A stretch of 64,000 nt of DNA from Nemertoderma westbladi (Eukaryota > Animalia > Xenacoelomorpha): assembly GCA_032718475.1 (NCBI GenBank), contig JAUCBJ010007101.1, forward strand, positions 1-64,000, given 5' to 3'. The position numbers were made by a program, and so were the translations under genes. Below, one piece after another: positions 1 to 64,000 of this stretch. Position 1 is the first letter of the stretch, and each line of letters begins with the position of its first letter. The notes under the pieces were generated by a model. It saw nothing but the letters and a program-made list of their open reading frames with translations. It did not search any database and was not told the DNA's origin.

Positions 1-3
1 ACG

Positions 4-215
4 GAAATTCAACTTGGAAAATTTCTAAACTTTGGCCAGACTACATGTGTACCAAGTTTGGTTAAATTTCATTAACATTTGGCTGAGTTATTAACCAACT
101 TAATTAACTAATTAACTGCTATTATCTTAGCTTCTCGAAGGCCATGCGAAAATTCACCTTGGAAAATTTCTAAACTTTGGCCAGACTATATGTGTACCAA
201 GTTTGGTTAAAAATT
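4..215. repeat. Two direct copies of a ~65-bp unit (probable end of an interspersed repeat)
   Basis: aaattc(a/c)cttggaaaatttctaaactttggccagacta(c/t)atgtgtaccaagtttggttaaa occurs at ~5 and ~150. Confidence 0.6.
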
Positions 216-635
216 GGACACAACAGAACGACAGATCAACACATCTGGTTGAGAAGCTGTTGAAAAAGTAAAGATATATAACTAAATGTTATAAACATAC
301 TGTACTTAATTACATCATATTATTCCAACAATACATATTATTATAGGTACTTATACTATTAGTTACCTACTATTAATTAAGGGTGGGGTAATTAATAGTT
401 ATATAACTTATATCCTTCATATGATGTTAAAATAAGAAATTAGCTACAAAAATGTTATACATTGAAACTCTGCCAATTCTGAAGACTATATTTGGACTCG
501 GTCTCTACGTTCGTCCGTGTTCAGTGTAACGTGCTAACTCCATAAGGATACGATGTTCCGAATCAGCTAAACTAACCAACCCCATCCCATCCCCCTGATC
601 TAAACGAAACAACTTCCATTAAACCAACGTAAGCC

Positions 636-1344
636 AACACAATAACCAATTGGCTTCTTTATGGCTGCTTGAATCCCTTCCCACCCATCACAATAACCAA
701 AGTTCATGGCTGTTTGAATCCCTTCCCACTCATAACCAACGTTCATGGTTGCTTGAATCCCTTCCCACCCATCACAATAACCAAAGTTCATGGCGGTTTG
801 AATCCATTCCCACTCAACACAATAACCAACGTTCATGGTTGCTTGAATCCCTTCCCACCCAACACAATAACCAACGTTCATGGCTGCTTGAATCCCTTCC
901 CACCCATCACAATAACCAAAGTTCATGGCTGTTTGAATCCCTTCCCACTCAACACAATAACCAAAGTTCATGGCTGTTTGAATCCCTTCCCACTCAACAC
1001 AATAACCAACGTTCATGGCTGCTTGAATCACTTCCCAGCCAACACAATAACCAACGTTCATGGCTGCTTGAATCCCTTCCCACCCATCACAATAACCAAA
1101 GTTCATGGCTGTTTGAATCCCTTCCCACTCAACACAATAACCAACGTTCATGGCTGCTTGAATCCCTTCCCACTCAACACAATAACCAACGTTCATGGCT
1201 GATTGAATCCTTTTCCACCCAACACAATAACCAAAGTTCATGGCTGTTTGAATCCCTTCCCACTCAACACAATAACCAACGTCCATGACCATGGCTGCTT
1301 GAATCCCTTCCCACTCAACACAATAACCAACGTTCATGGCTGCT
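636..1344. repeat. 45-bp minisatellite array, ~16 units (inverted relative to the 20680-25613 array)
   Basis: Unit ggctgcttgaatcccttcccacccaacacaataaccaacgttcat in tandem; it explains the repetitive ORFs at 600-1403. Confidence 0.97.
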
Positions 1345-1671
1345 CGACAGATACATATTCATGTGGTATAAGCGCGCTATCTCCTCATCAGGGTCGGCGC
1401 TAATATCGCACACGTCAATGGTGAAGTCGTAGGGATATCGAGTCCGGTATTCTCGTCGCAACACCTCCATGCGATCCCCCAACGCTCGCATTCTTTCTCT
1501 CCTCAGCTCTTTGTCGTAGGTGGGTTTATATTTCCCATTCAGCTCCATCACCGACCTCCCGTGATAATAAACGTTTGAGTCTTTACACCCATGCCGGGCA
1601 AACGGTAGCTCTGCTTCCTCCCTGGCGGTAAATCCTCTCCTCGGTTCCTCTTGGATGTCTTTACTCATCAT
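1345..1671 (-). pseudogene. N-terminal fragment of element C accessory ORF, cut by the 45-bp array
   Basis: KYKPTYDKELRRE...TIDVCDISADPDEEIARLYH resembles RYIEPPMSQEQLARE...PIDLHDTDDVDTEREMVLFKYH of the B accessory ORF; it sits downstream of integrase, the same slot as in B. Confidence 0.65.
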
Positions 1672-3319
1672 TACTTCCTGTGCGTATTATATATGTTTAA
1701 AAAATATATATTCCAATAGTCCGTTACATAAGCTAATTATACTGTGGGTGGATCAGTTAGATAGTGCGGAGGGATAGACATCCCGAGCTACCTGGCCCGC
1801 CTTCCAGCAGTTCAGGATCGGCTTTCTGGATACCGTCTCATTCTTAACTACCTTCTAACCTATTCCCATGCATAGCGCAAAAACTTCGGAGATAAACTGG
1901 CCGTGACCGACTCACTTTTTGATGCCCAAACTACTCCCCAATACTTGTACTAGACTACAGTAGGCCGACTATACCAAACCCGCAGGTTTGATTATCGAGC
2001 ACCTCACTCCACTACGAACTACTGAGTGGGGTCTGTGTACGCCTCTGGTGCTACTAACCTTTAGCACCTTTAGTTGTTGTACTGTTGGCACCAATCTGTG
2101 GAAGTTACTGAAATCAATTTACACTCCTACATAATAATAGCCGTAGCCATGGTGTCTAGATACTATTTTCCAGGCTTCACGACTTTCAAATTACTGTACA
2201 CTTATAGACAGGTCCTAGAACGCGTCTATGTAGCGTTTGGAATTGTCTTGGGTTCGCTTATAATTTTAAAATTTTCAATTTTCCAAACATTTATGAAAAT
2301 TTAATTTTGTTTTGATACCCACCAGACAAATTCTCAACGCAATTCACCACAAACCCGCTCCTATGCATTTCCGAGTATTTGCATACGAGGAATGCATACG
2401 AAGTGAATTTGCGTTCTGACACTAATTCTGTTTTGAGGCAGAAGACAAATTATAGTCTCCTGTCTCGATGCGTGTTTCTTCTAGTAACACAATATCCTAC
2501 ACACAATCCTGTCCAAGGTGTGTAAACCCTTAGTTTTACACTTTTTCTTGTTCGGACATTTGCACCTTATTTTGACAGTGACGGTGCGCACTATATTCTA
2601 TACGTCCGGGTGTATGTGCAAGATTACGGCGGCTTCCTAGTATTTTCTATCTATTTTCTGGTTCGGTTATTAATACATAGTCTCCTCCTTAGGGGCTCCG
2701 AACTGTTTTGTACCATTTAGATCTGGTGGATATTGTGGGAAGATAATATTCCTGCCAATATTCCCAGAATGTGTACGCTATAAACTGGGTTATTTTCCAG
2801 CCTTTTCGACTATATAGGTCGGCACTAGTGGGTTCTGATGCTGGTACAAGAAATGCCGGACTCTGCATAAGCAGGTGATTTGGTGTCAATGCAACACTGT
2901 CGGGTAACATAGCTATCGGTCTCGAGTGTAGAGTAGTATGCTCGATTTCGATAAAAGCTGATACCAGCTCATCGTCCGTTAATTGTTTATTCACAGGCAA
3001 TGTTTTTGCGATGGCCTGTTTTATAGAGCGAACCAGACGCTCCCAACTTCCTCCTCTCCAGGGACTTTCTGGGGTATTAAACCTCCACTCGATTCTTTGC
3101 GGCAAAAGTGCTGCAGAGATTTCTTTGTTTTGCGCCGCCCTATGAGCCGCGTTCAACTCGCTATCCCCTCCTACAAAGTTAGTATCCTTGTCGGAGAAGA
3201 ACGCCTTTACTAGTCCTCTCCTGGCCATGAATCTCTTCAAAGCCAGGAGTAGAGATTTGGTTGACATGTCTGCCACACGTTCTATGTGTACGGCTCTACT
3301 TGCCATACATATCAGTAGC

Positions 3320-5184
3320 TACGGAAGCCCATTACGGCCACCTTCGCGGACATCATGACAAACTGAGGGGATACCCCGGATACCTGCAAAAGCGCGCCGT
3401 TGACAAAATTTTGTCAAAGGCGCGCGGTCTGTCAATAGCGAGCCCCGCAGTAATATTTATTACGTAACTAGAGAGCCGCTTAACAACATAAACCAAGAAT
3501 ATTGGATATTGATTCCGTCTTGGTGTACGCCGCGCAGACACTAAAGTTGCAATAACTTTTGAGTCTGTGAATGGATTTTGCTCAAATTACTTGCAAACCT
3601 TTCCTACGTCGATGCTCTTTCAATAAATAAACCTCAACATTTGGGGTATATTCGAGCGAAAAAGTAACAATTTAAGAATAAAATATATTATTACAATTAG
3701 GTTTTATTAATAAGAGTATTTTATTACAACTTTGAATTTAGCAGTTTGCAACGCTTAATACTTTCCTGCCAATCTTTCGGCTCTGGATGCCACCCAAGCC
3801 TTTCCCGAACGAACAAACAATACTCTTGAATATCAGATAGTGGTTGCTCATCATAATAAATATTACGTTGAACTGTTTGGAACTTTTCCCCTTGTGGATC
3901 TAAAACTTTATGCAGTCCTGACTTCCCGCCGCGAATGGAAGGGTTGTAATAATTAATTAACGGCTTACCACTCACAGTATCATTATGTGACTTGCGTATG
4001 AAATGCGTATTCCAATCGTTAAGCAAATCGTCCAAATGTTTCTGAATTAGTTTATTGCAACAAAACCACAATAATTCTTTTTGATTGTCGTTCACTGGGT
4101 TGTATTCTCCTATCTCTATAAGGTCACTGAACAGATTAATCCACCACTGTGTAAAAGATTTTCGTAATATCGCCCACCATGACTCAATACGTTGGTTTCG
4201 GCAAGATCTTTATATAACGATGAGCATCAGATCTATCTCGTAAAATACGCCTGAGCGGCTGCCATACTGCCATTTTCAGTCCCCTTATCTGTTTCCAAAC
4301 GTAATGGGCAACCATATTCTTGAACTGCATCCAAGAAAAATGTACAAATAATTTTAGGGTCATTGTTACTTCTAGTAACCTTTAGCCATATTATATAACG
4401 GGACCAGCCATCAATGCAGCCATGTATTGGGAAGCCATATGGCTTAAGTTTGTCATATCCGTCTGAATGCCACACAGCATTTGGACCAAGCGTTCTATAA
4501 ATACGTCTCTGTAGTCTATGTCTGTGTCTTAATGTACTGGCTTGGGGATTTAAACTGTGCAGAATGTACTGTATAACACTACGAGGTACCTGATAGCCCT
4601 TCAGTCGAAGCCTTTGCCATATATGACGATAACCCCACAGTGACGCATGACCGCCAACCAGTTCTATAATTTCATCAACGATATCTTCTAAGGTTCTTGG
4701 ATCGTAATCCCAAAACACACGACGCCGAAGTCCAGTAAACGTCGCCTAAGTGACCTATCACTGATATGGACACCATGAAAGTGTAGTAAACTTATAATCT
4801 CAGGATTGGTAAATCCCTTCATGAAAAGCTGGGTTATAATTAAAATCAACAAAATTCTATCCATATTCAATATTCAAAATACTGTAGCATAGTATAATAG
4901 TATAATAACAGTATACCGCTAACAACTGTCAAGCTGACAAGTACTGAAAGTAAACACAGTACCAGTACTGCGTGTTGAATAGGCATGTCAGCAGGTCGCG
5001 GGGTTGTCAGAGTGCGCGCCGTTGACAAAATATTTTACAATCTGACAACAGGGCTCGCCGTTGGCAGAACGCGCGCCATTAGCAGAACGCGCGCCGTTGA
5101 CAGAATATTTGACAACGGCGCTCTTTTGCTGGTTTCCCCAGTTTGTCAAGAGATCCGCGAAGGTGGCCGTATTGGGCTTCCGTA
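3320..5184 (-). mobile_element. IS3EU-like DNA transposon
   Basis: Imperfect TIRs tacggaagcccattacggccaccttcgcgga / tccgcgaaggtggccgtattgggcttccgta; 6-bp TSD AGTAGC (3314-3319, 5185-5190); TAC...GTA termini; subterminal gcgcgccgttgaca repeats; IS3/IS481-like DDE ORF. Confidence 0.88.
3724..4870 (-). pseudogene. IS3/IS481-like DDE transposase (frameshifted)
   Basis: HTH-like ISDRSLRRRL and WGYRHIWQRL; catalytic WHSDGYDKLKPYGFPIHGCIDGWSR, LETDKGTEN, NQRIESWW, WNTHFIR; split across three ORFs. Confidence 0.85.
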
Positions 5185-5824
5185 AGTAGCAGACCCCATC
5201 TCTTGTGAGTCAGCCGTCCACTCTTTGCCTCAATCGGGCCAAAACAGTCCACCCCCGTATTTGTGAAAGGTGGATCATATGCCTGCACTCTCGCTCTTGG
5301 GAGTTCAGCCATTTTCTGTTCCAATACTCTGGCGTTCACTCTCTTGCAAACCAGACAGGCGTCGTACATAGTGCCTACCGCCCTGCTTGGCTGCAACAGA
5401 ATGAATCGCTGTCTCGCTGCCGACAAGCAGTGTAACCTTCCCGCGTGATGCGGCCTCTTATGTATATCCCACAGAATCGCTCTTTGCAATTCTATTGGGT
5501 GACTAGGGATTATCACTGGGAACCTAAACTGTGAGTTAGTCGACAGTCTGGATTCTTGATCTATGACAAATCAAACCCTTATGGATTAATGGACTCCATT
5601 TCTTGAGGGGTTTATAGAGAACTGGTCGTTGAGCCGATAACAAATAGAATTCTTTTGAGAAGGCACACATTTGATAATGCCTCAAATGCTTTAATTCCGC
5701 TTGGTCAATCTCATCCTCTGTTAGAGGTTGTTTCAATCTCTGAATTCGCTCACTATTAGTGCTCGTTTGATCTCCTAAAATGCTTCGTATGTTTTAAACG
5801 AAGGAACGAAACATATCGGCTTAA

Positions 5825-7700
5825 TCACGCGGTTCTTTTACAAATTATCAGCCAAGAGGCGGACGAATTTAGCAATTTGTCATAAATACTACGTGGCTCT
5901 AATGCCAGCGACGGTTGCCCACTGGCCAATGGAATCTTCGAATCCAAACCCGCAGGGTTGGAAACCGAAGGCTCAGTCTTGGTGGTCATTTTCTGTCCGT
6001 AATTTTCTAACTGTGACCCTTGTGCAGTCTGTAAGGGTGGTTTTATGTCATAACTTACCCTTCCGGACCTTGTAGTCACATAAGTCTCTTGGTCTGACAG
6101 GTCTCCGGGCCGCTCCAATGATTCTTCAGGCCGCTCCAATGACTCTTCAGGCCGCTCCAATGACTCGAGTTTGGCTTTCGATTTAGACTTGGAAACCTTC
6201 TCCACTTTGACCTCTGCATCTATCGGCATCGGATTGGTAACGATCTTCAGTCGCTCTGGCCAATGCTCCTGTGTCCTCGTTAGAAAATCCGGCCCATGTA
6301 ACCAAAACTCTTGAGATTCTTCCTGGCAGAATTCCGCCGGCATAGCACCTCTCGAAGATATGTCGGCCGGGTTTAACACTCCCGGACAATGTCTCCATTG
6401 TTCCTTCGTCGAAAAGTCGACGATCTGGGCGCGTCTGTTGGCTACAAATGTCTTTAGCGCAATATTGTCCGCTGCAATATACACTAACACTAAAGATGCG
6501 TCCGTCCAATATAATAATGTCAAGGTCGTGTCTAACTCCTCTATTATCTGTTTACTTACCTCGACCGATACTACTGCTGCCTGCAACTCTGCACGAGGGA
6601 CCGTCCTGTATTTGACCGGCATTGTCTTTGATCTATAAGTCACAAAGGCTGTCGCAAACTTATCTTGACTCCACCTCTCGGCGAAGGTAGGCTACCATAC
6701 CAAAGCCGGTGTCACTTGCGTCACTGAACATGTGCAGCTCTAGATCAGCTGGGAATACCAGCTGATTCGGAAAGTAGGAACGGGGTACATCTATATTTTT
6801 CAATAGATGCAACTCGGCTTCCCACTCTCTCCACTGCTTTGCATGTATAGGGGATATCGGCTCGTCCCACTCTAAGTCGGACATCCAGATTTTCCTCATA
6901 CATATCCGAGCCTGTAATATTACCGGACTGATAAAGTTCATCGGGTCGAATAGTCTACTCATAGTCGATAAAACAGATTCTCTTAGTCAAAGTCTTGTCT
7001 GGGCTACTGGGTTCGAACCTAACTCTTACCTGGAATTTGTCCGTATTCGGATTCCAACCAAGTCCCAGTACTCGCGCCATGGTTCTACACCCAACTCTAT
7101 GTCTCCGCTCTCGCGATCCTTCACTGGGAACGACTCCAATAATGCCTCCGAGTTAGTGGTGAACTTGGTCAGTGGGAAACCTCCCGTAGCCAAGCACTCC
7201 TGTAGACCGTGAGCCACTTCTATGGCTTGTTCTGCTGTGTCTTTGGACACCAATCCGTCGTCCATGTAAAAGTTCCTCAAGATGGACTCGATTGCATCTA
7301 CTGGATAATTACCAATCTGAACTGTCGCCGTTTTCTTTAAGACAAACAGCGTGCCGTTGGGACTGTCGCGGGCGCCGATTCATTCTTCATTCTCATACCA
7401 GAGAAATCGGAGACTATCCTGGTCCGCCTTGCAGGCTCTTACCTGGTGGAACATCGCCACGATGTCGCAAGTGAAGGCAAATCGCGCTGTCTAAAGCGTA
7501 ACAGTATCCCTATTAGGTAATTGTTGAGATTGGGACCATCCATCAATTCTGAATTCAGGGACATTCCTCTATAGACTGCTGCGCAGTCATTGACCACTCG
7601 GACCTTGTTTGGTTTGTCGGGGTGAGTCACATAGTGGTGCGGGAGGTAATAAGTCTGATCCGTTACTAAGTCGGGGTTCTCTACCTTCCCGGCAAATCCG
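5825..7700 (-). pseudogene. BEL/Pao reverse transcriptase-RNase H
   Basis: ORFs 7439-7708, 7026-7280 (YMDD), 6660-6962 (FDP, WDEP, FSDAS) and 5825-6643 (PRAEL, NPAD..SRG, WLHGPDFL). Confidence 0.92.
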
Positions 7701-7727
7701 GCGCTCAACCAACTGAGCTACCCCGCC
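7698..7727 (-). mobile_element. tRNA-like SINE head fragment abutting the truncated RT
   Basis: Minus strand ggcggggtagctcagttggttgagcgccgg (A-box-like) matches the 5' end of the SINE at 11168-11405. Confidence 0.5.
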
Positions 7728-8984
7728 TTCTACCCCTTAAATCAGAATCAAGGCCAAAGACCTCAATTGACGTAGCAGCGCGATGGCTGCCGTTGCATTG
7801 CATTTGCTTATACAGTAATTGTGTAAATTCGACAAGCTTCCTTCCTGCCCCTGTCTCTAATTATACTAATAAATGTAAATAAACAAATCCAAGCGCTAGC
7901 GCCTGCGCACCCCCTAAAATACCTTCTAAAAATTTCCGTAATTTAATTTGAATACTCTGATAAGTTAAATTTATTGAAAACCTAATTTGTTTTAAAGTAA
8001 ACTATGTTATGTACATCATTAGATACGTATTTTTTAATTCAGTTTAAAGTATTGTAATTATAATTTTTTAAATATTAAAAATCAAATTGGGTTAGTAATA
8101 CTTATTAAATTATGCTCATTAATTTTTAATTAATGGAGGGTTTTAACCATCCGGCCGACAAACCACACTTTTGCTCACAGGTCGTTGTAAGACAAGGTAT
8201 GAATATAACCCCATTGATCCCATCCCCTCTCTTGTTGTGGACTATTACTATATCATTGTAGAAGCTGCGGACCTGCACCTCCCCCACCCCCCCCCCATTA
8301 TAATGTGTTGTAGCCATCCACCCAACCCATTGCGTAACTCAGAATTAAACTCCACACAGCACAGCCCATACCTGCCATTGCTTTCATTACGCCACATCGC
8401 CAAGTGGAGATTCAATTGTGGCTGTGTATTATTATAATCATTATTAGATTGACAACACAGTGTTGTGGTAGTGTACCAGTACCAGATTAAGTCTTCTAAT
8501 AGGCCCCACTAACAACTCCGGGCTACGTTCTGGAATACAGCCTCTGGAATATTATTAAATTATTTTCATTAGAAATTATTCACTAGAAAGCCAGTCTGTC
8601 AATTTAATCGCCCAGTATCAATTCCCGCGGGCTAATACAATTTATTTTCGGGCTAAGGATGCCCTGCCCACTGGCTAAGAAAGCTTGCGGGCAAACGATT
8701 CCCATTTTGCGGGCTAAGAATTCCCGCGGGCTAAGTCATCACCCAACCGCGCCCATGTTAAGTTTCCCAGGATTCCCATTCCCAGCGAAAAAAAACCACA
8801 TCGAATAGGAATTTGGCCCATTCACTATCATTAGGCAACTTTCGTATTTTCGACCCTCTTCCCAAACAGTCTGGGAAACTTCACATGGGGGGTGTTTTGG
8901 TATTTACGTGCTGCGCGAATTCCTCTTTTTTTGAGGGGGGGGGGGGGGGGGGTGGTCTGTTGATCAGTCGGTCGGACGTTGAGT

Positions 8985-9325
8985 GAGAAGGTGGATGGGT
9001 GGGAAGGGAAGGTGGGTTGTTGGGTTAAGATGGGAGTGTGGGTGGATGGGAATGTGGGAAGATGGGAATGCGGGAAGGTGGATGGGATTGTGGGAAGGTG
9101 GATGGGAATGTGGGAAGATGGGAATGCGGGAAGGTGGATAGGATTGTGGGAAGGTGGATGGGAATGTAGGGAGATGGGAATGTAGGAAGGTGGATGGGAA
9201 TGTGGGAAGGTGGATGGGAATGTGGGAAGGTGTGTGGGAATATAGGGAGATGGGAATGTGGGAAGATGAGAATGTTTGAAGGTGGGTGGGAATGTGGGAA
9301 GAAGGGAATGTGGGTATGTGGGAAG
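8985..9325. repeat. G/A-rich degenerate ~16-20-bp tandem repeat
   Basis: gggaatgtgggaaggtggat-type units; strong purine strand bias. Confidence 0.85.
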
Positions 9326-9334
9326 ATTGATTGG

Positions 9335-10580
9335 ATAGAAAAGCCCGTTGCTGTAACCCGCTCCTTTCCCTCAATTGGTAGGTAAAAACAACGTTTATTG
9401 TTTTGTTTAGAAAAGCCCGCCTCTGTAACCTACTCCTTTCCTTAAATTGGTAGATAACAACACAACAACGTTTATTGTTTTGGTTAGAAATGCCCGCTGC
9501 TGTGACCTGCTCCTTTCTCTCAATTGGTAGGTAAAAACAACATTTATTGTTTTGTTTAGAAAAGCTGCCTCTGTAAACTACTCCTCTCCTTCAATTGGTA
9601 ACAACATAGTTTATTATTTCGTTTAGAAAAGCCCGCCTCTGTAACCTGCTCCTTTCCCTCAATTGGTAACAATATCGTTTATTGTTTTGGTTAGAAAAGC
9701 CCGTCTCTGTAACGTGCTCCATTCCCTCAATTGGTAACAACATCGTTTACTGTTTTGGTTAGAAAGAGCGTCCGTGTAACCTGCTCCTTTCCCTCAATTG
9801 GTAACAATATCGTTTATCGTTTTGGTTAGAAATGCCCGCCACTGTAGCCTGCACTTCTCCCTCCATTGGTAACAATATCGTTTGTTGTTTTGGTTAGAAA
9901 AGCCCGCCTCTGTAACCTGCTCCTTTCCCTAGATTGGTAGGCAACAACATCGTTTATTGTTTCGTTTACAAAAGCCTGCCACTGTAGCCTGCACTTCTCC
10001 CTCCATTGGTAACAATATCGTTTGTTGTTTTGGTTAGAAAAGCCCGCCTCTGTAACCTGCTCCTTTCCCTAGATTAGTAGGCAACAACATCGTTTATTGT
10101 TTCGTTTACAAAAGCCCGCCTCTGTAACCTGATCCTTTCCCTCAATTGGTAACAATATCGTTTATTGTTTTGGTTAGAAAAGCCCGCCTCTGTAACCTGC
10201 TCCTTTCCCTCAATTGGTAACAACATCGTTTATTGTTTTGGTTAGAAAGAGCGTCCTTGTAACCTGCACCTTTCCCTCAATTGGTAACAATATCGTTTAT
10301 TGTTTTGGTTAGAAAAGCCCGCCTCCTTTAACCATCTCCTCTCCCTCAATTGGTAACAATATCGTTTATTGTTTTGGTTAGAAAAGCCCGCCTCTGTAAC
10401 CTGCTCCTTTCCCTAGATTGGTAGGCAACAACATCGTTTATTGTTTCGTTTACAAAAGCCTGCCTCTGTAACCTGCTCCTTTCCCTCAATTGGTAACAAT
10501 ATCGTTTATTGTTTTGGTTAGAAAAGCCCGCCTCTGTAATCTGCTCCTTTCCCTCAATTGGTAACAACATTGTTTATTGT
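9335..10580. repeat. 68-bp (72-bp variant) tandem repeat, ~18 units
   Basis: Unit ttggtaacaatatcgtttattgttttggttagaaaagcccgcctctgtaacctgctcctttccctcaa. Confidence 0.95.
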
Positions 10581-11167
10581 TGTAACTGATTAACTATTGT
10601 GTAACTCATTAACTCCTATGTAACTGATTAACTTATTACCTCCTTTGTAACTGCACCAAGCTCTCCCGGCCTCCACAATCCCCAGTATCGTATATATTCC
10701 CTATACGATACCCGAGAGCCGGAGTAATAAACTGGTGTGGTTCAAACTATAGGTAGAAACAAACTGCCAAGAGATCCTACACTGCCTAGGTGTGCCAGTA
10801 ACCGCAACAATCATAGCCAAAAATGTTCATTGATTAAAGTTAAATTCAAAGCTGAAAATAAGGTTCGCCAGAAGTTGAGATAACATACTATACAGTAACC
10901 ATAATAAACCTATAAATTGGTTGCTACAAACACATATCATAATATTATTAATAAAAACTGCTCGTTAATTATATTCATTTTCCTTTATGGCTAAGCAGTA
11001 CGGAATAAAAATGGCGAACGTGTGATTAACGCCAGTCGAAGGCGAATTTTATGATTCATCGCTAAAATTGGCAGTCTATGTTCCCTTCGGGTCGCCTCGT
11101 CTCAGGCTTTGGGCCAATTGTTTGTTTGATTGATTTGCTTGATAATATGCCATTCAGCTGCTCATTT

Positions 11168-11405
11168 AAGCAAAAAGCATACAGTCGGCCGAAGCCGGAG
11201 GTGACCAGAAGGCTCCTCTTTCGATAGCTGCTACCTGAGCGTAGGGGTCGGCGCTACTCTTATTCCAAGATTTTCTCCCAGTTATTTAACTGGTACTCAT
11301 TTTATCGACCCCAGTGGATGAAAGGCTGAGTGGACCCTGGCGGGGCTGAACCTACAACCAATAGATTGCAGGCCCGGCGCTCAACCAAATGAACTACCAC
11401 GCTGC
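11168..11405 (-). mobile_element. tRNA-derived SINE with a conserved-type central domain
   Basis: Minus strand: A-box-like tagttcatttgg, B-box-like ggttcagcc, then ccactcagcctttcatcc...ggtcgataaaatgagtacc (resembles, from memory, the central domain of widespread metazoan SINEs) and a LINE-like tail. Confidence 0.7.
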
Positions 11406-11447
11406 TCATTTAACTTTAAGTAATTCACTCAACTAAGGACAGGTTTA

Positions 11448-12356
11448 TCAAGCAGTTTGTACTGAACCCAAAACTTCGTTGGAACCAATTCCTATAATCT
11501 TCTTAACCCGCTGGCGAAATGATTTACTCATGAACACAAAGACTAGAGGGTTTATACTGAGGTTAATGAGTAGCAATAGGAACATCCAGAATGGTGTAGA
11601 GGCGTTTGTGACTACCATCCCGTAAATATTGTCTACCACGTTGGGTGTCCAACATACGAAGTAAGTGATTCCACACACTATAACTGTGAATACCAAGTTT
11701 CGTTCCCTAATGGTGGTGGTTTCGGGTACGACCCCTAGTGGTGCGACGCGTTTCCGCAAACGGCGCATCCATCTGTAAATAGCGCCGTAGCAAGCGCACA
11801 TAATACACAGAGGCACAACCCAGTCATCAGTTATATAAAATATGTTGACTGCTGTTGTGTAAGAGTAGCTGCTAACATCCAGTATGCACTTGTTTTCTTT
11901 AGTTACGTTTATAATAGAGTATAGAAATAATTCTTGCGCATTTCCATAAATCCAAGCAAACGCTAAAATTGGCACATATACAGCCTTCCTGTTGCTATGG
12001 TTACGATGCTTGATAGGATGGCACACGCTAGACCACCTATCCATGTACAATAGGTTAAGACTCCAGACAGATGTTTTTATGATTCCCCACATTGGAAGAC
12101 TGCTCCACCACAGCAGGCAGTAGGTGTAGTTACCTGGATAACCAATGGGTGTTCGAGTTTTACCTTCTATGCTACTCACTGCAAATATTAATCCGGCCAG
12201 CAGGTTTGCCACTGATTGGTTAATCATTATACGATCGGATAACAGATAGGGAATCTTGGATAGCCAAAATATAAATAGGTTAAAACCGTTTATCACCACT
12301 GCTAAACAACCAATCAAAGTGTAGATCACAATAATTACAATATTGTCAAAATCCAT
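11448..12356 (-). CDS. Single-exon rhodopsin-like (class A) orphan GPCR
   Basis: Seven hydrophobic segments; TM3 Cys (YTYC), DRW..VCHP, TM4 Trp, ECL2 Cys, TM5 VVP..Y, TM6 CWTP, TM7 NPLVF, helix 8 SKSFR. First ATG at 12356; the ORF is open to 12371 and an upstream exon is possible. Confidence 0.9.
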   Translation of the reverse strand: MDFDNIVIIVIYTLIGCLAVVINGFNLFIFWLSKIPYLLSDRIMINQSVANLLAGLIFAVSSIEGKTRTPIGYPGNYTYCLLWWSSLPMWGIIKTSVWSLNLLYMDRWSSVCHPIKHRNHSNRKAVYVPILAFAWIYGNAQELFLYSIINVTKENKCILDVSSYSYTTAVNIFYITDDWVVPLCIMCACYGAIYRWMRRLRKRVAPLGVVPETTTIRERNLVFTVIVCGITYFVCWTPNVVDNIYGMVVTNASTPFWMFLLLLINLSINPLVFVFMSKSFRQRVKKIIGIGSNEVLGSVQTA

Positions 12357-13131
12357 ATCGATAAACAACAATATTGAAATTACGAAACATTGAAATTAAG
12401 AAGCATAACAATTGAATAACAATTGCAACTTGAAAATTTAATATTTATTATTTATTATATTACTATTACTGTTAGAAGTTGAAAGATTCATTTCAGTTGA
12501 AAGATTATGGATATATTATATATTATTAAGAGAGGATAAGGTCAACACCCACTGTAACAATAACCCGCGGTAGTAGTTGAGTGTGGCAATAAATAATAAG
12601 AAATATTAATAACAACGCATCAGTACCTTGGTTTGGTATGAATTGAGTAGTCCGTTAATACCCACCCGTAATAGCGGGGGATTTGTTGTTATCACTCCAC
12701 AACACAAACTTGCAAGGATGTTTTCCCACAAGCTTTATATTAGAGTTGTGTATACTACTTAACTTTAAACCATTTTACTCGACTTATCATAGTGTTTTGC
12801 TGTTATTTTACCATAGCTTCCGATCTTATACCCATTGGTTTGATTATGGCCTGTTTCTCTTCTATCTTTGTGCAATACACAATGAAATGTAATGGAGGTT
12901 CCATTTTGTATTCTGCTACTGCTCTGCAGGTGCTGCCGTAGATTTCGCATTGTAACCTCATCAACTTCAATTAAGAGTTGCTCCATATAAGTGAGTTAGT
13001 TAAAATAAACTTAATTCACTGAGTTTAATGAATGATTTTAAAGAAAATGGGAAGTTAGCTGGATGCCTGATCCTGATAGAGGCTGTGCACAATTGATTAT
13101 ATACATAATTGAATGCTCCAGGTGTATATTC

Positions 13132-16100
13132 AATGCACAATACACGTTACGGCTAAGTCAGCAATGCACAATACACGTTGCGACTAAGTCAGCAATCACA
13201 ATACACGTTACGGATAAGTCAGCAATGCACAATACAAGTTACGGCTAAGTCAGCAATCACAATACACGTTACGGCTAAGTCAGCAATCACAATACACGTT
13301 ACGGATAAGTCAGCAATATACAATACACGTTACGGATAAGTCAGCAATGCACAATACACGTTACGGCTAATTCAGCAATCACAATACACGTTACGGCTAA
13401 GTCAGCAATCACAATACACGTTACGGCTAAGTCAGCAATGCACAATACACGTTGCGGCTAAGTCAGCAATCACAATACACGTTACGGCTAAGTCAGCAAT
13501 GCACAATACAAGTTACGGCTATAAGTCAGCAATCACAATACACGTTACGGCTAAGTCAGCAATCACAATACACGTTACGGATAAGTCAGCAATATACAAT
13601 ACACGTTACGGATAAATCAGCAATGCACAATACACGTTACGGCTAATTCAGCAATGCACAATACACGTTACGGCTAAGTCAGCAATCACAATACACGTTA
13701 CGGCTAAGTCAGCAATGCACAATACAAGTTACGGCTAAGTCAGCAATCACAATACACGTTACGGCTAAGTCAGCAATCACAATACACGTTACGGATAAGT
13801 CAGCAATGCACAATACACGTTACGGCTAATTCAGCAATGCACAATACACGTTACGGCTAAGTCAGCAATCACAATACACGTTACGGCTAAGTTAGCAATG
13901 CACAATACAAGTTACGGATAAGTCAGCAATCACAATACACGTTACGGCTAAGTCAGCAATGCACAATACACGTTGCGGCTAAGTCAGCAATCACAATACA
14001 CGTTACGGCTAAGTCAGCAATGCACAATACAAGTTACGGCTAAGTCAGCAATCACAATACACGTTACGGCTAAGTCAGCAATCACAATACACGTTACGGA
14101 TAAGTCAGCAATATACAATACACGTTACGGATAAGTCAGCAATGCACAATACACGTTACGGCTAATTCAGCAATGCACAATACACGTTACGGCTAAGTCA
14201 GCAATGCACAATACACGTTACGGCTAAGTCACCAATCACAATACACGTTACGGCTAATTCAGCAATGCACAATACACGTTACGGCTAAGTCAGCAATGCA
14301 CAATACACGTTACGGCTAAGTCAGCAATCACAATACACGTTACGGCTAAGTCACCAATGCAAAATACACATTACGGATAAGTCAGCAATCACAATACACG
14401 TTACGGTTAAGTCAGCAATGCACAATACACGTTACGGCTAAGTCAGCAATGTACAATACACGTTACGGCTAAGTCAGCAATGCACAATACTCGTTACGGA
14501 TAAGTTAGCAATCACAATACACGTTACGGCTAAGTCAGCAATGCACAATACTCGTTACGGATAAGTTAGCAATCACAATACACGTTACGGCTAAGTCAGC
14601 AATGAGCAATACACGTTACGGCTAAGTCAGCAATCACAATACACGTTACGGCTAAGTCAGCAATGCACAATACACGTTACGGCTAAATTAGCAATGCACA
14701 ATACACGTTACGGCTAAGTCAGCAATGCACAATACACGTTACGTCTAAGTCAGCAATCACAATACACGTTACAGCTAAGTCAGCAATGCACAATACACGT
14801 TACGGCTAAGTCAGCAATGCACAATACACGTTACGGCTAAGTCAGCAATGCACAATACACGTTACGGCTAAGTCAGCAATGCACAATACACGTTACCGAT
14901 AAGTCAGCAATGCACAATGCACGTTACGGCTAACTCAGCAATGTACAATACACGTTACGGCTAAGTTAGCAATGCACAATACAAGTTACGGATAAGTCAG
15001 CAATCACAATACACGTTACGGCTAAGTCAGCAATGCACAATACACGTTACGTCTAAGTCAGCAATCACAATACACGTTACAGCTAAGTCAGCAATGCACA
15101 ATACACGTTACGGCTAAGTCAGCAATGCACAATACACGTTACGGCTAAGTCAGCAATGCACAATACACGTTACGGCTAAGTCAGCAATGTACAATACACG
15201 TTACCGATAAGTCAGCAATGCACAATACACGATACGGCTAAGTCAGCAATGTACAATACACGTTACGGCTAAGTTAGCAATGCACAATACAAGTTACGGA
15301 TAAGTCAACAATGCACAATACACGTTACGGCTAAGTTAGCAATGCACAATACAAGTTACGGATAAGTCAACAATGCACAATACACGTTACGGCTAAGTCA
15401 GCAATCACAATACACGTTACGGCTAAGTCACCAATGCAAAATACACATTACGGATAAGTCAGCAATCACAATACACGTTACGGCTAAGTCAGCAATGCAC
15501 AATACACGTCACGGCTAAGTCAGCAATGTACAATACACGTTACGGCTAAGTCAGCAATGCACAATACTCGTTACGGATAAGTTAGCAGTCACAATACACG
15601 TTACGGCTAAGTCAGCAATGCACAATACTCGTTACGGATAAGTCAGAAATGCACAATACACGTTACGGCTAAGTCAGCAATCACAATACACGTTACGGCT
15701 AAGTCAGCAATGCACAATACTCGTTACGGATAAGTCAGAAATGCACAATACACGTTACGGCTAAGTCAGCAATCACAATACACGTTACGGCTAAGTCAGC
15801 AATGCACAATACAAGTTACGGCTAAGTCAGCAATCACAATACACGTTACGGCTAAGTCAGCAATCACAATACACGTTACGGATAAGTCAGCAATGCACAA
15901 TACACGTTACGGCTAATTCAGCAATGCACAATACACGTTACGGCTAAGTCAGCAATCACAATACACGTTACGGCTAAGTTAGCAATGCACAATACAAGTT
16001 ACGGATAAGTCAGCAATCACAATACACGTTACGGCTAAGTCAGCAATGCACAATACACGTTGCGGCTAAGTCAGCAATCACAATACACGTTACGGCTAAG

Positions 16101-19060
16101 TCAGCAATGCACAATACAAGTTACGGCTAAGTCAGCAATCACAATACACGTTACGGCTAAGTCAGCAATCACAATACACGTTACGGATAAGTCAGCAATA
16201 TACAATACACGTTACGGATAAGTCAGCAATGCACAATACACGTTACGGCTAATTCAGCAATGCACAATACACGTTACGGCTAAGTCAGCAATGCACAATA
16301 CACGTTACGGCTAAGTCAGCAATCACAATACACGTTACGGCTAATTCAGCAATGCACAATACACGTTACGGCTAAGTCAGCAATGCACAATACACGTTAC
16401 GGCTAAGTCAGCAATCACAATACACGTTACGGCTAAGTCACCAATGCAAAATACACATTACGGATAAGTCAGCAATCACAATACACGTTACGGTTAAGTC
16501 AGCAATGCACAATACACGTCACGGCTAAGTCAGCAATGTACAATACACGTTACGGCTAAGTCAGCAATGCACAATACTCGTTACGGATAAGTTAGCAATC
16601 ACAATACACGTTACGGCTAAGTCAGCAATGCACAATACTCGTTACGGATAAGTTAGCAATCACAATACACGTTACGGCTAAGTCAGCAATGAGCAATACA
16701 CGTTACGGCTAAGTCAGCAATCACAATACACGTTACGGCTAAGTCAGCAATGCACAATACACGTTACGGCTAAATTAGCAATGCACAATACACGTTACGG
16801 CTAAGTCAGCAATGCACAATACACGTTACGTCTAAGTCAGCAATCACAATACACGTTACAGCTAAGTCAGCAATGCACAATACACGTTACGGCTAAGTCA
16901 GCAATGCACAATACACGTTACGGCTAAGTCAGCAATGCACAATACACGTTACGGCTAAGTCAGCAATGCACAATACACGTTACCGATAAGTCAGCAATGC
17001 ACAATGCACGTTACGGCTAACTCAGCAATGTACAATACACGTTACGGCTAAGTTAGCAATGCACAATACAAGTTACGGATAAGTCAGCAATCACAATACA
17101 CGTTACGGCTAAGTCAGCAATGCACAATACACGTTACGTCTAAGTCAGCAATCACAATACACGTTACAGCTAAGTCAGCAATGCACAATACACGTTACGG
17201 CTAAGTCAGCAATGCACAATACACGTTACGGCTAAGTCAGCAATGCACAATACACGTTACGGCTAAGTCAGCAATGTACAATACACGTTACCGATAAGTC
17301 AGCAATGCACAATACACGATACGGCTAAGTCAGCAATGTACAATACACGTTACGGCTAAGTTAGCAATGCACAATACAAGTTACGGATAAGTCAACAATG
17401 CACAATACACGTTACGGCTAAGTTAGCAATGCACAATACAAGTTACGGATAAGTCAACAATGCACAATACACGTTACGGCTAAGTCAGCAATCACAATAC
17501 ACGTTACGGCTAAGTCACCAATGCAAAATACACATTACGGATAAGTCAGCAATCACAATACACGTTACGGCTAAGTCAGCAATGCACAATACACGTCACG
17601 GCTAAGTCAGCAATGTACAATACACGTTACGGCTAAGTCAGCAATGCACAATACTCGTTACGGATAAGTTAGCAGTCACAATACACGTTACGGCTAAGTC
17701 AGCAATGCACAATACTCGTTACGGATAAGTCAGAAATGCACAATACACGTTACGGCTAAGTCAGCAATCACAATACACGTTACAGCTAAGTCAGCAATGC
17801 ACAATACACGTTACGGCTAAGTCAGCAATGCACAATACACGTTACGGCTAAGTCAGCAATGCACAATACACGTTACGGCTAAGTCAGCAATGCACAATAC
17901 ACGTTACCGATAAGTCAGCAATGCACAATGCACGTTACGGCTAACTCAGCAATGTACAATACACGTTACGGCTAAGTTAGCAATGCACAATACAAGTTAC
18001 GGATAAGTCAGCAATCACAATACACGTTACGGCTAAGTCAGCAATGCACAATACTCGTTACGGATAAGTCAGAAATGCACAATACACGTTACGGCTAAGT
18101 CAGCAATCACAATACACGTTACGGCTAAGTCAGCAATGCACAATACACGTTACGGCTAAGTTAGCAATGCACAATACACGTTACGGCTAAGTCAGCAATG
18201 CACAATACACGTTACGTCTAAGTCAGCAATCACAATACACGTTACAGCTAAGTCAGCAATGCACAATGCGCGTTACGGCTAAGTCAGCAATGCACAATAC
18301 ACGTTACGGCTAAGTCAGCAATGCACAATACACGTTACGGCTAAGTCAGCAATGCACAATACACGTTACCGATAAGTCAGCAATGCACAATACACGTTAC
18401 GGCTAAGTCAGCAATGTACAATACACGTTACGGCTAAGTTAGCAATGCACAATACAAGTTACGGATAAGTCAGCAATCACAATACACGTTACGGCTAAGT
18501 CAGCAATGCACAATACACGTTACGTCTAAGTCAGCAATCACAATACACGTTACAGCTAAGCCAGCAATGCACAATACACGTTACGGCTAAGTCAGCAATG
18601 CACAATACACGTTACGGCTAAGTCAGCAATGCACAATACACGTTACGGCTAAGTCAGCAATGTACAATACACGTTACCGATAAGTCAGCAATGCACAATA
18701 CACGTTACGGCTAAGTCAGCAATGTACAATACACGTTACGGCTAAGTTAGCAATGCACAATACACGTTACGGATAAGTCAGCAATGCACAATACACGTTA
18801 CGGCTAAGTTAGCAATGCACAATACAAGTTACGGCTAAGTCAGCAATCCACAATACACGTTATGGCTAAGTCAGCAATGCACAATACACGTTACGGCTAA
18901 GTCAGCAATGTACAATACACGTTACGGCTAAGTCAGCAATGTACAATACACGTTACGGCTAAGTCAGCAATGTACAATACACGTTACGGCTAAGTCAGCA
19001 ATGCACAATACACGTTACGGCTAAGTCAGCAATGCACAATACACGTTACGGATAAGTCAG
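13132..19060. repeat. 31/30-bp satellite, ~190 units
   Basis: Unit gcaat(g)cacaatacacgttacggctaagtca in tandem, with no spacers. Confidence 0.98.
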
Positions 19061-20679
19061 GTTAGACATTATGATCAATATTATCATCAATAATGCGATT
19101 GATGCCCATCTATCATCATTGATAAATTATATATAACTTGACATTTAGCCATCGTCGAGAGATCGGTTGTGACTGATCAAACATCGCTAGCGTATAATTA
19201 CTTTACGACTTATAATCTAGAAATAGGTACAACACGTAATTGCTATCATCCATACACTATGTAACCGCGGGTGAATGAAAGCCTACCACTTCATCCGTTC
19301 GTTTCCTATGGATTACAGATGTAAAAGACCTGCCGTATAAAGTTATACATTTTGTACATCCTGTTTTACTTACGTATTTACTTAACATAATATTACCACA
19401 TACGAATAAAAAAAACTACAGCTAAAAGCGATGGAATATTACAAGTATTTCATTGCAGCTAAACTTATAATGCAATACATCGTAGCATTGAGACATTGTT
19501 TTAAAGGCATAGTTTGTTTGTCTCCAGCTGATGTCAGCAATACATACACATGACATGTATAGTGTACACAGATGCCGCTATCCTCAACCATGTCAGCTTT
19601 GAATTAGGGGGATTATGTTTCAACTATATTAGTTACAGTTTTAAATCATTGTAAAGATCTCGTCTAAAGGGATAGGGCTAGTTCTTTTTACAGAACACAG
19701 TAGACAGACAGATGTAGGCATTTACCGGCAATTACCGGGCACAGTGTAGAGTATATTACCAATGTACTGATGTAGGCCTACTCAGCTACCGGTACTGTAC
19801 TGCTGTAGAACTAACCAATTCTCCATGGTTACAGGATAATGAGAAGTAATTTATTTTGGAGGATATGGAAAACCGCCATTTAATTTAAATATGTAATTGA
19901 CATCTTACAGTGGTATGATTAAATCCGGTACTTTACCAAGTGTGTTATTTTTTGGTGTAGATTTTAATTACAGCTGTGTTCGCCTATGTTCCGCCTGTAT
20001 TCTATTGTGTTCTGCTGTGTTCTACTGTGTTCTGCTGTGTTCTGTAAAAAGATATATCCCGTCTAAAGCTGGTTTTACTTCGCGACTAAATTCAGATAGG
20101 GGGGAGGGGAAACTGGACGCAATAAAAGTTCATCCCTCTCCAGGGGAAATTCGACGCAAATTACAGTTGATTACTCTCAAAAATAAAATTGTCACCTGTT
20201 CTATTGCGTTTAGTTTATTGTTTTGGTTAAAATAACGTGCCACTGTACACTGCTCCTTTCCCTAAATTGAGAACTTAACATTGAGGCGGGATATTAATTC
20301 GCCAAGATGGGATTACCGTCCAGCCCCCCCCCCCCCCCATGTCTCACTAAATGTCCCCTCTACTGTGATATGTTATCCCCCTGAGTTACAATGTGTTGCT
20401 TAACACTAAGGTCGTTAACTACTGTTAAAACTTGGCGATTAAATAGATAGCTACATTACACGTCGTAAAGTGAATTGCCACACGTTTTATGTTACGCTAC
20501 CGTAAAGTAACATAAATATTTTATTTTTTGTTTAATTACTTTATTACTTTTGCAGAATATTTCAAAATTATTATTCCTTATAATAATTAATGTAACTTTA
20601 TCGCTCATACTTTTGTAATTTTAGCTCGATTTCTGACCAACCTGCTTCTTTTACACAATACTTTTCAACCAATCAAGAG

Positions 20680-23600
20680 CGTCGGTTATTTTGCTGGGTG
20701 GGAAGGGATTCAAGCAGCCATGAACGTTGGTTATTGTGTTGGGTGGGAAAGGATTCAAGCAGCCATGAACGTTGGTTATTGTGTTGGGTGGGAAGGGATT
20801 CATACAGCCATGAACGTTGGTTATTGTGTTGGGTGGGAAAGGATTCAAGCAGCCATGAACGTTGGTTATTGTGCTGGGTGGGAAGGGATTCAAACAGCCA
20901 TGAACGTTGGTTATTGTGTTGGGTGGGAAAGGATTCAAGCAGCCATGAACGTTGGTTATTGTGTTGAGTGGGAAGGGATTCCAACATCCATTAACTTTGG
21001 TTATTGTGATGGGTGGGGAGGGAATTCAAGCAGCCATGAACGTTGGTTATTGTTTTGAGTGAGAAGGGATTCAAGCAGCCATGAACGTTGGTTATTGTGA
21101 TGGGTGGGAAGGGATTCAAACAGCCATGAACGTTGGTTATTGTGATGGGTGGGAAGAGATTCAAGCAGCCATTAGCGTTGTTTATTGTGTTAGGTGGGAA
21201 GGGATTCAAGCAGCCATGAACGTTGGTTATTGTGATGGGTAGGAGGGGATTCAAGCAGCCATGAACTTTGTTGATTGAGTAGGGTGGGAAGGGATTAAAG
21301 CAGCCATGAACGTTGGTTATTGCGTTGAGTGGGAAGGGATTCAAGCAGCCATGAACGATGGTTATTGTGTTGGGTGGGAAGGGATTCAAGCAGCAATGAA
21401 CGATGGTTATTGTGTTGGGTGGGAAGGGATTCAAGCAGCCATGAACGTTGGTTATTGTGTTGAGTGGGAAGGGATTCAAGAAGCCATGAACGTTGGTTAT
21501 TGTGATGGGTGGGAAGCGATTCAAGCAGCCATGAACGTTGGTTATTGTGACGGGTGGGAAGGGATTCAAGCAGCCATGAACGTTGGTTATTGTGTTGAGT
21601 GGGAAGGGATTCAAGAAGTCATGAACGTTGGTTATTGTGATGGGTGGGAAGGGATTCAATCAACCATGAACGTTGGTTATTGTGTTGAGTGGGAAGGGAT
21701 TCAAGCAGCCATGAACGTTGGTTATTGTGATGGGTAGGAAGGGATTCAAGCAGCCATGAACTTTGTTGATTGAGTAGGGTGGGAAGGGATTAAAGCAGCC
21801 ATGAACGTTGGTTATTGTGTTGAGTGGGAAGGGATTCAAGAAGCCATGAACGTTGGTTATTGTGATGGGTGGGAAGCGATTCAAGCAGCCATGAACGTTG
21901 GTTATTGTGACGGGTGGGAAGGGATTCGAGCAGCCATGAACGTTGGTTATTGTGTTGAGTGGGAAGGGATTCAAGAAGTCATGAACGTTGGTTATTGTGT
22001 TGAGTGGGAAGGGATTCAAGAAGTCATGAACGTTGGTTATTGTGATGGGTGGGAAGGGATTCAATCAACCATGAACGTTGGTTATTGTGTTGAGTGGGAA
22101 GGGATTCAAGCAGCCATTAACGTTGGTTATTGTGATGGGTAGGAAGGGATTCAAGCAGCCATGAACTTTGTTGATTGAGTAGGGTGGGAAGGGATTAAAG
22201 CAGCCATGAACGTTGGTTATTGTGTTGAGTGGGAAGGGATTCAAGAAGCCATGAACGTTGGTTATTGTGATGGGTGGGAAGCGATTCAAGCAGCCATGAA
22301 CGTTGGTTATTGTGACGGGTGGGAAGGGATTCAAGCAGCCATGAACGTTGGTTATTGTGTTGAGTGGGAAGGGATTCAAGAAGTCATGAACGTTGGTTAT
22401 TGTGTTGAGTGGGAAGGGATTCAAGAAGTCATGAACGTTGGTTATTGTGATGGGTGGGAAGGGATTCAATCAACCATGAACGTTGGTTATTGTGTTGAGT
22501 GGGAAGGGATTCAAGAAGTCATGAACGTTGGTTATTGTGATGGGTGGGAAGGGATTCAATCAACCATGAACGTTGGTTATTGTGTTGAGTGGGAAGGGAT
22601 TCAAGAAGCCATGAACGTTGGTTATTGTGATGGGTGGGAAGCGATTCAAGCAGCCATGAACGTTGGTTATTGTGACGGGTGGGAAGGGATTCAAGCAGCC
22701 ATGAACGTTGGTTATTGTGTTGAGTGGGAAGGGATTCAAGAAGTCATGAACGTTGGTTATTGTGATGGGTGGGAAGGGATTCAATCAACCATGGACGTTG
22801 GTTATTGTGTTGAGTGGGAAGGGATTCAAGCAGCCATGAACGTTGGTTATTGTGATGGGTAGGAAGGGATTCAAGCAGCCATGAACTTTGTTGATTGAGT
22901 AGGGTGGGAAGGGATTAAAGCAGCCATGAACGTTGGTTATTGCGTTGAGTGGGAAGGGATTCAAGCAGCCATGAACGATGGTTATTGTGTTGGGTGGGAA
23001 GGGATTCAAGCAGCCATGAACGTTGGTTATTGTTTTGAGTGAGAAGGGATTCAAGCAGCCATGAACGTTGGTTATTGTGATGGGTGGGAAGGGATTCAAA
23101 CAGACATGAACGTTGGTTATTGTGATGGGTGGGAAGGGATTCAAGCAGCCATTAGCGTTGTTTATTGTGTTAGGTGGGAAGGGATTCAAGCAGCCATGAA
23201 CGTTGGTTATTGTGATGGGTAGGAGGGGATTCAAGCAGCCATGAACTTTGTTGATTGAGTAGGGTGGGAAGGGATTAAAGCAGCCATGAACGTTGGTTAT
23301 TGCGTTGAGTGGGAAGGGATTCAAGCAGCCATGAACGATGGTTATTGTGTTGGGTGGGAAGGGATTCAAGCAGCAATGAACGATGGTTATTGTGTTGGGT
23401 GGGATGGGATTCAAGCAGCCATGAACGTTGGTTATTGTGTTGAGTGGGAAGGGATTCAAGAAGCCATGAACGTTGGTTATTGTGATGGGTGGGAAGCGAT
23501 TCAAGCAGCCATGAACGTTGGTTATTGTGACGGGTGGGAAGGGATTCAAGCAGCCATGAACGTTGGTTATTGTGTTGAGTGGGAAGGGATTCAAGAAGTC

Positions 23601-25613
23601 ATGAACGTTGGTTATTGTGATGGGTGGGAAGGGATTCAATCAACCATGAACGTTGGTTATTGTGTTGAGTGGGAAGGGATTCAAGCAGCCATGAACGTTG
23701 GTTATTGTGATGGGTAGGAAGGGATTCAAGCAGCCATGAACTTTGTTGATTGAGTAGGGTGGGAAGGGATTAAAGCAGCCATGAACGTTGGTTATTGCGT
23801 TGAGTGGGAAGGGATTCAAGCAGCCATGAACGATGGTTATTGTGTTGGATGGGAAGGGATTCAAGCAGCAATGAACGATGGTTATTGTGTTGGGTGGGAA
23901 GGGATTCAAACAGCCATGAACGTTGGTTATTGTGTTGGGTGGGAAAGGATTCAAGCAGCCATGAACGTTGGTTATTGTGTTGAGTGGGAAGGGATTCCAA
24001 CAGCCATTAACTTTGGTTATTGTGATGGGTGGGGAGGGAATTCAAGCAGCCATGAACGTTGGTTATTGTTTTGAGTGAGAAGGGATTGAAGCAGCCATGA
24101 ACGTTGGTTATTGTGATGGGTGGGAAGGGATTCAAACAGCCATGAACGTTGGTTATTGTGATGGGTGGGAAGGGATTCAAGCAGCCATTAGCGTTGTTTA
24201 TTGTGTTAGGTGGGAAGGGATTCAAGCAGCCATGAACGTTGGTTATTGTGATGGGTAGGAAGGGATTCAAGCAGCCATGAACTTTGTTGATTAAGTAGGG
24301 TGGGAAGGGATTAAAGCAGCCATGAACGTTGGTTATTGCGTTGAGTGGGAAGAGATTCAAGCAGCCATGAACGTTGGTTATTGTGTTGAGTGGGAAGGGA
24401 TTCAAGCAGCAATGAACTATGGTTATTGTGTTGGGTGGGAAGGGATTCAAGCAGCCATGAACGATGGTTATTGTGTTGGGTGGGAAGGGATTCAAGCAGC
24501 AATTAACTATGGTTATTGTGTTGGGTGGGAAGGGATTCAAGCAGCCATGAACGTTGGTTATTGTGTTGAGTGGGAAGGGATTCAAGAAGCCATGAACGTT
24601 GGTTATTGTGATGGGTGGGAAGCGATTCAAGCAGCCATGAACGTTGGTTATTGTGACGGGTGGGAAGGGATTCAAGCAGCCATGAACGTTGGTTATTGTG
24701 TTGAGTGGGAAGGGATTCAAGAAGTCATGAACGTTGGTTATTGTGATGGGTGGGAAGGGATTCAATCAACCATGAACGTTGGTTATTGTGTTGAGTGGGA
24801 AGGGATTCAAGCAGCCATGAACGTTGGTTATTGTGTTGGGTGGGAAGGCTTTCAAGCAGCTATGAACGTTGGTTATTGTGATGGGTGGCTAAGGGATTCC
24901 AGCAGCCATGAACGTTGGTTATTGTGTTGGGTGGGAAGGGATTCAAGCAGCCATGAACGTTGGTTATTGTGCGGGGTGGGAAGTGATTCAAGCAGCCACG
25001 AACGTTGGTTATTGTGTTGGGTGGGAAGGGATTCAAGCAGCCATGAACATTGGTTATTGTGCTGGGTGGGAAGGGATTCAAGCAGCCATGAAATTTTGGT
25101 AATTGTGTTGGGTGGGAAGGGATAGAAGCAGCCATGAACGTTGGTTATCGTGTTGGCTGGGAAGGGATTCAAGCAGCCATGAACGTTGGTTATTGTGCTG
25201 GGTGGGAAGGGATTCAAGCTGCCATGAACTTTGGTTATTATGATGGGTGCGAAGGGATTCAAGCAGCCATGAACGTTGGTCATTGTGTTGGGTGGGAAGC
25301 GATTCAAGCAACCATGAACGTTGGTTATTTTGTTGGGTGGGAAGGATTCAAGCAGCCATGAACGTTGGTTATTGTGTTAGGGATTCAAGAAGCCATGAAC
25401 GTTGGTTATTGTGATGGGTGGGAAGAGATTCAAGCAGCCATGAAAGTTGGTTATTGTGATGGGTGGGAAGGGATTCAAGCAGCCATGAACGTTGGTTATT
25501 GTGTTGGGTGGGAAGGGATTCAAGCAACCATGAACGTTGGTTATTTTGTTGAGTGGGAAGGGATTCAAACAGCCATGAACTTTGGTTATTGTGATGGGTT
25601 GGAAGGGATTCAA
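20680..25613. repeat. 45-bp minisatellite array, ~110 units
   Basis: Unit atgaacgttggttattgtgttgggtgggaagggattcaagcagcc, the reverse complement of the 636-1344 unit. Confidence 0.98.
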
Positions 25614-28600
25614 CGATGAACCACTACCTGCCGTCAGAGATCAATTCGATGGAATGCATCTTTACCGGAGGACCTGAGGCGAGGATGAGGAGACGCCAAA
25701 GGTTTTCACCATATATAAGTTGTTTTACAAATGCAGCGAAAGCATGAATAAACAAGACATATCAATCCCCGATCGACTGAATGAGTTGAATCCCAAACTG
25801 ATATTAACGCGGTGTAAAGCTCATCAGTTTCTTAGGAATAACGAGGGAGGTTACCCGATGAGTAATCCGATGATCAGCATCGATTTTAGCGGAAAGAGAC
25901 CTCCAAGACCTGTTACGCCGACCGTTACGACTTTGGACCCGTATACGGAAATTAAACCCCGTATGACGCCCGCTTTGATAGAAACGGCGGCGGCCATTTC
26001 GCTTTACCGTCCCTATAAGGACCTAGAGGCACGGCGCAAAGCGGCATGGGACTCGAGTACCAAACCCGCGGGTTTGGAACTCTCGAGTCCCTGGACCACA
26101 TTCACTTCGCCTCACCGGGAGAGGAAGCTCACGCCTGAGCACCAGGACAAGATAGACGCGTTGCGGCAGGAAGAGCGAGCGGCGAAGGCGAAGCAGTTAT
26201 TCGAAGAGCGTATAGCAGAGTTTAACAAGACTGCAGATAGACATCAGGAGGAGACGAGGAGAGTCACTGGATTTGTTCCACAGGCTGTATCTCAACCTAG
26301 ACCGGTGTATTATTCCAGCGGAAATGAAGCTGCGATGTTGGTAGATCACCCGGAGTCACGAGAAGCCATTCGATTCTTGCCGATGGTGATGTTGACGGAT
26401 CATGGGAACGTTGACTGCTTGAGGGAGGCTTTGTGTGCGAAGTTCTTGCATGATGTCCCGATGCAGATAACAGACTACGATACATTGGATAAGATTGGAG
26501 CTCCGGGGAAGGAGAGTAAGTTGTTTGGTTGGTTAGACAAATACATAAAGGTATGGGTCGCGGTGGCTACGTTCCCAGACGACGAGGAGGTAGACCAGGC
26601 GTGGCTAAGGAGGAAGGGTTCCTATACCCACTATGACGACCACAAGGCTATCGAGCGCATGTGGACCCCATCCGACGAGATCCAGCGTCAATGGAGAAAG
26701 ACGGAGGAATCCTTGGAGGATTGGAGTTTGATGTTCTACGATAACGAGGGAGGGTCTCACCAGGAATGCTTAACTAGTAAGTGCATTCAAATTCGCGCAG
26801 CTGACGGTGTAACTCACGTGTTTATGCATGTGATGGCTGACCGAGAAAAACCGGAGCCCATCATAACGACTGAATATAGGCGAGGGAGGATCCCAGAGAA
26901 CAAATCTTAGAGGTATGTAGATGAGGGGGTATGCACGGAGCGGAGCGTATCGATGCCAGGATGTTACCCAAGAAGGTTAGGGAGGCGATCCTTAATCAGG
27001 ATTACGTTAAGGTGGGATCGGGTGTCCAAAGCGATTTGGAGAGCGATTTTAATGCTATGACGGATCTAGAGGATCGATTGCCGAGACCGTTCGTCGACAC
27101 CAAGCTATTATTGCTATGGGCGCAGGACATTGGGATTTATAGGGAGTATCCTAATTCTGTTAAGACTGGTATGGGCTTTATAGCGCATTTGTTATATAAT
27201 TGGGACTTCAAGTTAAAGATGCAAAAGAAATACGAGGAGGTGTACGGTGAATATAACATGCCGCCGGGAGCGGAGTTCAAATCCCACTTTAAGCGGCAAG
27301 CGTTAGTGTATTGGAACATCTGCGCACCACCCCGTGCATCGTTGCAATATTATTTGGTACTGGAGTCGAACACGGTAACTTGTTTAATCACGGATATCAT
27401 TGCGAGAGTTCTGAAGCACCATCCATTGGTATTCGGAGGAGAACAATACATTAAATCGAAGGGAAGAATTCAGTCTGATGTGATGAAGCGTTTCTTAACC
27501 CCGTTCTTCAACCAATCGCTAGACAATACATCAATGGTTAGGAGAGGATTGGCGATATTCGAAGGAGTATACCGACAGACCATCAGAGATTTGGGAGATC
27601 GACCTTCCATGGAGTATCCGACGCCGGAGGCATTGGAGAAGTGGTTCGGGAACCAAACCCACGGGTTTGGTACTCCCGTCCACTTGGAGGAAGATAGAAC
27701 CGTTAGAGAGAGGAAGGGAGAGGGTTGGCCTGAGACGTTAGTAGAGGTGTTCGGAATGGATCTTCCTGTGGAGAAGACATATCCTAAATGGACGCGGGAG
27801 GAAATATTAGAGATCGAGCACAAAGGCGAGGATGTTTACTTTGTTCCGGATCGGCAACCCTTGACTGGAGAGGATGACATCGTTCTAGATATTGGGAAGG
27901 AAGGAAGCGCGAAGCAGATTGGAGACCTCATATATGAGAGGGCTTGGTTTCCGCAAGCGTGTAGATGCAAATTATGCGGCAGCATGAGACATAGTCAAAA
28001 GACATGTGACACTGTGTTAGAAGCGGCGCACAAGGTTTGCTGTTGGTGCAACGAGACTGACCATTCTTTCCATACATGTACTGTCTTCATTTCCCAGTAT
28101 GGATATTGCGGAGTGAAAGGACACCATAGTGCAAAGTGCCAGCTGCGTGATGATTCCTTCCAGAACCACAGCGCTAACCTCCTCCGGGAGATGTTGGATA
28201 AGTGGGAAAGCGTGGCAGATTATCATATTCAAGCACAGATGAGGTGGCTACCGTTTAAGGCAGGCTACGGATTCTGGGTGGTGGATCCATCACACGTTGC
28301 ATGCGAACCATATTTGCAATCCCTACCTCAATATCAAGAATTGATGTTAACCACCCAGGACCTTCCGCAGAATACAGGAGTTGTGGTCATTAGATCTTAT
28401 TTCCGGCAGCTCGATATGGACAACAAATATACATGGAATTTCATCTGCGACAGAATTACGAAAGGAGTGTTCTCAGAAACGAGAAAGGTAGTATGCGCAC
28501 GAGGCGATTGGAGGATGGCGGCTATCCAATACCGGAACGAGTTCTTGCTAACTCACGTTCAGTTGGGGTCATTGACCGCTGAATGGGTGGAGGAGCAAAG

Positions 28601-28970
28601 GACTGCCGCGCCCACAGCGACAACAGCCGGAGCTCATAGCTTGCGGCAAGGAACATAAGGAGTAGTCCTTGGCAAGCATCAAGCCAAGGATGTGCAATAC
28701 CACGCAATTATCGACGCGCAAAAACTGCAACGAAAGGCGCAGGGGTGTCCGAAAGGGCGCGCGTGCAGTTGCAGAAAGAAGAGTTGGCGGAGGTGCCCAC
28801 AGGGACACGGCAAAAGGGGCGAGGCCAAGGGAGGAGCACCAGCCGGGAGCCAGTTGGTGCCCAGGGAACGTCGTCGCCAGTTCCGTGAAGTGACGCCTCA
28901 CGGACGCCGTCAACAGAGTCTACAGGGGGTAGACTGGTGTATCTGGGAAGGGGACGAAAAAGAGGAGTGA
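25612..28970 (+). pseudogene. Retroelement accessory ORF: DEDDy-like (WRN/EXD2/RNase D-type) 3'-5' exonuclease plus three Zn knuckles
   Basis: ExoI-like MFYDNEG...CIQIRA; ExoII-like LPKKVREAILNQDYVKVGSGVQSDL, FVDT, TGMGFIAHLL; ExoIII-like QYYLVLES; CKLCGSMRHSQKTC, CCWCNETDHSFHTC, YGYCGVKGHHSAKC. Lesions: TGA near 25675, frameshift/stops near 26910, TAA at 28658. Confidence 0.72.
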
Positions 28971-29526
28971 GCCCGAGAGACCCAGGAGCTAGCCGATGAT
29001 GCCACATATCACGGAGCGACAAACTCTAGACATATACATCATCGTCGCTCTGATGTATATCGTAGGTTTTGATAAAACATTCGACTGGACTCATATACAC
29101 TAGTCGTATCCATTTTTTAGAATTTTATAAGCGGTGTATATTATATTATGATATAATATTAATAGCAAGAGGCGAAGGAGGTGATTGGGGAGACAAACCC
29201 ACGAGTTTTGCTTACCCCTTTCACCTGCCCTAGCCAGGGCGTTTTATATTATTTAGGTAGACCATCAATTTGTAAATAAATGGAAGGGAAGCAATATTTT
29301 TGTAATTTAATTTGTATGTAGTAATTATTATGCAGCAGAGGAAGCAATATTTTTGTAATTTAATTTGTATGTAAAAATCATTATGCAATATTAATGGCAA
29401 TATTTATACATATTAAAATTATTATAGAACCAAGTTATTGAATTGTTTGAAAGTAAATTTTATTTTGTTAATTCTCATTGCCCTATATTCTTCTACAATT
29501 GGAGGGAAACATTGCTTGTTTCCCTT

Positions 29527-30350
29527 GGAGCGGTGTTACGATATATGGCGCTGTGTACTGAAGCAGCCCATTATACAGTATAAAGTATTTTAGATAAGTC
29601 ATAATGATGTACATCCGTGATTAGATAGGGACAATAAAATATCCAAGTATATATATTTCATCCATTTTTGTAAAAGTATGTAGTTTGCGTATGTAATTTT
29701 ATAATAAAATCTTAGTAAATAACATTTATGGTGGCAAACTCTTATAAAACCTTAATACGAATTTGCCGTTTATCAATATTGACTGAATTAATTGTGTATT
29801 TGTGTTAATTTCCTTTTATATTTCTCTCTAAATTGGCTTTATATCGATTGATGCTTAATGTGCTTTAATAATCGCGAAATTAATGTTACAGCCAGCAACC
29901 TATAAGCCCACCAGGACAGAATTCATTACCATATATTGTAATAATTTGTGAAGCGGGGGAAAGGGATCACAACCCGGCTTCCCCATTGGCCCAGCTGTTC
30001 TAGGTTAGTCTATTGGTGGCATGGTTTGCTGGACCAATGAGACGATTATTGCGTCATATCTATTTCGTCAGCTATAAATTGGCCGTGTTCCGGTATGTGC
30101 TTAATGCCTTTTCTTTAATGTTATATGGCCAGACGATTATTCTGCCTCAGTATACCTTTTTTGTATGATTTGAATTCTTTGATTTTCCTTTCTTCCAATT
30201 ATGTAAATTGTTGACAATGATTCTGCTGATTACTTCTTAATTACAATCTCGAACTATGATTTCTACATTTGACTCTTGATTTCTATGTGATTGAGATGTG
30301 ATAATCCTTACGGGGATTTCTTTTAGACTGTCAGACTGTTTGCGAACGCA
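29527..30350 (+). mobile_element. Putative PPT and 3' LTR of element C
   Basis: ggagcgg|tgttacg at 29527-29540 has the same GGAGCGG|TGT junction as the PPT/LTR of A and B; the right end (gcgaacgca, ~30350) is a guess. Confidence 0.5.
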
Positions 30351-30480
30351 TGCGCCGATATGGTAGCTATTTGTTTTAGCATGGAGGGCTAAGGTACCGG
30401 TAGGCGCGGCGGGCGCACCGGGGAAGCGACGGAGGGAAGTATGGAGGATCCAATGTGGGGCGATGCTGGCGGGGGGCCAC

Positions 30481-33400
30481 CTGTATTTATTGTGCCGTCT
30501 GGGATCTAACTGTATTTATTGTGCCATCTGGGATCTAACTGTATATATTGTGCCGTCTGGGATCTAACTGTATTTATAGTGCCGTCTGGGATCTAACTGT
30601 ATTTATTGTGCCGTCTGGGATCTAACTGTATTTATTGTGCCGTCTGGGATCTAACTGTATTTATTGTGCCGTCTGGGATCTAACTGTATATATTGTGCCA
30701 TCTGTGATCTAACTGTATTTATAGTGCCGTCTGGGATCTAACTGTATTTATTGTGCCTGTCTGGGATCTTACTGTATATATTGTGCCGTCTGGGATCTAA
30801 TTGTATTTATAGTGCGGTCTGGGATCTAAGTGTATTTATTGTGCCGTCTGGGATCTAACTGTGTTTATTGTGCCGTCTGGGATCTAACTGTATATATGTG
30901 CCGTCTGGGATCTAACTGTATTTATTGAGCCGTCTGGTATCTAACTGTTTTTATTGTGCCGTCTGGGATCTAACTGTATTTATTGTGCCGTCTGGGATCT
31001 AACTGTGTTTATTGTGCCGCCTGGGATCTAACTGTGTTTATTGTGCCGTCTGGGATCTAACTGTATTTATTGTGCCATCTGGGATCTAACTGTATTTATT
31101 GTGCCGTCTGGGATCTAACTGTATTTATTGTGCCGTCTGGGATCTAACTGTATTTATTGTGCCGTCTGGGATCTAACTGTATTTATTGTGCCGTATGGGA
31201 TCTAACTGTATTTATTGTGCCGCATGGTATCTAACTGTATTTATTGTGCCATCTGGGATCTAACTGTATTTAGTGTGCTGTCTGGGATCTAGCTGTATTT
31301 ATTGTGCCGTCTGGGATCTAACTGTATTTATTGTGCCGTCTGGGATCTAACTGTATTTATTGTGCCGCATGGTATCTAACTGTATTTATTGTGCCGTCTG
31401 GGATCTAAATGTACATATTGTGCCGTCTGGGATCTAACTGTATTTATTGTGCCGTCTTGGTATCTAACTGTATTTAGTGTGTCGTCTGGGATCTAACTGT
31501 ATTTATTGTGCCGTCTGGGATCTAACTGTATATATTGTGCCATCTGTGATCTAACTGTATTTATAGTGCCGTCTGCGATCTAACTGTATTTATTGTGCCG
31601 TCTGGGATCTTACTGTATATATTGTGCCGTCTGGGATCTAATTGTATTTATAGTGCGGTCTGGGATCTAAGTGTATTTATTGTGCCGTCTGGGATCTAAC
31701 TGTGTTTATTGTGCCGTCTTGGATCTAACTGTATATATGTGCCGTCTGGGATCTAACTGTATTTATTGAGCCGTCTGGTATCTAACTATTTTTATTGTGC
31801 CGTCTGGGATCTAACTGTATTTATTGTGCCGTCTGGGATCTAACTGTGTTTATTGTGCCGCCTGGGATCTAACTGTGTTTATTGTGCCGTCTGGGATCTA
31901 ACTGTATTTATTGTGCCATCTGGGATCTAACTGTATTTATTGTGCCGTCTGGGATCTAACTGTATTTATTGTGCCGTCTGGGATCTAACTGTATTTATTG
32001 TGCCGTCTGGGATCTAACTGTATTTATTGTGCCGTATGGGATCTAACTGTATTTATTGTGCCGCATGGTATCTAACTGTATTTATTGTGCCATCTGGGAT
32101 CTAACTGTATTTAGTGTGCTGTCTGTGATCTAGCTGTATTTATTGTGCCGTCTGGGATCTAACTGTATTTATTGTGCCGTCTGGGATCTAACTGTATTTA
32201 TTGTGCCGCATGGTATCTAACTGTATTTATTGTGCCGTCTGGGATCTAAATGTACATATTGTGCCGTCTGGGATCTAACTGTATTTATTGTGCCGTCTTG
32301 GTATCTAACTGTATTTAGTGTGTCGTCTGGGATCTAACTGTATTTATTGTGCCGTCTGGGATCTAACTGTATTTATTGTGCCGTCTGGGATCTAACTGTA
32401 TTTATAGTGTCACATGGTATCTAACTGTATTTATTGTGCCGTCTTGGTATCTAACTGTATTTAGTGTGCCGTCTGGGATCTAACTGTATTTATTGTGCCG
32501 TCTGGGATCTAACTGTATTTATTGTGCCGCATGGCATCTAACTGTATTTATTGTGCCGTCTGGGATCTAATTGTATTTATTGTGTCGCATGGTATCTAAC
32601 TGTATTTATTGTGCCGCATGGTATCTAACTGTATTTATTGTGCCATCTGGGATCTAACTGTATTTATTGTGCCGTCTGGGATCTAACTGTATATATTGTG
32701 CCGTCTGGGTGATCTAACTGTATTTATTGTGCCGTCTTGGTATCTAACTGTATTTAGTGTGCCCTCTGGGATCTAACTGTATTTATTGTGCCGTCTGGGA
32801 TCTAACTGTATTTATTGTGCCGCCTGGGATCTAACTGTATTTAGTGTGCCGTCTGGGATCTAGCTGTATTTACTGTGCCGTCTGGGATTTAACTGTATTT
32901 ATTGTGCCGTCTGGGATCTAAATGTACATATTGTGCCGTCTGGATCTAACTGTATTTATTGTGTCGTCTGGTATCTAACTGTATTTATTGTGTCGCATGG
33001 TATCTAACTGTATTTATTGTGCCGCCTGGGATTTAACTGTATTTATTGTGCCGTCTGGTATCTAACTGTATTTATTGTGTTACATGGTATCTAACTGTAT
33101 TTATTGTGCCGTCTGGGATCTAAATGTACATATTGTGCCGTCTGGGATCTAACTGTATTTATTGTGCCGTCTTGGTATCTAACTGTATTTAGTGTGCCGT
33201 CTGGGATCTAACTGTATTTATTGTGCCGTCTGGGATCTAACTGTATTTATTGTGCCGTCTGGGATTTAACTGTATTTATTGTGCCGTCTGGTATCTAACT
33301 GTATTTGTTGTGTCGCATGGTATTTAACTGTATTTATTGTGACGTCTGGGATCTAAATGTACATATTGTGCCGTCTGGGTTCTAACTGTATTTATTGTGC

Positions 33401-33570
33401 CGTCTCGGATCTAACTGTATTTATTGTGCCGTCTGGGATTTAACTGTATTTGTTGTGTCGCATGGTATCTAACTGTATTTATTGTGCCGTCTGGGATCTA
33501 AATGTACATATTGTGCCGTCTGGGATCTAACTGTATTTATTGTGCCGTCTGGTTTCTGACTGTATTTATT
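30481..33570. repeat. 29-bp satellite, ~106 units
   Basis: Unit ctgtatttattgtgccgtctgggatctaa. Confidence 0.98.
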
Positions 33571-33910
33571 GTGTATTTATGTATTTATTGTAACCTGCGA
33601 AGTGTCCATCTCTTTAAACTCTTCCTATCCTAACACCAAGACCTCACTGTTTTCTGGGCCACACATTAGCCATCTGGAACCTTCTATTCATCAGTTTGTG
33701 ATAAAAGCGAATAATGTAAAACTTGTACTAACACATTCCCATTCACCGTTGCCATCATCACGAAACTTCGATCGTTCTAACGCCTGGATGAGGCGTGGAA
33801 AATTACACGGAAATTAATGCTTTCATAACATATAGAATTTCTGAAATTCAGAACGTTGGCATGGAATGTACTGCAAGACAATTATCAGTGAGGGACAAAG
33901 GTTTAGAATC

Positions 33911-34270
33911 CACTCCAATCACACTTAGCTTATGTTTAAGTTGCCCCACTCCAATCACTCTTAGCTTATGTTTAAGTTGCCCCACTCCAATCACACTTAG
34001 CTTATGTTTAAGTTGCCCCCCTCCAATCACTCTTAGCTTATGTTTAAGTTGCCCCACTCCAATCACACTTAGCTTATGTTTAAGTTGCCCCATTCCAATC
34101 ACTCTTAGCTTATGTTTAAGTTGCCCCACTCCAATCACACTTAGCTTATGTTTTAAGTTGCCCCACTCCAATCACACTTAGCTTTTGTTTAAGTTGCCCC
34201 ACTCCAATCACACTTAGCTTGTGTTTAAGTTGCCCCACTCCAATCACACTTAGCTTGTGTTTAAGTTGCC
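33911..34270. repeat. 36-bp minisatellite, ~10 units
   Basis: Unit cactccaatcacacttagcttatgtttaagttgccc. Confidence 0.95.
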
Positions 34271-35239
34271 AATCAAAGATAGTTCGTTTTAACCATCTTT
34301 GTAGGTTTGGAAGGCGCGTCCATGCCTTGTCCTTGTCCAGGACAGCCTTCTGCCCAGAGTAAATTAATTGAGGACTGGGGTATACAGGCAGTCATCCATA
34401 TTTCTATTTGCTTCTATTAATATCTCGAATGCCCATGTTTGCTATTATAATGAGTTACAATACGTGTTATTACAAATTTGGTGGGAGAACACGTTAAAGG
34501 TATTTCGATGTGATCATTATCATCAATGGCAATAATGATAGTAGGCCCTATTAATAAGTAAAAAGAAATAAACAGCATGTTGGGTCAAAAAAGTTGACAG
34601 TTTATTGAAGTTTCTCTATTATATTAGGACGGTATGATGACGATTTCTGGGGTGATACTAAGTTGTGAATAGGTTGCTTCGAGGAATTAACGTACTACTA
34701 CAGTACTATCGGCATGCTGATTATATATATTACATAAATATTAAGATTGCTCTGTCGGCTTGTCGACAAATTTGCGCCAACACAACTCTCTATCAAATAA
34801 GACATTTGCAAGATCATCCGCATCTCCAAGGCTAGTGTCCTAGTCCTAGAGGCGTCTCAAGAAAGTCATGGGCTATCCATTATGCACACGGCGAAAGCAA
34901 TGTCCTGCAAAGCGGAAGCGTTAAAGTGGTAAGCTAGGGGGGGGGGGGTCTAATGAAACAACTACAATGTTGTATAGAGTCTGATTGGAAATTTTGGTCT
35001 TTCTTGGAGTTTACAAAAAGACCAACACTAGAAGCAACGTTGCTCCAATGAGCAAAAGGTGACTATTGGCTCCCTCTAGTGATTCTGACAGTGCAGTACC
35101 CCTAAGTTATCAGCAAATTCTACATCAGTAAGGTACTTTACGGGATTTCCTTTACTTATTGTGCCAGTAGGGGTGTTACCATCACCCCATCGTTATTAAG
35201 ATGGTCTAAGAGCTTGCGTAGAACCAGTTTCAGAGAATA

Positions 35240-35625
35240 TTATATGCAGTTCGTGAAACGCCTGGCATCAAAACTGGCAGAGAAGCGGATGGTCTCCTAC
35301 TCCGAGTCGGTCTCCTGGGTGCGACGACGCGTCAACTTTTCATTGCTGAGATCGTCCCTGATGTTTCTCCGTGGGTTCCGGTCAGCTGACAGACGACCAA
35401 TGTGGGTGCCAGTTGCTGACGCATCTATCGTGTTGGCGAACGCGAACATGGATCCAGGACTGTTTGCGTGGGGGACTATTGCTGCTGTACTGTAGTTATA
35501 AACTATCACATGCACTGCAGTGTGGTAAATAGCCAGCAGGTTAGACATTTGTGTTTTATGATTGCTAGGTAAGAGGTTTTGTCAGCTGGTGGCGGGTTTT
35601 ATAATACATTTATTAATAAAATAAA
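35240..35625 (+). mobile_element. 5'-truncated CRE-like non-LTR retrotransposon (end of restriction-like endonuclease plus 3' UTR)
   Basis: FVKRLASKLAEKRMVSYSESVSWVRRRVNFSLLRSSLMFLRGFRS resembles the C-terminus of CRE-clade ORFs; followed by an aataaaataaa tail. Confidence 0.7.
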
Positions 35626-37099
35626 TGTGCCGGAAAGGTCAGTAAAAAAAAATATATATAGACTATTAATATATGAGGTATTACATGGTTGATCACCGAA
35701 TAAATACAATTTATTATTTAAGTCGGCTTGATATACGCAGTGAAATAAAGTAAACTGAATGATGGGTTATGCGGCGGTATATGTTGCGGTGTGAAATAAA
35801 GTACCCATATTTTACTTTCAGGCTCTCGTTTCATATTGCACTAATTCGCTTACACTCGTTGGTGGAAGTATTCCCACTCGAGTCGTAATTTAATACCGTG
35901 CTACTTTATTTAAACAGAAAAATTACATTACAAACACACCATTACTGGATACCACGCCATTGCTTGCCCACAGAGCACCCCTTTATCAACTCGAGCTACC
36001 TCATATATTATTTTACAAATTAAATATATTTTATAGTATTGCCGAATTACCCGGGGTTCATAGATTAATATATAAAAAATACTTATTATTCACTTACATT
36101 CTTAGATGCGTCAATCACAACGTACTGTACAGTCGGAAATTCGTGAAAGGTCACGCTTCTGAATGTTAATTTATGCTCTTAAATACTTGTCTGTTACTTA
36201 CGGCTGGTGACGGTACTCACATACCGCACCGCACGTCTCTCCTTAGCTGTGCCCCCCACCCGTTGATCCCATGGGGGGAGCAGGCGAGCAGCCATAGGAA
36301 CTGTCTAATAATTAATGCACTGCAGCGCTCATGTCAACTGGCTACTTATTCCAACTTCGGAAAAATGACAAGAAAACAAAATGCGTCGAAAAATAATCAG
36401 AGTAGCTGTGGTATAGTAATATGTAATAGGGTAGCCATAAAAAAAAATTAGAATAAACAGAAACTCATATTCTATTTCGACTGAATTATTACAGAAGAAC
36501 ATGATCGTAGTGGGGGCAGAGGGACCTACTGATGGTGGTACTTGTATCAAGTAAAGACAGTCGCCGTGAGTACTTCTGTAGTATAATTATTTATCAGTGT
36601 AAATAATTTCGCACAACCAAAAAGTCCTAAGGCGTCATATTTTCGAACTTTATAACGCAGTTTGTCATGTCTTCAAGTACGAGGTCCCTAACATAGGTCT
36701 ATAATGTCAGCTGTCCACTACTGTGTATTACCGGTGTACTGTCTGTTATCGCGTCCTCGTAAACATACTAAAAGTTACATGACCTTAAAAACAAATGAAT
36801 AAAATTAGATTCGCTTTTGTTTATGATTAGTGAGTTAATGGCGCAAAATGACCGCAAACTAAGTGTATAGAGGGTTTAAAAAATCTATCAAATTTAATTG
36901 AAAACCTTAAGGAAAAGGATCGGGTTAAGTGGATCTCGGTGACAGCTCGCTATCCATAGCTGACATTCCTATCTCTGTAATCCAAGCTCTCCACTCACAA
37001 TTTTATCACTTTCCCTTTGTGCCTCAATTTGATTAGGACCGGAGACCGGCCGCTAGCCATGCGTAAAATCTACTTAGGAATAAACTTTCTGATAGATAC

Positions 37100-38326
37100 T
37101 GTTCGCGCTTTCAGACCTTTGGCAGTTTAACCCGCCAAATTATGATGTCTTCTAGATAATAAATCACCTTTAGTCTATGACAAGTATTTAATGCACTACA
37201 CTAGTCGAAACCAATCTGTGCGCGATCATTCACCCGCTGGATATACCCGGGAGATTGGGTTCGACGGCTTAATTTTATTGCTATGTAAGCCTAATGTATT
37301 ATTCGACTGACAGTATTATATAATCTCTGACAATATTATTCACCTTCGGGGAATATTAACAGTTCCTTTAGGACGTGGCGCTTTATCTATACAAACAGAG
37401 TTATGACTTAAACTACTCACAACGATATGGCTTAGTTATAATTCACATATATGGCGCATTCTTTAGGAAATGCTTCGTTATCAGTCTCATTCATACACAA
37501 TGCTGCACAATACTGCACACTGATCTGCCGATCTTCACTGATTTTAGTTATATATAAAAGGAACACGGACCGACTCATGTAGGGTCTATCAAATAACATT
37601 AGATTCACTTCAAACCACTTTAACATAAGTCACAATCGTTATATGTAACCTTTCTCTCTTACCTTCGGTATATCAAGAATATTGGGTTTCGGGGTTATTT
37701 ATCGTTATTCCAAATATAATAATTCATCAACCATATTATGAAGAACCGACAGTAAATAGCAGTATAACAATATAAAAGTATGCACAGGTTGTTTGATTAG
37801 GTATGGTGTGTTATGTTATGATAAATGCAGATAACGGATATATGTCTTTATAATTAAGCCTACTAGTGTAAGGCTAAAGCCGTTCTTCCTGGCTTAGAAT
37901 CACCAACAACACTAAAAACTGATAAGAATAACTATAAGAATACCAGCTACCCTTATTCTACAAAGATCTCACCCACCACAGAGAATGAGCATACAGATAG
38001 GAAATTCAGTTCAGTAGATTTGTGATAGGTCAAAATCAAAACCAACTCAAATCCTATTGGCAGATACAGAAGGCAGGGCTATGGGGCACCGTGGCAATAT
38101 CAGCCGTTAGCCGTCGTCATGGTAGCGACACTGTTTTCAAGAGTATCGAGCTTTTTACGTCACGAAATTACAGATTATGTCCTCTAAAGTACAAATACAG
38201 AAGAAATGGCTTTTATGTCCTCTAAAACACCAGTACAGCAAGGACACGGCCTTTTTATGCCTGGTAAACCAACCACAGAGTACTTTACGGGGATAATAAC
38301 CGGCTAATTACGCAAAAGCTTTTACA
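37100..38326 (-). repeat. 3' LTR of element A
   Basis: Near-identical to 47363-48589. Confidence 0.97.
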
Positions 38327-38352
38327 CCGCTCCCAGAAAATGGGATTTAAGT

Positions 38353-39732
38353 CTATAAAATATAACAAATCACAGTTTCTAAAATATAAAGATACTCTAA
38401 ACAGTTAGTCTTTCTTACGCAGACGGCGTTTACACAGTTTTTGAGGCTAGCAAGAGTCCTTTTCTCTTTGGGGCGAGCCACTTTACTAGGAGGGCTATAA
38501 ATCCTGGGTGAAGGGTGCAATATGATTGCATCAGAAGGTGTAGGATTATGGTCGGGGTATCCGCCGTTTCGATATGCTTCTCCTCGAGCTGATTTTCCTC
38601 CGCTCGTAGCTGGATACGTTCATCTAAAACTCTCGCAGAGAATAGGGTTTTCTAAGCTTGATATCTTCTTAGAGATTCGAGATTTCCCAATCGAACTGAG
38701 ATAAGGCCAATTCGTTTATCGATTGGACTTACTGTTATAACTTACGTTTATCTGAACAAACGCAGGTTTCTTTTTTGATCTTTATAGAATAGCGTTTAAC
38801 TCGTTTCGTACAACGCTCTCCTTCACCTTGATGAAGGGTTGTATCGCGTTAAACGGGAACGACCATACGGTTGGATAGTGATATTAGGTGTCCGCGTCAC
38901 AATCCGGCTATGTAAGATGGGCGGCTAGCTAGAAATCACTGTCGGAGTGTTACCGATTAATTGTTAGGGTAGCACTAGATCTTTGAACAGTGAATACAGT
39001 CCGCGAGGATCCGCGACACCACCAGGATCGCAGGTCTGAGGTCCAACTAATGAATGAGGAGGTTTGACCGAGTATTCCGGGACTCTGATCGTAGGTTTAC
39101 TCCAGGATCGTTCGAGCCGAGTGAGCATAGGTGATACGTCAAACAAGTTTCGCTCGAAACTCCAGTAAATATAACGAGCACAACTGTGTTTAACACAACG
39201 TTTCCGTGGATGTTTATGTCTTTCCGTTTATTAGTTGGGTCTAGGGCATTTATCGTAATAATACCAAAGACGCACGTCTGGTAGGGGAAACGCGGGTGAT
39301 TTATTTGTTGTTACAATGCTTCTATCAAGAATTCCAAATATACGTTGGAGTTACCGCGTTTATTTGTTTCTTTAGTGTCTTTTCTTTCGAGTCGATTTCG
39401 AATAGAATTTTCGCATTCGAATTTCAGTTTATGGTTCCGACTCCGCTGGGCAGGATATATAGTCGACATAGTCCGTATTATGTAAATCGATAGGATGACC
39501 AGTAGTTAAGAAGACCATATACGTACCATTACGCTGCGTATATCGAGCAGCGAATTTTCTATAGTCCAACTCGCGCGAGCTGCTCTTGGGACATTGGCGG
39601 TTCGATATAACGACCATCGTCCTCCGCAGCAGTTGGACTAACGTCGCCGCGTATTAAGCTATCAACAAACGCTTGTAAAAGTAGAGTATATCGCTCCCCG
39701 ATACTAAGACCATCTTCTATCAACTCCGTCAT
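38353..39732 (-). pseudogene. Disrupted accessory ORF of element A
   Basis: Begins MTELIEDGL... and ends ...DHNPTPSDAIILHPSPR as in B; stops and frameshifts; the middle is not homologous to B. Confidence 0.75.
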
Positions 39733-41386
39733 ATCTGCTATATATGAGTTTATCCATATTATAATGAGTTTATATTTAGGCGAGCGGGCGTCGCTGCCTA
39801 CCCCAATCAACCCCCGGACAGTACGAGATCCTCAGCGCCGATGTGTCGTCGCCGCTGTACTTTCGCCAACGACGTAGCCGCACAACGACAACGACAACCG
39901 GCACAAGTCACTCGACTGTCCGTCCCAAAGGCTTAGATACACCTCAGGTTCTTACTGGAGAGTTAGGGTTACTTTCACAATTGCGACTCGCTACTGTAAA
40001 CACACCTTAGTAGTAACATTCGCCTATAAACTCACAAATACCACACACACAACTTGTCATAAATTACACACATTCGGGCCATTTGTCCGTTAGTCAATGC
40101 CTTCCAGAATGTCACTGTATTATTATGTATCCTTGGATACTAGCAGTGCGCTATTTATTCCCTATGCTATTTAATGGGACAAGCTTTCTATTGTTCTTTT
40201 AACTCAATTCTAATTCTAGCGTGGTTGTTGCTATGGTGACATTATGCAAAGCTAGCGGTAGAATTAGAGTAATTCCAATGCATACAGATCTGGGATGTTA
40301 TTTAATAGTATTCTTTAATAGTCAATGTTCTGTTTTATACATGACTTTATGAATTTTATCGGCTATTGACTATGTTTGGGAGACTTTCGCACACTCATAT
40401 GCATAATAAGATAAATCTCCGCTCCCTTGATCTATTAATTAATGGAATTTTGGGAATGTTATAAATTGCGCAAAAATGGCAATTTATTAAATTCATTAAA
40501 AGGCATGAATTTAAATTATTCCCTGAAATTTTATTATTTGATAATTAAATGGACATATTTTGATTCTAGAACATGTCTGGGGACACAAGATCCTTAATTC
40601 TATGACAATTGTCTTTTTTAAGAATATCGGTAAATGCTACGATATCTTAATTGACTAGAATTGTTGAAGGATCTGAATTTTACAGATTTTGATTTATTAG
40701 ATTTGCAAATATTAAATAATTAATATTTGAGATGGGCACCGATTTATTCCAGAACTTGTCTGGGGACGTTAACCACTGATTCTAGAATTTGTCTTTCAAG
40801 TATATCGGTGGGTGCCGCGATATCTTAATCGACTAGAATTACAGATGGTCAAAGGGTTTAACAGATTTATTTTGCGTTATACGCTACTGTTAAAGGGACA
40901 TCACGCTACTATATGTATTATTTAATATACGGTATGAGAGCAATATCGCACGAAGCAATGTCAGTGTGAAGAGGCAAGTCGTTTCCAAGGTCTACCCAGA
41001 GCTTGGTTTAGCCGAGACACGAGGATCAGAACTTTGCATTCCTAATACTCTGCCTACCAATAATACTTGAATATAGTAGTGGCTTTATTGTACTTTAATA
41101 AGTACGGACATTTCATCTTACTGTAGTTACGTATTTGTAATGTAATACGGACAGTAAGGAAGAAGAAAAAGAATTATTTCTTGCCGTCGCACTAAATATA
41201 ATATATACGTAATTACGTACGCAATAAACACGAATATATTGCACTATTCTACTAAATAATCGCTAAATAAGATTCTACTAAATTAAATAAAACGATTATA
41301 ATAAAATTACGTAGTAATACATACATAAATATAAAAATAATAAAATAATATAAAATAATAGAGTCACACACCCACTCCATATGTTG

Positions 41387-44300
41387 TTACGTTATGGAGT
41401 CCCTAGATGTTTGAAGGATTAGGGAGGTGGTCGTGGGAAGAGAATCTTGCCTTCCACAGTTTCCGGAGAGTCCTCCATTCCCTTCCGGTAAACACAAACG
41501 ACCAGCTGGGCGATTGAGTCGCTGCATCCCGAATACAATTCCAGGTTTCCTCTTCGTCCTGGAATAGTGACGATAGAAACATCGCTCTAAGTACACGACG
41601 GCCTTACAAAGCCGATTCCAGGAGCTATAGTGGTCCGTCGCTCCCTGCAGGAGAGGTGAGAGTCCCTGCGAGACGTCTGATGTTCCAGAGCTCCAATCGC
41701 TCTCTCTGATCTTCATGAAGGATCCACTCGCGGTGGGGAGGTCCAGATCCACGGCGTCGTCCCTGGCAATATGTAATACCGACAGATCTATCCCGGGTTC
41801 AAATAACTCCGCTCCACCCGTCCGGGTTTTAGGTTTAACTTTCTCCGCTCCCTTGGCTGGTCTAATCTCAGTCGGAGTAAGATGGGGAGGCCATTCATCC
41901 TCCTTACTCAGGAAGTCGGGTTCACCTAACCGGTCTGTAGTATCTGTCAGTTCTTGAGGAGTTGCTCCTCTGGAAGCGATGTCAGTTGGATTAAACTTCT
42001 TGGGGCAATATCTCCATTGATCTACATTGGAGCTAATATCGTCATTATCTGAGGAGTATGGTGTTCCCTCAGTTGGGTCGTCTCCCTCACTAGTATCATC
42101 TTCCCATTCACTCACCTGGCAGACGCGATCTTGAAGCAGTCTTTCTCTGAGCGTTCTACGGGAAGGTCCAGTAAGGTACCAACCTACTCTAGTTCTTACC
42201 GCATAGGTCTGAAGTGGTTGCGGTTGAGTAGGTCGTTTCTCTAATGTCTCCAGCGCCTCATGCGCGTTTTGACCGATTAATATTTGTACTCCAGGATAAT
42301 CGGTGTCGAATCTAGGGATGTTAAGTTGTTGGGCATGATCTTCTTCGTCCCAATTATAAGGTTCCACTTGGGTGGTAGCGAAGTTCTTTATTGCCACCAT
42401 TTTTACTGACCTTATACTGTATTCTCCTAGTTTATCCTGTGGAGTGGACAACTCACCTATATAATAGTCGGCAGCTACAGTAGAATTCCAAACCTGCATG
42501 ATCCCTGACATGTTTAGCTTGGTTCGGAACTTGGGTTGTCCAGCAAAGATGACTTCGGCTAGTTCTTTATCGATGAATGTTCCTGTGCTACCGGAGTCCA
42601 GGAGGGCGTTCACTATATAGCTCTTCTGAGGTCCGTGGACCCGTAACTGGACTACAGGAAATTCTCGGATTCCTATATTGGAAGTTGGCGCTTTCCAAGA
42701 TGGTCGTTGATCTGAAGTAGTTAGGGTGAGGTCGCTGTCTGTGTCTTTCTCATACATGAGTGCTCGATACACTGCGGTGCTGTTTATTAAGTAACAGGAT
42801 TCGTTTTCGTCGGAGAACTCGTCCGTATAGAATCCTTCCATCTCAGATTGATCAGTGTCGTTCACATCACTGAATTGGACATGTAGTTCGGACTCACTTA
42901 CCTGACTCGGGCTGTTTCGTTCGAATTCCGTGTGCAACAAGATATGATGTTTTGCGCCGCACTTTGCACACCTTGCGTCGGAGTAACAGGTTCGCCGTTG
43001 GTGTCCTCGTCTGAGGCAATTATAACACAACCGCTTATCCCACATGACTTCACGTCTGTCCTTTAGTGATTTCCTCAGGAATTCATCACACGCATTTAAA
43101 CGGTGGGGCCCGTCACACAGCACACATTTCGGCTTGATGTTACTTACTTTAACCTGTGCTATGTGGTGCACACTTGTTCTTTCCTCGGGCTTTCTCACCT
43201 GAATTCTTTTAGGAGACGTAGGAAGGGTTTTTTGTACCGGTTCCCTTCTGTCATTGGGTCGAGACTCGGATTTACTTACCTGATCTTTAGGCATTTTATT
43301 GACATAATAAGATCTGTCAGTGTCTTTCCCGCTGTCCTCTCCTTGAGAAGTTTGGCTTTCACCGTCGTCGGTATAACATACTGGTGTTACTCTTCTCCTA
43401 GAAACGGGTTTCTCACTTACCTTGTTTTCCAATGTCTTCTCTCTGGACTGCCTTAGGAGCTGTAATTTCACTTCTCTATCTAAGAATGACATGAGATCAG
43501 TCATGGTAGGGTCTCGTCGTTGTTGTTCCATCATATATAACACCTTCTTGTCCCAGCGTGTACCTACTCCACCCTTGGGCAAAGTAGATGCTAAGGCTCC
43601 TACAACCATAGAATTCTGGTATTCATGAGACTTACCTAACCAATCTAGTTGTCTACAGATCTCCTGAATCTCATCGGAAAACTCTATAATCCCGCTGCTA
43701 AGAAACTTTCGGGGGGCCATTAATTTCACATATAAATACCTAGCTATGTTAGTCCTATTACCATACCTGATGTTTAGTGTATCCCAAACTTGTCTTAATC
43801 CGTCTGGATGTCCAATAAACCTTAACGCCATTAACTTGGGAGATCCTTCCAAGCACTCGATGAGGAATCTAAGTTTCTCTCCATTAGATAGTACAGAGTT
43901 CTGTATGTTATCTTTGTAATATTCATTAAAAGGTAACCATTTCATCTCATCTCCATTGAACTTGACGATCTCTCCAACCTTTACCGCTTGTCGGGCTTCG
44001 GTTCTAGCCATTTGGCGTGTAAAACCTTCTTGAGCCATCGCATTATTGAATAGAGAATTATCAGTATATAAGTTTCTCGGATTATTATCAAGTCTAGATG
44101 AGATATCATTATCAACAGGTTTATAATTACCCTTAATAGGGTTCACTATAGGAGTTTCTATTTCGCTAGCAGTATAGATGCGTGTAGGCTCCACACCTTG
44201 CGCATGGGATACTTCAGACCTAACGGGTTGACACATTGTTACAGGGGGTGGTGGTATACCCTTTTGTAAATTGACTAATTTATCGCGTTCTAGCGCGATA

Positions 44301-44944
44301 CTTTGCTGCACTTCTTGCAACTCTAGCCTACTTTCCCTTACTGTGCCCTTGAATTGCTGGACAGTCTCCTGCATCTGCCCGAGCAGGATATCCATCCCCC
44401 GCCGTCTCTCGTCCACCCATTCGACCGCCGAAGCGGGAGTCGCCAACGTTGTAGCGGGCGGACGAGGGACAACGGGCAACAAATTATGAATATTTCGCTC
44501 GGGGTCCAGGACCTGAACTGTCTCCTGGGCAGTTCTATGGGGCACAGGTAGCTTAGTGCTATGCAGAGGGAATTTAGAGGTAGTTTCAGGGAGCACAGGT
44601 GTGTCTATCACCGAAGGGGTGATTTCAAGAACAGGCCTAATTATTTCAGGCTCATCTACTATAGTAGGGAGTCTTTCTATTTTAATTATTTGGTCTGTGG
44701 GCTCTGTACTACCTAAGTCTACACTAGCCAGTTTAAGTAGCTGGGAAATTAGAGGGAAATTAGATAACTTCCGACGGTGTGGCGTTCTTCTACGTCCGCT
44801 TGAACAAGATTTATTACCTCTACTTTCGGGATCTCTTATATCACCTTCATCGGAGGAGGCAAATCCCTGTCTTCTGATTTGTCTCCTCAAGTCTGCTTCT
44901 GCCACTGCCTCTGCCTCTTTTCTTTCCGCTTCTGCTGTTGCCAT
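41387..44944 (-). CDS. BEL/Pao Gag-protease with RNase H-tail remnant (element A)
   Basis: Capsid-like KFNGDEMKW...EKLRFL; three BEL-type knuckles (CVLCDGPHRLNAC, CYNCLRRGHQRRTC, CAKCGAKHHILLH); protease ALLDSGS; RTRVGWYLTGP; QWRYCP..NPTDIASRG. First in-frame ATG at 44944. Confidence 0.92.
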   Translation of the reverse strand: MATAEAERKEAEAVAEADLRRQIRRQGFASSDEGDIRDPESRGNKSCSSGRRRTPHRRKLSNFPLISQLLKLASVDLGSTEPTDQIIKIERLPTIVDEPEIIRPVLEITPSVIDTPVLPETTSKFPLHSTKLPVPHRTAQETVQVLDPERNIHNLLPVVPRPPATTLATPASAVEWVDERRRGMDILLGQMQETVQQFKGTVRESRLELQEVQQSIALERDKLVNLQKGIPPPPVTMCQPVRSEVSHAQGVEPTRIYTASEIETPIVNPIKGNYKPVDNDISSRLDNNPRNLYTDNSLFNNAMAQEGFTRQMARTEARQAVKVGEIVKFNGDEMKWLPFNEYYKDNIQNSVLSNGEKLRFLIECLEGSPKLMALRFIGHPDGLRQVWDTLNIRYGNRTNIARYLYVKLMAPRKFLSSGIIEFSDEIQEICRQLDWLGKSHEYQNSMVVGALASTLPKGGVGTRWDKKVLYMMEQQRRDPTMTDLMSFLDREVKLQLLRQSREKTLENKVSEKPVSRRRVTPVCYTDDGESQTSQGEDSGKDTDRSYYVNKMPKDQVSKSESRPNDRREPVQKTLPTSPKRIQVRKPEERTSVHHIAQVKVSNIKPKCVLCDGPHRLNACDEFLRKSLKDRREVMWDKRLCYNCLRRGHQRRTCYSDARCAKCGAKHHILLHTEFERNSPSQVSESELHVQFSDVNDTDQSEMEGFYTDEFSDENESCYLINSTAVYRALMYEKDTDSDLTLTTSDQRPSWKAPTSNIGIREFPVVQLRVHGPQKSYIVNALLDSGSTGTFIDKELAEVIFAGQPKFRTKLNMSGIMQVWNSTVAADYYIGELSTPQDKLGEYSIRSVKMVAIKNFATTQVEPYNWDEEDHAQQLNIPRFDTDYPGVQILIGQNAHEALETLEKRPTQPQPLQTYAVRTRVGWYLTGPSRRTLRERLLQDRVCQVSEWEDDTSEGDDPTEGTPYSSDNDDISSNVDQWRYCPKKFNPTDIASRGATPQELTDTTDRLGEPDFLSKEDEWPPHLTPTEIRPAKGAEKVKPKTRTGGAELFEPGIDLSVLHIARDDAVDLDLPTASGSFMKIRESDWSSGTSDVSQGLSPLLQGATDHYSSWNRLCKAVVYLERCFYRHYSRTKRKPGIVFGMQRLNRPAGRLCLPEGNGGLSGNCGRQDSLPTTTSLILQTSRDSIT

Positions 44945-47362
44945 TGCCTCTGCCACCTTCCTTTCAAGACACTGTCCAAGTCTAATTTTGTTTGCACAGT
45001 TGAATGCCTACTGCTATATTACAGTTAAAGCAAGTCTAGTAATTCAGTATCACTGCTAGCCTAGTAATTAATTACCGATACTGCTACTCAGTGTAGCGTG
45101 ATATATATAATATATTAGAATACCGGTATGCTTATAGTATATATAAGTATTATTACAGACTAGGTTTATCACAGAATACCGGTATAATTTTAGCACAAAT
45201 ATATATAAATATATAATAGGCCTATCGGGAATACCAGTATACAGCTTACAGTTTGTAGTATATATAATTCTGGACTAGAATTAATTACAAGTACCGGTAT
45301 AATTTCAGCCTAAATTTATAGAAATAAAGATAATAGGCCTATCGTAAATACCGGTATGCAGTTTACACTTATAGTGTATATATATAAGTATAATTACAAA
45401 CTAGAATTAATTACAGAATACCGGTATGATTTCAACCTAAAATTTATAGAAATAAATATAATAAGCCTATTGTAAATACCGGTATATCAATTATTTTAAA
45501 TAACTGAATTTCTGAATTTTAAGGGTTACTTGGTTACTTTACTTACTTTATTACCGTTATTTGAGCAGTAGTCCAACTGATATGGAGACCTAATTGTTGT
45601 ATGGCAGGCCTACTATTTATAAATCGTTTGAGTTGATTTATAATATATATATACCCGTTTTAATGGGTTTTGTCAATGTTTGAAATAAATGTTATTATTT
45701 CTGGGGAGTAATCACTACACAAAGCGGTGCGCTTTCAGTGAAGTGTTACTTATAGGACACTAAAACAAATAATTCTAATTTACCTAAGTTACTTAATACT
45801 ACAAATTACGTACAATTCGGGTGAGATTACAATCTCTAAATAAACACAAAAATTTACAAAAACACAAAATACGAATTTTCAGGGTAATTTTACAAGAAGT
45901 CTACAAACCAGCCTAACAAAGGGTTAGAAATCTGGTTATTACAACGGACAGGGTACTACGGTATTTAAAAATAATAAGTAGTAGTAAATACACTGCGTTG
46001 TCCAGATAGGAAAATACCACCGCCTGACGACCTATAGCCGTATCGCTATGGGTTCTACGTTATGTATCACGGAGTGTTCCTACCTAGAAGTTAATAGTGC
46101 TAATCGAACGTGCCTATCAACCACTTTACAACACAAATATAATGCCTACACTAATTACTTTCGGAAAGCACTGTACACTAAACCCTAAATTAGGTACGAG
46201 TACTTGTACAACAGATAATCAGTAGTTAAATATACTTGAACAGCTAAAAGAACCACGGCATCTGCTGGAGTGACCGGTGCACAAAATCACCAGTCTTTAC
46301 CTACGCCAAGCAGCCCGTGTAGTACCGGGGTTAATTTAACTATAGCTGTATGTTTAACAAACACAATTATTGTAGGAACAAACTTGGGGAATGAATGTTG
46401 CGAATAATCGCATAAACTCTGAATAATAAATATTACGCTACGCGTACAAACTACTCAAACAAAATGCAGACCGAACACTGACAGACTACTATCAAGCCTA
46501 AACAAACTACAGTATATGCAGACTCCGAAATAATTAGGTAGTATGCGTTCTAACCCAGTAGTACGACTTATTCTTTAGTTGGGGGTTTACCTTACAGCAT
46601 TTGCTGCCCCTACTTCCTAACCGTTCTTTATCGGACAGGTGATCTACACACACTACAATCCGTTCAGACCTAATAACAGCCAGACAACTATCCAGCCTAC
46701 AAATTATCTAAATAAATATTATACGCTACCCGTACAGACTTACACAAACAAAGTACAGACTAAACGATGGCAGACTACTCTCAAGCCTAAATAAACTACA
46801 GGACATGCAGACTCCGAAATGATTAGGTAGTATGCGTTCTAACCCAGTAGTACGACTTATTCTTTAGTTGGGGGTTTACCTTACAGCTTTTGCTGCCCCT
46901 ACTTCCTAACCGTTCTTTATCGGACAGATGATCTACACACACTGCAATCCGTTCAGACTTAACAACAATCAGACAACAGCTCAGCCTACAAATTGTCTGT
47001 ACAATCTGATCAGGCTTACACGCCTTCTGTTCAATACTGGCCTACAAATAAATAAAACTGACAGAAATAAGTAAGCTCCAAAAGAAACAAGGGGTGTACA
47101 GTCCCTAATCTCTTAAACAGCCTACCGGTATGCAACAATCAAATCGAATAATACTAATGTACTTATACGGAAGTACCGGTTAGGACAGTTGGGCCTACGG
47201 ACCTACAGAAGTACCGGTTCTGGCAGTTGGACCTACGGGCCTACAGCAGTACCGGTTCTGGCAGTTGGGCCTACTGACCTACAGATGTACCGTTCAGGTT
47301 TACCGGTTGACCGGTACTTTCAACTTTATTGCTTACTGCAATAAAGAAGCTATATCCATTAT

Positions 47363-48589
47363 TGTTCGCGCTTTCAGACCTTTGGCAGTTTAACCCGCCA
47401 AATTATGATGTCTTCTAGATAATAAATCACCTTTAGTCTATGACAAGTATTTAATGCACTACACTAGTCGAAACCAATCTGTGCGCGATCATTCACCCGC
47501 TGGATATACCCGGGAGATTGGGTTCGACGGCTTAATTTTATTGCTATGTAAGCCTAATGTATTATTCGACTGACAGTATTATATAATCTCTGACAATATT
47601 ATTCACCTTCGGGGAATATTAACAGTTCCTTTAGGACGTGGCGCTTTATCTATACAAACAGAGTTATGACTTAAACTACTCACAACGATATGGCTTAGTT
47701 ATAATTCACATATATGGCGCATTCTTTAGGAAATGCTTCGTTATCAGTCTCATTCATACACAATGCTGCACAATACTGCACACTGATCTGCCGATCTTCA
47801 CTGATTTTAGTTATATATAAAAGGAACACGGACCGACTCATGTAGGGTCTATCAAATAACATTAGATTCACTTCAAACCACTTTAACATAAGTCACAATC
47901 GTTATATGTAACCTTTCTCTCTTACCTTCGGTATATCAAGAATATTGGGTTTCGGGGTTATTTATCATTATTCCAAATATAATAATTCATCAACCATATT
48001 ATGAAGAACCGACAGTAAATAGCAGTATAACAATATAAAAGTATGCACAGGTTGTTTGATTAGGTATGGTGTGTTATGTTATGATAAATGCAGATAACGG
48101 ATATATGTCCTTATAATTAAGCCTACTAGTGTAAGGCTAAAGCCGTTCTTCCTGGCTTAGAATCACCAACAACACTAAAAACTGATAAGAATAACTATAA
48201 GAATACCAGCTACCCTTATTCTACAAAGATCTCACCCACCACAGAGAATGAGCATACAGATAGGAAATTCAGTTCAGTAGATTTGTGATAGGTCAAAATC
48301 GAAACCAACTCAAATCCTATTGGCAGATACAGAAGGCAGGGCTATGGGGCACCGTGGCAATATCAGCCGTTAGCCGTCGTCATGGTAGCGACACTGTTTT
48401 CAAGAGTATCGAGCTTTTTACGTCACGAAATTACAGATTATGTCCTCTAAAGTACAAATACAGAAGAAATGGCTTTTATGTCCTCTAAAACACCAGTACA
48501 GGAAGGACACGGCCTTTTTATGCCTGGTAAACCAACCACAGAGTACTTTACGGGGATAATAACCGGCTAATTACGCAAAAGCTTTTACA
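47363..48589 (-). repeat. 5' LTR of element A
   Basis: Near-identical to 37100-38326; upstream of gag on the minus strand. Confidence 0.97.
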
Positions 48590-49517
48590 GATACAGTTTC
48601 TGCTTGTGTGGCATTATAGATGCTGCTAGCATAATCCGCTACCTCACAGTGACATTACGGTAAAACCCCCAGGGATTTCACGATCTCAGTCGCTCTGTAA
48701 CTGAATTCCAGAGAAACACGGAAAAATAATTGCAGCATGGGGGGGGCTGGGGGTTAGGTACTGTCTGTGGTCGACGTTTCTCAATACGAGATACATGTAT
48801 CATGCCGGGTTTCTAACGTCTAACCATTTACTAACTGGCAGTATCACCATCCTAAATTAACCCAGGCTGGGATTACATTCCTGAGGTAGGTTTCGGGAAC
48901 CGCGCACCGAATTATGACAAAGTCCCTCAAGTGCCATTAGGGTAATTCCCTTTTTCGGTATTTAAGTAAACCAACCAGCGGTAAACGAAATGGACAAATT
49001 TGCGATCAAAGAAGTGAACTCCACCGCGAAACAAAACAATGCTGATGTGATGTAAAGCGACCCGGTTTCAATGAAGTGTGGTTTAATAGCTTAATATATA
49101 ATATTAAGACAATTATTTGGCCATTTGATCCATGAATTTCTATATAGTTCCAAAACAATAATAGAACCAACAGGATACATACACTCAAGATGAACTAAAT
49201 ATAATTAATAGAATACAGTTTTAATTTTGAGAGTCAGCTGTTGTTATTGATGGCGTGGCGTCCAATTTGCCCCAGAGTCTCCTCCCCCCTTATTTGCAAA
49301 ATTATAATTTTGTTATCAAAATTATTAGTTATAAATATGTCTGGCTCCAAAAATACGTACCAAGAGACCGACCGCTACAGTAGTTTCCAATACCAGCGCT
49401 CTACCAACCGAATACCAAGTAATTAGCCATGTTCGGCTCGCTATAGTGTGTAACAGTTCTTCTGGTCGGAGGCCTCATCCGGACCTGTTACATTTTACAG
49501 ACAATGTTTGAAATCCC

Positions 49518-50797
49518 TGTACGCGCTTTTGAAGACCTTTAGCAGTTTAACCTGCCAAAATTTATATGTCTTTTGATTTATAAATATACTTTAGAAGATG
49601 ACAAATATTTAATACCAATAAACACAACATTAGCAGAAGCCAGCCTAGTGCGCGTCCATTCACCCGCTGGATAATCCCGGGAGGCTGGATTCTGTCGGCT
49701 TAGATTATTATTGCAGTGAAGCTTACGGTATTGTATTATTCGATTGATCGTTAATAATTAATTTCTGACTAATATTATTCACTTTCGGGAAATATTAACA
49801 GTTCCTTTTAGGACGTGGCGCTCTATCTAAGTAAACAGAGATATGACTTATACTAATCACAACGGTAAGTCGGTAAGGCTTATGATTCACGTATGAGGCG
49901 CATTCTTTAGGAAATGCTTAGTTATCAGCCACAATCATGCACACTACCGGTAACGCACAATACTGCTCACTAATTTGCCGACCGTCAATGAATTTTATCA
50001 TATATAAAGAGAATAGCAACGGACTCATGTAGGGCTTATCAAATAGCATTAAATTCAATACACACCACAATAATATAAGTCGCAATCGCTATATATATAA
50101 CCCGCCTCTCTAACCTGTAGTGTATCAAGAAAATTGGGAAATTTGGGTTCTTTATAAATGTTCTCCAAATAATATTCAATCCACTGATATAAGATATGAC
50201 AACAGTAAAAACATTAAGACGGTAGGTTAAGATATGATATGAACAGATATGTACAGCGATATGCACTGATATGCACCGATATGTGAGTTGTTATGAACCG
50301 TAAGACTGATAACAGTCATACGCTCTATAATCTTAAGCCTACTAATGTTTCTTGCTAGAGCCGTTGTTTCTGGCTTAGACAGCAATAACAACAAAGTATC
50401 AGTAAAAAACTGTAAGACTGAACACTCTCCCTATGATCGACCGAAAAGCTACACGTCGACAGGAAAAATCGCTCTGATTGGCTCAAGCCAAACAAAGAAC
50501 CATGCGTCCAATGGCTGTTTCCATGTCAGCAACCAGCTGTTAGATGTCGTAATATGAATCATCACGGCTAAGCTATGAAAGGTATTTGTCGCATTGCAGG
50601 TTTTTTGCCTTACCATGTCCGCTAAAACACGTATATAGCAGAATGACTTTTATGTCCGTTAAAACACCTTAACGGTACCTTGCGGGCGAGGGGAATATAT
50701 ATACAGTTAGAGAACCTTTTTTAGAGTATTCCAGCACCTGGGGGGAAACTGGATTGCGAAGCAAAAGGGCCAGTTATATCCCACAGAAGCTTTTACA
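49518..50797 (-). repeat. 3' LTR of element B
   Basis: Near-identical to 60152-61432. Confidence 0.97.
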
Positions 50798-50823
50798 CCG
50801 CTCCCAGAAAATGGGATTTGAGT

Positions 50824-52290
50824 CTATACAATATACAAAATCACAGTTTCTAATATACGTAAATACTCTAAACAGTTAGTCTTTCTTGCCAGAGTCCTTT
50901 TCTCTTTGGGGCGAGCCACTTTACAAGGAGGGCTATAACTCCTGGGTGAAGGGTGCAATATGATTGCATCAGAGGGTGTAGGATTATGGTCGGTGTATCC
51001 GCCAGTCGAAGTACCGGGTTGATTGACATCAACGTCCGGGGAGAGGGGTCTAACGGCTTTGAGAGCTCGTTTCAAGACAGCCGCTCTTACGGGTCCTTTA
51101 CGAGTGGTCTGAACGAGGGCCGTGGGTGGACCATAGGCAGTTAGAAACTTCCGGGGTTTAATGGTCCTTTCCAACTCGCGTTCGCGGGCTCGGTATTCGT
51201 AAGGCCGTCGATGTACTTCCTGTAACTCGGGGTGTGAGTTAACAAACAAGTCTCCATAGTCCGGATCCTGACGGATATACTTGATTAAGTTATAGGAATG
51301 AAGGTCGCTAGGATTAACACTCCTGAGAAATTTGCGTACGAATTTAGTTGAAATACATTCTCCGACGCGCTTCAGTAGTTCGTAACTCGATATGCGTGAT
51401 TTCTGTTCGACAGAAGCGAATAGATAAGGATGGAACGCATAAATTCCTTCGTAAGCGCGTCCAGGATAATAACGATGGCGCGAATCACAATGTAAATCAG
51501 TGTTCGCTTCCCAAGCTCTGATGTAACGTAGTGTGATCATTTCATCTACGCTTTCCAAATCGTGATTAAAAGGGCAATCGAAACTGGCGTGTCCCTTTAG
51601 TTGACAATGGTGACATTGAGTCATAAATTGAGGGCAAACCGCAAAAATGTGCAAGTTATTGAGTCTGCAATACGCACAATAAATTTCCATCACCGGTTGT
51701 TCGTGGAAATAGGAACAGCGGACGTTTGTGTCCATGGGCGTAACATGGTCTCTCGATGCGCATAACCAACAACGTTGCCGAGAAACATAGTTGGCATGGC
51801 GATAATTGTACGCAGTGAGACACTGTGGACCTTGATACCATTCTAGGATGTAATCGTTGTCGCTGTTCCGGGCGCGATAGGCTGAATCTCCTCAGATTCT
51901 AGGCATATTGGTTCGTCTTCCCAGTCTGTTACGAATAGAATTTTCGTGATCTATTCTCGGTTTATCGTTCCGACTCCGCTGGGTATGATATTTAAATAGA
52001 ACCATTTCCCTTTCGGTGTCTACATCGTCCGTATCATGTAAATCGATAGGATGGCCGGTAGTTAGGAAGTCCATATACGTACTATTACGATGCGTATAGC
52101 GAGCGGTGGATTTTCGATAGTCCAATTCACGCGCAAGTTGCTCTTGGGACATCGGCGGTTCGATATAACGACCATCGTCCTCCGTAATGGTTGGATCGGC
52201 TTCACCGCGTATTAAGCTATCCACAAATGCTTGCAAAGGTAGAGTATATCGCTCCCTGATACCAAGATCATCTTCTATCAACTCCGTCAT
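50824..52290 (-). pseudogene. Accessory Zn-knuckle ORF of element B (one frame, single internal TGA)
   Basis: ORFs 51892-52290 and 50824-51735 are in frame, separated only by TGA at 51892-51894; CWLCASRDH, CAYC...HIFAVC, CHHCQLKGHASFDC; homologous to the C-terminal part of 26931-28658. Confidence 0.8.
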
Positions 52291-53917
52291 ATCTGCTATC
52301 TGAGTTTATTAATATCAAATGAGTTTGTATTTAGGCGAGCGGGCGTCGCTGCCTACTTCTCTTTGCCCCCGGACAGTGGGATTCTCAGCGCCGATGTACC
52401 GTCGTCGCGGTGTTTACGCCAACATGTAGCAACATCACGACAACGATAACCGGCACAAGTCACTCCACTGTCCGTCCCAAAGGCTTGAATCCACTTTAGG
52501 TTCTTTCTATAGGAGAGTTGGGCTACTTTCACAATTGCGACTAGCTACTGTAAACACACCTTAGCAGTAACATTCACCTATAAACGCACAAATTCCACAC
52601 AACTGTCACCAATTGTACACATACAGGCCATTTGTCCGTTAGTCAGTGCCTTCCAGAATGTCACGTTATTACTGTGTATCCTTGGATACTAACAGTGTGC
52701 TATATTCTCTATGCTATGCAATGGGACAAGCTTTCTATTGTTCTTTTAACTTGCTTCTAATTCTAGCGTGGGTGTTGCTATGGTGACATTATGGAATGCT
52801 AGCGGTAGAATTAGGGTAATTCTCATGCATACAGATCTGGGATGCTATTTAATAATAATTCTTTAATTGTCAATATCCTCTTTATGCATGATTTTATTAA
52901 TTTTATCGGCTATTGACTATATGTTGGAGATTCTCGCACTCTAATACACTCAATAGGATGAATCTCCACTCCCATGATCTATTAATTAATGGAATTTTGG
53001 GAATGTTATAAATTGTACAAAATGACAATTTATGAAATTCATTTAATGTATGAATTTAAATTTATTCCCGTGAATTTTATTATTTGATGTTAAAATTGAC
53101 ACAATTTGATTCCAGAGCAGGTCTGGGAACATAGGATCCTTAATTCTATGAAATTTGTCTTTTAAGAATATCGGTAAGTGCTACGATATCTTAATCGACT
53201 AGAATTGTTAACAGATCTGAATTTTACAGATTTTAATAAATATTAAATTAATATTTAAGATGGGCACCGATTTATTCCAGAACTTGTCTGGGGACGTTAA
53301 CCACTGATTCTAGAATTTGTCTTTCAAGTATATCGGTGGGTGCCGCGATATCTTAATCGACTAGAATTACAGATGGTCAAAAGGTTTAACAGATTTATTT
53401 GCGTTTTACGCTACTGTTAGAGGGACATCACGCTACTATATGTATTATTTAATATAAGGTAGAAGAGAAATATCGCACGAAGCAATGTCAGTGTGAAGAG
53501 GCAAGTCGTTTCCAAGGTCTACCCAGAGCTTGGTTTAGCCGAGACACGAGGATCTGAACTTTGCATTCCTAATACTCTGCCTACCAATAATACTTGAATA
53601 TAGTAGGAGCTTTATTGTACTTTAATAAGTACGGACATTTCATCTTACTGTAGTCACGTATTTATAATATGATACGGACAGTAAGGAAAGAGAAAAATAA
53701 TTATTTCTCGCCGTCGCACTAAATATATATTATAAGTAATTACATACGTAATAAACACTAATATATTGCACTAATCTACTAAATAATCACTAAAATAACA
53801 TTCTACTAAATAAAATTAAAGAAAACGATTATAATAAAATTACATAATAATACATACATAAATATAAAATAAAAACAAATATAAAATGATATAGTCACAC
53901 GCCCACTCCACATGCTA

Positions 53918-56900
53918 TCACGTTATGGAGTCCCTAGATATTTGTCGGATTAGGGAAGTGGTCGTAGGAAGAGTATCTTGCCTTCCATAGTTTCCGGACA
54001 GTTTTCGGTCTCTTTCCAGTAAACATAAACGACTAGCTGGGCGATTGAGTGGTTGTGTTAGTTTCTCCGCTCCCTTGGCCTGTCTATTCTCCGCCGTGGT
54101 AAGATGAGGAGGCCATTCTTCTTCTTCTTTACTTAAGAAGTCGGATCCACCTAACCAGCCTGGAGTATCTATCAGTTCTTGAGGAGTTGCTCCTCTGGAA
54201 GCGATGTCGGCTGGATTAATCGTCCCAAGGCAATGTCTCCATTGATCTACATTGGAGTTAATATCGTCATTATCTGAGGAGTATGGTGTTCCCTCAGTTG
54301 GGTCGTCCACCTCACTGCTCTCCACTTCCCATTCCTTTACTTGGTATACCTGTTGTTGAGGTAATCTCTCTTTGAGAGTTCTACGGGAAGGGCCAGTGAA
54401 GTACCAACCTACTCTAGTTCTTACCGCATAAGTTTGTAATGGCTGCGGTTGAGCAGGCCGTTTCTCCAATGTCTCGAGCGCCTCATGCGCGTTTTGGCCG
54501 ATGAGGATTTGCACTCCAGGATAATCGGTTTGGAATCGAGGTATCTCAAGATGTTGGATGCACTCGTCCTCGTCCCAGTTATAAGGTTCTGCTTGAGTAG
54601 TAGCAAAGTTCTTTATAGCCACCATTTTTACTGACCTTATACCTTGTGTTCCTAACTTATCCTGGGGGGTGGACAACACACCTACATAGTAATCTGCCGT
54701 TAGGGTAGATTTCCAAACCTGCATAATTCCTGACATATTCAATTTAGTCCGGAACTTGGGTTGTCCAGCAAAGATATCTTCGGCTAGTTCTTGATCGATG
54801 AATGTTCCTGTGCTGCCAGAGTCAAGGAGGGCGTTCACTATGTAGCTTTTGTTAAGACCGTGAACTCTTACTTGAACTACAGGAAATTCTCTGATTCCTA
54901 CGTTGGAAGCTGGAGCTTTCCAAGATGGTTGTTTGGCGAAAGTAGTTGGGGGAAACTCATCGTTGATGTCCTTTTCGTAAGTAAGTGCTCGATACACTGC
55001 GGTATTGATTAGATAACAGGATTCGTTGGCGTCGGAGAATTCGTCAGTATAGAATCCTTCCATCTCAGATTCTTGATCAGTGTCGTTTACATCACTGAAT
55101 TGGACATGTAGTTCGGGCTCACTTACCTGACTCAGTTTGTCTCGTTCGAACTCACTGTGTAACAAGATGTGATGTTTCGCGCCACACTTTGCACACTTTA
55201 TGTCGGAGTAACAGGTTCGCCGTTGGTGTCCTGATCTGAGGCAATTATAGCATAACCGCTTATTCCACAGGACTGTACGTCTGTCTACAAGGGATTTCTT
55301 TAGAAATTCAGCACACGCACTCAAACGGTGGGGCCCGTCGCACAGCGCACATTTTGGTTTGATGTTACTCACCTTAACTTGGTTAACGTTATGCACTCTC
55401 GTTCTTTCTTCGGGCTTTCTTCCGTGAATTCTCTTAGGAGACGTAGGAGGAGTTGTTGTTACCTGTTCTCTCCTGTCACTGGTTCGAGACTTGTATTTAC
55501 TTACGTCTTTATAGGTCTTGTTATCATAGTAAGATTTTGCTGTGTCTTTCCCGCTGTCCTCTTCTTGAGAAGCTTGGCTTTCGCCGTCGTCAGTATAACA
55601 CACTGGTATTATCCTTCTCCTAGAAACGGGTTTCTCACTTACCTTATTTTCCGATGTTTTCTCTCTGGACTGCCTTATGAGTTGTAATTTTACTTCACTA
55701 TCTAAGAAGGACATGAGATCAGCCATGGTAGGACTTCGTCGTTGTTGTTCATTCATGTACAACACTTTCTTGTCCCAGCGTGTACATACTCCACCCTTTG
55801 GTAAAGTAGAGACTACGGCTCCAATAACCATGGAACTCTGATATTCATGCGACTTACCTAACCAGTCCAGTTGTCTACAGATTTCCTGATTTTCATCAGA
55901 AAACTCTATAATCCCGCTACTAAGGAAGTGTCGAGGGGCTACTAATTTTGCATACAAATACTTAGCTATGTTATCCTTGTTACCATACCTGATGTTTAAT
56001 GTATCCCAAACTTGTCTTAATCCTTCTGGATGTCCAATAAACTTTAACGCCATTAACTTGGGAGGTCCTTCCAAGCACTTGCTGAGGAACCTAAGTTTCT
56101 CTTCGTTAGATAGCACAGAGTTCTGTATGCTGTCTTTGTAATATTCGTTGAAAGGTAACCATTTCATCTCATCTCCATTGAATTTGACGATCTCTCCCAC
56201 TTTGACCGCTTGGCGGGCTTCTGTTCTAGCCATCTGACGCGTAAAGCTTTCTTGGGCCATCGTGTTATTTAATATCGAATTATCGGTATATAAAATTCTC
56301 GGATCATTATCAGGTCTATAGGGAATATCATTAATAACAGGTCTATAATCACCCTTAATAGGGTTTGCTATAGGAGTTTCAACTTCACTAGCAGTATATA
56401 TGCGTGTAGGCTCCACACCTTGCGCATGTATTACTTCAGACCTAACAGGTTGACACAATGTTACAGGGGGTATTGGTATGCCCTTTTGTATATTGACTAA
56501 TTTGTCGCGTTCTAGCGCGATACTTTGCTGCACTTCTTGCAACTCTGCTCTACCTTCCCTCACTGTTCCCTTAAGTTGGTGGACAGTCTCCTGCATCTGT
56601 CCTAGCAGGAGATTCATCCCCCGCCGTCCCTCTTCCACCCACTCAACCGCCGAAGCGGGAGTCGCCAACATAGTAGCGGGCTGACGCGGGACGACGGGAG
56701 ACAAATTTTTGATTTCTCTCTCTGCTATCTGGACAGGGATATTCTCTTGGACTGTTCTACCGGGTACAGGCAGTGTAGTACTATGTAAAGGGAATTTAGA
56801 GTTAAGCTCTGGAAGTACAGGGGTCTCTAACACAGAAGTGACTTTGGGAACGACAGGCCTAATTATTTCAGGCTCATCAACTATTGTAGGGAGTCTTTTG

Positions 56901-57964
56901 ACCTTAATACTTTGGGCTGTAGGTTCTATACTACTCAAGTCTGTGCTAGCTAGCTGTCTTCTAACAGCTGGGGGCAAATCAGGCAATTTGCGACGGTAAG
57001 ATGTTTTTCTACGCCTACTTAGATGAGATCTATTTCCTCCGCCTTCAGGATCGGTGGTCTCGCCTTCCTCCGAGGATGTGTATCCCTGGCGCTTGGGAGT
57101 AGATTTTCTCATCATCTGCATTTGTTTAGCAGTAAACTGTTTATTTATACTGTCTTGCGTCTCTTGCAGATTTTCCAACTCCAGTTGGATAGTCTCCTCA
57201 GAAGCTCTCCGTTCTGCTTCTGCCACCTTTCTTTCGGCTTCTGCTTCTGCTTCTGCTGCCTTTACTGCTGCTGCCTTTCGGTTCTCTATCTGTTTTTTCT
57301 TTATTTGTTCTTCTTGGACTCTAACGAGGCGGAGTTTTTCATCAAATTTAGCTTGTTCTGCAGCTAACATTTCCGCATCGATTGCGTCCAACACAAGCTT
57401 GGTTCTTTCACTATTAGGGCGAAGTCCAGACAGTCGTCTCCTCAACTCTTCGTCTCCTATGAATCGCTGATAGTCTGACAGATAGATGTCAATGGCGTCT
57501 CTAGTTCGCGGCTTCTCTGCTGTTAATTCGCTTTCCACTTCGCTTTCCACTTGAGAAGAAGTGGCGTCGGTTGATTCTTCATAGGTTGGCCGTTCATCAT
57601 AAACCGTATCCACCATCTTCGCTCCGCGTTCGGGCGTCCGCTCAGCAGTATCCGAACTACTGGAGCTATCGGGCCGCTGAGAACTAGGTTCTAGGCTAGG
57701 ATGTTGCTGCTGTTTGACAGCGGCTTCTTGATCCCGCTTGACTTGGGCCCGAGTACCGATGATAGACCTATGTTGTTCTACCAGCCTAGGGTCTGACACT
57801 ACTACTGTAGGGATGGCCTTTTTTACAATAGTAGGTGACTTAGACTTGGATCTAGGATGTTCTATACTTGGATCTGGGTCACTGATCTTTTTAAGGCACT
57901 GTCTAACAGTCATTCTAACACTTTCTAAGAGACTATCCGACAGTGATTGGGTTGTGTCTGACAT
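53918..57964 (-). CDS. BEL/Pao Gag-protease with RNase H-tail remnant (element B), 1348 aa
   Basis: Coiled-coil N-terminus, capsid-like region, three knuckles, ALLDSGS, then QWRHC..INPADIASRG..WLGGSDFL; no YxDD or DDE motifs. Confidence 0.94.
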   Translation of the reverse strand: MSDTTQSLSDSLLESVRMTVRQCLKKISDPDPSIEHPRSKSKSPTIVKKAIPTVVVSDPRLVEQHRSIIGTRAQVKRDQEAAVKQQQHPSLEPSSQRPDSSSSSDTAERTPERGAKMVDTVYDERPTYEESTDATSSQVESEVESELTAEKPRTRDAIDIYLSDYQRFIGDEELRRRLSGLRPNSERTKLVLDAIDAEMLAAEQAKFDEKLRLVRVQEEQIKKKQIENRKAAAVKAAEAEAEAERKVAEAERRASEETIQLELENLQETQDSINKQFTAKQMQMMRKSTPKRQGYTSSEEGETTDPEGGGNRSHLSRRRKTSYRRKLPDLPPAVRRQLASTDLSSIEPTAQSIKVKRLPTIVDEPEIIRPVVPKVTSVLETPVLPELNSKFPLHSTTLPVPGRTVQENIPVQIAEREIKNLSPVVPRQPATMLATPASAVEWVEEGRRGMNLLLGQMQETVHQLKGTVREGRAELQEVQQSIALERDKLVNIQKGIPIPPVTLCQPVRSEVIHAQGVEPTRIYTASEVETPIANPIKGDYRPVINDIPYRPDNDPRILYTDNSILNNTMAQESFTRQMARTEARQAVKVGEIVKFNGDEMKWLPFNEYYKDSIQNSVLSNEEKLRFLSKCLEGPPKLMALKFIGHPEGLRQVWDTLNIRYGNKDNIAKYLYAKLVAPRHFLSSGIIEFSDENQEICRQLDWLGKSHEYQSSMVIGAVVSTLPKGGVCTRWDKKVLYMNEQQRRSPTMADLMSFLDSEVKLQLIRQSREKTSENKVSEKPVSRRRIIPVCYTDDGESQASQEEDSGKDTAKSYYDNKTYKDVSKYKSRTSDRREQVTTTPPTSPKRIHGRKPEERTRVHNVNQVKVSNIKPKCALCDGPHRLSACAEFLKKSLVDRRTVLWNKRLCYNCLRSGHQRRTCYSDIKCAKCGAKHHILLHSEFERDKLSQVSEPELHVQFSDVNDTDQESEMEGFYTDEFSDANESCYLINTAVYRALTYEKDINDEFPPTTFAKQPSWKAPASNVGIREFPVVQVRVHGLNKSYIVNALLDSGSTGTFIDQELAEDIFAGQPKFRTKLNMSGIMQVWKSTLTADYYVGVLSTPQDKLGTQGIRSVKMVAIKNFATTQAEPYNWDEDECIQHLEIPRFQTDYPGVQILIGQNAHEALETLEKRPAQPQPLQTYAVRTRVGWYFTGPSRRTLKERLPQQQVYQVKEWEVESSEVDDPTEGTPYSSDNDDINSNVDQWRHCLGTINPADIASRGATPQELIDTPGWLGGSDFLSKEEEEWPPHLTTAENRQAKGAEKLTQPLNRPASRLCLLERDRKLSGNYGRQDTLPTTTSLIRQISRDSIT

Positions 57965-60151
57965 GTTTGTTTACACAGTTGAATGCCTACGGCTATAAAT
58001 ACAGTTAAAGCAAGTCTAGCAATTCAGTATCACTGTTAGCCTAGTACCGGTAATTACAGTATTAGAATACCGGTATATACTTATAGTATGTATAAGTATT
58101 GTAAACTAGTTTTGTCACAGAGTACCGGTATATAAATTTAGCACAAATATATATAAATATATAATAGGCCTATCGTGAATACCGGTATGCAGCTTACACT
58201 TATAGTATATCAGTATAATTTTGGACTAGAATTAATTACAGAGTACCGGTATGATTTCAGCTCAAATTTATAGAAATAAATCTAATAAGCCTATGGTAAA
58301 TACCGGTATGTCAATTATTTTAGAATAATTGAATTTCTGAATATTTTAGGGTTACTTGGTTACTTTAACTTACTTTATTACCGTTATTTAAGCAGTAGTC
58401 CAACTGATATGGAGACCTAGTTGTTGTATGGCAGGCCTACTATTTATAAATCGTTTGAGTTGATTTATAATAGATATATACCCGTTTAAAATGGGTTTGT
58501 CAATACTTGAAATAAATGTTATTATTTCTGGGGGTTCACTACACAGAAGCTGTGCGCTCTCAGTGAAGTGCTATTTATTTGACACTAAAACTGATAATTC
58601 TAATTTACCTAAGTTACTTAATACTACAAATTACTTACGATACGGGTGAGATTAAATCTCTAATTAACCACAACAAAAAATATTACGTACGAATTTTTAG
58701 GGTAATTTTACAGGAAGTCTACAAACCAGCCTAACAAAGGGTTAGATTTCTGGTTATTACAACGGACAGGGTACTACGGTATTTGAAAATAATAAGTAGT
58801 AGTAAATATATTGCACTGTCCAGATAGGAAAATACCACCGCCTGACGACCTATAACCGTATCGCTATAGGTACTACGTTATGTATCACGGATTGTTCCTA
58901 CCTAGAAGTTAATTACCGCGGACTACCAGATCCAGCGTGCCTATTAACCACTTTACAACACAAATATACTGCCTACACACTAATTACTTCGGAAAGCACT
59001 GTACACTAAACCCTAAATTAGGTACAAGTATTGGTATAACAAATAATCAGCAGTTAAATATACTTGAACAGTTAAAAGAACCACGGCATCTGCTGGAGTG
59101 ACCGAAGCACAAAGTCACCAGTCTTTACCTACGCCAAGCAGCCCGTGTAGTACCGGGGTTAATTTAACTATAACGGTATGTGTAACAAACACAATTACTG
59201 TAGGAATAAACTTGGGGACATGAATGTTGCGAATAATCGCATAAACTCTGAATAATAAATATTACGCTACCCGTACAGAATACTCAAACAAATACAAACC
59301 AAAACGCTGGCAGACTACCACCAAGCCTAAATAAACTACCGTACGTGTAGATTCTGAAATAGTTAGTTAGTATGCGTTCTAACACGGTAGTACGACTTAT
59401 TCTTTAAGAGGGGATTGACCTTACCGCTATGGCTGCCCCAACTTACTAACGGAGCTTTATCAGACAAACTCTACACACGCAGCAATCTCTTCAGGCCTAA
59501 TAATAGCTAGACAACAATCCAGCCTACAAAATATCTGAGTAATAACTATTACGGTACCCGAACAGACCACACAAACAAACACAGGCCAAAACACTGGCAG
59601 AATACTGTCAAGCCTAAATAAACTACAGTATGTGCAGATTCCAAAACGGTTAGTTAGTATGCGTTCTAACACGGTAGTACGACTTATTCTTTAAGAGGGG
59701 ATTGACCTTACAGCGATGGCTGCCCCAACTTACTAACTGGCACTCTATCGGACAAACTCTACACACGCCGTAATCTCTCCAAACCCAACAACAATCTAAC
59801 AACAGTCTGGCCTACAATTATCTGAACAATCTGAGCAGACTTACACGTCTTCAGCTCAATATTAACTTACTAGGAAATAAAACTGACAGAAATAAGTAAA
59901 CTATACAAAAGAATGAGGGGTGATCAATCCCTATTCCTCTGGTAGCCTACAATATACTATAGATCACAATCGAAATAATACTAATGTACTTATACTGGAA
60001 GTACCGGTTAGGACAGTTGGGCCTACAGACCTACAGAAGTACCGGTTCTGGCAGTTGGGCCTACTGACCTACAGAAGTACCGGTTCAGGTTTACCGGTTG
60101 ACCAGTACTTTCAACTTTATTGCTTACTGCAATAAAGTCAATGACTGTTAT

Positions 60152-61432
60152 TGTACGCGCTTTTGAAGACCTTTAGCAGTTTAACCTGCCAAAATTTATA
60201 TGTCTTTTGATTTATAAATATACTTTAGAAGATGACAAATATTTAATACCAATAAACACAACATTAGCAGAAGCCAGCCTAGTGCGCGTCCATTCACCCG
60301 CTGGATAATCCCGGGAGGCTGGATTCTGTCGGCTTAGATTATTATTGCAGTGAAGCTTACGGTATTGTATTATTCGATTGATCGTTAATAATTAATTTCT
60401 GACTAATATTATTCACTTTCGGGAAATATTAACAGTTCCTTTTAGGACGTGGCGCTCTATCTAAGTAAACAGAGATATGACTTATACTAATCACAACGGT
60501 AAGTCGGTAAGGCTTATGATTCACGTATGAGGCGCATTCTTTAGGAAATGCTTAGTTATCAGCCACAATCATGCACACTACCGGTAACGCACAATACTGC
60601 TCACTAATTTGCCGACCGTCAATGAATTTTATCATATATAAAGAGAATAGCAACGGACTCATGTAGGGCTTATCAAATAGCATTAAATTCAATACACACC
60701 ACAATAATATAAGTCGCAATCGCTATATATATAACCCGCCTCTCTAACCTGTAGTGTATCAAGAAAATTGGGAAATTTGGGTTCTTTATAAATGTTCTCC
60801 AAATAATATTCAATCCACTGATATAAGATATGACAACAGTAAAAACATTAAGACGGTAGGTTAAGATATGATATGAACAGATATGTACAGCGATATGCAC
60901 TGATATGGACCGATATGTGAGTTGTTATGAACCGTAAGACTGATAACAGTCATACGCTCTATAATCTTAAGCCTACTAATGTTTCTTGCTAGAGCCGTTG
61001 TTTCTGGCTTAGACAGCAATAACAACAAAGTATCAGTAAAAAACTGTAAGACTGAACACTCTCCCTATGATCGACCGAAAAGCTACACGTCGACAGGAAA
61101 AATCGCTCTGATTGGCTCAAGCCAAACAAAGAACCATGCGTCCAATGGCTGTTTCCATGTCAGCAACCAGCTGTTAGATGTCGTAATATGAATCATCACG
61201 GCTAAGCTATGAAAGGTATTTTTCGCATTGCAGGTTTTTTGCCTTACCATGTCCGCTAAAACACGTATATAGCAGAATGACTTTTATGTCCGTTAAAACA
61301 CCTGTAACGGTACCTTGCGGGCGAGGGGAATATATATACAGTTAGAGAACCTTTTTTAGAGTATTCCAGCGCCTGGGGGGAAACTGGATTGCGAAGCAAA
61401 AGGGCCAGTTATATCCCACAGAAGCTTTTACA
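60152..61432 (-). repeat. 5' LTR of element B
   Basis: Near-identical to 49518-50797. Confidence 0.97.
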
Positions 61433-62829
61433 ATCCCACACTTAAAATGAAAATCATCACATCCATCACTGATCACTCTTATTTGTTTCGGCAATTAATA
61501 ATAGTATTGGTACGGTGTTAATATGTTTTATTATTATTAAGTTCCCATTTGTTGGCTCTGTAGTGTATCGTTCATATGACTATCAGTGCTACTAGCTAAT
61601 GGACTGTAACTATTAACGTTCCGTTGTGATTTAATCCAACTGGCTTTACTACGGAACATCGCCAAACGGAACCACGGAATATTCCGTCTGTCAGACCCCC
61701 AGGATGGGGAAAGGGACACCATATCGGACAGACTGAAACCGGTCGAATGGAGATACATCACCGGGTAGAAAATCAACGGCGTAACCAGGACAACCGCCAG
61801 TGTGAGTATTACCCACGGGTCGTATTTCTTTATCGCTTTGCAACGGTACTCTATGGACCACAACAATCTTGTGTGATTCATCGCGTCAAAAACATCGAAA
61901 CAAACATTTCTTTCGCCACCATCCATCTCCGAACTATTCTTGTAACGTCTGTTTGAATCTTTATAAAGCGTTTCGCATGCTTCACAAACTGTGCAGTTAA
62001 CTCCAGCGATGCACATGTTGATAGGGTTGACTTCCTTGTGGTCCTCAAAACAACTTTTGACGATTTCAACATCTTTAATGAAGTCCAGGGTTGTCTTGGT
62101 AATTGCGTGGTGGACAGTCCCATTGATAGTGACATTACGGAAACACGCGTCGCAATGCGATTCGTACCAAAGTTTCTTTACGAATGTAAAGGATAAACGT
62201 ATTGGGTTTGAGACTGGCGTCGTTGATTATTTTGTTACAAACTGGATTCCTTTGGATGGATTTGTAAACGTCTACGAACCCTTCGAACGCATAGTGTTGC
62301 ACTGAGGTGCACACTAACATTTCCTGTTCTTATTTCTCCTAAGTAGGAAAACAGCCAATGAGGTACAAGCAGTGAGAAAGAGGGTATATTAAGCGTTCAT
62401 TTGATTGGTCACTTGACATATTTAGTCCAGCTGGTAACTCAATGATGTAATTTAAATATTGTATATCCATAATTGTAAATTTCTTGAATTTCAACAAATT
62501 TAGCTTCCGGTAGAAAGTTACATAGACAGTCTGGAGGTCTGAAAAAATTCATAATAATAATAAAATATGTATTTGTTCATAAAATAACATTAACTTTCCA
62601 TATAATATCTGTTAGGGGCGCGCAGACCTGAAAAACTGACCGTTGCACAAATGCAACATCATGCAGGAAGGTACAAAATTTGTTCGGCTGATTGTTCAGA
62701 AATTTAGGTTGATTTTATACATTTATGTTAATTATTGAGTTAATTTGGGTGTCTATTACATGGCTTCCTCGAAATTGACTTCAATTTCATTAGGTCATTA
62801 GGGGGGGGGGGGGGTGGGGAATGTGCGGG

Positions 62830-63450
62830 TCGCGCTACTTCAATAATTTTTTGCAAAATTTTTTTTTTATTTCATCTAGAGCAGAATTTTATCAAGATTC
62901 CAAATTTGAAATCCGACTAGCAAGATCTGTCTCACTTCTCGAGATATGGTTTCCTGTCCATTTTACTGTCGGTTTTGTCCGTCAGTTCAAAGTCTGTCGG
63001 TCAATACAAATCAGACTATCTTTCTAAAAATTCCCTGAAAGGGTTTTCGTGGTCGGTAACTTAATTTATTATGTCATAAATCAAATTTGGCCTTGTCGGT
63101 TCTGTCTGTATGCCTGTCAAAATATAACCGACAGTCTGACAACCAAACAGACAATTTGGAAGTCATAAAATGTTAAGATTGACACTAGAAATGAATTCTG
63201 CGACCAAGAAAACCCCTATAGCTAAACTTTTAGCTAAATGGTGTGCCTTATATATTTGACAGACAGATAGTCGGATAGTCTGATAGACCGACAGACAGAC
63301 ACACACTAGATTTCATTAAAAGTGAAAACTGACCTCAGAAATGAAATCAGCGACCAGGAAAACCCCATAGCAAAATTCTTAGCATGGTTTTGTGCTTTCT
63401 TGTTACTAGATATATATTGACAGACATTCACACATATTATGATAATTAAA
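62830..63450. mobile_element. Possible non-autonomous DNA element (Helentron/HINE-like)
   Basis: gaaatgaa(t/a)tc(t/a)gcgacca(a/g)gaaaacccc at ~63189 and ~63338, a partial inverted copy at ~63041, and gaca-type microsatellites; no ORF or TSD seen. Confidence 0.35.
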
Positions 63451-63663
63451 ACTTACTAACGAAATAAGACAATAATAAGACAATAATAGGAAGAAAGCTA
63501 GTGGGGGGAAGGGGTGTAGTTACCTACTGCAAAGTAAAGAAGTGACACTGAAAATAGTGAAAGATAAGAAGTGGTACTTGAAAAATAAAAACGGTTTCTT
63601 AGATTTACAAAAAAAATAGAAAACATTTAGAACCCTTATAAATCGTATAACGCGGGAAACAAT

Positions 63664-63880
63664 ATGTCACACAACAATTACTATTGGATATATTTTCAAA
63701 ATTTTGTGCCGGGCACCAAATTTTACACCCACCGCCAAAATATGCGATTTTGAAAGGTCTAGTGACCCCAAGATGTCACAATAAATTTATCTATTGGAAG
63801 TATTTTCAAAAATTGGAGCTGGCACCTAATTTTGCACCCACCACCGAAATATACAATTTTGAGATGTCTAGTGTCATTTT
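63664..63880. repeat. Two diverged ~108-bp tandem units
   Basis: atgtcaca...tattgga..tattttcaaaa...ggcacc.aatttt.caccca...tctagtg occurs twice. Confidence 0.65.
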
Positions 63881-64000
63881 TATTAATTGCATTACTTTCA
63901 GAATCGCCATAAACCAGTATAACGCAATATGTTAAACAATATAAAAATAAATAAAAATAAACAAAAAAAACATTAAAAAAAATTATTATACTTTGAAAAA

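Follow-up and report, generated by a model that had tools for sequence, protein, structure and literature searches.

Self-priming of reverse transcription has already been described in Ty3/gypsy elements (Tf1/sushi, Tcn1) and predicted in Ty1/copia (TAR). The Tf1 and Tf2 elements of Schizosaccharomyces pombe, Tj1, and the Tf1/sushi and Tcn1 groups of Ty3/gypsy chromoviruses have no tRNA site; approximately 11 nt beside the 5' LTR are complementary to the LTR of the same element, and in Tf1 an RNase H cut after base 11 makes the primer (PMC7175516, PMC4600332, PMC6317226). In the TAR lineage of plant Ty1/copia elements (Houba, Osr-1), complementarity to the LTR led to a prediction of self-priming for 89% of 203 elements (PMC6317226 supplement 3). 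Fungal GalEa copia elements, with their Conserved Hairpin Site, and bivalve TRIMs are described as lacking a tRNA site and carrying a 9-bp hairpin immediately past the 5' LTR (PMC5445492, PMC6934838). In the ICTV description, BEL/Pao elements (Belpaoviridae) are primed by tRNA-Arg or tRNA-Gly at a site of 18 nt, and their replication is presented as poorly understood (PMC8742986).

Here, we analyze two LTR retrotransposons, A and B, in a stretch of 64,000 nucleotides (the window) of contig JAUCBJ010007101.1 of Nemertoderma westbladi. As in Tf1, a tRNA site is absent and an LTR complement of approximately 11 nt lies beside the 5' LTR; unlike in Tf1, the proteins are of the BEL/Pao and not the gypsy type, and reverse transcriptase (RT) is missing. 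We consider it probable (roughly 0.7) that A and B rely on Tf1-like self-priming, in which the element's own RNA would replace the tRNA and RT would be supplied in trans.

Structure and coding content of the elements

A and B are young minus-strand elements, each with an LTR pair and a target duplication, and all their features given below are on the minus strand. Element A (37100-48589) is flanked by the 5-bp duplication GATAC (37095-37099 and 48590-48594); its 5' LTR of 1227 bp (47363-48589) differs from the 3' LTR (37100-38326) by four substitutions. Element B (49518-61432) is flanked by ATCCC (49513-49517 and 61433-61437), and its 5' LTR of 1281 bp (60152-61432) differs from the 3' LTR (49518-50797) by three substitutions and one indel. 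The B insertion site is empty in contigs of sequencing runs X1 and X3, and the A/B family is very abundant in host DNA, as judged from sequencing-run contigs. A short purine-rich tract, identical in the two elements, precedes the 3' LTR (38327-38334 in A, 50798-50805 in B). The TG...CA LTR ends, the 5-bp target duplications and the polypurine tract are those of Belpaoviridae.

The coding content points the same way. The Gag-protease frame of A (41387-45007, stop to stop) contains DUF1759 (E 9.5e-12), and its comparison with full BEL/Pao proteins yielded matches to Gag, protease and an RNase H-end remnant, and to nothing else. The corresponding frame of B (53918-57970, 1350 aa) has DUF1759, three Cys/His knuckles, a protease motif and the same type of remnant. 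DUF1759 above the cut-off, the three knuckles and the protease motif identify a BEL/Pao-type Gag and protease; among protein relatives, DUF1759 was carried by 8/8 matches in one search and by 27 of the top 32 in another. In contrast to Belpaoviridae, RT and integrase are deleted from both elements and the 18-nt tRNA site is absent; the sole pol match is the RNase H-end remnant of 45-55 aa. Because RT and integrase are missing, we file A and B as non-autonomous derivatives, not as complete BEL/Pao members. The proteins are not those of Ty3/gypsy chromoviruses (the Tf1/sushi group). A and B would work like Tf1 but are not Tf1/sushi members.

Element B has an additional sense reading frame near the 3' LTR (50824-52305), in which a stop separates segments of 137 aa and 355 aa lying in the same frame; it is rich in Cys and His. 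A Pfam search with this frame gave nothing below E 0.05, and a homologue search with the 355-aa part found none. Protein searches for a close relative or an RT partner of A and B returned distant best matches only, and two scans of viral contigs for relatives found none. In a Gag-protease tree built without the named clade references (BEL, Pao, Tas, Sinbad, Suzu, Flow, Dan), A and B are on a long branch of unsure placement; any homology of mechanism between A/B and their relatives is therefore tentative.

Pairing of the primer-binding position with the LTR

The primer-binding position directly follows the 5' LTR, at 47351-47362 in A and 60141-60151 in B. In B, it forms 11 Watson-Crick pairs with a candidate self-primer inside the LTR (60943-60953, LTR positions 480-490; second copy in the 3' LTR at 50309-50319). 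In A, it forms 12 pairs, one of them G-U, with the homologous site (48094-48105, LTR positions 485-496; second copy at 37831-37842). All six pairs of coordinates proposed in an earlier, sequence-only reading were exact, and its pair counts, the G-U pair in A and the lack of TGG in B were reproduced. According to the rule used to call plant self-primers, complementarity should span at least 10 bp and start 0-5 bp after the LTR (PMC6317226). B would be called under this rule from its Watson-Crick pairs, A only when one G-U is allowed. Since the TG...CA ends and target duplications fix the LTR ends, the first base past the 5' LTR is, in A as in B, also the first of the paired segment. Such a match anywhere in the LTR was obtained in 12/20,000 dinucleotide shuffles for B and 80/20,000 for A; these two results are not independent because A and B are homologous.

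The comparison of A with B bears directly on how the site is maintained. If the pairs are numbered starting next to the LTR, numbers 6, 8 and 9 are altered on both sides, in agreement with the earlier claim of three paired positions at which the partner changes as well; pair 5, which is G-U in A and G-C in B, is altered on one side, and B has lost pair 12. The own pairs have energies of -11.5 and -12.4 kcal/mol, versus -2.4 and -3.0 for the A/B cross-pairs. This covariation within the A/B family is that of two copies; among the matches listed for contigs of runs X1, X3, X4 and X5, no variant was seen at either site, but this comparison is uninformative, as the listed X1 matches were all at least 31 bases from a contig end and alignments to divergent subfamilies would be cut off. 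Between A and B, 5/12 bases of the primer-binding position differ, compared to 3/101 in the following leader (Fisher p 2.7e-4); the difference from U5 is not significant (p 0.066). The excess over the leader indicates that the primer-binding position tracks the LTR site, the opposite of what is expected for a site held by a conserved tRNA.

Priming by a host tRNA, a tRNA fragment or another small RNA, with the LTR complement as a by-product, is accordingly very improbable, although a tRNA primer is the ICTV norm for the family. TGG-less half-tRNA primers exist in copia lineages (PMC6317226), and A has TGG at primer-binding positions 5-7. However, B has no TGG, and the TGG of A would require a tRNA ending in ATCCA, which is absent from the tables of tRNA ends used by metazoan gypsy elements (PMC13524379 supplements), a set other than that of the host itself; the TGG of A is thus neither conserved nor matched by any tRNA end in these tables. 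Both the divergence between the sister elements and the change of letters in every related family (see below) are also at odds with this explanation.

Related BEL/Pao loci from metagenomes

The same pairing signature is present in distant, RT-coding relatives. All 8/8 loci with a fixed LTR end are without TGG and show a complementarity of 10-15 nt to their own LTR, which 0-9 of 300 shuffles per locus reproduced, whereas cross-family matches are mostly of 4-9 nt. With locus L045 added, there are eight families in which the LTR end is fixed by two copies, all of them without a TGG site and all self-pairing. In RT-RNase H, 14 representatives are 44-61% identical, and the primer-binding position has different letters in every related family.

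In many relatives, the pairing spans a predicted GT-AG splice junction inside the LTR: 18/56 loci (13 families) versus 1.1 expected, compared to 2, 2 and 2 of 56 loci for decoy splice signals. It should be noted that the scan settings were tuned on the first loci; an earlier blind scan was too permissive, with many chance matches. In the families with a predicted splice, the intron end is 4-7 nt ahead of the primer 3' end, and the LTR still contains the intron. This is compatible with joining in the 5' copy of R and speaks against a site in U3. The unspliced form, as in A and B, was seen in 5/56 relatives versus 2.0 expected, a weak enrichment, with a fixed end only in L061. For L063, which has a plausible LTR end, a search for a splice donor found none. 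In A, a perfect 12-nt match across a GT-AG pair (LTR 492-1002) is likely due to chance: donor and acceptor are weak, the match is absent in B, and 7/300 shuffles gave one.

These loci largely refute chance, or a one-time passive inverted duplication by template switching, as the source of the complementarity. AT-rich 11-mers do match a 1.2-kb LTR in 0.06-0.4% of shuffles, and many windows were screened in the sequence-only reading; however, a one-off copy would decay, yet three pairs are altered on both sides, and unrelated families have the signature with other letters. We regard this explanation as hardly credible.

RNA folding and the position of the transcription start

The U5 region is predicted to form a stem next to the primer-binding position. 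In A (47363-47491), 47483-47491 would pair with 47363-47371, stacking on the primer duplex, with a hairpin at 47381-47402; in B (60152-60292), 60284-60292 would pair with 60152-60160, with a hairpin at 60171-60194. One pair of the predicted stem is altered on both sides between A and B, a comparison of two sequences only. A U5 stem-loop is reportedly needed in Tf1, as the title of Lin and Levin 1998 has it; in A and B, such a stem is a prediction from the fold.

A 9-bp hairpin lies just downstream of the primer-binding position, as had been noted earlier, at 47324-47346 in A and 60115-60137 in B. Being identical in the two elements, it shows conservation but no covariation. Its pattern had no match in metagenome contigs, and an Rfam search of 59000-61500 gave none. 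The absence of a tRNA site and the 9-bp hairpin are shared with GalEa and the TRIMs; no LTR complement was found for GalEa, whereas in A and B a separate LTR-complementary segment precedes the hairpin.

The pairing depends on where the RNA starts. A pairing probability of ~1 is predicted only for RNAs that begin no further than approximately 4 nt (B) or 15 nt (A) from the site, and one of ~0 once 20-60 nt more upstream RNA is included; long-range folds over 800 nt are unreliable in either direction. The loop between the paired segments, a point of difference from Tf1, is 731-791 nt in A and B, versus 87-175 nt in relatives. A long cis loop and the predicted sequestration of the site by upstream sequence would both be avoided if the element RNA primed in trans, from a second packaged RNA or a separate short LTR transcript, and such transcripts could be plentiful in view of the abundance of the family. 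We nevertheless consider trans priming unlikely, given that A and B each pair well with the LTR of the same element but poorly with the sister LTR, a distinction that a mixed pool would blur, that the short loops of relatives are suited to cis folding, and that the predicted U5 stem would join the ends.

The sequence-only reading placed a tataa approximately 10 nt upstream of the LTR site; the TATA-like motif is there, but it is not a consensus TATA box, with no TATAWAW match in A or B. In an animal promoter, this motif would set the start ~10-25 nt downstream of the site, and a conserved TCATAAC is found 33-35 nt past it in the A/B LTR alignment. The site would then be in U3, and its pairing with the leader would circularize the RNA or act as a packaging or translation switch, with some other, unknown primer. 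Promoter-like CCAAT motifs at LTR positions 267 and 318, common to A and B, suggest a start earlier than the pairing site, which, in view of the predicted folds, counts against the pairing. Circularization, which had been put forward as the alternative, does not explain why the pairing starts precisely where the LTR ends, and any other primer would be blocked by the duplex. Moreover, pairing in relatives needs splicing of an intron retained in the LTR, and a U3 site in packaged RNA could probably not keep that intron. A U3 site is, thus, quite unlikely.

Self-priming was earlier taken to predict a start exactly at the LTR site (~60953 in B, ~48105 in A), which is too strict. In L043 and L061, a clear TATA box precedes the paired segment by >120 nt, and most relatives have that segment interrupted by a predicted intron; the primer can therefore come from the interior of R. 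The geometry among relatives is mixed. Likewise, a main start downstream of the site would not by itself settle the question, because Tf2 mostly starts downstream of its own self-primer, while an upstream start yields the competent RNA (PMC5341516).

Proposed mechanism and its implications

Self-priming is favored because the pairing starts at base 1 after the LTR, where minus-strand synthesis must begin, because three two-sided changes accompany own-pair energies that beat the cross-pairs, and because independent families show the same signature. The proposal that a BEL/Pao lineage self-primes thus stands as the best reading at the sequence level. In this model, the pairing site would be within R of the element RNA and would fold onto the primer-binding position, next to the U5 stem; RNase H of the trans-supplied RT would, in the manner of Tf1, cut directly 3' to the site, and the released 3' end would prime minus-strand DNA synthesis. 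During plus-strand synthesis, the primer sequence would be returned to the primer-binding site, and the joint change of both sites would follow from this.

A broader version, to which we give somewhat better than even odds, is that much of aquatic-animal BEL/Pao self-primes with an internal R segment, usually assembled from two exons by the spliceosome. A and B would be an intron-less, RT-less form, and the copied-back primer would let each family drift to a private primer. This differs from Tf1, where the primer is the first 11 nt and not, as often predicted in relatives of A and B, an intron-split internal segment of R. TAR elements show the same kind of LTR complementarity and represent a second superfamily with a self-priming route; however, they are plant copia elements, and a splice-built primer is not mentioned in the accessible text.

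No paper on BEL/Pao self-priming was listed in a literature search that did not extend to supplements on bioRxiv or to most papers behind subscription, among them the first descriptions of Tf1, sushi and C. elegans Cer, which may bear on novelty. If the model is correct, tRNA independence evolved in all three LTR superfamilies, BEL/Pao RT can cut RNA within an RNA duplex, and splicing gates reverse transcription in relatives. It would likewise account for BEL/Pao annotations that lack a primer site, render such elements immune to tRNA-fragment control and offer a simple rule for annotation. Its predictions are precise, with the primer 3' end and the splice joints defined to the base.

The window also contains a decayed BEL/Pao pol at 2659-7729, which has no DNA similarity to A or B (48% over 60 aa). 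An OSTM1-like gene neighbors the elements.

Two BEL/Pao-derived elements in the window

Self-comparison of the window revealed two minus-strand elements, both of them young, with TG...CA ends and a 5-bp target duplication. Element A (37100-48589, -) has 1227-bp LTRs with four differing bases, and element B (49518-61432, -) has LTRs of 1281 and 1280 bp with three differing bases and one indel. Their host is an animal. The insertion site of B is empty in contigs of sequencing runs X1 and X3, and the summed contig depth of the LTR, which is thousands of times that of a single-copy neighbour and is not a copy number, shows a large family. A and B are colinear (~82%) across LTR, leader and coding region; thus, the LTR and the coding part have travelled together.

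The long frames of A and B contain DUF1759, three Cys/His knuckles and a protease motif; DUF1759 was present in 8/8 homologues of one protein search and in 27 of the 32 best matches of another. Compared to full BEL/Pao polyproteins, the regions matched in A and B are limited to Gag, protease and a remnant of 45-55 aa from the RNase H end. They are non-autonomous BEL/Pao derivatives that need reverse transcriptase (RT) and integrase in trans; a partner supplying these was looked for, and none was found. A Gag-protease tree built with FastTree from 78 rows puts A and B on a long branch, and their placement is unsure. Before its 3' LTR, B has an additional sense frame (window 50824-52305, -) that contains Cys/His motifs and is partly deleted in A; we found no family and no homologue for it. 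Window 2659-7729 (-) holds a BEL/Pao RT-RNase H-integrase that is decayed and spread over several frames; it is unrelated to A and B at the DNA level, and neither LTR nor gag was found around it.

The primer-binding position pairs with the element's own LTR

The sequence-only reading, whose coordinates proved exact throughout, held that the primer-binding position pairs with the element's own LTR, and this is the case in both elements, in register from the first base past the LTR. In B, positions 60141-60151 form 11 Watson-Crick pairs with LTR 480-490 (60943-60953), and 12 of 20,000 shuffles were as good; in A, positions 47351-47362 form 12 pairs, one of them G-U, with LTR 485-496 (48094-48105), and 80 of 20,000 shuffles were as good. 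The three compensatory changes claimed between A and B are also present, pairs 6, 8 and 9 being altered on both strands, while pair 5 is altered on one side only and pair 12 is absent in B. The own duplexes have energies of -11.5 and -12.4 kcal/mol, versus -2.4 and -3.0 for the crossed A/B duplexes. The pairing is a real feature of A and B, and chance resemblance is the least probable explanation of it. The G-U of A falls on a CpG of the primer-binding position, and both LTR sites of A, the 5' one within window 47363-48589, retain this CpG; this fits C-to-T decay after insertion.

The primer-binding position differs between A and B at 5/12 bases, compared to 3/101 in the adjoining leader (p 2.7e-4); its divergence versus that of U5 is not significant (p 0.066). 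It follows the LTR site; a site for a tRNA would be expected to be the better conserved stretch. Priming by a host tRNA or tRNA fragment is very improbable. The TGG of A would need a tRNA ending in ATCCA, a string absent from the supplementary tables of PMC13524379 (seven files searched), which list tRNA ends used by metazoan gypsy elements. According to ICTV, Belpaoviridae have a primer site for tRNA-Arg or tRNA-Gly (PMC8742986), and A and B fail to show this feature of their own family.

On this sequence evidence, we consider it probable (about 0.7) that A and B self-prime in cis with their own RNA. The LTR site would pair with the primer-binding position, RNase H of the trans-supplied RT would cut just past the LTR site, the new 3' end would be extended, and the primer-binding site would be regenerated from the primer. 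In retroviruses, plus-strand synthesis copies the tRNA primer; such copying would couple the primer-binding position and the LTR site in one step. Element RNA acting as the primer in trans is an unlikely reading of the same complementarity.

In the predicted fold of both elements, a stem closing U5 stacks on the primer duplex, next to a U5 hairpin, and has one two-sided change between A and B. The 9-bp leader hairpin (60115-60137 and 47324-47346, -), reported as conserved, is identical in A and B; the element-strand sequence of its 3' arm contains AATAAA, which may be a hidden poly(A) signal. Short repeats directly follow the hairpin in both elements.

Transcription start of A and B

Predicted pairing is ~1 for an RNA starting at the LTR site, stays so for starts up to ~4 nt upstream in B and ~15 nt in A, falls to ~0 with 20-60 nt more upstream RNA in both, and at 100 nt is back to 0.7 in A, not in B. 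A pyrimidine-adenine step at the 5' end of the 11-nt duplex in both elements is a weak start hint. A TATA-like motif does lie upstream of the LTR site, as had been noted, but is not a consensus box, and CCAAT boxes at LTR 267 and 318 hint at an earlier start. The same pairing read as U3-leader circularisation, the other function proposed from the sequence, is rather improbable. An intron-less OSTM1-like frame occupies window 61537-62226 (-), with B 99 nt past its stop on the same strand; read-through from it would confound mapping of the B start site.

Relatives with pairing across predicted GT-AG junctions

Metagenome contigs (17/64 parts covered) were scanned with 20 aligned BEL/Pao polyproteins as the query; 591 stretches were examined, 545 were confirmed and 78 loci were kept. 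Because the non-insect clade had more weight in the query, the scanned loci include no tRNA-primed control. RT-RNase H identity is 44-61% among 14 family representatives, which are spread across a clade of 64 rows, separate from the one holding the insect element; in several (L035, L043, L052, L061 and L075) the frames are intact and 1900-2200 aa long. The LTR 3' end was fixed by two-copy divergence for eight loci of seven families (L007 via its sister L076); L045 is an additional, eighth family. The LTRs at L052:9505 and L045:91 end in TATA, not CA, the former with a 5-bp target duplication.

TGG occurred in the first bases after the LTR in 0/8 loci with a fixed LTR end, and own-LTR pairing of 10-15 nt in 8/8. 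It is contiguous, at offset 0, in L061; in the other seven it spans a GT-AG junction at offsets of 0-4, the donors being GTAAG or GTACG and the acceptors rich in pyrimidines. For each locus, 0-9 of 300 shuffles were as good with any GT-AG permitted, and crossed pairs between unrelated families reach 4-10 nt.

The junction scan covered the 56 loci with at least 150 nt upstream; 22 shorter ones were dropped. Spliced matches of at least 10 nt were found in 18/56 loci (13 families) versus 1.1 expected, under settings tuned after the first eight loci had been seen; with decoy splice signals, the counts were 2, 2 and 2 of 56. Contiguous matches of at least 11 nt were found in 5/56 versus 2.0 expected, only that of L061 at a fixed end; those of L070 and L009 are at inferred LTR ends. 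The other 38 loci, without a spliced match, mostly miss part of the LTR and could be tRNA-primed; a loose tRNA-site pattern had matches in 18 loci, none of them located at a fixed LTR end. The top match of L007 and L008 (13 nt) is away from the fixed end and probably due to chance. Outside these counts, L029:90-300 shows, by eye, contiguous complementarity to the LTR over ~16 pairs, with a bulge of one base.

The 3' end of the predicted intron always lies 4-7 nt before the primer 3' end, and the intron is retained in the LTR. A joint in U3 of the packaged RNA would mean loss of the intron on copying. If the joint forms in the R copy at the 5' end, with a cut of the RNA past the paired segment, the template for the upstream part would be the unspliced 3' LTR, and the intron would persist. 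The TATA box is >120 nt upstream of the paired segment in L043 and L061; the primer would thus often be an internal part of R, a difference from Tf1. In L014, the TATA box is 31 nt before the paired segment (LTR 162-198), a position that would leave just 5 nt for the first exon. From primer end to LTR end, the distance is 87-175 nt in the relatives examined versus 731-791 nt in A and B.

Comparison with known systems

An old report is said to give C. elegans Cer7 its own tRNA-like primer. A and B would work like Tf1, but are not members of that group. The primer of Tf1 is the stretch of its first 11 bases, released by RNase H cleavage (PMC7175516); the same route is proposed for Tj1 (PMC4600332), Tf2 has alternative starts (PMC5341516), and self-priming is predicted for Tcn1 and for the TAR lineage of copia (PMC6317226). 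The available parts of PMC3601003, PMC3286476, PMC8220671, PMC6934838, PMC5445492 and PMC13524379 do not describe BEL/Pao self-priming, and a term search for primer sites gave no mention in PMC3118150, PMC554778, PMC11117352 and PMC12440569. Full-text searches, with most subscription papers outside their scope, returned no paper on BEL/Pao self-priming.

Other features of the window

Both leaders contain a tandem duplication of ~287 bp (window 46425-46998 and 59247-59825), and a purine tract is overlapped by a 5-bp hairpin in B (50798-50815, -) and A (38327-38344, -). Stretches 11448-12395 (-), 25678-28658 (+), 13131-19060, 20565 onwards and 30481-33594 jointly hold a frame for a receptor of the rhodopsin family, two long frames that gave no Pfam hit, and three large tandem arrays, one of which is of 45 bp.
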